In this document: positions 1 to 64,000 of the stretch, piece by piece | Layout: each line of letters begins with the position of its first letter | How positions within the stretch are numbered: position 1 is the first letter of the stretch | Source: Trichosphaerium sp. ATCC 40318 | Lineage: Eukaryota; Protista; Tubulinea | Direction: 5' to 3' | Length of the DNA: 64,000 bases | Assembly (NCBI GenBank): GCA_038496445.1 | Contig: JALMLS010000277.1 | Span: 186,001-250,000 of the forward strand | Notes under the pieces: generated by a model | Seen by the model: only the letters and a program-made list of their open reading frames with translations | Database searches by the model: none | Told to the model about the DNA's origin: nothing | Position numbers and translations under genes: made by a program

Positions 1-1093
<1,093 letters not shown>

Positions 1094-1362
1094 GGTTTAT
1101 GTTGAATTGCTTGTTGCTTGAAAAGCTTGAGAGGCAGTTTGACTAAAAGAAATTACGTTTTTTTTGATGACCATCATATTCATCACAAAAAATATTATTT
1201 TCTTTCACATCCTGCGGTTAAAGTAACCCATTTCACCAACAACCACAAAATATTTAAAAACCCTTTATTGTACAAAGCCTCAATCGCTGTAAAATACAGG
1301 TTGGAAAGAGTTATCCGCTAGTTTACAGGCATTGATCTACTGGGCGAACTTTAGGAAGCTCT

Positions 1363-4300
1363 CTACGCTCGAATAACCTAAAAACAGCCGGTCAATTTTT
1401 TAAATCCATCAAAACAATCAAACACGCACTCTTATCCTTGACTTCTCTGTTATAGCTAACGCCTGAGGTTCGATATCGTGGCAGATAATAACACAAGCCA
1501 AAGTTCCTTGAGGGTTCTGGGACTTGTACATCTTACCGATACGGATCAATAAGACAACGTCAGCCGCGCGTACACTCTATAAGTAACCGTGTGAGTAGTC
1601 CAATAACGCGTACATGAAAAAAAATTCGAGAGAAAAAAACGTGCATCTCGGGTATCACAAAGGAAAGTGTCTTCTCCACTGTGTATTGTATCTATCTCTA
1701 CATTGGAAGGATAGCCGTACCTGTAGATCATATTAAAAACAAAGGAACTACGCGTTCAGAGAAAGAGGTCTACGCACACTGTGCCTTTACTATCGAAGGT
1801 CTTCCAGTGATCTACTCTTGCTCCAGGGAATTCACGAGAGATAGTTTGTTTTAATGGAATAGGATGTCTAGCACCACTAAAAAGAAAAAACAGAGTAAGT
1901 AGCTGTATCAACAAGTAGCGCTTACTTCTCTTGACGAGCTTCTTTTATCTTTTGACGTAACGTCTTAAATTCTTCTGCAATTACTTCGCGTATCATGCTA
2001 CGTAGCTCTGTTTGGAACTCTGCGTTACTCTTAATGAATTCTAGAACCTCTCTCTTGTCCACCATAGGCACTTTAGGCTTTTCTTGTTCAGCAGTGTTCA
2101 TCATGTTACTGAAAGACATTGATGCACGTGGTTCTGCAATAGTGTTGTTAGATTGAGTTATTTAGAGGCGTGTAGTCTTACTTGCTGGTACTCGTGGTGG
2201 TACACCATTTCCGTTGAGGCTGGACATGCGTCTTGGAGGTAGAGGGCTGCTAGAGCCAAACATTGGTGAAGCAGACTCTGCAAAAAAAAACTTTAAAAAA
2301 ACGTTGGGTGTTACTGATTGTTTACCTCTTTGGATGAGGAGGTAGTTCTTGATTACTGGTTCATCTGTAAAGATGTATGGTACACGTTGCAAGTTTTGTA
2401 GAGTAGTAAAGTACTCAGCAACCTCGTAGTACTTTTTAAACTCAATCATCCCGCTGTTGTTAGGCTTTGGATGCTTGTTTTCGATTTCAGTCAATAGTTC
2501 CAAGTAGATCTCCAAGAAAGGTACGCTTGGTGGATTGGCCTATTATTGTAGAGTCAAAACCTCTTGTCTTTAGAGATGTTACTTCATTGTACGTACCGCT
2601 AGCATTTTCTCACGAAAAGATGCTTGATTCTTGTCCATATGCTTCTTGAATGAAAAGAATGCCTTGCGGTCATCTAGAGGTACGATCTAAGAGTCCTATT
2701 AACTTACATGCTGTAACAAAATAAAATTTGAACTTACGCGCCAAGCTTCAGTGAGTTCTTTGACGTGGGTACGTTCTAGTCCGTTTATAATTGCTTTTGC
2801 ACCAGCAAAGTTATTGTACTCTAGCAAGAAAGTGGCTACCTTTACGAATTGTGAGATTATTTTAGCTAGGGCCTCGTTATTTCTACTGCAGCTTGCTATC
2901 TCTGAATTGAACAAGCATTCAATCTACAAAAAAGGTAAACAAATAATACAATGAGGTAGACACGTACTTGCTTGAATCTAGCATTGTACGTTGCAACATT
3001 AGGTGCTTTTTGAGGGTCTTCCCATGCTCTGGCTAGTAATTCATACGGTTTGATTTGACGGAAATCCCTGGGAGGAACATGTCAAAATTCTCAGCAGTTT
3101 TGGAAGAAAAACAAGGGGTTACGCACTGTTCCATAATGAGGCACATTTGTCGCGCTACTTCCCGTGGTTCAAAGTCTGTTATCTTTGCAGTGTTGGATGT
3201 TACACCAGCTGGTGGTTCATGGACTGGAGGAGGTGTTCCGTAAATAGACTTATCTTGTACTTTTTGCTGAAAAAGAAATACATTAGCAACACTCAAAAAA
3301 ATCACGTGATTTTTTCTAAAAATAGTACTTGTTTGTTGATAGCCTTGTTTAGTGCAGTAGCCCAAATGTTATCGAAAGGCTGAATTTCGTTCTGAATGAA
3401 TGTTTTTAATTTGGCGAGTAACTCAGGATCAGCTACAAAGTCATAGAAGTGCTTCTCAACCTACAAGAAAAAAATCAGTAATTTGTTGATAAAATAATTG
3501 GGTTGGATTTCTTTTTGCGGTACCCAATTCTTTATGGCGTTGAAAACACGAAGGCGAATAGGTTTCAACTTCATCTTGTCATACTTTGCCTTTGTTTCTG
3601 CATCGGTTTGCTTTGGTGGAGGTACATTGTACCTTACGATAAGCAAATCAAGTAGCTCCTGTGATGTACAAAACTCACGATAACCAGACAAGAAAGCGAT
3701 GAGGAAGCGTGTATCTACATACAAGAGTAAGCAATACTGCCTCTCCTAAGAGCCAAAGTAGTACCCATAAGCGCTTTATCGTATGTCATACGCTCGATGA
3801 GCTTTAACAATGTTGCAGCTGATACGACATGGATCCCGTCTATCAATTCTAATCGAATATTGGTTGGAGAATCCTTCTCGTAAAATTTGTATCCATCAAC
3901 CTTTTGTAGCTCGAAATCCATGTTTGCCTTTTTAAAAGGTGAGCACGAACGTTCGTTTGTCAGGATTTTTTTGCTTACTTGTTGCTTTTTGAAGCTCTTA
4001 CGCTCTGTGCTTGTCATAAGCTCTGGTGGCTTTGGTGGTGGGTTGTTAGGATCGCGCGGTTCGATGTATTGGGAGAGTTTCCATAGAGTATTATCGTCGT
4101 AGTACGAAAGTCCGTTTAAGTAGTCCTAGAAGGCACTGGATAAGTACAAGTATTGAATAAAAGGAGATAAACTGTACTTGAATAAAAGTTACAGTCTCTA
4201 GACAGTAAGGACTCTGTTGGTATTGTTGTATTTCCCTTATAACATCAGCTTGTTGTCGTCTTTGTAGAAAGTTAACCAATCCATCAGAGGTCTTCTTTTT

Positions 4301-6573
4301 ATGACCGTCTTCGATGAAAGTCAAATCGGTCAAGTAGATTCCTAGCAGGAATTTAGGAGCAGTACTTTACGCAGTAATAAAATAGTGTTTTAGCGTCTCA
4401 TTTTACCTAGATAAGGTACTAGTGGTGGACTGCAACCATGAACAACAGCACGTAGTGTGTGGTAGTTTTGGCTACGCGCTACGAGTTGCTTCAATTCGTC
4501 TAGAATCTTTTGTTGAGAATGTGGAAGGGCCTTAGAGAAAAGTTAGGTATCACTTAACGAAGCCAATCTACAATTTTTTTGAAAACCAGTTCAACTCTAC
4601 ACTATCGACGTACGTGGAATGTTTGACTTAGACGATGAATAGCACTATTGTTAAGACCAGAAACAACTTCGAGTACAGCATTAAAGTTGTTCAGAGCCTT
4701 CAGGCGCATCGCGATATCAATAAAACGCCGTAAAACTTTGACTCTGTCTCTTAGATTTACTGTACCGCATATTTCAGAAGCAACCCAACCGCTCACCTAC
4801 GATTGTGGGGTGAGTTTGTGTTTTTTTGGTTGGGCGGAAGAATAAACGGCAAACCTACTTGATTAAATCGGTGAATCATCTTTGTAATGTTAGGCGCGAG
4901 TTGCTCACGTTGGTCTTTTGACCAAGCCTAAAACAATTGTGAGGATAAAAAGTGGTGGAGGTCTTTTTTAGGTGCTTTTAGGTTTTTTTTTTCACAACGC
5001 ACTGTTTTTAGACATTCCCATGGTTGGATGCTACAAAACATTTTGTGTTCGATGAGAGTGATTTGGCGCGCTACTTCTTGTGCTGGAATATCCATAAAAC
5101 TGAGAGCTAGTGCATACTTTGGTTAACAAGATTCATACGTCGGTCCAAAGTTTTTATTCAAGAAAAGAAAGAAAAACTACTTACTGCCGCTGATGTTTTG
5201 TGGAAGCATAGGTTTTGGCATTTGCTTTGTGAACTGGCTTTTTGTTAGATCCTTCTTAGCCTTTACACCTGTTTCAAGCTAATCTTTAATTAGTATCGTG
5301 TGGAAGCGCTAGTGCATCTAAACGAACAAAAACCTATAAACTGCATAAAAGCAGTTATCACGTGATTTTTTTTCGTGCTTTTTTCAAAATTTTAACGCAA
5401 CCAACGAAATGAGTTTTATGCGCTCAATAATAACAACAAATTGTCTTGTTAAGTACCCTTTTCGTTACACGCTTTTGTACTTTTGATGCAGCGCCCTGAT
5501 ACTTGAAAGACTTGTCTTGTTCAAGTTTTGTAAGCAACGCACGTGTTGCTAATGCAATTTCAGGTTCCTTTGAAAAATCATAAAGGTAGTTCTCTGCCCA
5601 TGTTTTGAACACATTGAAAACACTGAAAAACAATGAGTGAGCAGGTCAGGAAATTATGAAGCAAATTTGCTACAAAAAAAAATAAAGTGATATTGTACCG
5701 TAATGGAATGACATTATCATCTCTTGAGTGCTCTAATGTACTATATGTTAAGGAGAAAATGTATACGTTAACATAAAAGGTAATAAAAGTTGCGTGTTAA
5801 GGATATCTTTGTGCCAAGCCATCAATTAGTTCCAAAGGCGTGCAAAATGAGCGGTAGGTTAGTAAAAACTCGTGCAGTAGGTCTGGGTCTACGTAATGAA
5901 TTCGTATAAGCGCAACAACGAATTTGTACGCGTACCTGCTTGTTTTTCTGTAGTTTTTTCAATCAGTTTGTCAAGTGTAGCAGATTTAATCACTTTGGTC
6001 CTTGTGCCTGTTGTTTTTTGCGAATATTCAATGTTCTGCTCAGTATCTGGCTCACCGAACTTGAATTCGCGCCCAGAAGTGAGTTCTCCTGGCGCTAACA
6101 TTTTTAATTTACTGGTTTGTCTTTTCGGTTTAAAGTTTTCTTTGGACAGCTCTAGTAAGCTCGCGCGATGTACAGGAGCTTTTGGTGACACTTTCAGAAA
6201 CCCGCCTATTGATCATTTAGTTTTTGTTAAACGCCTCTAGTGTCAAAATCAACCAATATTGGTCAAAAATGGTTTGGCAAGTGAAGGCCAGTACTTTGGC
6301 TACTTGTCTAAAAATGATGCTTATAAATTAAAATAAACGTGCTGGAAGGTGGCGGACTTGACGGCGGTGCGGGTGGCTCAATCACCTCCACCGAGGCCCG
6401 CTTACTAACGTCGAACTTCATGTTACGCATCCTCCTAAGACAAAACTTGTTATCGCGATGACGCGCTAGTTGTTGCTGCTAGCGCACTGTAAATTTTGAA
6501 ATTCTTGGTTGATGCTATCCAGGTTTATTGAACAACTCGCTCGCTTTTGACTTGGCGAGCGCGGAATGGACAT
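1363..6573 (-). CDS. Tandem RasGEF (REM+CDC25 x2) with C-terminal DUF3782/DUF1626-like PD-(D/E)XK-fold domain
   Basis: Two REM motifs (FLLTYRSFCTP; FLSGYREFCTS) and two CDC25 domains (EVARQ, LNNFN, PYLG.YLTDLTFIEDG). Splicing at 1925/1877 continues into GARHP..WKTFDSKGTVYGYPSNVEID. The 5' exon structure at 6200-6340 is ambiguous. Confidence 0.88.
5738..5806 (-). other. U12-type (minor spliceosome) AT-AC intron
   Basis: Minus-strand donor ATATCCTTAAC, branch point TTCTCCTTAAC 9 nt before the AC acceptor. The unspliced frame hits TAA and no GT donor is available; splicing restores GLAQR|LEHSRDDNVIPLR. Confidence 0.85.
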
Positions 6574-6838
6574 GATCACCCTTGTTGCGTAGGGACTGTT
6601 ACACGAGTTTTGGTTTGTTTAAAATAGCAGCAAACTGTGTTGGCGGCCAAATGTGATCTCGGAGATTCAAGAAATACTAAATCCAACGTTTTCTCAGATA
6701 CTTTTATTTCTAAGTCGAATATAACTATGGAATAAAACTAAGAGTGTTCGAGTGTACAAGCGTAGCTACATAAGAGCTGTTTATTTTTTTCTTAATTTTC
6801 TTGATTTTTTTTCTTTTCAGTTGTTTTGTTTGTTATAA

Positions 6839-9800
6839 TTACACGTTAGCGTTTGTTTCGCGTTTTAGTTGTACAATAGGTGATGTAGATGCTTTTTCAT
6901 CCATTTTTTTGAATTGTCTTTGGGTTTCCTGAGAAGAAGAGCCCATAAACAGTTTACCATACGTGCCACGTAGATGTGGAGGTACATCCTCGAATTCAAC
7001 ATCTTTCAAGTCATGTATACGTGTTGTGCGGTCTTCTTCACTAGTCTTCTGCTTTAGCTTTACAAGAAGCCTTCCTTTCGCGGGAATATTCTTCCAATCA
7101 TTTGTTGGTACAAAATCGCCTCGATCAGGCTCATAGTAGCAGACTACGAGTTCATCGTCTTGAACACCACGATTCAACCTGTTTAACAAAAATTTAAGCC
7201 AAAAATAAACAGGTACGAATTCCCTCCCACTTTTTTCTTACCTTGAAGACACATTAGTGTGAATGAGTTCTTTCAGTTGACTAAAGTCCTTTAATACACC
7301 AAGAACACGAAAAGAGTCTTCAAGCTTTACACGCTCAAGATAAACAAGCAAATCACGCTCTTTTGGTGGTGCCAAGCGTCTACAGAGTTGTGAGCAATAC
7401 GGAAGCCGAAACAAAAAAATTTCAACAGAAAAAGACGAATTCGCATTTCGGGTTCAATGTACCTGTGCATCGATACACCAAAGTCCCTTGACAGATCCAA
7501 AGCTGTTATATTGTCATTATCTTGTAGGTCAGTTTTCGCGCCGTTTGCTACAAGATATTGTGTCATAGGTGTATTTTCCTCCATTATAGCCCAGTGTAAC
7601 GCTGTTTCGCCGTTTTCGTTTTGTTTGTCAAGGTTTGCCCCTTTGCTTGTTAAAAGTTGTGCAGCCTTAAACTGACTGGCAGAAGATGCTAAAATCAGTG
7701 GCGTGTCGCCTGTCTTCGATAGAATATCAATATCACCGCCGTTCACAATCAAAGCGCTCAAAATGGTAATGTATCCTCGGAACGCTGCTACGTGCATAGT
7801 AGATAGACCGCCTGATACACGATAAGACTGGTAAAAAGCCACACGGCGAAATAAGATTGTCCGTTTTAAAAAAACCTTCACGCACTATGTTTTTCGTTTC
7901 TAAAGTTCGGATCCGCGCCAGCTGCAAGTAGCTTTTCAACTACTTTATCGTGTCCTCCCCAAACAGCCCAATAAAGTGGTGAACCTCCTGTAAAAAGAAA
8001 AAATGTAAATAACAAAAGACTAACACTAAACGACACTTATAAGTGCCTAGCTTTACCATGTCCATCGCGCTTGTTTAGGTATTCTTTAGATGATGCCAAT
8101 TTTGTAACCATATTCACATCTCCAAACGCTGCCGCATACGTCATAGGCGCTATATCAAATGCACCATGCTCCATACTGTATTATATGAGGTTAGGTTGCT
8201 GAATACATGCGTGTAGGGGTGAATTCGAACAGTAGAATGAATTCGTAAATTTTATTAAATTTATTTTACGCACGTAAGCCAATCTTCAGTATAAACGTAA
8301 TTATCAAGTATTTCTTGTTGTGGTAGTGCCAGAGACTCGTTATTAGTAGGAAACCAATTATCCTCAGACTTTAGTGTAATATTATTTGAAGCGTCTGGTG
8401 GAGAAGGGTCTTGATATTCAAATATAACGTTTGCGTTCGACTACCATACGTCAGAACATTCGGGTAAATATTTTTTTTTGCATAGTCAATGGGAGTCGAC
8501 TATGTACAAATTTACGCGTGAGTGCGCTTTTTTGATAAGTTTCCTTGGAATCGTTTGTTCGTTCCGTGAAACGCAAGCACAAAAGGTGAACGCACTAATT
8601 TGCATAACAAAAGACGTACTTGTATGCCACATGCAACTACAACAACAGATACTGATCCAGGTTCTAATGGTGGAGCATTTGTTTGAACATAAGTATCGGA
8701 TTGGGTAGTAGGTGGTACTGGAGTGGTGCCAAAGACAACAACGGCCTAATTGCACAAACAACATATTAGAATTTTTGCAAGTACTTGGTTGTGCGTACAG
8801 GTCCTGTGAATCCTTGACCTAAAATCGCAACCTCTGTAGTTTGTCTCGCCATACCACACTTTGGTACAATATCTTTGACTGTTACAGTAACTAATTATGC
8901 AGTCAGTACGCTAAACAATTGAGAAAAAAAACCAATTTGTTTTTGGAACGGTTCGTTTTAGTTTAAAAGAATGCCAAATATCACTTTTCTTTTTCTCGCG
9001 CTCCATGATAATGTTGGCTCTATTCAAGTGGAAATATGGTATTTTCTTAGGTGGTAAAAAGAAGTGACAGTTGGTATTTAAAATTAGGTAATTCAACGGT
9101 GAGTAAAACCATTAAAGTTTTAAATGGAAGGTATTTGACACCGCCAAGATTTGTTAATACGTGCCTTGAGGAATAGGTAACTCTTTTTTATGGGGTTTCG
9201 TCTTTGGAAATTGACTTTGATGGGTGTAAACATCGATAGGAAAACTACCAGCTCTAATTTATTTTTATAAGCTTGTGTATACCTCTCTATGATGTCTTAC
9301 CTTGCTACAAGTTGTTCAGGGCCATTACTACCTGTGAAAAAAATTATTTGTCTTATTTCTGAAGAAGAATAAAGCATGCGATACAGTGAGTGGTATCTAA
9401 CGTTGAAACGCTGTATTTTTTTTCAGTGACGTTTGTGGTTTTTTTTTTCACGTTTTTGTTTTGATCTCTTACCTTGTACTTTGCCAAAGATGGCGAACGT
9501 GAGCAACCGCTGGGTGAAATTAGCTCGAGTTCGTTTAATCCATTTCTGTTTATCGTGATCAAACTTATAAAAGCCGCTGACATTTATACATATGCCTGGG
9601 AACCGTAACAAGCCTAAATAATTCAGTTTTAACATTTTTTGACTTTTAACTGCTCACGTACAATTTGACTCTTGTAGTGTAAATTCAAGCACGTTGTTAG
9701 CAATAGGAGGTACAGTACGATCTCCTTCAATCCAAAGTGGCACTTCAGTAGTGTCTACCTCTTGTAGTATACATATACATCTGATAAAATGTTATTAGGT

Positions 9801-10015
9801 ATCTTTGTGGTTTTTCTCTTTCGGTTTCACTTTAAATTTATTTTTGTTTGCCATGCTAACCTATAGAGATAATTGGGTCCATGTGGAAAGTTCCTAAGCG
9901 CAATTTCTGGTACAGGGCTACGTAAATTCTTTTTGCGCAAAACTCTCTGCTGTGGTGCCTTTACAACTTCAATGGTAGGCCTTGGCATGGTTGAGGCATG
10001 CATTTGAGTGCTCAT
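6839..10015 (-). CDS. Putative transcription factor: N-terminal beta-sandwich DNA-binding-like domain + IPT/TIG + ankyrin repeats + C-terminal Ubl/PB1-like domain
   Basis: Exons: PTIEVVKAPQQRVLRKKNLRSPVP..SFPIDVYTHQSQ; IPT VKDIVPKCGMARQTTEVAILGQGF..VVFG..APPLEPGSVSV; ankyrin GDTPLILA and GETALHWA; tail DLLVYLE..DFSQLKELI..YYEPDRGDFV. Confidence 0.72.
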
Positions 10016-10200
10016 TGTACAACCGCTCCTTCACTTTTTGACATGAATTCGTTGGTGACTTAATTTCAAAGGCGTACGCTACATAAAAGTACATACGTCC
10101 ATAACAGTACCTTCAGTACACCTTCGGAAGCTGTGCTTTTGAGAAAAAAAGTTTATTTAATTACAGATAAGGTCACTAGGTGACGCAATGTACTGGTAGT

Positions 10201-10546
10201 CTAAGAACGGCTCTTCAACTCTCTGCCGTGTTGGCAAATTACGCACAACTCGCATAAGTATACCAAGCAGCAATCTGCGCAGCAAGAGTAGCTCATACCG
10301 TACTTGGAACGAATTTGTTGCCTTGTAAAGTACACAGTGTTAGAAGCAGCCAAGCAGCAATCGCATAAGGTGCATTCACGCTCATCTACAGTAGCTTTGT
10401 TCAAAGCGACTTGGTAGCAAGGTACCAACCAGGTCTAACGGTGTGGTTAGCGCCAAAACTCGTTTTTGTGTGCTGTAAGTACGTACAATGATACATATAC
10501 CACAGTCATCGAAGCAGCCGCAGAAACCCTCTTGAAAGTCAGACAT
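10201..10546 (-). CDS. PLAC8/cornifelin-family Cys-rich protein (2 exons)
   Basis: MSDFQEGFCGCFDDCGICII|TWLVPC..RQQIRSKYGM..CADCCLVYLCELCVICQHGRELK. Confidence 0.9.
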
Positions 10547-13500
10547 CTTGTTTTATGGGTAAGGAATTGGGTATTTGGATTTTAAAATACCGTTCGCGTA
10601 GTCTCGAGAAGTCATTGCTTACACTGTACACGCGCTCTGGGACGTGTGTATGCTGTTTTGGCGAAGTTGCAGTTAAATGCAGTTTTTTTGTATTTCTTTC
10701 CTTGTGTAGCTAACCTTGCTCCTTTTTATGTGACCATACTATCACGATGAATATTTCACGCTAACGCCCGAAATTCTCCCTGTTTTAGGAATATGTCCTG
10801 TGTACCACAGCAAACTGGAATCAATCCTCATGTTGCTCTATGCTGTGCGTTGTAACGTGTCTCAAACATAAAGGAAGTTTTGACAACTTTTTGTGATTTA
10901 TCGCCACTGCGGCACTGACAATACTGTGTCATTGGCTACTAGTAACAATCAACGGTTCAGGTACGGTAATAACAGATTCACGTTGGTGTTTGTACAGGTC
11001 GGCATTTTATTTTTAACTTTGAAGTTTTTCTTTACAGTTTTTGTGTTTTCTCAGTTAGCTTCTATCAGGCATTCTGTAGAATCGTGCTGGTAGGAATTCA
11101 AATAGTTTAAAGCTTGACACTGGATTACCTCTGTAGTGTTTGTTGTGGTATTGTACAACACGAGCAGTATGAAGTTGATATTTTGTTTTAGAACACGTGA
11201 TTGATACCCTTCGTTTGTGAGGAAAGACCCAGCGTGTTTGACTTTTTTGACGCTTCCAATGGGCACGTTTAACTGGTATACTAGCGACTATTTAAAAAGT
11301 AGGTCAGACATAGTACAAAGGGGAGACACAGCATACCAATTGGACAATAAATATCGTCAAGTTGCTTGCTTTTTATACAGTTATCTTTGATCTTAAAAGT
11401 GTTTGGAGGGGAACACGGCGCTGGAGAAAGAAGTGCTCCAATTGGAACCCGAGATGTAAAAGCTTGAGGAGATGACTTGTTCATGGCGTTAGATTTTTGG
11501 GTGTTTGAATTATAAGGTATTTACTGCAATAGTTATATTGAAATAAATGGCTGCGAAGGTTTGTTGTATTCAAATAGTTGTTAGACCTCCTGTAGCAGTG
11601 GTATTGGTAATAAAAAAGTAGTATTTTATCTTCTCTGTGACGTCACTTGGAAGACAAACTCCGGTAATTGCTCGGCAGGAATCGAGTGAATAAGTATTTC
11701 AGAATGTTCTTAGAAATCCTTTTAATGATCTACCTGTATGATGAAGCTAACACGTGCGTGAAACGGTTTTATAAGTTTAAACGTGGTACCATTAACATCA
11801 AGTCTCGGCAAATATAGTTTTACCGTTGGCTTTTTTTAAGGCTCCACGGAGAAGTAAGCGAGCAAAACGCTAATGGGAGTATATGGTTGTAAAAGATCAT
11901 GTTTTGTTTCGGTAGTGATGTGTAGCTTCGAAGTTGAAAATAATTTAAAAAGACGCTCGGAATGTCATTTCTGTTTTGCTATCATGCTCTCGTACGAGCA
12001 AAAGTGGTAGTGACGCTATATTATGGTACACATCATCGGTTGCGCAACAATTGCGTCAAAAACTCGTAGGCGCTGTTTGTTGGTTGTATACACTACAAGG
12101 AACGCTTGTATTAGAAATATCACGTGGGAGACTAATATTAGTTCCAAATTGAACTTTTCCGCCCAACAAGTCGCGTTACGTAGTTTATGTTAACAAAACT
12201 GCAGCTTACAACGATTGACTTCACATACGGCCATTCCTTGCATTCCTCAATGCTAGAATTCTGGAGCATGACACTATCTTATATTGCAAACGCACGTTTG
12301 AGGGGTATCGAGACTCCGTACATAGGGTAATGACCTGACCATACATTGTTGTGGTCCTGTTTGGACTGCAACTAGCAAGAACGTGTTTGCAAGAATTTAG
12401 AAGACTATTAACGGAACTTCATCATTCAATAGTGGTGCTTTTCTTTAACATTCAGAGTTTTAAAATGATATTACGCACTGGAACATTCAATAACTGAAGG
12501 CTTAGTAAGTTTTCAAAGAGTCTTTAATCACATGGCAATATTTTAAAACAGCATGAACTCCCAGTGCCTTAACTGTTTGTGTCTATGATAGGGATCTTGT
12601 TATTTGTATCCAACTCTCTAAGTTGGTAGTGGCACGCCCAACAATAACACAATGCCTTCAGTTACAAGTGTCCATTGTAAGTCAACTTTACACCATATAT
12701 TGTATCGATCAAAGGGTTGCCAAATACTGTGTAGCACCACCAAGGTCAAACCCGAAATAATGGGTTGAAATATTTATGCAGTGTGAGTGCAAGTACACTA
12801 ATATGTACAGTTGGCATAGAATAATCAGAAGAACAACAGCAAGTGCAACAGTGAACAAATGTTGTTTAGCGAAAAAAAACTTGTTCAGATAAAAACACGG
12901 TTGAGTTAGGAACGCAACTTGATACGTGATTATCATTGTTCAGATCGTACATCGATAAATTGACCATTTACAAGTGCACATATTTCCAACCAAGTCATTG
13001 AGAGCCATGGATCCTAAAAGGAGTTGACGCACTTTTCCTCTAAAAAGGGAGGGTGAACTTCACATAATGGTATTTTATACTGTCTAAATTACATTTTCGT
13101 ATATGTACAGTATCATAACCTGTGTCGTAAGCCTTTAATCTGTAAATGTTCAATATTTTCCTACTTTTTTGAGGATACAACCAAGACAAAAAAAGTCGGG
13201 TTTTCAGCAAGATCAGACCGTTCGAGTGACTGTTTAGAACTCGCATACTTCAGCAGCACAAAACCTAATCAATCTTAGAAGAAAAAAGCATGGATTGGAA
13301 TTTATTTTCGGCGCTTAAGTTCTCCTTGTTTTTGTAGTCGTAGAATCGTGATGTTTGTTCCATGTATATTTCTGATCATGAGTTACCTCCACCTACGCGT
13401 GTATTCGGCGAAGGTGAGGTTTAATGAAAACCCGATGACCTGACCCTAAAAAAAGCCCCTATGTATTGTGGTATTAGGCTAAACAGGCCATAACTTGTTT

Positions 13501-13629
13501 AAAAGTACTTAAACCCAGTTTTTGACAATCAAGTTAGCCGGACACAAATCCAATTGATCAACAAAACCAACAACTCCTTAACAACAGCTAAAAAACACCA
13601 CTAAATAACAAACATCAAAGCAACACGTA

Positions 13630-14082
13630 ATGATTAGCTCAACCTTCTTACTCTCGCTTTCCTTTCTCATTTGTTTGGCCTTCATTCATGCGAACGCGGA
13701 AGATACCTTCATTGTGACTCAGACAACAAGCGGACCAAACGACGGTACCAACTCACACGTTAGATACAGATATGTCTACACTGATGGTACCCACTCAGCA
13801 TGGAGCGACCACGTAGATGACCTAAATAGAAACGACTACCAGCTTGGTGCTCGCGATCACTTCCGTATGAGAGATCAACCATCAAAGGATCCAAACAAAG
13901 TATTGGATGGCGTAGAGCTGTACATTCTTGGTAACGATGGATGGAGGTTTTCTGAAATCTACATCTACAATTCTTATTTGTTCTGTTGGACTGGTGTTGA
14001 AGCCATTGACGGTAACGGTAGTGGCGGTCCAAGTGCTATTCTTACAAACAATGGAAACTGCGATCTCGGTTGTATCAACTAG
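13630..14082 (+). CDS. Secreted PLAT/LH2-domain protein (intronless)
   Basis: Hydrophobic signal peptide; PLAT-like pattern T..G.NDGT..V..NDYQLGARDHF..GNDGW.FSEIYI. Confidence 0.8.
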   Translation: MISSTFLLSLSFLICLAFIHANAEDTFIVTQTTSGPNDGTNSHVRYRYVYTDGTHSAWSDHVDDLNRNDYQLGARDHFRMRDQPSKDPNKVLDGVELYILGNDGWRFSEIYIYNSYLFCWTGVEAIDGNGSGGPSAILTNNGNCDLGCIN

Positions 14083-15198
14083 TACCAACCTAATACTTGC
14101 TTTAAATAAAGCCCCTCACTTCATCAATTGTTTTTTTCTTCTATGCATTTTTACTCTCTTTTTTTGTTTGTACTTGTAATGGGTACAAACAATTCTCGTT
14201 CACAGTTATACTTGTTCATTGGAGATATAGTTACTTCGTGCTACACAAAAAATTTAGCTAAAGTACAGTACTGGTTGTATTGACTTGTCATAATGCTTGT
14301 TGCCCTTTACACCAATATTAGCCATCAGAGGATGATGTAAATACAAGCGCTAACATCACGTTCGCTAACAGATAATTCATTGTAAGCAACACCTAGTTTT
14401 AAAGGCAAGCTTCTATGGAATCGTTCTACCTCAAGATAACACGATACACTTTATTTCATTCGTCAAATACTGGATAGTAGTGAAATACTACATCACTAAT
14501 GTCACACAACACAATTGTGTTGTATTAAGTATTTATGGCAACTTTACACATCATTTAAAACTTGATTGTAGTTTCCAGTACTGCGTAACACTACCAAGGC
14601 CAAGTACCAGATTTTTAAAGTACACGCGTGATTACGAAAGTAATTGTATTTATATTACAGAAGCTAAGAATAATTAGAAGAACAACATAGGGTGCAACAG
14701 TTTAGCTAAAAATTATCTATTCAGAAAAAAACACAGACGTCAGAAATCTGACAGCATTCCCATATGTATAGTAGATTCAATCGAATAAATTGACCATTTA
14801 CAAGCGCACACATATTGCCAACCAAGTCGAGAGAGCCATGGATCCTAAAAGGAGTTGAATCCAATATTCAATGAACTTTTCCTCTAAAAAGCACAAAAGT
14901 GATTTATGGCTTTAAACGCTCTGCAGGTATTAGGAAAATATTTGCGACTCATGTGTATTTCTAATCCTGCGCTACCTACACGTGTATTCGGCGAAGGTGA
15001 GGTTTAATGAAAACCCGATGACCTGACCCTAAAAAAAGCCCCTATGTATTGTGGTATTAGGCTAACCACGCCGTACTTATTTCTAAGCACTCACACCCAG
15101 TTATTAACAATCAAGTTAGTCGAACACAAATCCAATCAAACCCAACAACTTAACATACCTATTATTATCAAAACATACGAATATCAAAGCAACACGTA

Positions 15199-15993
15199 AT
15201 GACTGTCTCTAACATACTACTATCTCTTTCCCTTCTTGTTTGCCTTGCTTTCATTTATGCCGACACTTATGCTTACAACGCACTGGTCACTGGTTCAACT
15301 CTAACATGCTCTGGTTGTCGAAAGGACATGCATGCCGGTCGGTTTGTTTACTGTAATGGCAACATCGCTGGATCAACAGTTACCCATTGTGACTGGGTAG
15401 GAGGACCTGGAGAGTGCTCATTCACTCGAGACTTTTCTGTTTCAAAGGTTCAATGCCAAGAAATGTGCGACAACGACCCACGATGCGGATACTACACCAT
15501 CTACGATGACGTTACCTGTAATCTGTTTTACATGACAAGTTGTAACCTCGTACACGGTGGCGCTATTGGAGATACATACGCGAAGGCAGGACTGGTAATG
15601 GATGCACGCGAAGATACCTTCATTGTGACTCAGACAACGAATGGAGCAAACGATGGTACTGACGCACCAATTAAATACAGATACATCTACACCGATGGTT
15701 CCAAGTCAGCATGGAGCGACCACGTCGATGACCCAAACAGAAACGACTACCAAGAAGGTGCTCGAGATTACTTCTACATGAGAGATCAACCATCAAAGGA
15801 CCCAAACAAAGTATTGGATGGCGTAGAGCTGTACATTCTTGGTAACGATGGATGGAAGTTTTCTGAAATCTACATCTACAATTCTTACTTGTTCTGTTGG
15901 ACTGGTACTGAAGCCATTGACGGTAACGGTAGTGGTGGTCCAAGTGCTATTCTGACAAACAATGGAAACTGCGACATCGCATGTACCAACTAG
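15199..15993 (+). CDS. Secreted Cys-rich/PAN-Apple-like + PLAT/LH2 protein (intronless paralog)
   Basis: Signal peptide, then a ~114-aa Cys-rich insert (QCQEMCDNDPRCGYYT..CNLF), then a PLAT domain nearly identical to 13630..14082. Confidence 0.8.
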   Translation: MTVSNILLSLSLLVCLAFIYADTYAYNALVTGSTLTCSGCRKDMHAGRFVYCNGNIAGSTVTHCDWVGGPGECSFTRDFSVSKVQCQEMCDNDPRCGYYTIYDDVTCNLFYMTSCNLVHGGAIGDTYAKAGLVMDAREDTFIVTQTTNGANDGTDAPIKYRYIYTDGSKSAWSDHVDDPNRNDYQEGARDYFYMRDQPSKDPNKVLDGVELYILGNDGWKFSEIYIYNSYLFCWTGTEAIDGNGSGGPSAILTNNGNCDIACTN

Positions 15994-16301
15994 TACCCTA
16001 ATACTTGCTTTAAATAAAGCCCCTCACTTCATCAATTTGTTTTTTGTTTCAATTTTTGTTTTTTTTTTGTCAAATCATTCTCTTTCACAATTTTTCTATT
16101 TTTCGTTTTTTTTAAAATACCTCTCTGCAAGTTAGTAACCTTGTCGTATTAACAACGTTAACAAAGACAATGCTCCCCGATAATACAGTTGCTATAATTT
16201 GGCGCTCACAAACCAACACTCTGGTTAGCATTGAAATTTTTTACTGCTCATTACAATTACAACCAAAGGAACGTGATACAAATCTGTATTTTGTTAACGC
16301 T

Positions 16302-19300
16302 TCACAAGGCTTCTTGAAGACCTTTATACCCACTGTTATCTGGGTCAACAGGATGTTTAAACTCTGTTTTACCAAAGTTCACTACACCCTCTGATCTTTT
16401 AAGTTGGCATGAGAAAGAAATACCAGGTCTAACACCACGTTCTCCAACAGCAAAATCTTTGTAAGCGATGCCTGAAAAAAAAAACCAATAAGTCTCCACA
16501 ACAGAGAAAAAGAAAGAAAAGATCGTCTATAGGTTAATTGCATTGTCATATTGGGCGTATAAATAGAAAATCATTGTATACTCTCTTTGTTAAATAAAGA
16601 GAATCAACGTCGTTGACAATGAGCTTGGAGGTTGGCTTGCGCAAGTTGAACCCTTCACTTTCACTTTCGAAAACTACATGTTAATTTAGACGTACCCAAG
16701 TCCTTTCCATTTATACCGAACTTCATTATCTTATTATCTAGATCAATCCAGCATTGTATAATATCACCTTTCTTCCATTTTTTTTCTGAAACAAGAGAAG
16801 TGTCAGTTTCTTTTTTTTCTGTCACAAAAAGACATTTTTTTCTTTGTTGTAAAATTCTGGATGAAATAACGGACCTTGTGTTCCATAAGGCTTTGGGTTT
16901 GTATGCCATATTTGTTTACGGTTTAAATCAACAGCCCATGAGTGCATATCATCGCCAACACCAGAACCCCAACTTGAAGAAGTAGTTCCATGGTATTTTT
17001 CAGTTGCCCAACCTGTGTTGCCAATTAATAACATTCTTGAAATCACGTGACAAAAAAAAACGACTGTACCGATTTGCATGATTTCGTTTGTTAGAATCTC
17101 AACTTCATAGTACCTAAAACGAAAGGTTAACCTAGAATAATACGAAGAAGAATTTTGAAAACATTTTTTTTGTACCATTTCCCTTCTTTAACAAAGATAC
17201 TTCCAAAGCAAGTATCAAACTGCTCACAGTTTGTACAAAACCTTAAACCATCTGTTGCCACCACTTGAAATGGTGTATGAGATATTAAGTGGACATCTGT
17301 TTTTGGATTGAACTCGGTAATACCTGTGAACTAACTTAACTCTGCACTACAACAAAGTGTTTCATCATTCCAAAAAAAAAAAGACGAGGGTGGGATTGTT
17401 ACCTTTCGTTACTTTCGTTAACGAATGTACCCATGGTTGTATCTTCTTATGGTACTGCATTGATGATAATAGAATATCTGTAATCTTTATAAGATCCTAA
17501 TTAAACAAAGGCGTTAACTGAAAGGAAAGTACCAGCCTCTTAGGTTGTTAAGTTTGGTACCTCTGATTTCAAAGCGCGAACTGATGGATAGGACCAAAGG
17601 CGATGTGTAGCAAATAGTATTCGATGAAATAGTTTCTCATCCTTGGTTATAGCCACATACTTTCTTAGGCACTTCAGTGCACCATGTTTTATTACAGAAA
17701 CAGCTGTACTTTCTACAAAAAAGTGAAAAAAAAAGTATGAACAGAAAAAACCTCTCAGTTTTGATTTGTTGATGGTTGATTCCATCAACCTTACATACCT
17801 TTGTAGAAAAACGAAACTAGCATCAGTAATGATAAGAACCAATCCTCTTGTTTTTTTGAAGATAACTCCTCACAGACAGCACGTTGTAGATCATCTAAGA
17901 AGAGGTGTCAAAAAACAATGATAAAAAAATGAGAAAAGCGAGTGGGATTGGGCACCATAGTCAGCGTAGCAAAAGAGAAGCTCTTGAATATTATCAAAAA
18001 TATATGTAGCATTTTTTATGGACATATCAAGTCTAATTAATGCTTCTAAATGTTTTAATCCACCTCTCTTTACGAATTCTTCTTTTGCAAATTCTAAACC
18101 AAAAACCGTTTAATTACAGAACAAATCAAACCTCTTTTAGCTTACCACTACGACCTACAAGGAAGCATAGTATTCCAGATACTTCATCACTTTGAGGCAT
18201 CTTTTCTAGAAGTACAAAACTTCTCTCAAATCCACGTTCATTGACAAAACGAACAGCGTTTTCTTCTAAAAGATGTTTAGTGGGTATTTGTCTTTCTTTT
18301 TTTTTTAGACATCAGTACCACTCCATGAAAAATACTTTATCATAGTGTGAGTGTATCCCACTGTTTCGTCCTTGGCATTATTTTCAACCAAGTAATCACG
18401 AATATCCAAAAGTTTAGCAACAACATCATTATCCTTGATATCTTGAAATAAAAGTTGAGTATAAAGTAAGAAAATAACAAGATTTTTAAACGAATGCAAA
18501 GGATTCCTTCACTTCAAAAACCCAACTTTTATAATGGTTATGTATATAGGACATACGTTCTAAGTGAATATCTTCTCCAGAACCATTATCCACAAGAGAG
18601 TCATAGCACTCCAGTAACTTAAAAGTGACAATGAGATTACTTTTTATACAGAAAGCCGTACAACGCCAACAGTTGGTATGTCCTTGTAATGTCGTAGAGT
18701 TGATTGTAGAATAACATCACAGCATTCAGTCGTTGTAAGCTCTTGCTCACTTATTTTATCATCGATATCGTCGTTGTCATAAGCAATGTGATTAATTGCG
18801 AATGCGCCTGCGGCCTAGGTTGTAAAAATTAGAAAGAAAAATATTTTCATTGTGCTCTTTTACCTGTACTCTTAAATTATCATTGTGTGTCTTCATCAGA
18901 TCTAATAATATATCTACAACTTCTCTAGACTGTATACGGGCGACATCCTGGTTGTAGACTGCAAGAAAAGAAAACGATTTAATTTTGAAAAAAAGTTGAA
19001 TCAAAAAGAAAAGTTGTGTTTAGTACTTACTACCACAAAGGAAACAGAATCCACCAATAGTATAGCACATAGAACTTACTACATCAGGATCTTTGCTTTC
19101 TTTTAATTTATTGATAATGGTGGTAATTACTAAGGAGAAACAGTAAGTGGGAAAGCTTACGTATCTGATAATCTATTCGTACACTCAGAGTCTTTTATAT
19201 TGATATAAATGTTATCATCACCAAATTCTATTGACTTGAACTCAGGATCTAATACAAAACCTTCAACCTAGAGAGATATATTTAAATACAAACCAAAGAA

Positions 19301-19382
19301 AGTTTTCATGCATTGTTTTAGAGTTTGAATAAAAAAAAAATACATTGGCTTTTGTGAACGTTTCAGCTATCTTTGGAAACAT
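16302..19382 (-). CDS. ARM-like helical repeat + C-terminal SPRY/B30.2 protein (possibly the 3' part of the upstream F-box gene)
   Basis: SPRY motifs YYEVEILTNEIMQIGWAT..GVGDDMHSWAVD..WKKGDIIQCWIDLD..VVNFG; helical N-terminal exons. Confidence 0.78.
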
Positions 19383-20636
19383 CCAAAAACAGAAAAGCTT
19401 CACCACTATGATACACAATATTGTTTTGTATCTAAGGTTAAAAAGAGAAAATTATAAGGTTTGTTCGTACTTCGCAGTGGTAAAAGTAACTTTGTGACCC
19501 CTTTTCAATTTGTAAATGCTGTCCATTACTTGTTTCATTATTAAACACGCAAGTGTGGAAAGCACAACAACCATTTTCTTTAATAATAGCTTCATCATAT
19601 GAAAATTCAACGCCACAAACAATACCAGAAGGCGCATGCCATATGATATCAGACAACACTACCAAAATTAATAAACAAACCATTTTGTTTCAAAAAATTA
19701 AACACCAGTACAAGAGTGTCACTCTTTTACCTGTTTTGAAGGCATCTGTAGTGTCTTTCGGGGCATCTCCAAGTATTATTAAACTCTTATTGACAGTCAT
19801 GGCGCTAAAGTACTCGTCTAAAGATCTTAGTAAGCAGGTGGTTTGGTTTCTTTTTTCTTCGCTTACCATCAGCATTAATGAAAAGCAAGTCACCTTCTGA
19901 GCATTCACTAACAGCTGTTTGGTGATCTATGAATACTCGTTTACGCCTAACAGGTGCTCCATCTCTTTTCTTGAACAAAAAGTCTTTGTCTCCGTTTGGA
20001 CCAACTGCTACAACGAATGTAGACTACAACAAAAACATGTGTTAATATTATAGTAGCTACACTTAACCAAAGAATTACAAACACGTGGTGCAACCACAGA
20101 AAATGGACAAATATCAATCGAAGTGTTTTATGTATGCGCACCACATGTCTGTATTTGTCTTTTGTAGTTAGCCATGTAAAAGCGTTACCATAGAAACTAT
20201 CGGATTGATATTCTCCTTTTATCAGAAACCTGTCTATTAGAGACGCTACTGTTGCTTCGTAGTTAATTTCTGCATCGCTTTCCTCTATTGAGGCCATGAA
20301 AGAGTTTAATACGGCCGTCCTACAGTCTTTAATCTTATTTTTTTGTGTTAAGCGTCAAAATGCGTGTTTAATGACATATTTATGCGTTACAAGCGTTATG
20401 GCATTCTGTCGTTTCAATTTGTGTTTGTAGCTCTTAAAACAGACATACCATATCTCATCAGTATCTCCTAGCTCGTTCCATAGTCTACAAACGCGTATAA
20501 CGGAACATAATGATGCTCCTTTAAGAAATCCGAATGTGTGGATCTGGTAGTTAATTTAGGCTTCATATTAAACGCAAGAACGTACTAGTAACTCGATTGG
20601 AAACCGTGAGAGGTCATATACGTACGACGATGACAT
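19363..20636 (-). CDS. F-box protein with beta-helix-like region
   Basis: DLSRFPIELL|IHTFGFL..LCSVIRVCRLWNELG..DEIW splices in frame to TAVLNSFMASIEE. The frame ends at TGA 19363-19365. An alternative start is possible at 20714. Confidence 0.7.
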
Positions 20637-20959
20637 TTTGGCCACTATTTGCTGAAAAACACTTAACTTACAGAAATGTACCAAAGGATACGACCTTGTT
20701 ACTTCTACAACCATAATTATGGCCTCTCGTATACATGTCAGATGGTTGGCGCCTTTTTTTGACCTATTAAGTCAACTAGACTAAACAATTGACACATCAC
20801 GTGCTTCAATACTCACTATGGCTTATGGTATACGACTCTGATTTTGTTGAACTGTCGAGCCAGTAGTGAGTGATGTGCAAAGCTCATAATTCACCAAAAT
20901 GTTTCAAAAAAAAACTGTGTCAGTTTCATGACTATTGTGTTTGCTGTTTAATAATGACA

Positions 20960-21667
20960 TTACAACATCCATTTGCGTCCACGGTAAAACCATGATAAGA
21001 AAAATAGTCCTGTCTGTAAAAGGTATTAGACATTAATCTTAAAAGGGAGAGTTTTGTAAAAATGTTAAGGTGTCTAGATATCTGACTGGCAGCGTTTATA
21101 CGCTATTGTACGCACGTAAAGTACAAAACCTATGATAATAAAGACAATTCCAGCTGCTTCCTTTCCAGACCTGAATATCCAAGCGCCGAAGTGAACAATG
21201 GTGATGATTGCGAGAACAAGCATACTGAGCATGTACTGTAAAGTTATGGAAAAAAAAAAATTGCAAAAAAAATGATCTGGGACGTCCATGGGCGGTTTGA
21301 CCCAGCGCTAGTTAGGATACGAACCAAATAAGCATTTTATTCTTCATAGCTGTTGCTACTATGCCAAATATACCGACTACTATCTGAAAGCAACCTATAG
21401 CGCTAGTTAATACTGTTTAAAATGCAAATAACAAACTTACCCGCAATGTACCCAAAAGGTGGCAGTTGACCCCCAAAGATAAGGTTGAGTACGCCAATGA
21501 ACTTGAAACTGTTATTTGGGACCGATAACGAGTTTAATCACAATACGTACAACTACCACAGCGCTACCTGCGAATAATAGCAATTCCATCCAGTTATAGC
21601 CAGCAACATTGATGCCGTTCACTGTTGCCTTTGCTGTTTCCTTAGCTACTTCACCTCCTGCTGACAT
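20960..21667 (-). CDS. Small multi-pass (about 4 TM, tetraspanin/MARVEL-like) membrane protein
   Basis: Hydrophobic exons splice in frame: ..IVVGIFGIVATAMKNKMLIWF|YMLSMLVLAIITIVHF..|TGLFFLSWFYRGRKWML*. Confidence 0.7.
21236..21320 (-). other. Probable U12-type GT-AG intron
   Basis: Donor GTATCCTAAC and branch-point-like TTTCCATAAC 7 nt before the end of the CAG acceptor; phase-0 join IWF|YML. Confidence 0.6.
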
Positions 21668-22196
21668 TTTTGTAAAATGGTAAGTGTATTTCTGACACGA
21701 ATTTTTTTTTGGCTTTAGTTAGAATTCCAAAAGTTTGAATTTCCTCTCTTGTACGCGATGGTAACTTACATTATATGAACTCTCTTAGTATTATCGTAAC
21801 CAAAGCTGACACATAATAAACCAATAAAAGCAAACCAAATTAAACACGTGACGAGTCTCGAAAAACGTTAAAGTAAAAACGCAATACTTGCAACAGGAGT
21901 ACAAACACAATTTTATTTCGTACTATCATATCTGGATTAATATTTCTACAACTGACCTTTAGGCATTACCCTTGCGTTCCGAAATTTTTATCCACCTTCT
22001 TTGAACTGCACACAAAATGCACAGTGGGTTTTTCCGTTTCTGATAAAACCTGCACACGGTCCATGAATACTGAGTAAAGGGTAATCTCAAATCGCGATAA
22101 CAAATCTCAGAAGCATTATTTGTTTCACGTACTTTGTGAATTATTCTGCAGTACCTCTTGGGTAGGAAGTACTTCCTTGCTAACGTGTTTAAAAAC

Positions 22197-25113
22197 ATGG
22201 AGATAATAAACACGAGGAGCTTCTCTACAAAAACTCTGATTGTAGACTCTAAAAACGACCAGTTAGGTACAAGCAGTCGCTCTATTCTACAAGAAAGAAT
22301 CTAATAAGAGCCCAGACACGATACTGAAACAAATTGCTTCTGACGACCAAGCGCGCGTCACAGTATGTGTGTCGTACTCAGGAGACATACAAGACTTTCT
22401 ACGCCCTATTATGTTTTATTTGATGGAACGTGAACTGAATATTTGCGTCATTACAGTGTCGTTCGCAGACTGTAACACCGTACTTCGCAAGCACGTTACA
22501 GCTTATTTTGAACATTCTTGCCTAATTGCTATTGTAGACTAAAATTTCTGAAACGCTCTACGCGCTTACAAGTATTTGTTACAAACGTTAAAGCCCGGAA
22601 ACTCTCCTCAAGAGTTGTACATGCAGTAATAAGTTTATGTAGTAAAGCTTTTCATAGCGCACCCATCATGGTACGTCCCTATATCTATTAAACAAGCGGA
22701 GAGATCTTTTTTTAATTTACACCAGGTCTACACGCCAAATATTTACCTCAAAAAACGTGTTTTTCTAGCGCACGAGAATTGCATTATATTTGATAAACAG
22801 AGCAACAGAGTAGCTGTAAGGTCTCAAAGAGATGATTTACGATTCCAAAGATTTTTTTCTCATGCTACCCTCCTGTGGGTACATGACGCTTTTTGGGAGG
22901 AAGGATTGTACGATAGCTTTAAAACAAGCCGGAAAAAAAGAATATCCATAATATTTACTCTGGCAGCTTTCTTATGTTCTGTTTAGTTATCCTTCCGTGT
23001 ACGTTGACACAGCATCTGTACTAAACCACCACGGAATTCGTGTGTTACCTTATCATAGTTGGAAGAAGGTCCCTTTTGCGCTAAAGTCTCCTAAGACCCA
23101 ACACCCTCTTCTGAGAATAATAGCCAGTAAGGACTCTTCTGTAGATCCTGTTATACACTTCAAAATGATACAGGTACCTCCATTAATAAGTTCAACAAAT
23201 CTATGATGGGTACAATTAATCGTTTACCGTTATAGGCTATTCGCGTTTGTTTACGGAAGCAAACACCTATTCTAGTGTTTACTCAAGACTTGTCAAAAAT
23301 TGAAATGGATATGTTTGATTTTCCGTATGTCAAAGCAACTGATGATATGGGTACAATGACTTGTCTCACGCAATCTAATTTGACATTTAAAAGGCGTTTT
23401 ACTTCAGTACGCACTCATGAAGCCAGTTCCATGGGCTCCTCGCACAAATCAAAAGTTTGAGATTGACACGGATGATTGGAGAGGTAGAATGACAGTACAT
23501 GATATTGTAGTGAACAATACGCATACAAGTAAGTTTAAAAAATAAGATACAAAGTTTCGAGACATCACGTGATTATCACGTGACACGACTAAGTTTCCAT
23601 TTTTATAAAATCTTAGGGTCAGGAAGTAGTAGATACTACTGTGTTGTTACTGTTCATGGTCAGGTCGCACGTGATTATAAAACAAGAGCTGCAGCGAACT
23701 CTGTTTTATCAACTTGGCGGGATCTTGATTGGACGATGTACGTTTTATTCTTGGTTGTCAGTTCAAACCTCTGAGAATGCTGTAGGGAAGTTGATGGACA
23801 AACTCAAGTTGATGTTACTGTTTATGCTGGTAGTAAGCGTGATTCACGTATGCTTGTTGGTGGTATCACGCTACATGTTTCGTAAGTAGTTTTGTTTAAT
23901 TTTTAAGTGTTTTATTATTTACAAACTGACGTTATTTTCTTTTGTTTAGGGACTTGCTGGAACTTTTACCGAACAAAGGACCACTATGTATTGAGCGTAC
24001 TTTTAAATTGATCAATAACGTTAAAAAAAAGAATAATGAAGTAAATGGTAAATAATTCAAGGCTGCCTTTAATCATCCACCTTCTGACTCTATTTACTAT
24101 AGGCACTGTGACTTTAACTACTCGTTTTGTTGATACAAGATATGAAGCTAAAACAAACTTATCAAAGAGGAAAAAACGTGCTCTTTCTGTTCGATGTAAT
24201 GAAAAAAAACACTACGAAAGTTTTTCTGACTTTTTTCTTAGCATCGAAGAGAAAGCGACGTTCAAGATCGGGCTCTATCATGTCTAGGAGACCAAAGGAT
24301 ATTTTAAGTAAAAAGAGAAATAAATCGCTTCAGCGTTACTTTGGATGTCCGCTTCAAGAAAGTGTATCGCGAGCATTAAGAGACGGTGTAACACCAGTAA
24401 TACAGGTACGAAAATTCTGATTATACACATTATTCATAAGACGCAAATAGGCTTGTTGCATTGCCTTGGAAAAGAAAGGATTCAATTTGGAAGGATTATT
24501 GAGAATACCTGGTCATAGAGAGCGTATTTATAAACTAAAGTATTACATCGAAACTGGTACAACGAGGGCTTTTGTTTTCTTTTGGAAAATTTTCTTCAAT
24601 GGAGCAACACTTACATTTACTATTAATAGGGGTGAATGTTAATCTTAGCCGTGAGGATCCTTTTGATATCGTGGGCCTTTTGAAGGAATACTTAAAGGAT
24701 TTACAAGGTTCTTTAATGCCACCTGTTCGTCTACAAAAGCTCCTGAATATAGGTAAGTTACGAGAAGAGTCTTTTCAGTTTTGTTCAAACTAAACATTGG
24801 TATAGATCTTCGATCCAAAAAAGCTGAAAAGCTTGTGAAGGATGAAATAGATTGTTTAAGTCCAGAGCATAGAGACGCATGGGATCAACTTATACGATAC
24901 TTCTTACACTTGGAAAGACATAAAGAAATCAACAAAATGACCTTCAAGAATATTGCTTTAAGCACTGTTGGAAGCTTATTTCCACCAAAGGCTTCACTCA
25001 AACCTGACGAGGTACAACTGGCCATGACTAGATGTACAATGCTCCTTCAATTCATGTTAGTACACGCCCAAGTATTATTCTCAAAAGCAAACACAACACT
25101 CCGCGTGCCATGA
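22197..25113 (+). CDS. C2 + RhoGAP domain protein
   Basis: C2-like YYCVVTVHGQ..YKTR; RhoGAP YFGCPL, arginine finger EGLLRIPG, GLLKEYLKDL, INKMTFKNIA. The N-terminal exons are uncertain. Confidence 0.8.
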
Positions 25114-25298
25114 AGCGTAAGATTTTTCAAAATTCGAAAAAGGTAAAAAAAAATAATAATAAAACCATATTTGTACATAAAACACGTCTGCCTTGACTTG
25201 CAACGACGAAGCAAAAACAGGCTGGCTGATAAACGATTTTAAACCTACATACATTGATCTATACTGTCAAATTCAATGATCTACGCCAAATATCACAT

Positions 25299-27741
25299 AT
25301 GAGCGTTGTTGCGCGTAATATACGCATGTTTAACGTTAATTGTTGACGATTTTAGGGACAAAACTTCCTTCACACTATTGGCGTAGTGCTAACAACCGAC
25401 GTGAAGCGTTAGAGCGCTATGGGGAGCAATTAGGCTTAAAAGAACTTGACGGTTGGTACAAAGTACAAAATAAACAAATTGTGTCCATAGGAGGCAGTAC
25501 ACTGCTACAATCGTACGAAATATAACCTAACAGCGTACAATACACTTAATTGTTTCAGGTATGGCGGTTCTTTATCTAGAATGGTCCAAGAGAACTTTCC
25601 AGAGCATTCTTGGGCTCACTGGAAGCACGAGTAAGCTATACAAAGTCAAAAAACTGCAAACACTCAACTGTTTATTTAGTATCGCGCCAAATCACTCCTG
25701 GGATGATATAGCTAACCAACTCCAAAAATTCAATGACATTGCACGTGCTTTGAATATTAAACTACTTGACGATTGGTATAACGTAAACCTTGTTGATGTG
25801 AAGGATCTAGGTGGCAAGGGTATCATATCTAGGTACCACCTCGACAACAGAATCCGTGCACGTGTCCACACTTGCGTATTCTGTTTTTTTTCTTTTTCGA
25901 ATCAACACAGTCTATTGTTTACTCTCTTCTAGGTATGGGTCACTGCCTCACTCCCTGACGAGTTTATATCCCAATCACGATTGGAATGTTAGTATTTTAA
26001 AGTACGACAACAAGCGCCAAGGAAATTTTTTAGATTAGTTGATAATAATGAATGCGTTTTTAGTAAGACCTCATTGAGATTTTGGAGCGATGATTTTGCC
26101 GATAAAATTGAAACTATAGGATCAACTCTTGGTATCAAGGTACTAGATGATTGGTATAATGTGAATAGAAGAGATTTTCAAGCATTTGTTGGTAGTCTAA
26201 GTATGCTTCAAAGGTAAGACGTAAAACAAAAAAAAAAAAGACTACTAAAAGTGCTTTTTTTAGCTTGGATGGTTCCATCCAGAAAATACTTGAATTCATA
26301 TTTCCGAATCATAACTGGGTTTCATGGAAGTTTAAGTACGTAATTCATCACTGGTTTTCAAACAATACGTTTAATGAAGAAAACACTAATGTATGAGGAA
26401 TAAAGTAAAACATCTTCTGGTTTTTGGGAGAATATTGAATTCCAAAGACAACTTCTTGATGAAATTGGTGAACATCTGGACTTCAAAATACTTGATGATT
26501 GGTTTTCCGTAAACTACTCAGATATAATTAAAAACGGAGGAAGTACAATAATGGCAAGGTAAGTGACAACACCACAGTCGGATTTTGAAAAAAAATTAGG
26601 TTTGCGAATTCTCCTTCAGCCCTCTTAGAGACAATCTATCCAAACCACACGTGGACAAGGTGGAAATTTAGGTACGAGATGTTTTTCTTTTGATTCCATT
26701 AATCATCTTGGCTTCGATGATCTAACTTTGTGGCTGTTAGACGAACACCGCACCATGTTTTCGATGCTGAAGAGTTACAAACAACAAAATTAGACTCTGT
26801 TGGTAAAAAACTTGGTATCAAAACTTTTGATGGATGGTATAATGTTGGTAAAGCAAAAGTAACACATAATGGTGGCGGAGCTATCATGGAACGGTAAACA
26901 ACTATTTTCTTTGTTGAAAAAAAAATCCCAAAAATCCTGAAACCCTCTGTCCTTTATTTCCTCTTTTCCTAAAAGGTTTTGTTTCTAGTTATGAAGGCCC
27001 AATAGTAAATGTATTAAAGAAGCTTTTTCCAGAATATAAATGGCTTGATTGGCGTTTCAGGTATGACTCTAATCTCAACAGTTCACTTTAGTTAAATCGA
27101 GAATTTTCAAATCGAAAACGATTAGCTCCTGTTCTAATCTCTTTATCTAGAAAATCTATTAAAAAGGTCAGAGTAAATAGAGGCGTTTGGCAAATCAAAT
27201 CAGTTCAACGAGATTTTCTTAAACAAGCAGGAAAAGCTTTTACAATCAACTCTCCTGAAGATTGGTACCTAATCTTATTCTTATTCCAGTGCGGCATAGA
27301 GCCCACAGTTAAAGCCAATTTACCAAAATAACATAAAGCTATCTCATCACATACGTTAACACATTAACTGAACCAGCATTGCCGGGCTTATTGCTACATT
27401 GACGGATCAATTGTTTTGTTAGCTAAAACATGTTTTTTTAAGATTAGACTATTTTGTTTGTGGACTAACACTTTTACTAATAGGTACCGTATTTCGGCAG
27501 CACAATTAAGCTGTATTGGTGGATCTGGTATTAGTCAATATTATCCAGGAATATTAAGACTCATTGAGCCTAATTACACTTGGGATTGGAGTAAATTCTC
27601 TCATTTTACAAAAAAATCACAGCAAAGGTATTAATTGATACACAGCATTATAAACTATTCTTACGTTTAATGTGTAGATGGCTTGTAGAGCATGCGAAGA
27701 AGTTACTTATAAAGGAAGCTTTCATAATACAAAACACGTAA
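25299..27741 (+). CDS. Trp-rich tandem-repeat protein (about 6 repeats of ~65-70 aa)
   Basis: Repeat consensus P..YW....N....L..IG..L.IK.LD.WY.V.......GG..I..RYG.S.....YP.H.W..WKF. Start and end exons are approximate. Confidence 0.75.
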
Positions 27742-28495
27742 AGGGTATTCGCAAACAAAAATACCATCTAAGCAAAATACTACAGTGGCTCTTTGTTGCA
27801 TTAATCGGCAATGGAAGGGTTTGTTTAACTAATATTAATAAGAGTGGTCCACTTCACTCGCAGAGGACTTTTGATCACATGATTTAAAAATGGTTCTCGG
27901 GCGCAAACAACTTGTTGACCTCATCAAGAGTTGAAGCTTGCCAGCAAAATACCAAGCAGAAAGTCCAAATCGGAAAATTGAAAAACAAATGATTTTCTGT
28001 TCCTCCTTCCATCCTGATATTTGGACTATTCATCTCATTCCCCTCACCATAGATTTTTCCTTTGCTATTTCATAAGTATTAGCAAACTGTACAATAGCAG
28101 CCTAGTCACAGAACAGACACATGGAACATTCAGAAAAAAACACACTTTTTTTATTTCTTGTTTATGCCACCAATAAACGAATACTATACACAAACAATAC
28201 TCTAGAAAATATTGATAAGTCCACAAAATATGAGAATGCATGATAATACTGTCAACAATTTGCACGCGTTTCATAGAAACAAGTTGTGTATTTCGTCAAA
28301 CTTCTCAAAAATTCTTGTTTTTGTGCTTAAATACGAAAATGACGCAACCCATCGTACTCTAACTTATTACAATGTAATAACACCAAACTGATTCTGGATA
28401 CATAAAAACTATAAATAACACAAAATACTGACTTGTTGATCGCCCGTTAAGTACTTCTATTATTAAAACTACACACAGTGCCGACAATAAACAAA

Positions 28496-29924
28496 ATGGC
28501 TAACGAAAGTACACTCCCAACAGTTTTCAACATGTTTCATCAACACAAAACCACTTTAACCTTTAAATACTCTCTAATACGCTTAAAGCATACGATGAGC
28601 TAGCTTTTTGCTGTTAACGCTCGTATAGCCGCTAAAATAGTTTACTTGCTACAAAAAGCAACTGACAAGCTAACTCTTACTTCAGTACACGCTTTGGTAA
28701 TAGACAACGGATCTGGGTGGTGCAAAGCTGGTTTTGCCGGTGATGACGCTCCAAGCGCTGTCTTCTCATCAGTAGTCGGCCGTGCATGTCACACCAGCGA
28801 AGGTGCTGAAAATAAGAAAGACTCGTACATCGGCGATGAAGCCCAATCCAAGCGCGACACCCTCTCATTGAACTACCCAATCGAACGTGGTATTGTCACT
28901 AACTGGGACGACATGGAGAAAATCTGGCATCATGCATTCTACAAAGAGCTAAATGTTGCCCCGGAAGAGCACCCAGTTCTCCTTGCTGAACCTCCATTAA
29001 ACCCAAAACCTAACAGGTACACACATCGTTATTTCGGCTTTCTTGATTTCGAAAAAAAACACTGTGAATTGTTGGTTTTTTTGACTTACTTGTTTGGTGC
29101 TTAGAGAAAAAATGACGCAAATTATGTTTGAGACATTCAACCTCCCGGCTATGTATGTAAGCAACCAGGCTGTACTTACTTTGTACTCTGCCGGACAAGC
29201 AGCGGGTACGTTACTGTCTTGATTGCAAAAGGCAAGTAACTAACTTGTTCTAATAGGTTTGGTTGTTGATTCTGGTTATGGTGTCACCCACGCAGTCCCA
29301 GTCGTTGATGGTTACGCACTACCTACGGAAACCACGAGTATGAATTTGGGTGGACGGGATATCACCAATTACTTGATGCAGATCCTCAGTGAGCGTGGGT
29401 TCGGATTCAGTGGTGATATCGAAAGTATTCGTGACATTAAGGAGAAACTCTGCTACGTTGCTCTTGACTTCGAGCAAGATATGAAGATAGCCGAAACATC
29501 ATCTACCCTTAACAAGTCATACACGCTTCCTGATGGTAAAGTCATACACATCAATAACGAACGCTTCAGATGCACAGAAGCCCTATTTAAACCAAGTTTG
29601 GTCGGGATGGAAGATGAAGGAATCCATAAGACCGCATACTACTCAATCATGAAGTGTGATGAGCTGCGTAAGGATATGTATGGTAATGTTATGCTTGTCG
29701 GTGGTACTACTATGTTCCCAGGTCTAGCTGAGAGGTTGCATAAGGAACTAGCTGCTCTTGCTCCTTCAGCCATGAAGATCAAGGTCATTCCTGAGAAAAA
29801 ACAATACTCTGCTTGGTGTGGAGGATCCATCCTTAGCTCCCTATCAACTTTCGGGCAAATGTGGATATCCAAAGAAGAGTATGATGAGTCTGGTCCAGCT
29901 ATTGTCAACAGAAAGTGCTATTAA
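28496..29924 (+). CDS. act: Divergent actin (4 exons)
   Basis: [66 protein letters not shown]. Confidence 0.93.
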
Positions 29925-30194
29925 GTCTATTTGACACGTGATTTGTAAAAAAAAATGATTAAGTAAACTGTAAAAACATAAAACTAATGTTACCTATTTG
30001 ATGTGCTCTAGGACAACCTTACATAGGTAGTTAGCCCCTTCTAAGTATATTTAATGTTGTTTACGACTTGATAAAGGTGACGTCTATAACAAAAGAGAAA
30101 CAGCCAATTGCAAACCATGCTCACGAGAATGGAAACATTTAACCTTAGCACGTGGAACATACTCTTTCTTTACAAGTACATTTATTGAGCTTAT

Positions 30195-31100
30195 CTAAAA
30201 TGGATCTGGTTCAATAATTACTTCACCGTCTATTAATGTAAAAGCTCCTGGACCTAGATACGTTTCAACCAGTACCTTATAGCAATCAACAAAGTCTTTT
30301 CCAAAATATGTCTTAAACAATGACTTAACATCATCTCCAATCTCTTCAAAAGATTCCTCTTCATTTGTACAAAAAGTAAAGCAACAGTACAATTCACTAC
30401 AATCCTTAGGTGTATACCACATAAACCCAGGACAACGAAAAGTTGCATTCCGTCTATAAAGCCTAAAAACAGCAAAAGCAGAAGAATCACGTGCAAAAAA
30501 AAAAATCTTAAAGTTGCAAGAAATATCATCATATACTCCTGGTTCTACATTAACATTATCACATACTAATGTATGACTTGTCTTATTTTCTTCTCTAGAT
30601 ATTTTATAGAATCCAATATCAGAACCAATCTTATCATTAGTAAAAAGAACATCTCCATCAAGTTCTTGACCTATTTTTCTGTTGACATAGTAAGTTTTTA
30701 ATGATGCCTTGTTACTGAACTCTCCAGGTACGAATGTCTTTATATGAGGCCAATTTAGTTGTATAGCAACAGCCCAGAAGTTCCTTGAAGATAGAATGCC
30801 GTTGAACCGTTTTGAAACCAATGGGATGTTTTTTAGAGTAGTATAGTTCAGATACGCAAATATGTACGTTAATATATCGTTTGGGACTAAGGATAACGAG
30901 AAATGACTTGGTTCAGTATCAATATCATTTTCATAGTCTTTCAAGACTTCCAATAGCGTAGATACGTACTCTGGGTTGGTAAGACGCTTTTTAACTTCTT
31001 TGTCGTGTATGCTGCGAACGATGCGTGTTAGATTGGTGACTGTATCATCATGCACACTCGCAATCTCTCTTTTGTGCCTTTTGGGGTATGGTAGGGTCAT
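30195..31100 (-). CDS. F-box protein (intronless, 301 aa)
   Basis: SLVPNDILTYIFAYL..IPLVSKRFNGILSSRNFW. Confidence 0.85.
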   Translation of the reverse strand: MTLPYPKRHKREIASVHDDTVTNLTRIVRSIHDKEVKKRLTNPEYVSTLLEVLKDYENDIDTEPSHFSLSLVPNDILTYIFAYLNYTTLKNIPLVSKRFNGILSSRNFWAVAIQLNWPHIKTFVPGEFSNKASLKTYYVNRKIGQELDGDVLFTNDKIGSDIGFYKISREENKTSHTLVCDNVNVEPGVYDDISCNFKIFFFARDSSAFAVFRLYRRNATFRCPGFMWYTPKDCSELYCCFTFCTNEEESFEEIGDDVKSLFKTYFGKDFVDCYKVLVETYLGPGAFTLIDGEVIIEPDPF

Positions 31101-31722
31101 TGTTTCGGACGGGCGCTTAACTACTTAAGGGCAAGAAGATTGTGGAAATGTTGCTTGTATTGATTATTTATAATGACAGTGTAGCCATATCGTCTTTGTA
31201 GCAGTGATCCCATGTATGACTGTTTTACTGAGAACCTGGCGCCTCTAAAGCACGCCTATTCAATAGCACTGACCCAACATAAAACGTGGTTTTGTATTTA
31301 CTTAGTCAACCATATTTTTCCGCTGCTCTGAAAAATACAACAGCGTTATGCACCAGTGAGCTGTCAACCTACAGGCATTTTCTGTAGTAGGATCTTATAT
31401 ATTTGTTATTAGTTTGAATTGCAGTACTTATAGGGGCATTTACTATTACAAGAGAATCTTTCTGCAAGTAGTGGATGAAAAAGAAACAAATATGTCACAC
31501 AATAGTCACTACTCACCTATAACTACCGTATATGATAGGTTAAGGTTTGTATTTTAAATGGAAGATCTTAAAAGAGATGCACAATAAGTACATGAAATGT
31601 AATTATCACAAAACAAATAATACGATCGCTTGTGATTGGATTTTCTTCTTTACTGGGATAATCAAACGATTGTGCATACAAAGATTATTTATGCGAGCGT
31701 ATTACACAGTGTTAAACTTGTT

Positions 31723-34700
31723 AATCACTTTCTTACAATCTTGGATAGTTTCGGCTTCTTTTTAGAATCATTTACTACTGCAACTGCCTTTCTTTTCACG
31801 TTTGTGGCTATTTATAGAAACAGTAAGTTCCCACGTGATTGATCATTTATAAACAAAAACTTTAAAAGCTGCGCACGCGAAACAGTGATGTAGAGAGTCT
31901 CCCTACCAATTGAACATAAATCAGTATCAAGTGGAAGTAATCTCGAATCGTTGCTTGTATAAAAGCTAACTTTCAAGTTTTGCAATTCTTCAGGCAAGAA
32001 TTTAGTTAGCGCTGAAACAGTATCACCAGGGTAAAATAATGTTCCAGCATTAGCAACATTATACTTTTTCTTAAATCCTTTCAGCACTAATGCTACTCTA
32101 CAATCTGAAATTTTAACAACGTTGCCTAGGCTTGATTTAGCTTACACTCAAATAAAGTAAAAGTGGTACTTTGCTTAAGTACTAATATATCTACCATCGT
32201 AATGTCACTGTCACGGCTATCATCTAATATTGTTGGCAGATGAAGTATGTCGGCACGAATACCGTCATATTCGAAAATAATGTTATGGATATTACTGTTA
32301 TATCCCCGCGCAGTCTTTAGCACACTTTCGTAATAGTTTCTATCGTTGACACTCTTAAAAAATCGAATTTCGTCAAGTGTTGCCTCAGTTGGGTTTGGCA
32401 TTACACCTGAATAATCCAATCGAATACACTCTAAACCAAACAGTAAGCTTTGTTACTCCACTCCTCTAAATACGTACTTCGAAGAAAGGGTATGATAACA
32501 TTATTTTTAGCATCAAAGTTAATGCAGTACCTTCCATGTGGTAGTACTGCAGCTAAACCGATCTTGGCTGAATAATCAATAATCTTTTTTTCCTTGTCAT
32601 ATTGGATTGGCAGTGTTCTCAGCTCAATATAGTCGAAAGTCATACAGTGATTGAACTTGTTTCTGCCTCTTCAAAATCCTTAGCCTCACCTATTATACAG
32701 TCGCTTATGTTCGCGAAGAGCCAAGATCTCTCAGGTTCAAGTTGAGCCAGAGTTTTATGTTGGTCATCTAATGTAACTAGTTGGCCAAAGTCCACCAACA
32801 GTGGTTCGAAGTAGGAGAATCCTAGGAAAGTTACATCACACTGGGGTTTTAAGGAATATATGCGTACGGTATTGTGAGTCAGTACCCACCCAGTTCAAAT
32901 ACTCGGTTGTAGGAATATCTCCTGATTTGAAATACTTGTACATCTAGAATCGTAGAGTAAGTTACCTTGGTTTAAACAAACAGGACAAGAGGCGTACACG
33001 TGATGTTAGAAATTGTTCGAGATCTTTCTCTCCTACGATAATCACCTCTGTAAACGCATCTGGGATAATGAGATTTGTAGAGTTGTTGTTCTTGTTTAGA
33101 ATCAATCCGTCTTTGAGTTTCTTGGAAAGGATTGCAGCGATAATAATTGCAACACGTTTTAGGCCCTTCTCAGGTGTTCCTTTTAAGTGTACTTTATTAA
33201 TTTCTTCTTGTATGTCAGCAAGGGTTCTTGCACTACTTCCTTGCTAAAAGTAAAGCTTAGACCTTACAATAAAATGATGCTAGCGCAAGATAGGGACAAT
33301 TCATAGCACGAGTTTCTCACAGGTGGAATGTGTCTTACAAGTATCTTATAGTTGCCAATAAACGTGGGTGGATACCTTGGTTTGAATAAAAAGTTCGTAT
33401 TCGGAGTTCTTTATCATCATGTCGAATGTATCTGGTGGTGATAGTTTAGTAAAGTACGCATGAAAGATTGAAATTACGCACTAGACTTTTCACCAGGGAT
33501 ATACAAGCCGCCAGCCGCTGCTCTCCACAGCCGACAAAATTCCTCTTTGGTTATACAACCTTTAGATTTCAACTCTTCACTATCCTCCGTGTCTTTTGTT
33601 GCCGATCCCGCATCCTGGACTTTTGGCAATGACTGCGGCTAAAATTGAGGTAAGCGGAAGGTGATATTCTTATTTTTAAATAAGTCGTACTATGATTGTT
33701 GGATCAAATTGTATGGCTTTTTGATTCTAGTAACTTGTGAACCTAAAGTCGGAAACAATTACAACGTACCTCAAGACATGATCCTTTAAAGAGAGAAAAT
33801 ATACCACCCAATGTAGCTTCAGGATGTCTTTGTAGCCATTCGTACATGTACGTTGAAAACCTCCAGTCTACAAACCATTCCATTCGTTTCCCTAACATTT
33901 AGGTTAAATACGAACTTCGCCATTTACTTTACATTTTAAAAATCCTGTTTGTGCTATTTGATTTAGTCTTGTCTTATCCAGTTCATGCTGAATGATGATT
34001 GATTTAATAACGTTGTTACCAAAGTGGTTGAAAGACACTGAATAACCTTGAGCTGACATGAACTCCATTATCAATCTAGGTATCTTAACCTTCATGGATT
34101 GTACGCCATTGATTGTACTAGAAATGAATACCACTGGAGCCAAGTTTAAAATGCGATGCAGAGGAATCTAATAAACAATTAATACTTTTGTAAACTATAA
34201 CCATATTGCAAAGTACCTCTTTGAGTATGCAGTTTTTGTTCTTTGTTCGCAACTCAAACTTTGTTTTGGTGCTATCAAATACATCTTGAGTTATAGGCAA
34301 CATAAATGCTTCTAATACCAACACTTTAGAAACAAATCTGACAGCAGCATCCCAAAAATAACACATTGCATTTGTATTATTGTTTGCAAGCATTTCACCA
34401 TAAGCATCATCTAAAAGCCTAAAAAACCTGCATGAGTCTTCCTTATACGATAGAAACACAGCACCTTGTGGCATCAACTGGTTGCCCCTTTCTATTCAAG
34501 AGTATGGCAGCGATGTATCCTATGAAATAATTGACCATTCGCGGTAAACCAGCTACAATCAAGGTAAGATTAAAAGAACAAAGGTGGGTTTTACCTGTTT
34601 TATCATGTATTCCCTCAATCAATTTTTTTAAAATAGGCTTATCCAGTGAATCAAGTGCTGCATATAATTGTCTTTGAGTGTCGGTACTTTTATACGGTTT

Positions 34701-35878
34701 TACTATCTCTATTTGTTCTTCTATAGCTTTCAATGTATCTTCAGTACTTAGTGGCTACCAGTGATTAGGGCTTCATAGAAAAAGTATATTCGTTAAGTAC
34801 TGGTAACACTAGCCACATTGACTGTGAAGGAAGAATTGATTGAGCATCATTCGGCAAGAACAGGGTCTCATGAACAGAGAATAGCGGCAATAGGTTCTTT
34901 CCTCCAACGCTGTGTGGTTGTAGCATAAGAGACCATAGGAAGTTAAGTGTTTTACACTTTGAATTGTGCACCCTTCCGTGTTGCAGAATTTGATTGAATT
35001 CGTCAATCATTACAACAACAGAAAAGTTATTCGTCTTCCAATACTCCTCGAATACCTCCTCTACACAACTTTAAAACAATTTTAAATAGTAACATGTACC
35101 TATGGTAGGTTTATTATTACCCAGGGCAGCTTGAATAGCGTGTAATATAAACACATGTGAATCTAGAGCGAGTTTTGTTGATAAGTTAAAGGCAGTTTGT
35201 TGAACAACAGATATTTACCTTCTGCACCACAGCTCTTCTGACCATTGATGAAAATGAACTTAGAGTGTAGCAAATGATCCTTTACCCACTGTTCTAAATC
35301 TTGATTTTCGTTAAAATGACCATCAGCAACCAATGTGCGCATGGACTCCTCAAGATTCTTCAAAAATTGTGTTTTCCCTGTAACGTAGCTATTACCATCA
35401 AAATAAATTTCGAGATGTGATTCATACCACTTCCAAAATATTGGGCTAGAAACGGCACAGACAAGTTTGCCGTTTCACAAGAGTCAAGTCTATTGTTCCT
35501 GTATGTGTACCAGTGTCTAGCAAGTTTCCGATATTGATTGATGCGAGGCCTCAATTGAAAAGGGAGGCTACCTTTTACTCAAGTTAAAACGCGTACATTA
35601 GTGTTAATGAATACCTATGCAGCATTGTAGGAACGATATAGACATTGTAGTGGTATAGTTATAGTTTATTCCTGAAGTGTAATACCAATAAAAAGAAGCG
35701 GTGCGAACGTTGTAGCAATTGGATTTAAGCTTTTTTAAATAACTGAGTTAAGTCAACGTTCTTTCAATCAAATTACATTCTGGTAACAAGGCATGTAAAG
35801 ATACTCAAGAGGAATAAACAAACACGTATATAGTAGTATGGGTACAACGACTTAGTGTCTTGATTGATTACCAACAAC
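31723..35878 (-). repeat. Arm 1 of ~4.15 kb inverted duplication
   Basis: Its reverse complement matches ~49905-54067. Identical ORFs appear in both arms (MIDEFNQILQHG.., MAPVVFISS..). Homology stops 2 nt after the stop codon. Confidence 0.95.
31725..35645 (-). CDS. Crinkler-like P-loop NTPase + PD-(D/E)XK nuclease with variable C-terminal domains, copy 1 (apparent 1-nt deletion near 32661)
   Basis: Spliced Walker A LAQYFGSG|KT, Walker B VVVMIDEF, nuclease motif YIPGEKS|NTFDMMIK..LFIQTK, C-terminal KRK..KKKPK NLS. Confidence 0.7.
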
Positions 35879-35922
35879 CTCAAAGAAGAAAACTCAACAA
35901 CCTTTTATTCGGATTTGTTTAT

Positions 35923-36801
35923 TTACTGTCTTTGTATCTGCTGACAAAATAACACATCAACAACTATACCTAGCTTCTCTATATCAAGGTATGCACACCT
36001 ACGAATCCTTTTCTTGAGCATACCAAGTCTTTTAAGGGTCCATGTAGCACGCCTGATATCTCGTACAGCAATCTTTGCATACTTTGGAGTGTAATCTTGA
36101 GTATCACAATCTGATCTGAAAATTGTAAAATCAGGACCAGCGCCAAGTTGCCACGTGCATTTTCTGCTATCTGTAGTACATGCTGTTTTCGTGTCGTCAG
36201 TACCGGTAACAGGAGAGAACAATCTAGAGTAGTTGATTACAGCATTAGGCCAAGCATTTGTGGATATTGCAACTCCAACTTCTTCGGCATACTGAACACC
36301 AAGGGTTCCTCCGTTACTTCGAAGTAACCTGTTCCAAAGTAATAACCGTACATTACTAGCGTCAAAGAAGAAGTAATCCGTAAAAAAAGTAAGCATACCA
36401 CCACTGAAGATATCATCAAAATCAAGTAAGTTCGTATTAGTAAAAGTAGGTAAGTCAAGTCTGAAGAATGATAAATTTCTTGATGCCAGTCCATCGAAAA
36501 GATTCGTGATATTATCACCGACTTGCTGGAATGATACACCTCTTATATCACGAATGATTTCAAAGTTTACGTTACCAGCACTGAAACCACCGCTGACAAA
36601 ACCTCCGAAATCTGCGAAAGGAAAAGCTACTGGTAATCCAAGAACTTTTGTAAAAAAAGCATGTGTTTTATTCAGTTGCTCCAATGTAGCATTAGGTCCG
36701 TTCAATAGAAAGTGGTCTATTTGTTCAACTACAGCTTGTGACTTTGTAATTAAACAAAGCAAAATAAATGCTATAGAAAACAATAGAGAAAGAGTACGCA
36801 T
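35923..36801 (-). CDS. Secreted glyoxalase/VOC-like protein (intronless)
   Basis: Signal peptide, then IDHFLL..FFTKVLGLPVAFP..GGFVSGGFSAGNVNFEII, resembling bacterial Glyoxalase_3-like proteins. Confidence 0.7.
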   Translation of the reverse strand: MRTLSLLFSIAFILLCLITKSQAVVEQIDHFLLNGPNATLEQLNKTHAFFTKVLGLPVAFPFADFGGFVSGGFSAGNVNFEIIRDIRGVSFQQVGDNITNLFDGLASRNLSFFRLDLPTFTNTNLLDFDDIFSGGMLTFFTDYFFFDASNVRLLLWNRLLRSNGGTLGVQYAEEVGVAISTNAWPNAVINYSRLFSPVTGTDDTKTACTTDSRKCTWQLGAGPDFTIFRSDCDTQDYTPKYAKIAVRDIRRATWTLKRLGMLKKRIRRCAYLDIEKLGIVVDVLFCQQIQRQ

Positions 36802-37334
36802 GATAATCTCAACACGTGGGTTTGGTTAGGATGTGAACGTGATTTTTTGGTGGAGGTTTAAGTTAACTGTTGGACTTAACTTTGGCTCCGGCATGATTGT
36901 TTGCCCGCAATCTGCTAATGCACTTGGTATTTAATATAACTGGATACCCGAATTCTCAAATATTCACCTTGTCTGGGTAACTTTTGGCTGAACAAACTGT
37001 TACTTAAGCAAAACGTGATTTGACGATTTTCTTGTGTTTATGGTAACAGGTTTACCCGAGAAGGTAATTTATGTTTGAAAATTACAACAAAAACCAAGCA
37101 GCATTCACCAAATATCAAATAGGTGAGGGGTGTTTATGGGTTTTCTGTGATTTAATTTTAACACAGTTCGGGTGTGGGTTTGCTTTCAACTTTGGACGTC
37201 CTGACACTAGCATAAATTTAACCCTAGGCGATAGTATGCTTTCCTTTGGCAATAATACGATGAGTATTTCTCACGACAGATAATTTATTTGTATCAAAAA
37301 AGGAAGAATGAAAAATCAAGTTATTGTACTGGTT

Positions 37335-38474
37335 CTATGCCTTGGCATTATTAACAACTTTTGCATTTGGATTTGGTGTACTAGGTGCAACCTCTGGTTT
37401 TTTATGTTGTCGTCTAAGCATTTGTTAATACATGTCATAGCGAAAGCAATTTCTCAAAAAAACCAGAAAACTGTTTAAAATGAAAACAAACTACAAAAAA
37501 GAAAGTATCACATACCCCATAAGAACGCGCTCAAGTTGTAAAGGTGCTATAACCATAGGACAATATTTTGGCTCAATAGGATGAAGAGTACTACTTGCCA
37601 AAAGAATCTCACTAACAGTAAAGCGAGCGAATTCATCATCTTTGAACTGAGCAAGCACGTGCTTTATAGCGTCGCCCTTGTTTTAAATGGTAAATACCAA
37701 ACAATCTATGTATTCATATATACCTGTTCTGGCTTTATATACACATCTGACCAACGTGCAATAGTAATATGAGGACTCCAACGTTCTTCTTCTATCTCAA
37801 TTCCTGCTTCCTTCCATTTCGTTTGTAATTCTGAGTGAAGGGTATTTATTTCTTCTCTACCGTCTCCTATACCGAGCCATAGCTTGAAAGCTTCGTCAGA
37901 ATACCTTCATATACATTATAACATACCACTCGGGGCTTTGCTGGTCTTGGGAATACACCAACGCCTTTGATACCGACTTGAAAAGGTTTCATGTTTTTTG
38001 TTGTTTTAACCATGATTTCTGACGCTTTTTTAAAGGTTTCTGGCTATTACAGGTTAGCAAATAATGACTGAAGCGAGTGTCACTGCTTGTAAGCGTCAAA
38101 CCTCTTGTAATTTGGATCCAAAGTATTGAAGGGTAAGGTGAATGTTATACTCACTCGTCCAGTTGATTTTTTGGTTACTTGGTAGCTTTGAACGAAGATC
38201 GCTTTGTGTTCGTTTTATTCCTTCCATACAGTGCGCATTAGATGGCCACACGCCAACGAAATGCCTACCCGGCATCAATAGGTGTTACAGTGTCGGGCGA
38301 AATAATTTAACAATACTATTAACGTATTACGCGCCCCTGGTTCACTACGTACCTCGAAACTGAACCGCCATCATTTGCATAATGTCGCACTGAGGCGGAT
38401 GTAGAAGCTCTAGTACTACTAGTGGTAGTACAACTGCATGCCAAGCGATTACGTGATGCCACCCGTAAGAACAT
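37335..38474 (-). CDS. 2H phosphoesterase, ThpR/LigT (RNA 2',3'-cyclic phosphodiesterase)-like, with probable mitochondrial presequence
   Basis: RHFVGVW, NIHLTLQYFG, GVGVFPRPAKPRV, WSPHITIAR (two HxT motifs). Exon 1 MFLRVASRNRLACSC..SVRHYA is Arg/Ser-rich with no acidic residues. Confidence 0.85.
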
Positions 38475-38837
38475 TATGGACAATACAAACAGAAAAAAAA
38501 CAACGACTTTCAAAAAACAGCGAAATTTCTTATTTTATACATTAAACCACAACCACTTTGATCTATCCTACAATACAAATATGTTTTCTGGGCGAGGGAT
38601 GCTGTTTAGAAATGGTGAACTGCCAAGCCTCAACCAACGTTTTTTTTTTTTGAATGTGTTAAACTTTGGTTTTGTTGGCTTTTCTGGCGTCTAGAGATAC
38701 CACTTATTCAAACTGGTATTGCTGAACACTAGCTAGTATTTGTACATCATTGACGTGTGATGGTGCTCTTTGATAGTGGGTGATATGTTTGAAACATTGG
38801 TATTTTCTAATTGCAGCCCTTTGGACCAAAAACGAGA

Positions 38838-40218
38838 CTATGTTGATGGAGCTTCAACACATTTTCTAACAGCTTTTATGAGCCACCTACCAGCAAATTA
38901 TTAGCAACAAACAGCATGATAGTTTTTTTTTTTGAAGGTATGAACTCTAGAAAGTACCTTTGTTTACTTCGCTTCCCTATCAGCTTAAATCTATCCCAGT
39001 CCCATGAAACGTTGGGATAAACCAAACGCAATACTCGGTGATAATATCTAATAAAACCTCCTGCCCCAAAGTATTCAGCAAGTTGCTTCTGAGACACGTG
39101 ATACCTGTTTGACATAGACTCTATCAATAACAAAAATACAACAAAAAAAAAGAAAGAGGTTACCATGCATCCATGTTGCTTTCTTCATTAATGTCGAAAT
39201 GATGTGCCAGCTTCTCGAGAAATTTCCTCTGTGTACTCTTACTGAACCAGCAAGGTCTTACATAACGCTTAAGTTTAGGTCCTGAGTTCGGTGCCAAAGT
39301 ATTTAAAGCAAACTCAAGATCATGATTGTATCTAAAGAATATCTGTTTGTCAATACAAAACCCAACCTTCGTTCATGTAAATCAAGACATTACCTCTTTA
39401 CAATGGATCTCATTGCTGCATATTTACTACCAATAATATCAATCTTTTTCCAGTCATCAGCACAACAGACATTTAGTGTATCAGCAAGTCCATGTAGTGC
39501 TTGTTTTTGATTTTCTAAACTGTCCCAATATCCATTTGGAGCTGCTCTGTATCACTATAAATTATATCATAAATACAACTAATACGTACCTAAACAACCA
39601 CGGCTTCCAATCATACTCTGGATAAATTGTTTTGAGGGCATCGTACACAGAACCGTTGTGACTAAAAAAACGTTTCAACTTTCTTTTTTTCACAATTGCA
39701 ATAAAAATGTATTATTAAAGCTATCAGTGTTACTTACACGTTCACTGCTATGTTTCCACATGGTTGCTTTACAATTTCACGCAAAGAAACGTTGTACCAA
39801 GCGTCAAAAGTTCTGACTTTGAACTTCTTGCCAATGTCTTCGAAAAGCTGCCTTCTGTTCTTTAATGCATCCCAATGGCCATTCGGTATACCTCTTTGCG
39901 TTGTTAGGCATATTAGACGAGTTTGTAACAAACAGTACTTGAACAAGTGCGTCTTCCATTTAAAATTGGGATACAGCGTTGAAATACACTTAGGTATTGA
40001 TGCACCATAACTTGTAATGGTTTAGAGCGTTAAACGTTAAAAAGATAAACTAACAAGTAATCTACAATGTGACGCCCTCCAAGGTCAGATATGATAGGTC
40101 CTGATACTTTATACCAACCACTGGCTGTGCGAATTTTCAGAACTTGCGCACACTCGTCAAAGAACTGCCGTTGGTTCTCTATGCTCTTCCAGTATCCTTT
40201 AGCTCGCCTTACTAGCAT
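38838..40218 (-). CDS. Trp-rich tandem-repeat protein (about 4 repeats), same family as 25299..27741
   Basis: GYWKSIENQRQFFD..WYKV; PNGHWDALKNRRQLFEDIG..WYNV; PNGYWDSLENQKQ; ends W|YHVS..WDWDRF..KRSKQR|WL. Confidence 0.75.
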
Positions 40219-40684
40219 TGTCGCTTGTTAAACGTCAATATCATGGCAGGCAACTCTCAACGTAGGGTGTTACTATACACTAGTTAATTTGGCTATTAGG
40301 GAGAAAAGTCATGATTTGTTCAACGTCAAACTCATACTAGTCTTCGTAAACACATGAAAAGCACGTGCGTCTATGAAACTCAAAGCAATTATCATTCGCT
40401 TATCTTTTTCATCTACGGCCATGCAACCTGATGGCAGATGATACTTTAAGGCCTGCATAGCTCACATTTGAACGACAAATCAATATCGGGAATCTCTAGT
40501 CAATGCCTCCATCTGTTATACAATCACATGTCGATAGTTATTGTAATGTATTTATAAAAAAGTTACCATTTTAAGTGCAAAATAAACCATAAGTTGAGAA
40601 ATCAAACTCAGAAGTCTTAGTTTTTTATGTACAATTTCTTTCTTTTCAACATACTTAATGTTATTTCATTTTAACTCTTTATAA

Positions 40685-43600
40685 TCAATTTGATTTAGTA
40701 CTTTTATGTATAGATTCCAAAGATGAAAGAATCTACAAAGAATAAATAAACATAACAGAGCAACCCACAAAAACAGAAGAGAAATAATTGTAATATGAAA
40801 AAAAAAAACACAAACAAATACATACTCTATCACAAGAAGGACGTCTGATTTGCTGACCCGACCAACACTGTCCAATAAGTGATTTTAATTCAGGTAGCAT
40901 ATTCGCATCCATAGTAGGACGTAATCCTTCACTGGCCTATAAAAAACAAAGTGAGTAGTTGAAACTTGAGTTGTAATTCAATTAACAAATGAACTTATCG
41001 AAAAAAATACACGTGACTTGGCACGTGAAAAATCTTACCTGTACAAGAACTTGCATCTCCATTGGATATTGTTTTTCATACTCTTTAAAAGGACCTTCGT
41101 AATGTCCTTTTATTTGACGTGTGAAAAGCTCCCAAAGAATAATACCTAAAACAAAAGGTGTCAACTTTCTTTCTTCAACCTTTGTTTTGAAAAAGTGTTT
41201 GCTTTAATACGCACTTAGAGAGTATATATCACTCTTGATAGTAAATCCCTTGCACTCAAATACTTCTGGTGCAATACAAACAAAAGTACCACGACACTTC
41301 ATAAGAGTGTCTTGAAATGTATCAGTGTTGAACCGTGATAAACCGAAATCACAGATTTTAATTTCCCAATCTTCGTTAACCTTTTAAACATAATCAGTAT
41401 CCTGGCGTCATACTTGTAAGCAACGTACCAATAAATTCCTACTCTTTAAGTCTCGATGAAGTATTTGGGGCTTATGAGAATGGAGAACACGAAGAGCCTT
41501 TGTTGACTGAATGGCAAAAGAGAAAACCCTATCCAGAGTAAACTCTACTTCTGGATCTGCCAATACATCATAAAGACTTCCACGCTCACAAAACTCCATC
41601 ACAAGACATAAACGCTCTTTTACACAAGCACCATAAAATTGTACAGCATTAGGGTCTCTTAGAGAGCTATTAAACAAAGGTTAGTCAAAATATAAAACAA
41701 AAGTATTGTCTTGTAATTTAGTACTTACACAAAGACTTCAAATTCACGTTGGAACTCGTCTTTATCCATTGCGTTATTTAATACTTTAATAGCGACTATA
41801 TTTTCTCCCATAAGAAGACCTTTGTATACAGTACCTACATGTAAGGTTAGAAGAAATTCAACGGACGGATTTATTGAAAACAAATGTTACGAACCTGAAG
41901 TGCCATCACCAAGTTGGTTATTAAATTCAATATCTTCTGGCTCAATCTCCCAAGTCCATGGTTTGTCATCTCCTGGACTCCTTGGAGATGGTGCGACAGT
42001 AACTGGCGCTTCCATTGGTTTACGTTTATCAATAGCCTTCTTCAAATAAAAGCGTATAGAACTAAAGACTAATTAATGTTTCTGTTATTAAAAACTACAC
42101 TTGCCTTTCTTTCTGTCTGAGATGTTTCCTCCTTAGAGCATTCTCTCTTTTCAGCTGCATGGATTCATCCTCTTACATAGATATTAATAAAAAAACAAAA
42201 ATAATCAGACAAACTTACTTAGTAGCTTGGTAGATGATGTTAAAATTGTTCTACAATGTGTCTCACTAGGTATAAGCTTGGCTAGTATTTCAGGTGTCAC
42301 ATCCTCCAATGTGTACAAGAACAAATCATTCCTAACAAACAGAGGTAGGTACTCAATAAGTCCAATATCTTTCAGCCAATCAGATAACGCTATAATCCCA
42401 TCAGCAACAAGAATCCTCAAAGAGAAGAAAAAAAATTAAAAAAAAATAAAACGAACCCAAACAATCATTAATACGTCCTACAATCATCTTAAACCCTTGT
42501 TCTTGAGCCAATTCACATGGTGTCTTTCCTTCCGCGCCTAATTGCAAAATTACAAATCAAAAGAAACACCCTGTCAGCAAAAAAAAAGCGTACTTTTGAT
42601 CGTAACATCAGCTCCACAAACCAAAAAGTACGTTACTAAATCTTCACGTCCTAGTCTCACAGAATAGTGAAGTGGTGCTTCTCCCTTTTTATTCACTATA
42701 CAAACAAGAAGTAAGCATTTAAAAAGAAAATGTCAAAAGAAGCTCAAAAAGCTAAAATCCCAAAGAAGTATTTGGGAAAAAAACGAACCTATGTCCGGAT
42801 CTGCTCCGTTGTTGAATAAAATATCAAACACTGTATGTTTAAGAGACATATTAAATACAGCTAAGTGCATTGGTGTCTCTCCATAATCATTTTGAGCGTT
42901 GATTTGTGTTTTACGAGAAAGAAACAATTCGAAAGGTTCAGTCGAATTCGATTTATAGTTTTTGCATAGATAATGAAATGCTGTATTGCCACGTTTGTTC
43001 TTCATCATAACATCAATATCAGGATGCTCAAGAAGTATTTTAAGACACTTTACTGTCTCTTCTGTCCAGAGCTTACGTATAACAGCGTTATGAAGAACAG
43101 TCTCGCCATTATCATCTTGTCTATTTAGACCATATATTTTTTTCTTACCAGCAAGAATAGATTCTATTTTCTTTACATTGGACTCTTGCACAGCCTTGAA
43201 AAGCTGGTTCATTGATTGCTTTGTAGCATCCATTAGCATTTCTTTGAGTTTACGATCATTTTTTGTCCTACCCTGCAAAGTTGTTGTCAAAACAAATCAA
43301 AAAAAAACGAGAAAAAAAAAGTATTAATTTTTGACATTGTTCTAACTTGGCATGGTATTGTTCAAATATAACCACATATTATGACCATACCAATGTGCGA
43401 ACAGGGAAAATGAATGCGCGTATATGAAGGTCACCAGTTACATCATCTGTCAACTTGATTGGTTCAAGCTCTAAAGCATTGTGTTAGTTGCAAATGGGTT
43501 TTTCACTTCGTGTACCTAACCACAAATCTACCTCCTTGCCTGGCTCTATATCATCTAGGTCGAGCTCAACCATACCCATACGATCGTCCTTGAACGTTTT

Positions 43601-44123
43601 TAGATACAGAGAAAACGTAATTCGCGGGTTTTGTTCTAACGAACCTGACTAAACTTATCCTTGTCGAATACTTTAAATACTATCTCAGTAACGCGTTTGG
43701 GGTTGTATTTACTACGTTTATCATAGCTAATTAGCAAAACGTATCTTATTACAAGTTACGTACAATTCGAAGACTTCCACCTGCGATCCGATACCCCAAA
43801 CAGGATTTAAAGTGCAATTAATTGTTTTGGTCTTTTTTTTAAATTTGCCAACTGTGACAGTTACGTATGGATCAGATAACCCATTACTATATGTATGAGC
43901 GCCATTAAAAAACAAAAATACGCACTCGTCCATAGAGATCAAGTCACGCCCCTCAATTACTACAGAACGCAGTCAATATCCGAAAGGTTGAATACTAGTG
44001 TAAAATGGAGTTCGCCCGTTAAACGTTGGGTCTCTACCAATTAAAGAATGTGCTGGTGGCCCATACACTACGCCTTCGCCTCATACCTTCTACACGAATA
44101 CGCCGGTAGGTCTTCATACTCAT
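40685..44123 (-). CDS. C2 - ankyrin repeat - SAM - TKL protein kinase
   Basis: C2 [13 protein letters not shown]; ankyrin GETVLH, GNTAFH, GETPMH; [16 protein letters not shown]; kinase [25 protein letters not shown]. Confidence 0.9.
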
Positions 44124-44311
44124 GAGCTTACTGCGAGAGCTCAATATCCTACTCTTAACACTAACCTTACTCATCTAGCCCCAATCAACCAAGCTCGTGA
44201 CGTGATGAAAAGTTAGACTTCTAAAGAATTCTGTCGATTTTTTTGCGTCAAATATTGTTTTATGATTTTTATTACTGTACATTGGTTTTTTAAAAGTTTT
44301 TAAGTAAATAC

Positions 44312-45721
44312 TCACGCGCCAAATCTTGTGCGAAACATTTTAAAAAATGACGCTAACTCTTGTTCCACATTATGTACACCAGTAGCTGTCACAGTAGGTC
44401 TAGAACCTAGTCTATCATACTCCCTAATGAAACTAATTAACAATGTGATTTCGACAGTGTAGCTTACCTCTTCATTGTTGGATCTGTCAGTGTGGTGTAA
44501 GCTTGATTAAGTACTTTAAACGCCTCTGCTGCACCTTAATAAAATATAAGCAAACGAACAAATGAACAAGGAAGTATACCTGGTGCTTTGTTTCTATCTG
44601 GGTGTACGTGCAATGCAGCTTTTCTAAATTTCTTTTTCATTTCAGCAGCCGACTCATTGCGTGTAACCTTCAGCACTTGGTAAAAGTCGGTGCAATCAAG
44701 CATGGTGTCAACCTCGCGCTTTTGATCAACAGTATACTCGTCATTTGTTTGTGCAATATCAATATACTTACGGCGTGGTAATTGCACTATACTACCAACA
44801 TCAACCTACACAAAAGTCAATAAGATACGGTGTAATCCCTTTTTTTTTATCGTACCACAGGTGGTGCCTCACGTGCTTCCTTTAACTTTTCTGCCTTTAA
44901 ACGAGCAGCCTCTTCTTTGAGTTTTGCAGTTTTTGCATTCAGTTGAGCAACATACCGGCTTGTCTCAGCTTGAGAATTTCGGAGTTCAGCTGTATTAAAA
45001 TGGATCTTATACATAGGCTCAAACCTCCTCTTTTTAGCAGAAGATTTCGGTGGTTGAGTTCTAGATCCTCCTGTGTTGAGCTTCGTTGATGATGGCTTCT
45101 GAGGAGCAAGATTAACAAATCTGTACACCCGAGGTTGTGTTGACTTCCTTGGTGCTGGTGATGACCGTTTAGGTTGTGACCTTTGTTTTGGCTTATTATG
45201 GGAACTATTACTCATTGATGCATTTGACGTAAGAGGCGAGGAATAGTTTGAAGTGTAGCTTGTTTTTGGTTTCAGTGCACTTTTACGGATTTTAAACGGG
45301 TTTCGTATTTTATCTTCTACCGACGTGAAACGTGCTGAGGGACTAGGCGGTGCTAAAATAAAATTAAAATGACACGTAAAAAAATTTTCAAGCGTGCCAT
45401 GTACTCTTTGCTTTGTACTACGCGTGTAAGTTGGAATAGTGCTTGTGTATTGAGAACTAGGCCATGAGAAAGCCTCTGTAGTTGTAGATTGCCGTTGAGA
45501 CTCTCCTCGTTTTAGTAGCTCGTCTGTAGCGCGCTCAGGGTCACCACCTAACAATTGTGTTTAGCAGTTATTCTACATTGCCGCTATTATGTACCACATG
45601 ATGTAAGAACTTCGTGAAGCGTGTCTAATGGTATATTGGGAAATGAGGCTTTCAGAAACTAGAGAATGATTAACTACGCTATCGTTTGTGCTGATCTACG
45701 CACCTCCCATTTATCAGACAT
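44312..45721 (-). CDS. CUE-domain + C-terminal J-domain (DnaJ) protein
   Basis: N-terminal FLKASFPNIPLDTLHEVL..GGDPERATDELL (CUE FP..LL); DFYQVLKV..KKKFRKAALHVHPDRNKAP..AFKVLNQAY (HPD). Confidence 0.85.
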
Positions 45722-45863
45722 GAAGCTTCATACAATAGTCGGTTTTTGTTGAAAATAAAAAACTGGTAGAATTCAGAAATAATTTAAAAAAAGGTGAAAA
45801 CATCGCCACATTGAACTCAGACCGGCAAGAGTAATAAATAGCGTATTTTACACAAGCAAAAAG

Positions 45864-46755
45864 ATGTTAGGATACAAAGGAATGCGCTGTGCCATGCGAT
45901 ACTCAAATACGCATTGTAAGAGGTCTAACATCGCAAAGATGAATGTTACTGTATCAAACAAAAACACAAGGTTCGAACGACCTACTTTCATAACCTTACG
46001 CAGTAAAGGGTAGTTTTAAGAGCAAAGCAGACATTTTCAGCGCCATTGAGGCAGCATTTCATTTTCTCGGACTTATCGCTTAGACGCCACTCGAAACTCG
46101 GCTCCTTTAACACCTCTCGTTGGTATTGTACGTTACATCATAATGTTAGCGTTGTAATAAATGACAGGTTCAACAGCACCTTCAAACGAGGCTAGTATAG
46201 GACAAGTAGAACCACAAATGGCAGTACGCGCTTCAGTATTCAATACCATGTTATCTTAACCTCTTCAAACCAGGCAGTATTTACTTGTAAAAAGTGTAAA
46301 ACGCGAACAGCCAAAACTTTCTCAAAAGAATCTTACACTAGTGGAATTGTCATTGTTACATGCCCAGGGTATGACACTACAAAAAAAAAATTATTACAAG
46401 TTGTCCAACATATTGCTAGGTGTAAAACAAATCATCTCCTGGCAGATAATATAGGATGGTTTCATGATAATAATAAAAATGTTGAAGATTTCTTAAAAGA
46501 ACAAGGAGAACAATACAGAAAAGGTTTGTATAGATTTAATTAGTACATGTGCTGATCTTAGTCTTACCAATTAATTCGTTCTTAGGTAAGCTCGGAGATA
46601 TACAGATATCAGCAAAAGAGTTTGACATGGTAAAAAAGAGCTTTGTCGAACGTGTTGAACAAATACCTCGGTTAAAGACACAAATTGGTGAGAAGCCATT
46701 GGCAGATGCAAAAGCGGTTGAGAATAAGGAGAAAAATGATGCAGTTACTGAATAA
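45864..46755 (+). CDS. DNLZ: DNL-type zinc finger, mitochondrial Hsp70 escort (Zim17/Tim15/HEP1)
   Basis: FTCKKCKTRTAKTFSKESYTSGIVIVTCPG|CKTNHLLADNIGWF; basic N-terminal presequence. The start is approximate. Confidence 0.9.
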
Positions 46756-47029
46756 ATATGTTTGTTGTAAATACGTGTTATTTAACGTCGCGAGATGACG
46801 CGAAAAACGCACAAACCATTCTTAAAAGGTGACATTTGAGATTTTTTTTGTAGACGTCTTAGTCCGCCGTAGTTATTACACGAAACGTACCAGTCACGAA
46901 AACGTCACTAAAAATTAGTTGCAAACTACAAGTCTTTATAATGCTTCTCTACGCTTAAATATTACAATTCATGCGCATTTTTTCGCTTTATAAGCGGTTT
47001 GATGAATTTTATCTGCAATTCGCTATTTA

Positions 47030-47075
47030 TGACGTGGCGAAACCATGACTTAACAGACTTAACACTGTGACGTGT
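47030..47075 (+). promoter_or_regulatory. UPRE-like bZIP sites upstream of BiP
   Basis: TGACGTGG at 47030-47037 and TGACGTGT at 47068-47075, within 75 nt of the BiP ATG. Confidence 0.6.
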
Positions 47076-47101
47076 CTACCAAACAAACAGAAGCAACCAT
47101 C

Positions 47102-49674
<2,573 letters not shown>

Positions 49675-49904
49675 GTCGTCTTTATTTTTTTTATTGTTCC
49701 AAGACTTGCAATTTTTTCTCTTTGAAATATTTTTTTTTGTAAACCAAAGAGGAAAGTTGTTTGTCTTCAGATTGTACCATTGGCAATAAATATTTGCTAT
49801 AAAGTAATCGCTGGTGTATCTTGTTTTTTTAGTACAGACGAAAGTCGGCTTACCTTGGTTGCGTCCACATTTTGTGCTTTTATTAGTATGTTCTTAATTG
49901 CCAT

Positions 49905-52900
49905 GTTGTTAATCAATCAAGACACTAGTCGTTGTAACCCATAGTATATATACACCGGTGCACTGTATTAACGGGTGTTTATTTATTCCTCTTGTGTATC
50001 TGTACATGCCTTGTTACCAGAATGTAATTTGATTGAAAGAACGTTGACTTAACTCAGTTATTTAAAAAGAGCTTAAATCCCAATTGCTACACAACGTTCG
50101 CACCGTTTCTTGGTATTACACTTCAGGAATAAACCATAAGTATACCGCTACAATGTCTATATCGTTCCTACAATGCTGCATAGGTATTCATTAACACTAA
50201 TGTACGCGTTTTAACTTGAGTAAAAGGTAGCCTCCCTTTTCAATTGAGGCCTCGCATCAATCAATATCGGAAACTTGCCAGGCACTGGTACACATATAGG
50301 AATAATAGACTTGACTCTTGTGAAACGGCAAACTTGTCTGTACCGTTTCTAGCCCAATATTTTGGAAGTGGTATGACTCACATCTCTTAATTTATTTGAT
50401 GGTAATAGCTACGTTACAGGTAAAACACAATTTTTGAAGAATCTTGAGGAGTCCATGCGCACATTGGTTGATGATGGTCATTTTAATGAAAATCAAGACT
50501 TAGAACAGTGGGTAAAGGATCATTTGCTGCGCTCTAAGTTCATTTTCATCAATGGTCAGAAGAGCTGTGGTGCAGAAGGTAAATATCTGATGTTCAACAA
50601 CTGCCTTTAACTTATCAAAATCGCTCTAGATTCACATGTGTTTATATTAAAAGCTATTCAAGCTGCCCTGGGTAATAATAAACCTACCATAGGTACATGT
50701 TACTATTTAAAATAATTTTAAAGTTGGGTAGAGGAGGTATTCGAGGAGTATTGGAAGACGAATAACTTTTCTGTTGTTGTAATGATTGACGAATTCAATC
50801 AAATTCTGCAACACGGAAGGGTGCACAATTCAAAGTGTAAAACACTTAACTTCCTATGGTCTCTTATGCTACAACCACACAGCGTGGGAGGAAAGAACCT
50901 ATTACCGCTATTCTCTGTTCATGAGACCCTGTTCTTGCCGAATGATGCTCAATCAATTCTTCCTTCACAGTCAATGTGGCTAGTGTTACCAGTACTTAAC
51001 GAATATACTTTTTCCTATGAAGCCCTAATCACTGGTAGCCACTAAGTACTGAAGATACATTGAAAGCTGTAGAAGAACAAATAGAGATAGTAAAACCGTA
51101 TAAAAGTACCGACACTCAAAGACAATTATATGCAGCACTTGATTCACTGGATAAGCCTATTTTAAAAAAATTGATTGAGGGAGTACATGATAAAACAGGT
51201 AAAACCCACCTTTGTTCTTTTAATCTTATCTTGATTGTAGCTGGTTTACCGCGAATGGTCAATTATTTCATAGGATACATTGCTGCCATACTCTTGAATA
51301 GAAAGGGGCAACCAGTTGATGGCACAAGGTGCTGTGTTTCTATCGTATAAGGAAGACTCATGCAAGTTTTTTAGGCTTTTAGATGATGCTTATGGTGAAA
51401 TGCTTGCAAACAATAATACAAATGCAATGTGTTATTTTTGGGATGCTGCTGTCAGATTTGTTTCTAAAGTGTTGGTATTAGAAGCATTTATGTTGCCTAT
51501 AACTCAAGATGTATTTGATAGCACCAAAACAAAGTTTGAGTTGCGAACAAAGAACAAAAACTGCATACTCAAAGAGGTACTTTGCAATATGGTTATAGTT
51601 TACAAAAGTATTAATTGTTTATTAGATTCCTCTGCATCGCATTTTAAACTTGGCTCCAGTGGTATTCATTTCTAGTACAATCAATGGCGTACAATCCATG
51701 AAGGTTAAGATACCTAGATTGATAATGGAGTTCATGTCAGCTCAAGGTTATTCAGTGTCTTTCAACCACTTTGGTAACAACGTTATTAAATCAATCATCA
51801 TTCAACATGAACTGGACAAGACAGGACTAAATCAAATAGCACAAACAGGATTTTTAAAATGTAAAGTAAATGGCGAAGTTCGTATTTAACCTAAATGTTA
51901 GGGAAACGAATGGAATGGTTTGTAGACTGGAGGTTTTCAGCGTACATGTACGAATGGCTACAAAGACATCCTGAAGCTACATTGGGTGGTATATTTTCTC
52001 TCTTTAAAGGATCATGTCTTGAGGTACGTTGTAATTGTTTCCGACTTTAGGTTCACAAATTACTAGAATCAAAAAGCCATACAATTTGATCCAACAATCA
52101 TAGTACGCCTTATTTAAAAATAAGAATATCACCTTCCGCTTACCTCAAGTTTAGCCGCAGTCATTGCCAAAAGTCCAGGATGCGGGATCGGCAACAAAAG
52201 ACATGGAAGATAGTGAAGAGTTGAAAGCTAAAGGTTGTATAACCAAAGAGGAATTCTGTCGGCTGTGGAGAGCAGCGGAAGACGGCTTGTATATCCCTGG
52301 TGAAAAGTCTAGTGCGTAATTTCAATCTTTCATACATACTTTACTAACTATTACCACCAAGATACATTCGACATGATGATAAAGAACTCCGAATACGAAC
52401 TTTTTATTCAAACCAAGGTATCCACTCATGTTTATTGGCAACTATAAGATACTTGTAAGACACATTCCACCTGTGAGAAACTCGTGCTGTGAATTGTCCT
52501 TATCTTGTACTAGCATCATTTTGTTGCAAGGTCTAAGCTTTACTTTTAGCAAGCAAGTAGTGCAAGAACCCTTGCTGATATACAAGAAGAAATTAATAAA
52601 GTACACTTAAAAGGAACACCTGAGAAGGACCTAAAACGTGTTGCAATTATTATCGCTGCAACCCTTTCCAAGAAACTCAAAGACGGATTGATTCTAAACA
52701 AGAAAAACAACTCTACAAATCTCATTATCCCAGATGCGTTTACAGAGGTGATTATCGTAGGAGAGAAAGATCTCCAACAATTTCTAACATCACGTGTACG
52801 CCTCTTGTCCTGTTTGTTTAAACCAAGGTAACTTACTCTACGATTCTAGATGTACAAGTATTTCAAATCAGGAGATATTCCTACAACCGAGTATTTGGAT

Positions 52901-54067
52901 TGGGTGGATACTGACTCACAATATCGTACGCATATATTCCCTTAAAACCCCAGCGTGATGTAACTTTCCTAGGATTCTCCTACTTCGAACCACTGTTGGT
53001 GGACTTTGGCCAACTAGTTACATTAGATGACCAACATAACCCTCTGGCTAAAATTGAACCTGATTTCACAGATTTTCTCTTTGCGAACATAAGCGCCTGT
53101 ATATTAGGTGAGGCTAAGGATCTTAATCGGGAAGAAAACAAATTCAATCATTGTATGACTTGCGAATATATTGAGCTGAGAACACTGTCAATCCAATATG
53201 ACAAGGAAAAAAAGATTATTGATTATTCAGCCAAGATCGGTTTAGCTACAGTGTTACCACATGTAAAGTTATGCAAAAACTTCGATGCTAAAAATAATGT
53301 TATCATACCCTTTCTTCGAAGTACGTATTCAGAGGAGTGGAGTAACAAAGCTTACTGTTTGGTTTAGAGTGTATTCGATTGGATTATTCTGGTGTAATGC
53401 CAAACCCAACTGAGGCAACACTTGACGAAATTCGATATTCAGAGAGTGTTAAGTATAGAAACTTTTATGAAAGTGTGCTGAAGACTGCGCAAGGATATAA
53501 CAATAATGTCCAAAGCATTATGTTCATATGTGGAAATGCTGAGGGCACGGAAATTGCAAAAACAGCACTCACGTGGCAGGAGAAAAATAACATCACGCTA
53601 TTAGATGTATTCGTACATAAGAAAAGTACTCTCTTTTAATTTAGTTTGGACTGAAGCTAAAACTCAAGCATAGGTTTAGAAATTTCAGTTTGTAGAGTAA
53701 TTTTAGAACCAGTAGGTTTTGAGAAAACGTATCCGGTATTTACCAGTGTTGGAAATATATTTTACCCTGGTGATACTGTTTCAAAGCTAGATAATTACTT
53801 ACCCGAAGAATTGAGAAACAAAGTCAGTTTTTATGTTGACATCTTTCACTCGAATGAAAGATTACTTCGACTTGATACTGAATTATGTTCGCTTGGTAAG
53901 GAGACCCTAACCATCGCCTATTCATGTACACAAGCTTTTATTATAAATGTCACCACGTGGGAACTTAATGTTGTTTTCTATTTAGCCAAAAAAGTAAAGA
54001 GAAAGGCAGATACGGTAAATGATTCTAAAAAGAAGCCGAAACTATCCAAGATTGTAAGAAAGTGATT
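49905..54067 (+). repeat. Arm 2 of ~4.15 kb inverted duplication
   Basis: Inverted match to 31723-35878. Confidence 0.95.
50153..54065 (+). CDS. Crinkler-like P-loop NTPase + PD-(D/E)XK nuclease with variable C-terminal domains, copy 2
   Basis: Same motifs as copy 1. The frame is open where copy 1 is shifted (REENKFNHCM). Ends KVKRKADTVNDSKKKPKLSKIVRK*. Confidence 0.72.
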
Positions 54068-54412
54068 TCACTGAACGTTTACCACGGGTAATACTAGTGT
54101 TTTGTACAACCATGTAAGCATATACACCTTGTTGTTCAGCAGGATACTGGGCGGATGTTGTAAGTTCAAATTGTATGGCCCACTTAATACATCATGTAAA
54201 AGTATTGTTGTGTCATAAAAGCATTTGCGTATTCTGTAGTAAAAGACAACCATAAGCATGCGTATTTCATCTTTGCTTGAAACCATGATACGATAGTACC
54301 CGAGTCATGAGTTGGTAAGACACGGGGTAATTTATTTTTGCAGTTACACCTCTAACAGTGAATGTTACGAGAAGTCACAAAGTTCTATTTTGGCAACCTT
54401 ATTAGATTTTTT

Positions 54413-57412
54413 TTATCTCTTCATCACAATACTTGGCAATTGTTTGATATCGGGTAACATCATCTCCTTTGCAGCATTATCACTGTATATGAATTTCTTA
54501 CTATAATATTTCAAGTATAAATGTTCATTGTGTAGAGGCTTAGACTTGCTCCATAAAGTAACAAACGATACATCACCTCTAAAAAATTGATCAGGTTAAA
54601 AAAACCTTTACAGTTTTGGGAATTGCGTACAACTTAGAAGACGTATAATCAACCATTTGAATCCAAAAGTAAGTGATAGTAAAGTGGAATCCTTTTCCTT
54701 GATGTTTCTCAACTGAAGAAAAAATCTGCTTGACACCTAAAGGCAATTTACTCTTTAGTTTTTTTTTCAACATTAACTCGAACTTACCTTCACGGCGACC
54801 TTTTTTCTTCAGAAAAAAGAATATAGCCTTTATGAGATATTCATGCTTCCAGCTATCCAAAGCTAAATTTTGAAAGTCCTTCAAGAAACCAGAACCGTCA
54901 TCCATCTCCAAAAAACTATTTTTTTGTCAATATTTTTTACTTAACACAAACGCACCCTGGAATACCCTGTTTATCGGGGAAAGCAAGGGTCTTTATCGTA
55001 AAAGTTCTGTCCATTAAAGTCTCAGAGTAATACTTATTTATCAGGTTCGTATCAGCCAATTCTGGGTTGCTAGCGTAAAAGGCTGCAAAGGTACCTTTGT
55101 ACCTATATCTCAATCACGTTTATATCACTACTTTAATGCTAAGCGTACCCTGATTTACTTTTAGATGCTATCATAGCTATCCAAAAACCAGTGACGGTGA
55201 CACTAAATCCAGATTTCAAATATGCTTGCACTGAATCAAGAATTTTCTGTTTGTCTAGATGGTTTTTCTTTTAGTATGTTGTTATAACAAAGAAACGCGT
55301 ACTATCGAGTCCATGTTTCTTTAATAGAACCCATATAGCACGCAAAAAGCATGTATGATCCCACCTTAGATGAGAGGAGTAAGCGATAAAGAAAAGTCTT
55401 GTGATTTAAGAAAAAAATAAGAACCTGTCAAGTTTCACTTGAAGAAATTTCTCTAAGAATTCATCATCATCAAGCGATTTCTTCGCTTTAAGACTCTTAA
55501 CACTACGTCAAATTAGGATAGGGAACTACAGTATGCTATCTTACGCTGATGTATCTGACTTTTTGGAAGTGTCAGAGATGATAGAAGGTAGAGGCTTTAT
55601 GTCTGGAAGTACAACACCCTGGCGAGAAGCCATATCTTCAAGCATTGTTTTTTTTGTATAATACTCCAAAAACATACCTGGGAAAGGGAGTAAACATTTT
55701 TAGAAGTTGATAAAGAACAAAGAAAGCGATTAGATTACTTGAAAGACTTCAAAATGTTTTTTATGTGACAAATTACGTACCACTGTTAAAGAACTGTGGA
55801 TTCATTAATAAAAATCCAACAAAGTTTTTAGTGGGATTTTTGGTAGCTTCTATTGCATAGTGAACCATGTGGGCCCTAAGTTTAAAAAAGGATTTAGAAC
55901 GAGTTCACTACAAACTAGTGTATTCATGCGCGTACCAGAAGTAAGTCATTGTTTCATGGAAAGTTCTCCTTGCAATTGTTCCTTGCTTTATAATTGCTTG
56001 TATGCTACTGAATATCTTTTTCATACCCTCTCTACGCCCTAGTATTACCGCAGTTAAGAACCATACTCTTTCAAACAACCACCAACTAACCAAATTTTGT
56101 AAGGTACGCCCATGCTATTCTTAGATGTGTTCTGTGACCCCAGTCAGTCAATGTCTTAGATTCTACCTATTTAATAGTATATCATCAACAAGATGTTCTA
56201 TGTGAGACTCAGTATTACATACTGTATGAATAAACTCGTCAGTAGGCTCATCTTCAATTTCAAGCCATTCCAAGAACTTGTCAGCATTCTTTTCTTCCGT
56301 CGTTTTCTCCTTTTTGTCTTCACCCTCTGTTTTGTTTCTTTCCTCCTTCTTTGGCTTGCTTTGGCTTTTTGAAGGTTTAGAATCTAATGAACGGGCCGTC
56401 CACTGTAGCGCCTAATATAGCAAGGTTTAGTAATCTGTTGAACAACTGAAGAATTGGAAAGTTCCGGCTAACACGTACTTCGAATATGCCATCCCCGCTT
56501 GTAGCACATGTACCAAAACTCGTACAAATATAGTTCTTTTGAATAACTGACCAGTCCACTTTCTGTTCAACTTCTTTGACAGACATTGCGTTTGGTAAAT
56601 CTAATTAAAAAAATTTAATTGATTTCAATTGTTGATTAATTGTGTAGTCTTAGAACCAAAACTCAATATGTAACATACAAACATGTATGTTTAATATGGT
56701 GTCATAATTATAAATACCAAAAATTTATCCATGGTGTCTTACCAGACAACGAAAAGCAAAATAACATTTCAATCAAACCAAGTTTTTTCTTAGAATGATG
56801 TGGACTTTACGTACCTTGCTTGTTGCATATTAAAACAACTATACATTCTTCAAGCTCTGGTTCAGAAAGGAGTCTATGTAATTCATCTCTTACTTCTCCT
56901 ATACGGTCTCGATCATTTGAGTCTACAAAAAACCACACAAATTGAGTATTCTACATTTTGTTGTTAGCCAGCTTAGCAGTTTCAAAAAGGATTGTACTTG
57001 GTAGTAATGGCGCCATAATGGTCGAATTTTATCGCTATAAGCTGTTTAGAGTTGTTAATTAAATGTTTGATGTCAGTACCATCCACCAACGTCCCTAGGA
57101 GCGTAAGAATATTGCAAATAGCGATTAATGGTGGTACCACATAGTAAAGTTGTGTTTGTAGTATGGAACAGTTTCAACATTAAACCCAATTGTAGGTATC
57201 CTAAACATTTTGAGATAATATAAACACGCTGTTAATGTACGTTGTCACAACTTCTCCCAATTTTAGCTTATAAAGCGTTGTCGTTCTTCCTGACGCGTCG
57301 AGGCCCAAAAAGAGGCCTCTGTACACAAGTAAATACAATAACCAACGAAATGTCTGCACCTGCACTCCTGATTACCGAACATTTTGCCTAGAAGCTTAGC
57401 AATACTAGACAT
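54413..57412 (-). CDS. ARF-family GTPase fused to three His/Trp-motif repeats
   Basis: [57 protein letters not shown]; then [60 protein letters not shown]. Confidence 0.88.
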
Positions 57413-57691
57413 GGTGTTACAAAGTATTATACTAGTAATTGTTCTTCATCCTGACTTAGCCAAGCGACGTAGGTTTCATAAATCTGTTACAACATTCAAT
57501 GAATTAAAAACAACAAAACCCTTTTTCAAAATAAAAACAAACCGGCCTTGCCACTGTCTGTTGGCATGTAATTCCAAGGCAAGAGTATTTTTCAACGGGT
57601 TACTTGTCAACATTGATTTCACTACGTAGTCCTTTTTTGAAAAATAAAATTAGGCGAAAGAAAAAGGGTAACACACAAATCTTCGGTGGAT

Positions 57692-59840
57692 TTATCGTCT
57701 TTTAATATTTATCAAAACACGCTTGCCATCAGGTGTTTCAGGTCTCAAAACTGCGTTTTTACTTTCCATGTGTACAACAGGTATATCTAGGTTAATAAAA
57801 GTTAAGAACAAGTACTTTATTGTCAGAAAACAATGCGTACCTTTTGGCATTTCTACTCTGTATTTTTGGAAAAACAATCCAAGAAGCACACGTGCTTCTA
57901 CAAAGAAGAAATTCTTACCAATACAAGTCCTTTTACCACCAGAGAAAGGAATCCATGCAGAAGGATGTGGCAAAGACTATTAATAAACTTAGTGAACAAC
58001 CAAAAAAAATGCCAAAATAAATGAAGCGATATCAAGGCTACTTAACAACGCACCACGCCTTTAGCGAATCTACCAGGGTCGAATTTCTCTGGGTTAGGCC
58101 ATAATTTGGGGTTCATACCAATCTCTAGAGTATCAACCATAACATGCGTTCCTAGTAGAACTCAATAAACAATTAAATACAACACAAAATTGCTTACCTT
58201 TTGGAACAAAGTAATTATTGACTGTCATGTCGTGTGGTGTTTTACGTACATTTCCTGGTGTTGGTCGCATCCTCAAGGTTTCCTTAAGTAGAGTGTAAAT
58301 AATAACGCACAATAATAAAGTTTTACTTTGAATATTTGAGTCAAGTATTGAAGTTTGTTTTGGTCAGCAAAAGTAATTGGTTGTCCTGGAGTTGTTACTT
58401 CATCGACTTCTTTAATCAATAAATCTTGGACTTCTGGATGTTGTGCAATAAAAATAAGAGACCAGAAGATTGTTGTTGCTGATGACTCAGAACCTTAAAA
58501 AACCTCGTAAGTAAGAAAGAAAAAATCTAACAAAAAAGCAATTCAAAAAAAATCAGAGCGTGATGGTCCGTACCAGCCAAGAAAAATGTAAAGATTTCAT
58601 CACGTATTTCTACATTAGTCATAGATTGATCTCTTTTCTCCATTTCAGCCATCATAACTTTTAATAAATCCAAGTTATCATTATCAGATGAATTACTCAT
58701 TGCTTGATATATTGTCTTATCAACTACTTTAAAAGCACCGCTATTATACCACTTGAAGAATGTACGAAGTACTATGATGTAATTATATCAAGAAATAACG
58801 ACAAAAATCAAACGGGGACTACAAGGAAGCGAGAGATATAAAAAAAAGTCGTACTTGGTAAAAAACTGAGTGGATTTGCAGCAATTGATAAAATCTCTTG
58901 GAAGGCACGTGCTACATCACCAGTTGCATCAACCATAGAATTAAGTTGTAATCCAAAACCAGTATCAGCGATAACATCCTTTAAATAACGTCAGTACCAC
59001 TTAGTATTCGTTAAAAGAGATCTCTCACCAAAGTGAAATTGTTTAACAATTTGTTAACATCATAATTTTCACAGGTTTTGTTCTTAGACATAGTAGCTTC
59101 AATGACGTCAATGCACTGGTTTGAGTGATTGTTGAAACGCTCTACAAAGTTGCGAAGCATCGAATACTTGAAAGCTAGGAATGAGTGAGTGCCAAATAGT
59201 ACTATGTGTGTGTATTGTGGTATTTACCCGGATCAATAAGTTTACGATGTTTCTCCCATTTTACATGTTTCTGGAATACCAAACCCTCTCCAAACAGCTC
59301 TCTATAGTTCTCGTTAATATCATAATAACAGCAATGATAACATACTTTACGTTTAAGTCGTGCTTTGGGTAGTTTTTGGACACGAGTACTTCGTGACCCC
59401 AATCTACATTAATAGAGTCTTAGCTTTACACAAAACAAACAAATGACATACCGACGTCACTTGTGATGACCCAATCATGTCCCATTAATTGTACGCTCAC
59501 CATGCTACCATATTTTCTGCGTGACAAAGATAAGCAATGCGGAAGAAAAAATGGTACGATTTCAATAACGTTGAAAAAGGCTTGTATGGCTTGAAAACGC
59601 GTAGTTAGTACTTACCTGATGCATGAAGATTGGAATTTATGGCGCTGGTTGCCGCTGAGTAAGTATTGCGGAATATTTCCAAGGATAGGTACTGGGGTTG
59701 GCCCAGGGCAAGTACACTTCTATTCGTAGCGTTATTGTTGTTTACCCCAATTTTTAGTGTACCTTACGAAGAAAACTACGAACGAGGTACCACAGAGCAA
59801 CAGCAATGAGTACCGACGGAACAACAGACTCAAGAAGCAT
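57692..59840 (-). CDS. Cytochrome P450
   Basis: N-terminal TM, PGPTPVPILGN, FFLAGSES, KETLR, heme motif FSGGKRTCIG. Confidence 0.93.
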
Positions 59841-60570
59841 TTGACAAGACTGAATACCACAGAACCCTTTGTATACACTTCTGGTGCCAATGTATACACG
59901 AAAAGCCTTGTTTGGCTAGCGTGCTAAGCCACTTTCCTTAAGTGCTTGACTGTTTGTAAAGAAGCAAAAATGACACGACAAGTCGTAAATTAGTACCGAA
60001 ATGGAAGGCTTTTTGTGGAAACAAAAATCACGAAAAGTAACCAACAAATGGAAGAAACTGTTCGTCCTAATCGCTTGCTTTGAATCTCTTTTGCGTGAAA
60101 ATCTCAAAATTGGCCGTATTGTAGGCCCAGTTATATTTTCAACCAAATTAGGTCTATAACTTACAAAAACTAGCTGGTTCAAGTCTAAAGACACCTCAGT
60201 GTACTGTTATACTGATAAAACCGAAACAAAACTACAAAGCGTATTTGATGCATCAAAAGGTATTAAAACAATATCACAACGCGTGATACTAACAAACTAA
60301 AACGTAGTTACCAACGTCGTACTTCGAGAACGTGATGGGTACATTTATGTCTTTGAGGTAACACTTGACATTGCTTAAGAAACTTCTTAACACATCTAGG
60401 TTTGGTGCCAAAAACATACATGGTCTGTGGCAGCTGACACTCTCGATGAACGGAAAAAATGGACACAGTTAATTTGCCGTCATGCCAACTTGGACGCTCC
60501 AATGGTACGGCCTTAGTGTCGACACTATTAACCTAATGATTTCCATAAGCGGCCAGAACCAAGTATCAAG

Positions 60571-63500
60571 ATGCAGAATGTCGAGGACTTGATGGAAAAA
60601 GGGTTTGTTCTTCTCAGTAACACTGTGGACGTCAACTGAAACTGTTTGTTTAGGGACGATAAAATTAATGAGGAAAAATGGTTTGAAGCAGTTGAAATAT
60701 TTTCAAACGTCATTATGCGTGGACCTGAAGATTCTATATTAGAACGTGCATACTATCTTAGGGGTAAATAATTATATTTCCATTTTTGGATATCACTAAC
60801 ACGTGATTCTTGCAGGTTATTCTTATTATAGGTATTTTTTCTTGAAAGAAAAAAAAGTTAAGTACAGTTGATAGTCAAACGTTGTTTTAGGTTTCGTGAT
60901 ATGTACCGCGCATCTGATGACATGACAAAAGCTATCGCTATAGAACCAAGGTCTTATTATTATTCTCTACGTGGTGAGATTAATATTTCACTTGGCAAGA
61001 AGACTAGGGTGAGCGTCGACAAGCAAAATAAATGTAAACAATATTGACAGTACATCTGTAGGTGATTGAAGATTGCGATTCTGCCTTAGCCTTGGACTCA
61101 TCTAATGGATGGGCTCACCATATAAAAGCTCGTGCATTTGAAGAAGATGATAGACAAGAAGCCATGAAGGTTGGCCGTGTTTGTTGTTTGTGTCTCTCAT
61201 AACTTTATTTTATAGGGTTACTTAAAAGCAATTGAAATTGAACCTACACTAGTAGATTCGTATCTATTTGTGGGTAACATCTACTTATCAAATGGAAATC
61301 TTACTGCAGCATTTCATGCTTTCAATAAAGCAGCAGTTGATCTTGATTGTTCTGCAGGAGACCTGGGCTGTGCTTACGTACTTGTAAATATGAGAAAATT
61401 CAAGGAGGTACACAGTTCTACATTAAAGTTAATGAAGCTTGTTGGTTTAGTTTTTCCGTTGTAGGCAACAGAACGTCTTGAAGATATTAAAAATTCTCGT
61501 TGGGAGAGTCTCACTGGCCAAAATAGGCGAAATGTTTTGAGCACTATCGCGATGATCAAACTTTTTCAAGGCAAAGTGGATGAGACGATAAAGGTTAACT
61601 ATAAGACATGTGCTCATTCTCATTTGTGTTAGATATCAAATGAATGTCTGAAAATAGATACTACAGTTGGCCATGGTAACTTGGCTATTGCGTACGCTCT
61701 GCATGAGAAACACGAGTTGTGCGATAAAGAGACTAAGCTGAACTTTGAAGTACCATTTTTGCTATCTAACAACAGCTTTTAATGAGATTAGAACGTGGAC
61801 AAGGATGCTGGATATACAAACAAAGGTGTGATTCACATGTTAAGGCAACAATATGAGGTGCTGAAACGTAGAAGATATGACATTGATTAATTGTTTAGGA
61901 GGCGATTGAGTGTTTCAATACAGCTATAGAAATTTTACCAACAATGCCAAATTACTTTTATTGGAGAGGTACAAGATGAAATACTCTATCCTGATTAAAA
62001 CCTAATTGATATAACTAGCGATATGCTATCGACTTTTGGGACGATGGGATGAAGCACTTCGTGATTATGGAACAACAATAAAAATTAGGTGCAATTAGCT
62101 GACTTCAACTTGAATTTAACTTAGTTTTTAGACCTGAGAGTGCTGTAGCGTATAATGGACAGGGAGAAGTATTTCTCAAAATTAATAAACCAAAGGAATG
62201 TATAGAAAGCTGCACACGAGCTATACTCATTGGTGGTAACACATTCTATGAACCATTCAAGAACAGGTACTAGTGCTTTTTTTAGATTTTCTTCAGCTCT
62301 CTGTACTTACTTTCAGATCTCTTGCGTATGCTCGCTTAAAACAATACGTAAATTCAGATGCGGACGAATACATAGCAGACAAATTATACTCACCAGAGTC
62401 ATGCCCTGGAGCCTCAAAAGATTTTCATGTGAGGTACAAAAAAGAGAAGAAGAACTTTTCGAGATTAATGCTCATCAGATACTTTGATTGTTTTGTACAT
62501 TTTAGACCTGAAAGAACGGTCATTGATCCGTATGAGTGTGCTGCCGAAGGAAATATAAAAGATATCGGCGCTTGGCTTATAAGCGCTCATGGTGGAAATG
62601 TAGACGATGGAAATCAAGAGGATAATTGCAATACACTTCTTTACATTGCTAGTCGTCACAATCAAGCCAAAGTTGTAAAATTTTTGGCACGTGTTTAATG
62701 TTCAGTACGGGTTTTTTAACAGTATTTAACGAACCGTTTAGTTAGAGAATGGAGCAGATGTAAATTTAGTACAAAGTCATGGATCAACACCTCTCCATGC
62801 AGCTTCTTTGGGAGGTCATAAAGAAGTGATTAAATTATTGTTAGATAATGGCGCTCTTTTTCTTCGCAATAAATTAGGAGAACTTCCCAGCTGTTGTGAT
62901 GACACCAATACATCCACTTTCAACCCTGTATGTAGCCTTAAAAGGGCGGTAGTATTGGCTAAAACGTAAATTGTTTTAGGTAGAAGATGGCTCAGAGACA
63001 ACTTTATCTTGGGTTGTTCCAAAGTCTATCACTGAGGAAATGAAGAAACGCTGTGACTCTAATTCCAATTGTCCACTAGAGTATAATATTAATTTGATTG
63101 ATATGGGCATGAATGAGCGTAGGAATATGGTTGAGTGCGAACAAAGACAAACATCTTCCTTAAATTGTGGTTGACTGAGTAAGCTAGGGAATGCTTCACC
63201 AAATACATGTCAGCTGCTGTAAAAAAAACTTTCAAGTAAGCTAACACATGCAACCTAATCTTTTTTGATATTCAATAATTACAGAATTGAACGCATTGAT
63301 GTTATTCACAACAACCAACAAAAACTTCGGTTCGAAGGACAGGTAAGGATATAGCAAACTGCTCTTTTAAACTCAAACACATTTTTCCCTCACTCACCAG
63401 TTTCCAGATGCAAACCTTGGCAATTCGACTTCAAAAAAACAAACCTGATAAGGACTCTATAAGTAATGATATAGATAGAAATACTACATACACTAGATTA

Positions 63501-64000
63501 CTCGATTGTGAGCCTTCAGAGTATAAAGGAGTAAAGATATATCCCGTACAAAATTTTCTTCAACTTAGAGCAAAAGCACTTTTGCAGCTGAACTCATTTC
63601 CCTTTAGCTATGGTATTCCATATCACCCGACAGTTATAAGGGAATTTGTAAATATGGATTCAGTACGTTGTGCATGAAGTAAATACAGAAGAAAACAAGA
63701 ACTCATATTTTCTTGAAAGGTAAACAAACGTGTCCTCCATTTCGTGAAGGATTCATGGGGAATGGATATTATGGATCAATTCAAGCAAGCCATGCTGTAA
63801 ATATAAATAATACAGGTGTGCTGATTCTTGGATTCACATGCTTTGGAAATATTTTTCCTGCACTTGCTGGAGGTAAGTTTGTTGACTGGTTTTTTTATTT
63901 TGTTATGATACTTAATCTTCGTTTTTTCAGATGTACCTAAGTTGATGGGTAAGAATAATTATAATATGTATGATGGTGTCATATCCACAGTAGCTGAGAC
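60571..64000 (+). CDS. TPR + ankyrin + PARP/ART-like domain protein (3' end outside the window)
   Basis: Multiple TPR exons (AIEIEPTLVDSYLFVGNIY; AYNGQGEV), ankyrin NTLLYIASRHN and GSTPLHAASLGGH, ART-like LWYS..ICKYGF..GFMGNGYY. Confidence 0.8.

Follow-up and report, generated by a model that had tools for sequence, protein, structure and literature searches.

The DUF3782/PDDEXK_10 (DUF1626) proteins of prokaryotes almost certainly have a complete eukaryotic homologue in the final five exons of a tandem RasGEF gene in the window (the whole stretch of 64,000 nucleotides analysed here, from Trichosphaerium sp. ATCC 40318). We are just as confident about the makeup of this tail: a NucS-like PD-(D/E)XK restriction-endonuclease fold preceded by an N-terminal helix or short coiled coil. 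The DUF1626/PDDEXK_10 plus DUF3782 family is listed as prokaryotic only, and its function is presented as unknown (PMC1913061, PMC3424549, PMC4786415). Our literature search found no publication on a eukaryotic DUF1626, PDDEXK_10, or DUF3782 member or on a nuclease-fold tail on a RasGEF, in agreement with the preliminary description of this DNA, which knew of no described example. Membership in this family, together with a noncatalytic role as an end-piece on the RasGEF, is in our judgment the best overall explanation of these data, and a likely one.

Gene and transcript structure

Our RNA source was a set of transcript contigs from three runs: X1, a 3554-nt contig with zero mismatches to the window; X2, a 1107-nt contig from a different study than X1; and X3, which covers the region in part. 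Contig joints, and gene model lengths matching X1, place the coding region at 1363..6430 on the minus strand, as for every feature below; the contigs end in a 3′ UTR reaching ~1256 and a 5′ UTR reaching ~6540. The 26 exons specify a product of ~1128 amino acids (aa) with the domain order REM-RasGEF-REM-RasGEF, low-complexity linker, long helix, and ~105-aa alpha/beta domain. Pfam searches of single exons matched two units each of RasGEF (CDC25 homology, PF00617) and REM (PF00618): the first REM domain at ~5457-5888 (RasGEF_N, E 5e-3), the first catalytic domain at 4193..5106 (RasGEF, E 1.3e-19 and 2.5e-4), the second REM domain at ~3524-3927 (RasGEF_N, E 1.1e-14), and the second catalytic domain, exons 16 to 20, at 2326..3266 (RasGEF, E 1e-9 and 3.6e-4). 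C-terminal accessory domains are common among the multidomain RasGEFs of amoebae and other protists, which share with this gene REM and RasGEF (CDC25 homology) domains with clear Pfam matches; the window gene differs from them in its two complete tandem REM-RasGEF units and its nuclease-fold end module.

All four reading-frame pieces on which the preliminary description had built its tail were found on the minus strand, and the splicing it proposed for the 3′ end matches the contig joints exactly. X1 and X2 cover the RasGEF exons and the tail without a break, and the introns at 2134-2181 and 2278-2325, whose removal joins the two, are spliced out in them. Exon 22 (1926..2133) carries the end of the linker and the long helix with which the module opens (EVLEFIKSNAEFQTEL...), probably equivalent to the DUF3782 helix, as delimited by the transcripts, the family alignment, and the AlphaFold model of an orthologue, where it forms a single long helix. 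It is followed by a 49-nt intron (1877..1925, GTAAGC..AG) that holds an in-frame TAA (1922-1924) and is spliced out in X1 and X2. Exon 23 (1778..1876) supplies the nuclease fold with a short helix (..ISREFPG) and with its first strand (VDHWKTFDSKGTV), as delimited by transcripts and by the family and HMM alignments, and a 57-nt GT-AG intron (1721..1777, GTGCGT..AG), seen in the transcript contigs, separates it from exon 24 (1645..1720). There, HMM alignment to the archaeal profile and column statistics identify YGYPSNVEID, with the motif II Asp, and FLCDTR, with a motif III D-T-R for E-x-K. The next intron (1577..1644, 68 nt, GCACGT..ATAG) is of the GC-AG type, with plus-strand ends CT..GC; it is spliced out in X1 and X2, and inspection of the sequence found no in-phase GT donor for it. 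Exon 25 (1430..1576; transcripts and HMM alignment) encodes a helix with a conserved DV..LIRIGKMYK, the strand LACVII, a further helix, and the last strand, RIRV. The last intron (1378..1429, 52 nt, GTGCGT..AG, GT-AG) is spliced out in X1, X2, and X3, and the terminal coding part (1363..1377; transcripts and gene model) adds VIRA and a TAG stop at 1363-1365.

It is highly improbable that this tail is an artefact, whether of prokaryotic contamination, of chimeric assembly, or of an untranslated 3′ region read on past the TAA at 1922. An in-frame TAA does lie directly behind the helix exon, and one tail intron does require a rare GC donor. The four spliceosomal introns within the module, however, are all removed in X1 and X2 (X3 confirms the last of the four only), and the same fusion occurs in two orthologues from other organisms, in one of them as a single 1077-aa open reading frame (ORF) on a genomic contig. 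The transcript thus does not end at the TAA, the outcome the preliminary description had named as fatal to its proposal, because X1 and X2 skip the intron at 1877-1925 and connect the tail with the RasGEF exons. Contig assembly discards rare variants, so a minor isoform that retains this intron and ends at 1922 may exist. Coding differences from related transcripts are synonymous in 24 of 26 cases, and the changes in the tail are synonymous, which also argues against an artefact. The tail is expressed and is under purifying selection.

Evidence for membership in the DUF3782/PDDEXK_10 family

Pfam, AlphaFold, and Foldseek were run on orthologues, among them P0002 (collinear with the window protein and 44% identical to it over 1127 aa), and the HMM, hhalign, and BLASTP comparisons on the window's own tail. 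The full-length window protein is absent from the protein collection, where a query with the tail region of P0002 returned P0002 alone. PF07788 was the best hmmscan match in all eight family members tested (E 4.6e-7 to 2.8e-3; profile positions 2-69 of 74), exceeding its curated cut-off of 21.2 bits in four (P0002, 27.8; P0010, 30.1; P0003, 22.6; P0006, 21.6), and it is also precomputed on P0002. PF12644 (DUF3782), the second profile that the preliminary description had singled out, gave a partial match: in three of the eight, its last 18-29 profile positions aligned directly upstream of PF07788 with 17.5, 19.3, and 12.3 bits, below the cut-off of 24.4. The helix of the family aligned with the archaeal N-terminal "L.LL..D.EFR" region at an hhalign probability of 67% (E 5e-5), the archaeal segments being picked by regular expression, and one Korarchaeia protein aligns to the tail by BLASTP from the helix through the domain.

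Prokaryotic relatives were gathered with a degenerate DNA motif pattern, which found at least 120 loci where ~4 were expected, almost all of them in TACK archaea; 85 archaeal ORFs from this set make up the archaeal HMM. The spliced window tail scored 73.2 bits against it (E 1e-24). At the level of families, hhalign aligned the tail family with the archaeal family over 107 columns (99.6% probability, E 1e-23), and pairwise BLASTP against single archaeal proteins gave 33-35% identity over 101-117 aa. These comparisons bear out the family assignment first made from the sequence, as do the Pfam matches of the orthologues and the fold, and the transcript contigs bear out the claim that such a module carries spliceosomal introns and sits on a RasGEF. 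One pairing fell away, that of the tail's NGARHP with GARWG of the archaeal proteins in the preliminary description: the eukaryotic members do not conserve it, the profile alignment begins ~10 residues further on and so does not include it, and both the family and the HMM alignments mark the likeness as coincidence.

We give next to no credence to convergence, or to the chance presence of a short motif (VYGYP..VE.D) in a lineage-specific tail that is otherwise unrelated. This reading could draw on the archaeal set itself, whose collection by that very motif inflates scores, and on the four single tail exons that gave no Pfam match at E up to 10, exons that are too short for such a search. Against it, 2000 shuffles that kept the motif scored 23±3 bits on the archaeal HMM and at most 37.6, the tail with the motif masked still scored 24 bits, the hhalign match (99.6%) extends over 107 columns, and Pfam, Foldseek, Atlas, and VIA independently agree on one family. 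A profile search of PDB sequences returned coiled-coil noise only, and NCBIfam holds no matching family.

The prokaryotic proteins with PDDEXK_10 (PF07788; formerly DUF1626, COG5493) and PF12644 occur in Thermoproteota and other TACK archaea, Chloroflexota, Cyanobacteria, and Kuenenia. They have an "L.LL..D.EFR"-type N-terminal helix, a coiled coil, and an a-bbb-a-b-a-b domain, an order that the tail repeats with a putative counterpart of the helix and coiled coil, and both share a W..D..G.VYG(Y/F)P..VE.D core, the motif II Asp, the motif III acid, and D, R, and Y on the next helix. The tail differs in its shorter coiled coil (~35-45 residues versus 60-250), a first helix of the fold shorter by ~8 residues, D-x-R for E-x-K, newly conserved RIGK.YK, LAC.I, and KCKIK, spliceosomal introns, and fusion to a 900-aa RasGEF.

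Predicted fold

The AlphaFold2 model of the orthologous tail (P0002:960-1124; pLDDT 89, and above 94 in the domain) shows a long helix followed by a restriction-endonuclease-like a-bbb-a-b-a-b arrangement (H62-69, E75-82, E92-101, E104-110, H116-132, E137-144, H149-157, E161-164), the topology predicted for DUF1626 (PMC1913061). Foldseek against AFDB returned as its top match a "DUF3782 domain-containing protein" (E 8e-10), PDDEXK_10/DUF3782 clusters filled the top five rows of an Atlas shape search, and the language-model features of another member, P0008, scored 0.90 to DUF3782/PDDEXK_10 clusters. The best solved match is the C-terminal nuclease domain of NucS/EndoMS (PDB 5gke, 2vld; DUF91/NucS_C), with VIA-align Z scores of 11.8 and 11.6 over ~100 residues at 2.6-3.4 Å, compared with 10.3 to AF1548; the 2007 meta-profile study likewise made NucS/EndoMS the nearest family to DUF1626. 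NucS is only ~9% identical to the tail and differs from it in its N-terminal DNA-binding domain, its canonical D...E-x-K, and its known mismatch-endonuclease function.

A eukaryotic family and its origin

Exon 25 alone, searched against 1.84 billion representatives, retrieved 12 relatives: two tandem RasGEFs that match the window protein collinearly and end in the same tail, and for the rest short stand-alone proteins or fragments. All three stand-alone members whose neighbourhood was examined lie on eukaryotic contigs, beside genes that include INO80, PEX1, BRF1, and a homeobox gene. A profile search with the family alignment found 13 members in a collection of 5.8 billion proteins, all of eukaryote type, a search in which the prokaryotic members are unreachable via shared words. 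The spliced tail aligns collinearly with 18 other proteins, for 19 eukaryotic members in total. The W, D, and G of the exon 23 strand are invariant in all 19; at the same positions in 85 sampled prokaryotic members, D is invariant, W is present in 72, and G is fixed by the search pattern.

The module thus occurs in two settings: as a stand-alone protein of 140-230 aa in several eukaryotic lineages and, in no fewer than three species, as the C-terminal part of this tandem RasGEF. Since the stand-alone form is so distributed, the RasGEF fusion arose secondarily, within a family that was already eukaryotic. The proposal that a prokaryotic fold was co-opted onto a Ras activator therefore captures a real fusion and leaves out the stand-alone proteins.

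In a tree of the 19 eukaryotic and 85 archaeal sequences, the latter all non-Asgard and pattern-selected among the at least 120 loci, the eukaryotic members group together in a single clan, separate from the archaeal ones (SH-aLRT 98). Of the phylogeny called for in the preliminary description, this supplies the comparison with non-Asgard archaeal homologues. "Archaeal-type" is a description of the sampled relatives and not of a demonstrated donor. The eukaryotic family was probably acquired once, by horizontal transfer from an archaeal or bacterial prokaryote, as opposed to vertical descent from the archaeal ancestor of eukaryotes. Transfer fits the single clan, the scarcity of eukaryotic members (the 12 matches above and no Atlas cluster of at least 50 members), the fairly high identity to TACK archaeal proteins, and the patchy, transfer-prone distribution of the family among prokaryotes (PMC3424549). 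The long stem to the eukaryotic clan (1.29 changes per column) and the bias of a prokaryotic sample that is pattern-selected and entirely archaeal weigh against it.

Catalytic motif and proposed role

The replacement of E-x-K by D-x-R noted in the preliminary description is present in the window tail as D-T-R; the inactivity deduced from it does not follow. Both acids, the motif II Asp (in NVEID) and the motif III Asp, are retained, as is the conserved Arg on the helix after motif III, and Lys is replaced by Arg, so that HMM alignment and column statistics find no PD-(D/E)XK signature with Lys. That residue is not strict within the family: it is present in 50 of the 85 sampled prokaryotic members, with T, S, A, or R in the remaining ~40%, and frequent Thr at this position of DUF1626 has been reported (PMC1913061). 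D-x-R thus does not prove inactivity in a family whose prokaryotic members themselves often lack Lys, and the missing Lys lowers the claim of an active nuclease and not that of homology.

It is about an even prospect, as judged from sequence patterns, that the module on the RasGEF is not primarily a DNA-cutting one and acts more plausibly as a self-associating, ligand- or partner-binding end-piece. E-to-D and K-to-R replacements predominate among the eukaryotic sequences, leaving D-x-R in most members, and five of the 19 have lost the motif III acid (to S, N, or Q). The residues that define the fold and the surfaces new to the eukaryotic members (RIGK.YK, LAC.I, and KCKIK) are strongly constrained. 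Both lines would point to binding without cutting. The helix may oligomerise, and the nuclease fold may bind nucleic acid or a stand-alone paralogue; together these would gather the two GEF domains into clusters or direct them to a site. The N-terminal domain of the RNA polymerase subunit Rpb5, which uses a restriction-endonuclease-like fold as a structural or binding module (VIA-align Z 6-7.5 to the model), has no sequence relationship to the tail and is a precedent only for the proposed noncatalytic use. Around ~110 archaeal loci, no neighbouring gene recurs as a partner (no neighbour cluster exceeds 6 members), and the context gives no functional hint.

We think it unlikely that the tail is instead an active nuclease or a specific nucleic-acid-binding sensor that couples DNA or RNA detection or cleavage to Ras activation or targets the GEF to chromatin or RNA granules. 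Of the 19 eukaryotic members, 13-14, the window protein included, keep the motif II Asp and an acid at motif III; a basic residue (R or K) occupies the Lys position in 18, four have a full D...(D/N)-x-K, and the helix Arg, proposed as a migrated catalytic or binding residue (PMC1913061), is present in 17. The closest solved folds, moreover, are real nucleases (EndoMS/NucS, Can2/Card1, and MspJI by VIA-align). Besides the substitutions at motif III, however, two of the 19 carry E or N at motif II, no DUF1626 protein has a documented nuclease activity (function listed as "unknown"; PMC3424549), and it is not obvious why a Ras activator in the cytoplasm would have to cut nucleic acid. More speculative still, and quite improbable in our view, is a scenario in which a TACK-archaeal-type coiled-coil nuclease entered eukaryotes once and, in one protist lineage, came to serve a double RasGEF as an input that senses or cleaves nucleic acid. 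If true, Ras signalling would be triggered directly by DNA or RNA that is foreign or out of place, through an undescribed kind of innate-immunity-like sensor.

Implications

With the binding end-piece as our preferred reading of its role, the tail establishes a bona fide eukaryotic branch of the DUF1626/PDDEXK_10 plus DUF3782 family, one that is intron-bearing, expressed, and under purifying selection. A prokaryotic module of coiled coil and nuclease fold found its way into eukaryotes, where it became joined to a signalling enzyme, a clean case of eukaryotes domesticating a prokaryotic nuclease-fold protein, and its fusion with a Ras activator recurs across species. The uncharacterised family thereby gains a functional handle: a Ras-signalling partner and stand-alone eukaryotic paralogues that can be studied in culturable protists.

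Splicing and structure of the gene

The gene lies on the minus strand of a eukaryotic window of ~38% G+C with many introns of 44 to 180 nt. The four frame pieces from which the preliminary description had assembled the C-terminal tail translate on that strand exactly as quoted. When transcript contigs assembled from publicly available RNA runs were aligned to window positions 1100-6800, both X1 (3,554 nt, identical to the window) and X2 (1,107 nt, ~99% identity) had all four tail introns spliced out (1877-1925, 1721-1777, 1577-1644, and 1378-1429), bearing out the proposed splicing; 2134-2181 and 2278-2325 were likewise absent. A third contig, X3, covers the region partially and supports introns 1378-1429, 2134-2181, and 2278-2325. 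The TAA at 1922, at which the transcript might have ended, falls within intron 1877-1925 and is therefore removed from the dominant transcript. Intron 1577-1644 (minus strand) has the plus-strand ends CT..GC and is thus a GC-AG intron with GCACGT as donor; the sequence there offers no GT donor in phase.

A gene model built from the listed transcript joints and frame-consistent GT-AG introns recovers the piece spacing of X1 and comprises 26 coding exons encoding 1,128 aa, from an ATG at 6430 to a TAG at 1363-1365. Pfam matched two RasGEF_N and two RasGEF domains in single exons, and the protein runs REM-RasGEF-REM-RasGEF, a ~60-aa Ser/Pro-rich linker, a ~45-residue helix, and a ~105-residue domain. 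Relative to related transcripts, 24 of 26 coding differences are synonymous, both of those in the tail among them.

The two complete tandem REM-RasGEF units (2326-5888, minus strand) form an arrangement common to the orthologues P0002 and P0007; the second unit, with much lower Pfam scores than the first, may be degenerate or have a regulatory role. The first REM region contains a 69-nt AT-AC intron (ATATCC...AC; 5738-5806, minus strand) that is absent from X1, X2, and X3, so a U12-type intron is truly spliced here. The reading frame and a joint in contig X4 (6203/6342, with one letter between) indicate that 6206-6342 (minus strand) is probably a second GC-AG intron, its donor, GCACGT, identical to that of 1577-1644. 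The 5' UTR carries an intron at 6435-6487 (minus strand), and the frame from an upstream ATG at 6573 (minus strand) closes after splicing at a TAA just past the main ATG, giving a short upstream ORF that overlaps the start. Directly downstream, a gene for a ubiquitin-conjugating enzyme (E2), interrupted by several short introns, occupies 1-1093 (minus strand), its start at ~1093 lying ~160 nt beyond the RasGEF transcript end at 1256.

Eukaryotic relatives of the tail

Exon 25 alone (49 aa), searched against 1.84 billion representatives, returned 12 matches at E < 1e-3. P0002 (a EukProt transcriptome protein of 1,124 aa) and P0007 (1,077 aa, encoded without interruption in a single ORF of a 10-kb genomic contig) are tandem RasGEFs bearing the same tail, and the window protein is 44% identical to P0002 over 1,127 aa, collinear end to end. 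The remaining matches are proteins of 139 to 229 aa, or fragments, consisting of the module only, and a profile search yielded further module-only proteins. The four window tail exons align collinearly with all relatives; the module is interrupted by four introns in the window genome versus none in the P0007 copy. On the contigs examined, stand-alone genes adjoin INO80, PEX1, BRF1, or a homeobox gene, which marks those contigs as eukaryotic. On two metagenomic contigs, L001 (8001-8510) and L002 (8001-8558), from intron-poor organisms of 46 to 53% G+C, the stand-alone module gene adjoins an INO80-type (DBINO plus SNF2) gene in a layout that both contigs share and that suggests local synteny.

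Membership in the DUF3782/PDDEXK_10 family

Orthologues stood in for the spliced window protein in the Pfam, AlphaFold, and fold analyses. In hmmscan, PF07788 (PDDEXK_10, DUF1626) ranked first over nearly its whole length in all eight family members tested, exceeding the curated cutoff in four, and the end of PF12644 (DUF3782) was matched just upstream in three. AlphaFold2, given P0002:960-1124 and a 25-row family alignment including the window exons, returned a model with a pLDDT of 89 (domain, >94), in which a long helix precedes an a-bbb-a-b-a-b fold, the topology predicted for DUF1626 by Knizewski et al. (PMC1913061). Foldseek against AlphaFold DB clusters placed a "DUF3782 domain-containing protein" first (E 8e-10) and Mrr and DUF91 proteins next, and an ESM Atlas shape search placed PDDEXK_10/DUF3782 clusters in rows 1 to 5. 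The model resembles EndoMS/NucS (VIA-align Z 11.8 and 11.6) and AF1548 (Z 10.3); Foldseek against the PDB alone was weak (E ~1e-3). Language-model features of P0008, another eukaryotic member, lie nearest DUF3782/PDDEXK_10 clusters (score 0.90), and those of exon 25 alone already lean toward PD-(D/E)XK families.

We also scanned one genome per prokaryotic species with the degenerate DNA pattern G.[VI]YG[YF]P..[VI][DE].D, which matched at least 120 loci against ~4 expected by our own estimate. The matches listed come almost entirely from Thermoproteota, Bathyarchaeia, Nitrososphaerota, and Korarchaeia, plus a small number from bacteria (e.g., Kuenenia, Dehalococcoidia). ORFs at these sites show the classical family plan: an L.LL..D.EFRY helix, coiled-coil repeats, and ALGARWG followed by W..D.EG.VYGYPS.VE.D....L.EVKS. 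The coiled coil ranges from ~60 to >250 residues through tandem repeats (e.g., a repeated segment in locus L006), and some genomes carry multiple copies of the family, as several archaeal MAGs (Pyrobaculum, Desulfurococcaceae, Caldarchaeum) each give at least two separate loci.

Against an HMM built from 85 complete ORFs, the spliced window tail scored 73.2 bits, aligning to HMM positions 53 to 153. Because those ORFs had been selected through the motif, we ran controls: the tail with its motif masked scored 24 bits, and 2,000 motif-keeping shuffles scored 23 ± 3 bits (maximum, 37.6). Aligned by hhalign, the eukaryotic and archaeal families matched at 99.6% (E 1e-23, 107 columns); the N-terminal helix matched the archaeal N terminus at 67% (E 5e-5) in a weaker, partly circular test. 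By BLASTP, the window tail is 33 to 35% identical to single archaeal proteins over 101 to 117 residues. The tests on orthologues and those on the window tail thus agree on the domain type first proposed.

Origin of the eukaryotic branch

In a tree of 106 columns, all 19 eukaryotic sequences group in a single clan (SH-aLRT 98), which a long stem separates from 85 archaeal sequences, and the nearest sequence to the window tail is P0002. This topology is consistent with a single entry into eukaryotes, subsequent divergence of stand-alone forms, and one fusion to a tandem RasGEF. The prokaryotic sample was pattern-selected from the at least 120 matched loci, with bacteria and Asgard archaea absent from the tree, so that a donor cannot be named.

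Catalytic motif and function

In the profile alignment, the Asp of window NVEID falls on motif II and C-D-T-R falls on archaeal E-V-K, so the replacement of ExK by DxR was read correctly. Motif II is Asp in 17 of 19 eukaryotic sequences and in all 85 prokaryotic ones, where the search pattern fixes it. The motif III acid is D in 13, E in 1, and S/N/Q in 5 eukaryotic sequences versus E in 84 of 85 prokaryotic ones; the base is R (14), K (4), or L (1) versus K (50), T (16), S (11), A (3), or R (3); and the Arg on the next helix is kept in 17 of 19 versus R in 64 and K in 16 of 85. The proposal that DxR marks an inactive module is weakened by the family's own variability at the motif. For the family, function is listed as "unknown" (PMC3424549), and no activity is reported in the literature for any member. 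An active nuclease or nucleic acid sensor has, in our estimate, about one chance in four. Archaeal gene neighborhoods revealed no recurrent partner. Our best reading, to which we give an even chance, is that the tail is a self-associating, binding end-piece that would cluster or localize the GEF.

Three papers on the family, including PMC1913061 and PMC3424549, all describe it as prokaryotic, and no eukaryotic member came up in literature searches by RasGEF plus nuclease terms or by family name. Automatic Pfam annotation already tags P0002, so detectability itself is not new; what is new is the recognition and documentation of a eukaryotic DUF3782/PDDEXK_10 branch.

Follow-up and report, generated by a model that had tools for sequence, protein, structure and literature searches.

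NTPase–nuclease fusions are recurrent weapons in genome conflicts, among them bacterial restriction enzymes, DUF1703 proteins and Crinkler toxins, and the locus described here raises the question of whether two genes lying in the arms of a large inverted repeat in a protist genome encode a further fusion of this kind and, if so, whether it belongs with the Crinkler/RHS-type (CR) effectors. CR effectors carry an N-terminal header of about 130 aa, which is either a Ubl domain with an LxLFLAK motif or helical, and the preliminary description of this locus had proposed a Crinkler-like gene without one. The explanation that we consider best overall, at a probability of roughly 40%, is that the locus holds a pair of genes for nuclear, NTP-regulated DNA nucleases derived from a duplicated resident gene.

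The inverted repeat itself is real. Within the window (the whole 64-kb stretch of DNA analyzed here), arm B occupies positions 49903–54067 of the forward strand and comprises 250 bp of upstream DNA common to both copies together with the whole gene, while its inverted partner, arm A, runs on the reverse strand from 35876 to 31723. Each arm is about 4.15 kb long, complementarity between them is 91–98%, and the similarity stops at the stop codon of the gene. The 5′ ends of both copies face the spacer, such that the genes point apart, as had been proposed for two outward-facing, intron-containing copies. The spacer (35877–49902) had been described as some 14 kb holding seven unrelated genes; the length (14.0 kb) and the presence of unrelated genes both stand, and these include a secreted 292-aa ORF, an ankyrin protein, and an intron-containing Hsp70/BiP gene whose end lies 478 bp upstream of copy B, besides others.

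Copy B (50153–54065, forward strand) was modeled manually as 19 exons and 18 introns, giving 993 codons that are open throughout. Its exons 1–7 lie at 50153–50183, 50227–50370, 50420–50578, 50630–50692, 50732–50991, 51039–51198 and 51241–51314, exons 8–13 at 51352–51576, 51626–51860, 51902–52023, 52067–52102, 52155–52311 and 52362–52417, and exons 14–19 at 52550–52795, 52850–52925, 52973–53320, 53368–53625, 53674–53925 and 53986–54065. Copy A (31725–35645, reverse strand) has the same 19-exon structure with every splice site conserved, all 18 modeled introns are GT-AG in both copies, and the spliced model predicts a product of ~993 aa from each arm. The introns of copy B measure 37–132 nt (median 47), and both their size and their GTAC donor style are those of the neighboring BiP gene. 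Furthermore, seven of the eight exon indels between the copies are multiples of three, and in the genomic alignment of the two copies the other differences in length not divisible by three fall in introns. Three elements of this model are uncertain, namely mini-exon 11 and introns 6 and 18, both of which are in frame. All of the motifs discussed below, which had been described as split or missed in the unspliced reading frames, are recovered once the splicing model is applied.

A P-loop NTPase is recognized by a GxxxxGK[ST]-like Walker A motif following a hydrophobic strand and by a Walker B motif of the form hhhhDE some 90 aa later. After the modeled splicing, the predicted protein presents the expected Walker A motif, AQYFGSGKT, at aa 53–61 (50352–50427, forward strand), split after GSG by the 49-nt intron 2 (50371–50419), with FGSGKT at aa 56–61 preceded by the hydrophobic VPFLAQY. 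The Walker B motif VVVMIDEF follows at aa 147–154 (50773–50796, forward strand), where it aligns to the Walker B motif of DUF1703, with a spacing of 92 aa between the two, and a third motif, LVLPPLSTED (L.PLS.ED), lies at aa 216–225 (50980–51056, forward strand) across intron 5 (50992–51038). Only 52 residues stand ahead of the Walker A strand, in keeping with the earlier placement of the NTPase close to the N-terminus. In hhalign comparisons, the Walker A region gave P values of 0.0014 against YjiA, 0.0033 against an AAA_14 ATPase and 0.0026 against a DUF1703 profile (115 sequences, from a Simkania plasmid seed), a score that was reached by 1 of 150 shuffles in the DUF1703 case, while the negative control DnaK gave 0.64. 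This DUF1703 match at the P-loop is no better than those to unrelated P-loop proteins. In protein-language-model comparisons, the Walker B exon has AAA_35, ATPase_2, AAA-ATPase_like and TniB as neighbors, together with one unnamed Mucoromycota cluster. Motifs, hhalign and language-model neighbors thus agree, and membership of the predicted N-terminal domain in the P-loop NTPases is supported.

The assignment of a nuclease is more delicate. The nuclease-like core (52245–52417, forward strand) is recognized at the motif level and spans intron 12; it combines an acidic helix, KEEFCRLW, with NTFD (D559) and ELFIQTK (Q572 and K574), and in spliced form reads IPGEKSNTFDMMIKNSEYELFIQTK. By eye, the acidic helix, D and QxK (KEEF..., TFD, IQTK) occur in the order and with the spacing seen in Escherichia coli Mrr, within a full alpha-beta-beta-beta-alpha-beta pattern that is collinear with Mrr, although such a motif does not by itself establish the fold. 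Exon 14 (aa 575–656, 52550–52795, forward strand) would complete the putative REase domain, and its language-model neighbors are restriction endonuclease families (Mrr_cat, AlwI, FokI and HinfI), with nine of the ten best Pfam-bearing neighbors falling in one restriction-endonuclease clan. The scores of these neighbors are modest (0.81–0.86, with about 100 shared features), and consistent families also arise by this approach for a third of shuffled proteins. Profile searches did not follow suit: Pfam gave no match on the exon pieces or on a 77-aa peptide across exons 12–14 (exon 13 being shorter than 20 aa), the PDDEXK_9 model had no Pfam match to exon 14 or to this junction peptide, and the PDB gave no match to exon 14. 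HMMs of Mrr_cat built from 120 close or 17 diverse Mrr domains scored −1.6 and −0.6 bits, respectively, with hhalign at shuffle level, and the DUF1703 nuclease profile fell below the shuffle mean against aa 504–656 in hhalign. With Pfam empty and the Mrr_cat and DUF1703 profiles at shuffle level, the nuclease fold is thus without statistical support. The REase proposed in the preliminary description draws support from the D...QxK motif, its Mrr-like flanks and the language-model neighbors, and none from Pfam, the PDB or the Mrr_cat and DUF1703 profiles; taken together, a PD-(D/E)XK nuclease of Mrr-like type with a D...QxK site is plausible.

The same failure of every profile test of this region is what lends weight to the strongest alternative, in which the protein is a P-loop NTPase alone, serving as a STAND/AAA-like scaffold or signaling ATPase, with a fortuitous D...QxK motif and a noncatalytic remainder. 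Short motifs of this kind do arise by chance, and the shuffled-protein result above tempers the language-model neighbors as well. However, chance would have to account for the full secondary structure pattern collinear with Mrr, for the REase neighbors that exon 14 attracts independently despite not containing the motif, and for exon 13 being 100% identical between the copies. We regard this alternative as a serious competitor, albeit one that is itself rather doubtful.

Searches for relatives, which used exon-sized pieces of the modeled protein, returned little. Nothing above noise emerged when all exon pieces were compared with Pfam (E up to 10), NCBIfam and PADLOC and two of them with the PDB, and metagenome and viral contig scans with exon pieces yielded no homologue. 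An exhaustive HMMER search of 1.84 billion representative proteins with the Walker B exon had no matches, the query including 14 residues now assigned to intron 5. Pfam did not find AAA-ATPase_like (PF09820) on the exon pieces, and the 115-sequence DUF1703 HMM scored −0.9 bits. AlphaFold2 models of exons 16 and 5 taken singly were unusable (pLDDT 36 and 33). At the level of exon-sized queries, a protein without detectable relatives is consistent with an undescribed family, and in our judgment the locus is a real, lineage-restricted gene pair encoding an NTPase with a probable nuclease.

Lacking such relatives, the link to Crinklers is likewise unproven. The earlier claim that no CR header lies upstream is borne out: the upstream DNA common to both copies amounts to only 250 bp with stops in all frames, which excludes room for a header exon, and neither a Ubl or helical header domain nor a coding exon was found in it, nor was a signal peptide found on the predicted protein.

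It is nevertheless conceivable that the gene is a true CR effector that lost its header, with an NTPase-HTH-REase homologous to CR toxins that targets other cells or behaves as a selfish toxin. The commonest CR C-terminus is an NTPase followed by an HTH and an REase, and CR proteins act in nuclei (Zhang et al. 2016, summarized in PMC5289972). CR effectors resemble the present protein in having a P-loop NTPase and then an REase (putative here) in the same order, with a helical part between them here, in nuclear targeting (predicted here), and in paralogues that diverge and recombine. Amoebozoans are reported to have CR homologues, and teleosts to have AACRNL, a selfish gene of Crinkler-like type with a degenerate header (PMC12957317). 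AACRNL shows that a toxin module of Crinkler type can be kept in a free-living eukaryote although its header does not work, but it carries an ADP-ribosyltransferase in place of an NTPase-nuclease and spreads with flanking transposons (PMC12957317), which are not seen here. The unnamed Mucoromycota cluster among the neighbors of the Walker B exon could be read in the same direction. However, the defining header and delivery signal of CR effectors are absent, and a variable region of ~310 aa and an NLS instead follow the putative nuclease; kinship in sequence with CR proteins would be hypothetical; and the introns and composition of the gene pair are host-like. The order of NTPase and then REase also occurs in bacterial DUF1703 proteins (PF09820 plus PF08011; PMC6387759), which likewise start with an ATPase without a header, followed by a PD-(D/E)XK nuclease (putative here), and which share a similar Walker A–B spacing and recombining paralogues (PMC6387759). 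Taking these points into account, we consider descent from a CR effector unlikely.

DUF1703 is not a close match either, as its Pfam models miss every piece of the present protein, which is twice as long, intron-rich, predicted to be nuclear, and eukaryotic. Mrr-type enzymes (Mrr_cat, PF04471) and NTP-dependent type IV restriction enzymes such as McrBC resemble it, at the motif level, in the D...QxK signature, the preceding acidic helix and the helix-strand elements after it, and in the coupling of an NTPase to a nuclease (putative here), but here both would sit in one polypeptide that starts with the NTPase, encoded by a eukaryotic nuclear gene, and there is no significant Mrr profile score.

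The two copies differ very unevenly along their length. Codons 1–681 are 97% identical (dN/dS 0.27, dS 0.047), with a dN/dS of 0.13 for the NTPase, and judged by these ratios the first ~681 codons are under purifying selection. In codons 682–968, dN/dS is ~0.9 and dS 0.26. This variable C-terminal region (exons 16–18, aa 682–968, 52973–53925, forward strand) is 67% identical at the amino acid level, with all but one of its indels in frame, and divergence extends over roughly 310 codons ahead of the NLS tail; the dN/dS near 1 of this region is equally compatible with relaxed constraint and with diversifying selection. At the DNA level, identity is 54–89% in exons 16–18 and their introns and 55–89% over the last kilobase. 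A tract of ~400 bp (51388–51788, forward strand) is 100% identical, introns included, and is the likely core of gene conversion, and the rest of the first 3 kb is 96–99% identical. The extra C-terminal sequence and terminal NLS that had been claimed are both present: the bipartite tail KKVKRKA-x8-KKKPK... (aa 969–993, 53988–54062, forward strand) is 84% identical between copies and thus conserved amid divergent sequence.

The arms likely arose long ago by inverted duplication of an intron-rich gene resident in the protist, and gene conversion holds the promoter and some 680 leading codons close to identity. In the nuclease-pair reading that we prefer, the product would begin with an N-terminal AAA/STAND-like P-loop NTPase (Walker A, Walker B and L.PLS.ED) and continue through a helical middle part into a probable Mrr-like PD-(D/E)XK nuclease, after which come the fast-evolving C-terminal region and the bipartite NLS. 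It would act as an NTP-regulated DNA nuclease in the nucleus of the organism itself, with a recognition target set by the variable region, as in NTP-dependent restriction enzymes and the NTPase-REase modules of conflict systems.

The arms could instead be the ends of a mobile element in the style of a composite transposon, or the gene itself could be a selfish, transposase-like one that made its own second copy, since two inverted NTPase-nuclease-like copies flank cargo, TniB-like ATPases are among the language-model neighbors, and exon 16 has weak IS-transposase neighbors, at a score (0.76) below any useful level. The mosaic identity along the arms, however, fits gene conversion and not a recent insertion, the spacer carries a housekeeping BiP gene, and the 64-kb window contains no third copy and no internal repeats. 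Neither terminal inverted repeats nor direct repeats were found at the arm ends, and the transposon reading was rejected on this ground; we judge it very improbable.

Should the nuclease be active, an NTPase-nuclease module would work in a protist nucleus without a delivery domain, and its recognition region would diverge between copies while conversion holds the enzymatic core constant. If true, such a pair, constant in its core and variable in recognition, would offer a model, open to testing, for the diversification of DNA-targeting specificity in eukaryotes. A more specific proposal, which we consider unlikely though conceivable, is that the protein stands for a eukaryotic family, as yet undescribed, of nuclear, NTP-dependent restriction-like enzymes without a header. 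A P-loop NTPase and an Mrr-like nuclease would here be joined to a recognition region under diversification and be directed against invading DNA or engaged in intragenomic conflict, with gene conversion maintaining the inverted pair. At present, the locus is an orphan gene pair in which one domain is well supported and the other no more than plausible.

The least probable explanation, a decaying duplicate pair without present function, could draw on a length difference in exon 16 that breaks the frame of copy A and on the dN/dS near 1 of the C-terminal third, but sits poorly with a copy B that is open over 993 codons and 19 exons, with dN/dS of 0.13–0.27 in the first two thirds, and with in-frame indels and intact splice sites that persist in the diverged part of both copies. 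The difference in question lies at 32655–32670 (reverse strand, near 32663), where a run of A falls one base short of its counterpart in copy B (position 53135), and in the simplest model it shifts the frame of copy A at about codon 735. Copy A may thus be a pseudogene, unless an optional 122-nt intron in exon 16 is used (GTGAGG...TTCAG, 122/123 nt, at 53108–53230 in copy B), in which case its frame would be kept. A further one-nucleotide length difference between the copies sits in intron 5, so that copy A is not broken there; with this intron placed at 51035–51072, copy A would be frameshifted twice, and 50992–51038 was preferred.

The inverted repeat put forward in the preliminary description, with two gene copies pointing apart across ~14 kb of unrelated genes, is real. 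A repeat search recovered six collinear arm pairs of 91–98% complementarity between 32266–35692 and 50106–53532, and full alignment placed the plus-strand arm B at 49903–54067 and its minus-strand partner, arm A, at 35876–31723 (~4.15 kb each). The arms share 250 bp 5′ of the start codon, and their similarity stops at the stop codon; the 5′ ends of copy B (50153–54065) and copy A (31725–35645) both face a 14.0-kb spacer (35877–49902). A search within the 64-kb window gives only these two copies.

We built the gene model manually on copy B, displayed in three frames and marked with its differences from copy A, and checked it by script. In this model, copy B comprises 19 exons separated by 18 GT-AG introns (37–132 nt, median 47), whose removal leaves a 993-codon open frame. 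The model is supported by its donor style, as 10 of the 18 introns start with GTAC and the neighboring BiP gene shares this donor style and intron size, by the conservation of all the model's splice sites in copy A, by indel lengths, which are divisible by three for seven of the eight indels that separate the coding sequences of A and B, and by the location of all remaining non-multiple-of-three length differences in the genomic alignment within introns. Splicing of intron 5 (50992–51038, 47 nt, GTACTT...TAG), which encloses a 1-nt A/B difference, creates LVLPPLSTED, which matches the L.PLS.(E/D)(E/D) motif often found beyond the core in AAA/STAND-type ATPases. In copy B, the model is uncertain at exon 11 and at introns 6 and 18: 52024–52154 can be read as one 131-nt intron or as introns of 43 and 52 nt flanking the 36-nt exon 11 (52067–52102), with the frame preserved either way, and introns 6 (51199–51240) and 18 (53926–53985) are stop-free multiples of three, such that their retention would also preserve the frame; intron 18 of copy A has a stop. 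We note that introns of this genome are very short (about 40–75 nt) and that their donors are often GTAC, an unusual preference (47350–49674 and 50153–54065).

The P-loop assignment of the N-terminal domain is sound. Splicing yields both motifs described earlier, namely Walker A (FGSGKT following the strand VPFLAQY, aa 53–61, split by intron 2) and, 92 residues beyond it, Walker B (VVVMIDEF, aa 147–154). With aa 1–300 as query, hhalign aligned the Walker A region to E. coli YjiA (P 0.0014), to a Simkania AAA_14 ATPase (P 0.0033), and to a 115-sequence profile of DUF1703, bacterial proteins combining AAA-ATPase_like and PDDEXK_9 (P 0.0026; score 31.0 vs a shuffle mean of 16.9, sd 3.4, reached by 1 of 150 shuffles), with 0.64 for the negative control DnaK. 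As the DUF1703 match is no better than those to unrelated P-loop proteins, we assign no subfamily. Among language-model neighbors of the Walker B exon, two unnamed clusters rank highest, from Campylobacterota (0.94) and Mucoromycota (0.92), followed by AAA_35, ATPase_2, AAA-ATPase_like, DAP3, and TniB. Relatives were searched for with exon-sized pieces only, which lowers sensitivity: an HMMER search of 1.84 billion representative proteins with the Walker B exon as query returned nothing at E 0.001, the query itself included, scans of metagenome and viral contigs gave no relatives, and NCBIfam and PADLOC gave only noise.

Only the start codon at 50153 can open the Walker A exon, via a 43-nt intron whose sequence is 100% identical between A and B. 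Because no more than 52 residues lie before the Walker A strand, all frames of the 250 bp shared upstream contain stops, and the BiP gene ends 478 bp before copy B on its upstream side, there is no room for a header (an N-terminal Ubl or helical domain) of ~130 aa or for an upstream exon encoding one, and the protein is header-less with its NTPase near the N-terminus, as had been proposed.

The proposed nuclease fared less uniformly. Its D...QxK motif is present after splicing, as IPGEKSNTFDMMIKNSEYELFIQTK (aa 550–574), with the acidic helix KEEFCRLW before it and, after it, a helix, the hydrophobic strand VAIIIAA, another helix, and the strand-helix EVIIVGEKDLQQFL; by eye, the order of these elements follows that of the catalytic domain of E. 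coli Mrr (FE...GY, GIDG, VQAKR, ELQAF, VFITTS, LVDGERL). Exon 14, which itself contains neither the D nor QxK, has Mrr_cat, RE_AlwI, the FokI cleavage domain, HinfI, and NA-iREase1 as language-model neighbors (0.81–0.86), and 9 of its 10 best neighbors with a Pfam family belong to one clan, which is modest evidence given the method's own caveats. Pfam gave no match for exons 12, 14, or 15 or for a 77-aa peptide across exons 12–14, nor did PDB sequences for a nuclease-region piece; HMMs of close Mrr domains and of 17 diverse ones scored below zero, and hhalign against Mrr and the PDDEXK_9 part of DUF1703 stayed at or below shuffle level. The rival reading that these negatives favor is an NTPase without a nuclease; weighing them against the motif and the exon 14 neighbors, we put the probability of a nuclease fold here at about 0.6.

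The commonest C-terminus of Crinkler/RHS-type (CR) effectors, whose products act in nuclei, consists of an NTPase, a helical part, and an REase, in that order (PMC5289972). This is the domain order here, with a putative nuclease, and a CR-type toxin, whether delivered or selfish, is thus a further rival; membership in CR nevertheless fails on the absent header, although "header-less" has a precedent in a header-degenerate Crinkler-like selfish gene of teleosts (PMC12957317). The order is equally matched by bacterial DUF1703 proteins (PF09820 + PF08011), which are also header-less, with an ATPase at the start and then a nuclease (PMC6387759). With a bona fide DUF1703 protein from a Simkania plasmid as control, profiles placed the protein in neither DUF1703 nor Mrr_cat.

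The C-terminal 290 residues have no match; within them, exon 16 has Atlas neighbors at chance level (0.76) and, modeled alone with AlphaFold2, a pLDDT of 36. The protein closes with an NLS, as previously suggested; this NLS is bipartite (KKVKRKA, eight residues, KKKPK) and is 84% identical between copies vs 56–59% for the sequence preceding it. In the NTPase-nuclease reading, the protein would enter the nucleus, the NTPase would gate the putative D...QxK nuclease, and the divergent C-terminal region may set target choice.

Identity between the arms is mosaic, at 100% around 51388–51788, introns included, and 96–99% over the remainder of the first 3 kb, then 89% in exon 16, 70% in exons 17–18, 54–62% in introns 17–18, and 88% in the last exon. 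Codons 1–681 are under constraint (dS 0.047, dN 0.013, dN/dS 0.27), as are the NTPase codons 1–297 (0.066, 0.009, 0.13); the corresponding values are 0.256, 0.231, and 0.90 for codons 682–968, and 0.096, 0.109, and 1.13 for exon 16, 0.292, 0.351, and 1.20 for exon 17, and 0.485, 0.305, and 0.63 for exon 18. These values fit an old duplication in which gene conversion between the arms homogenizes the 5′ three quarters, whereas the 3′ quarter escaped it and evolved under relaxed or diversifying selection. A decaying gene pair is a rival reading: an A-run in exon 16 of copy A is one base shorter (near 32663, ~codon 735), which under the simplest model breaks its frame, and we read through this exon only with an X at that site. 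Both copies contain an optional GTGAGG...TTCAG intron (122/123 nt), use of which would bypass the difference.

A mobile element is unlikely, since terminal repeats are absent and the spacer holds the Hsp70/BiP gene. The spacer's gene content is ordinary (a 292-aa secreted ORF, an ankyrin protein, and BiP with introns), and the base composition stays uniform throughout. The 292-aa ORF (35923–36801, minus strand) has a clear signal peptide at its N-terminus and belongs to no Pfam family. It lies outside the repeat, immediately upstream of copy A and oriented like it, and ends 277 bp before the start codon of copy A; the corresponding place at copy B is occupied by BiP. Just past the 3′ end of copy A lies a 301-aa ORF (30195–31100, minus strand) that carries an F-box (E 1e-6) and matches PRANC weakly, below threshold (E 1e-3). 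Finally, the inverted stretch of 3 kb at about 97–100% identity could allow homologous recombination to invert the 14-kb spacer.

Follow-up and report, generated by a model that had tools for sequence, protein, structure and literature searches.

Within the window, a 64,000-nucleotide stretch of the Trichosphaerium sp. ATCC 40318 genome, two paralogous gene copies lie on one contig as inverted arms and form a mosaic: nearly identical over their first ~3.1 kb, strongly diverged in an island close to the 3' end, and identical again over the last 53 nt of homology. The pair probably goes back to an old inverted duplication, in a gene confined to this lineage, and interlocus (non-allelic) gene conversion would since have homogenised the arms repeatedly and patchily. 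An earlier, sequence-only reading had interpreted the divergent segment as a hypervariable C-terminal cassette attached to a constant NTPase-nuclease, shaped by diversifying selection or cassette exchange as in polymorphic toxins or NLR-like immunity. The analysis presented here indicates that the mosaic is a familiar pattern of duplicate-gene evolution and not a cassette-swapping system.

The paralog pair and its gene models

The two arms were delimited by self-BLAST, a MAFFT alignment of the pair and a coordinate map. The coding models are computational predictions. For copy 2, reading frames were set by tblastn conservation with a third paralog, after which splice sites and the open reading frame were checked. 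The last four exons listed are referred to below as exons 13 to 16.

35825-31723, minus strand: repeat arm 1, carrying copy 1, inverted relative to copy 2
49975-54067, plus strand: repeat arm 2, carrying copy 2 with 178 nt of 5' flank
31725-35645, minus strand: predicted coding model of copy 1, with the exon structure of copy 2 and one frameshift, in exon 13
50153-54065, plus strand: predicted coding model of copy 2, 17 exons, 987 aa, intact; introns all GT-AG, 38-132 nt
50153-50183, 50227-50370, 50420-50578, 50630-50692, 50732-50991, 51039-51328, plus strand: first to sixth exons of copy 2
51375-51576, 51626-51860, 51902-52023, 52155-52311, 52362-52417, 52550-52795, plus strand: seventh to twelfth exons of copy 2
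52850-52925, 52973-53320, 53368-53625, 53689-53925, 53986-54065, plus strand: thirteenth to seventeenth exons of copy 2
32660-32662, minus strand: frameshift site in exon 13 of copy 1, an A3 run against A4 in copy 2 (53135-53138), a 1-nt deletion
53926-53985, plus strand: intron 15 of copy 2, 60 nt, GTACAC..TTTAG; the copy 1 equivalent (31876-31808) is 69 nt

The copies are arranged head to head, 92% identical over 4.1 kb (BLAST), and separated by a 14.1-kb spacer (35826-49974) of unique sequence that contains other genes (ankyrin, Hsp70/BiP C-terminus). The sequence flanking the arms is likewise unique, and an assembly foldback artefact was rejected on these grounds. Homology between the copies stops 2 nt past the stop codon. 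In the 70-Mb assembly the family has three members, namely the two copies and one distant third paralog, against which dS is saturated and amino acid identity is 35-44% over the island exons. The C-termini of all three align throughout, with the same architecture and intron positions. When the third paralog is taken as the outgroup, lineage-specific nucleotide changes number 40 in copy 1 and 40 in copy 2; since both are equidistant from it, the 3' end of either copy is no recent import and no pseudogene of long standing.

One supposed intron of 132 nt was found to conceal a 63-nt exon, and further small exons may be hidden in the long introns at 52024-52154 and 52418-52549. The 5' 680 codons of copy 1 are intact and differ from copy 2 by 20 amino acids. 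A genome search places exon 13 of copy 1 in two separate frames, and its A3 run is due either to a very recent mutation or to a misassembled homopolymer. Past that point ~190 codons of copy 1 remain open, with canonical splice sites and in-frame indels only; the A4-to-A3 deletion is the sole exonic indel of the pair that is out of frame. In each of the three copies intron 15 is GT-AG and identically placed; indels of 9, 2 and 2 nt occur in it. It is open in frame in copy 2 and contains an in-frame TAA in copy 1 and the third paralog. The previous exon reading of the C-terminus, misled by the open frame in copy 2, had overlooked this intron and read through it as coding, and is corrected here. 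As for the proposal that the divergent region keeps its frame and intron positions, the intron positions are indeed the same in the three copies, but the frame is broken in exon 13 of copy 1.

Divergence along the pair

Likelihood segmentation of the pairwise alignment divides the pair into five blocks whose mismatch ranges from 0% to 27.9%.

49975-53039, plus strand: 5' block, 2.4% mismatch
53040-53283, plus strand: intermediate block in exon 13, 12.6% mismatch; dN 0.108, dS 0.096; Ts/Tv 0.76
53284-53436, plus strand: low-divergence block, 1.3% mismatch, 153 nt that run from the end of exon 13 through intron 13 into exon 14
53437-54014, plus strand: high-divergence island, 27.9% mismatch plus indels; copy 1 equivalent 32361-31776
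54015-54067, plus strand: identical tail, 0% mismatch, the last 53 nt of homology

Several elements of the sequence-only reading stand. Its near-identical first ~3 kb, introns included, corresponds to the 5' block, its identical last ~50 nt to the tail, and both its coordinates for the divergent region (53030-53990, or 31790-32770 in copy 1) and the peptides it quoted match the alignment. That region is heavily diverged in the island, which runs from midway through exon 14, across exon 15 and both its flanking introns (14 and 15), into the beginning of exon 16, but it is not uniform, as the 153-nt block with intron 13 is 98.7% identical. Within the 5' part, strata of 3.7, 0.9 and 3.3% divergence can be distinguished (chi-square p = 0.017), and the longest identical run extends over 439 nt, introns included. 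The intermediate block consists of tight clusters of multi-nucleotide changes and small indels interspersed with identical stretches, a patchwork such as patchy heteroduplex repair would leave. For 53 identical bases to adjoin a 28%-diverged block has a chance of ~3e-8.

The same contrast is recorded by sites that do not alter the protein. Silent-site divergence is 3.7% in the 5' part versus 31% in the island (Fisher p = 6e-30), intron mismatch 0.031 versus 0.30, and dS 0.036-0.047 versus 0.32-0.44. Introns of the island are 58-62% identical, versus 69-70% for its exons. This tenfold jump in silent divergence requires segments of differing age within the gene, and thus points to gene conversion and not to selection alone. 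Ts/Tv is 2.0 in the 5' part and 1.1 in the island, with every substitution type present, as is expected of older divergence.

Replacement sites follow a different regime toward the C-terminus. Whereas dN is ~0.014 in the 5' part, it reaches 0.40 in the island, and for the island and exon 13 the dN/dS ratio is 0.9-1.4, versus 0.29-0.39 in the 5' part (Fisher p = 0.003). Measured against the third paralog, dN/dS is 0.3 or less. Exonic indels are in frame in six of seven cases, versus one of five in introns (Fisher p = 0.07). The suggestion of diversifying selection is upheld as far as a distinct C-terminal regime is concerned, but dN/dS is overall not significantly greater than 1, and the excess in a local window (pN 0.6 versus pS 0.33) has p ~0.06 before correction for many windows.

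The encoded protein and the search for relatives

Judged from its sequence, the gene product would carry Walker A and B motifs, a central region that is conserved and a linker under weak constraint, and would end in a ubiquitin-like (Ubl) domain and a basic tail.

50352-50436, plus strand: Walker A motif GSGKT, interrupted by intron 2 (50371-50419); motif and interruption are conserved in the third paralog
50773-50796, plus strand: Walker B-like motif VVVMIDEF, within the exon that begins at 50732; the third paralog has VVVAVDEV
52364-52417, plus strand: stretch of exon 10 previously read as nuclease, FDMMIK..YELFIQTK, conserved in the third paralog
53527-53625, plus strand: most variable patch, at the end of exon 14; amino acid identity ~24-30% between copies 1 and 2 and 17-35% with the third paralog
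53689-53925, plus strand: exon 15, predicted ubiquitin-like beta-grasp domain, 78 aa; 61% identity with copy 1 (32104-31877) and 44% with the third paralog
53986-54065, plus strand: exon 16, Lys/Arg-rich tail with a bipartite-NLS-like pattern, and the stop codon

The Walker A and B motifs suggest a P-loop NTPase, a motif-level assignment that depends on the splice model. The Walker-B exon has a weak Pfam AAA match (E 0.29), and its low-score leads in the ESM Atlas are AAA_35, ATPase_2, AAA_16 and AAA_22 at 0.75-0.85. The label of nuclease is unproven. In exon 10 the supposed (D/E)xK motif reads D-x13-QTK in copies 1 and 2 and RTK in the third paralog, so that the acidic residue is absent, and the stretch has no profile match exon by exon and no PDB sequence match; the supposed domain would be spread over three exons. 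Prokaryotic AAA-type ATPases are found combined with PD-(D/E)xK nucleases in architectures such as AAA_14+DUF4143, ATPase_2+DUF234 and AAA-ATPase_like+PDDEXK_9. The present family would resemble these in its Walker A and B motifs, an 'hxLxPLs..E' type motif and a downstream D...xK in a predicted strand. It differs from them in giving no profile, sequence or structure match exon by exon, in having Q or R at the (D/E) position, and in adding ~300 C-terminal residues that end in the putative Ubl domain and basic tail.

Between copies 1 and 2 the most variable patch defies alignment at the DNA level, and it is also the segment least conserved against the distant third paralog. It is therefore intrinsically weakly constrained, and is probably a linker ahead of the Ubl domain. 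A second copy of either variable patch was absent from the 70-Mb assembly, each version being unique. Exon 13 modelled alone gave a pLDDT of 43 and no usable fold.

The prediction that the last domain is beta-grasp or Ubl-like is supported by structural modelling. The AF2 model of exon 15 has a pLDDT of 84.7 and a pTM of 0.71, and its Foldseek matches (TM 0.6-0.71) include RAWUL, the Get5 UBL, the USP4/15 UBL, the Raf RBD and ubiquitin. The best 50 rows of Foldseek and VIA-align are nearly all Ubl, RBD or FERM-F1 domains. By VIA-align the Get5 UBL superposes with Z 8.6 and an rmsd of 1.9 A over 68 residues, and integral Ubl domains of this kind with Z 7-8.6 and an rmsd of ~2 A over 64-74 of the 78 residues. 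The predicted topology, beta-beta-alpha-beta-beta-beta, is that of the Get5 UBL, RING1B RAWUL, USP4/15 UBL and Raf RBD, yet sequence identity to such integral Ubl domains is 20% or less, and a Pfam match for the domain was absent. Because the Foldseek E-values are weak (8e-3 or worse), the model supports a shared fold and not homology. The domain ends in ..TIAYS, followed by the basic tail; as it has no C-terminal Gly-Gly, it is not a conjugatable modifier. The KRK-x10-KKKPK pattern in exon 16 suggests a putative NLS.

The gene family is a lineage-restricted orphan. Relatives outside this genome were not detected among ~1.8 billion representative proteins, and no sister-species orthologues were found. 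Scans of Pfam, PADLOC and NCBIfam, made exon by exon with short exons, gave nothing significant and no NACHT/NB-ARC match. Neither the Walker-B exon profile nor exon 11 gave a match when searched against PDB sequences. An exhaustive HMMER search with a three-sequence Walker-B exon profile (89 positions, hence of limited power) returned 0 at E <= 1e-3. A word search with the exon-13 open reading frame was blank, though its length filter makes it silent on long relatives, and exon 13 drew only meaningless transposase fragments at 0.76 from the ESM Atlas. Related loci were found neither in viral contigs nor, with two different exons as query, in metagenome contigs.

Origin and meaning of the mosaic

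That gene conversion can leave duplicates with mosaic divergence has been described (PMC3924837; PMC3728101). Under the favoured explanation, conversion would have repeatedly overwritten the first ~3.1 kb, exons and introns alike, leaving 0.9-3.7% divergence, and also a pair of short tracts nearer the 3' end. The ~580 nt just ahead of the tail would have escaped conversion for as long as the copies have taken to come ~0.4 substitutions per silent site apart, and there the protein in both copies would have changed in the linker and Ubl domain at about the silent rate with the frame kept. The arms are close and similar enough for heteroduplex formation, being 14.1 kb apart with long identical runs, and the blocks appear to have been made by conversion and not by staggered duplication. 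The island may persist because divergence itself blocks heteroduplex formation, possibly aided by selection. Since a dN/dS near 1 with a kept frame exceeds what is expected of old but constrained sequence, either relaxation or selection must be added to this account. The identical tail, wedged between a 28%-diverged block and the point where homology stops, would make an awkward conversion tract, and may instead reflect nucleotide-level constraint.

The closest described cases are human red/green opsin exon 5 and the GOT1 paralogs of Tigriopus, in which partial concerted evolution leaves a 'peak' or 'island' of divergence (PMC3924837; PMC3728101). As in those duplicates, nearby paralogs are homogenised over most of their length and a bounded diverged segment has sharp boundaries; here, unlike there, the arms are inverted and the island lies at the 3' end. 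In the opsins the flanking introns stay at low divergence (PMC3924837), whereas the introns of the present island are as diverged as its exons.

That selection actively holds the island apart for two different C-termini, by neofunctionalisation or diversifying selection on the linker and Ubl domain over the same conversion background, is unlikely, though the raised dN/dS with a kept frame leaves it some weight. Overwriting tracts would be removed and linked silent sites would diverge by hitch-hiking, producing a 'peak of divergence' of the kind described for opsins and other duplicates (PMC3924837). The raised dN/dS of the island and exon 13 relative to the 5' part and to the third paralog, the equal change in both lineages, the in-frame bias of exonic indels, the local excess of pN and the near-identical sequence on both sides of the island all agree with it. 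Against it, dN/dS overall is not significantly above 1, and the local excess is marginal and falls in the variable patch, which is unalignable at the DNA level. Weak constraint explains that patch, since it is least conserved against the distant third paralog as well; moreover, copy 1 is frameshifted upstream of the island, and there are only two variants. Somewhat less probable again is a two-variant specificity system, in which a nuclear P-loop enzyme core would be kept identical by conversion and selection would keep the linker and Ubl 'address' modules apart.

The cassette reading fares worse. Polymorphic toxins and NLR (STAND) proteins do share with this family a conserved P-loop N-terminal part joined to a more variable C-terminal part. 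However, the three C-termini here are homologous versions of one domain set, an array of spare cassettes is lacking, just three members make up the family in place of an expanded polymorphic one, and the protein ends in a linker and Ubl domain instead of LRR, WD40, TPR or ankyrin repeats. Introns (0.30) and silent sites (dS 0.44) of the island are as diverged as replacement sites (dN 0.40), and exons 13, 14 and 15 each find the same three loci only, with no further C-terminal variants in the 70-Mb assembly. This is the pattern that the sequence-only reading had itself named as its refutation, and on it the cassette or polymorphic-toxin reading fails. A single true cassette exchange is improbable. 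In it the whole gene, tail included, would have been duplicated recently (about 2-3% divergence), and the 3' interior of one copy would then have been replaced from another, moderately diverged paralog, since lost or absent from the assembly. Near-identical flanks on both sides, the 53-nt tail included, and homology that ends exactly at the ends of the gene are as it predicts, but a donor is lacking: the sole other paralog is saturated in dS and both island versions are unique in the assembly. Both copies are also equidistant from the outgroup, and divergence levels of 0, 1, 3.5, 12.6 and 28% would demand multiple events anyway. Long-standing decay of copy 1 as a pseudogene, to which the exon 13 frameshift might point, was rejected and is very improbable: beyond the frameshift its codons, splice sites and indels are still in order (P(no stop) of 0.06-0.12 for copy 1 in neutral simulation), its branch is not the longer, its 5' codons are intact with a dN/dS of 0.29-0.39, and decay cannot make the introns of a single gene differ tenfold in divergence. 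A DGR- or SHM-like mechanism that targets hypermutation to the 3' end of a pair duplicated recently would explain divergence that is localised and includes introns, but it is scarcely credible, and a base-specific form was rejected. All six classes of substitution occur in an ordinary spectrum biased toward neither adenine nor any other base, indels are many, and the assembly holds neither a template repeat nor another copy of the variable stretch.

The favoured explanation, patchy conversion between old inverted copies, makes this pair a clean and well-bounded protist case of mosaic concerted evolution, in which introns serve as internal neutral controls and the third paralog as outgroup. It shows that a 'hypervariable cassette between identical flanks' can come from conversion history without a diversity-generating system. 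The family, with its combination of Walker A and B motifs, C-terminal Ubl domain and basic tail, is a minor puzzle more than a surprise. Should the island be held apart by selection, the pair would offer a tractable case of neofunctionalisation under conversion pressure; if the two-variant specificity were true, the two copies would each have a partner or target of their own, and a protist would have an immune-like or partner-discriminating arrangement.

Inverted gene copies and their surroundings

Self-comparison of the window reveals one long repeat, which is inverted (31699-35825 versus 54094-49975, 92.3% identity over 4167 columns), a correction to the sequence-only reading. The arms hold the gene copies c1 and c2 and are separated by a 14.1 kb spacer of unique sequence in which further genes lie, among them an ankyrin-repeat ORF and an Hsp70/BiP-like C-terminus. 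Beyond the arms identity is at background level, and the 3' edge lies 2 nt past the stop codon.

Features of the window and the third paralog (coordinates, strand, description, basis)
12951-14136 and 14780-16045, strand not given: second duplicated segment, direct (tandem), ~1.2 kb; 80-90% identity in three BLAST pieces
28646-29924, +: actin gene, at least two exons; Pfam Actin, E 2e-37 and 4e-69
30195-31100, -: 301-aa ORF with F-box; Pfam F-box E 1e-6, weak PRANC match
35825-31723, -: copy c1; self-comparison
49219-49674, +: C-terminal exon of Hsp70 gene, ending FDEL; Pfam HSP70, E 6e-19
49975-54067, +: copy c2; self-comparison
52460-52483, +: candidate 24-nt exon inside long "intron" 52418-52549
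Contig C220, about 21800-25850 (within C220:18500-28499), -: third paralog gene; exon conservation, saturated dS

The Hsp70 gene, whose FDEL end resembles an ER-retention signal, is probably a BiP/GRP78 orthologue; just ~300 nt separate its exon from the c2 arm downstream. The F-box ORF lies just past the 3' end of c1. The tandem-repeat ORFs (13630-14082 and 15199-15993) had no match in Pfam.

Gene models and the predicted protein

The models of c1 and c2 are computational, with frames fixed exon by exon from conservation with the third paralog, which shares their intron positions at 30-68% protein identity by exon. A naive longest-ORF model was rejected, several of its junctions being wrong. 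Copy c2 is modelled as 17 exons that encode an uninterrupted ORF of 987 codons, its introns being 38-132 nt long and bounded by GT-AG. One 63-nt exon (50630-50692), concealed in an apparent 132-nt intron, was revealed solely through the third paralog. The final 60-nt intron (53926-53985) was overlooked by the sequence-only reading since in c2 it reads through without a stop; c1 and the third paralog have an in-frame TAA within this stretch and GT-AG at the same position. While the claim that the diverged region keeps its intron positions stands, the claim for its frame does not, as c1 has A3 (32660-32662) where c2 has A4 (53135-53138) and exon 13 of c1 is thereby frameshifted. A protein search of the genome independently splits this exon into two frames. 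Downstream, c1 is entirely open, properly spliced and in phase, so the frameshift is either a very recent lesion or a homopolymer assembly error.

Among the introns placed by conservation, very short ones of 38-41 nt (50693-50731, 51861-51901, and the exon 14/15 intron of the third paralog) occur beside the usual 43-54 nt; most donors read GTAYGY or GTGCGY, and intron 52312-52361 has a yeast-like ACTAAC branch motif. The unusually long "introns" 52024-52154 (131 nt) and 52418-52549 (132 nt) may contain small exons; at the position of the latter the third paralog has just ~52 nt. A third long one, 50579-50731, is that concealing the 63-nt exon. The 3' ORF of the third paralog comes out intact when a 38-nt intron is modelled, and Walker A is followed there by a first intron of ~160 nt.

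The family had been described as having a constant NTPase-nuclease core. All copies do conserve a Walker A motif (GSGKT, interrupted by intron 2) and a Walker B motif (VVVMIDEF), and the putative NTPase label derives wholly from them; Pfam returned AAA alone (E 0.29) and the Atlas gave low-score leads to AAA_35, ATPase_2, AAA_16 and AAA_22. The nuclease identity is unproven. It refers to a single conserved stretch in exon 10 whose supposed (D/E)xK is QTK or RTK, and single-exon searches gave no profile or PDB-sequence match to it. Outside the genome, relatives were sought with single exons of 82-150 residues, queries of limited power: an exhaustive HMMER search of 1.84 billion representatives with a profile of the Walker-B exon returned no matches at E <= 1e-3, a word search gave none, and one viral and two metagenome contig scans yielded no confirmed loci.

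Turning to the C-terminus, the suggestion of a beta-grasp or ubiquitin-like final domain is borne out at the level of fold. The 78-aa exon 15 is modelled confidently from a three-sequence alignment (pLDDT 84.7, pTM 0.71), and of its best 50 Foldseek and VIA-align matches nearly all fall among the ubiquitin-like beta-grasp domains. TM reaches 0.71, and the matches comprise, among others, the Get5 UBL (Z 8.6, rmsd 1.9 A over 68 residues), Atg12, the RING1B RAWUL, the USP4/15 UBL, the Raf RBD and ubiquitin. Since it has no C-terminal Gly-Gly, exon 15 is predicted to be an integral Ubl domain. The basic tail carries a bipartite-NLS-like pattern and may be a nuclear-localization signal. Exon 13 modelled alone gave no fold (pLDDT 43).

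Divergence along the pair

Likelihood segmentation of the c1/c2 alignment yields five blocks of divergence.

Identity of c1 and c2 by exon and intron
Exons 1-12: 94.7-100%
Introns 1-13: 90-100%
Exon 13: 89%
Exon 14: 70%
Intron 14: 58%
Exon 15: 69%
Intron 15: 62%
Exon 16: 88%

Mismatch by block (c2 coordinates)
Block 1, 49975-53039: 2.4%
Block 2, 53040-53283: 12.6%
Block 3, 53284-53436: 1.3%
Block 4, the island, 53437-54014: 27.9%
Block 5, the tail, 54015-54067 (c1 31775-31723): 0%

The sequence-only reading correctly placed a diverged region between near-identical flanks and rightly quoted its peptides, and chance cannot account for the pattern. Overall the region is heavily diverged as described, but it holds the near-identical block 3. 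The last ~50 nt are identical as claimed, at 53 of 53 positions covering 17 basic-tail codons, the stop codon and 2 nt; such a run has a chance of ~3e-8 at a 28% background. Within the 5' 3 kb, strata of 3.7%, 0.9% and 3.3% are distinguished (p = 0.017), and a 439-nt identical run covers intron 6 and part of intron 5. Block 2 is a patchwork in which identical stretches alternate with dense clusters of small indels and multi-nucleotide changes, and its Ts/Tv (0.76) is as low as in old sequence.

Replacement and silent divergence of c1 and c2
5' 680 codons: dN 0.014, dS 0.036-0.047, dN/dS 0.29-0.39 (four methods); intron mismatch 0.031
Exon 13: dN 0.11, dS 0.09-0.10, dN/dS 1.1-1.2 (NG86 and ML)
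Island (second half of exon 14 and exon 15): dN 0.40-0.45, dS 0.32-0.44, dN/dS 0.9-1.4 (four methods); intron mismatch 0.30, plus 19 gapped columns

Pooled silent sites differ by 3.7% in the 5' part and 31% in the island (p = 6e-30). Protein-level selection cannot produce this roughly nine-fold contrast, and the two parts of the gene therefore differ in age. The substitution spectrum agrees, with Ts/Tv of 2.0 in the 5' part versus 1.1 in the island, and with all six classes and many indels represented without base-specific bias.

Against the third paralog, the C-terminal region has a dN/dS of at most 0.3, an upper bound with dS saturated. After the c1/c2 split, replacements there roughly kept pace with silent changes in both copies. 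Indels are in frame in 6 of 7 exonic and 1 of 5 intronic cases (p = 0.07), and the frame stays open in only 3-12% of neutral simulations. A kept frame with replacement near the silent rate is compatible with relaxation in a module that is under little constraint, and equally with selection for two different C-termini.

Origin of the mosaic

The C-terminus had been interpreted as a cassette, a polymorphic-toxin-like or NLR-like specificity module, an interpretation that named equal silent and replacement divergence and a lack of further variants as evidence against itself. Both are found, and the interpretation is not supported. Protein searches of the whole 70-Mb, 642-contig eukaryotic assembly with the Walker-B exon, exon 13, exon 14 in both versions and exon 15 match c1, c2 and the C220 paralog only, and either version of the most variable patch, used as a DNA query, recovers nothing but itself. 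All three C-termini align end to end with conserved intron positions. They are forms of a single architecture rather than alternative modules.

The best account of the pattern is an ancient inverted duplication that would have made the c1 and c2 arms, overlaid by repeated, patchy interlocus gene conversion. At least five levels of divergence in one 4-kb pair point to such conversion; a single recent duplication would not yield them. An unconverted 3' stratum would have been left, encoding a fast-evolving linker and the ubiquitin-like domain. Two inverted arms with 14 kb between them offer conversion a suitable substrate, and both mosaic divergence and "peaks of divergence" under gene conversion have been described in other duplicates (PMC3924837, PMC3728101). 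The 53-nt tail is the sole feature handled poorly, a conversion tract with 28% divergence on one side and the non-homologous 3' flank on the other being awkward; nucleotide-level constraint, such as an RNA 3'-end element, is an alternative there to a tiny conversion tract.

It is unlikely that the island was kept apart by selection for two different C-termini. While the dN/dS contrast between the 5' and 3' parts (Fisher p = 0.003) and the frame held despite replacement near the silent rate are in its favor, the most diverged patch (c2 53527-53625; 24-30% identity between c1 and c2) matches the third paralog just as poorly (17-35%), and the local excess of pN (0.6) over pS (0.33) reaches p ~0.06 before multiple-test correction, in DNA that is unalignable there. 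Both points favor relaxed constraint. Replacement of the island from a lost donor is highly improbable: with the third paralog as outgroup, private changes are as numerous in the c1 island lineage as in that of c2 (40 versus 40 nucleotides, 9 versus 14 residues). Neither island is a recent import, and c1 is not a long-dead pseudogene. Duplication with patchy conversion, the favored explanation, is a known kind of evolutionary pattern, here in a gene family that is otherwise an orphan.
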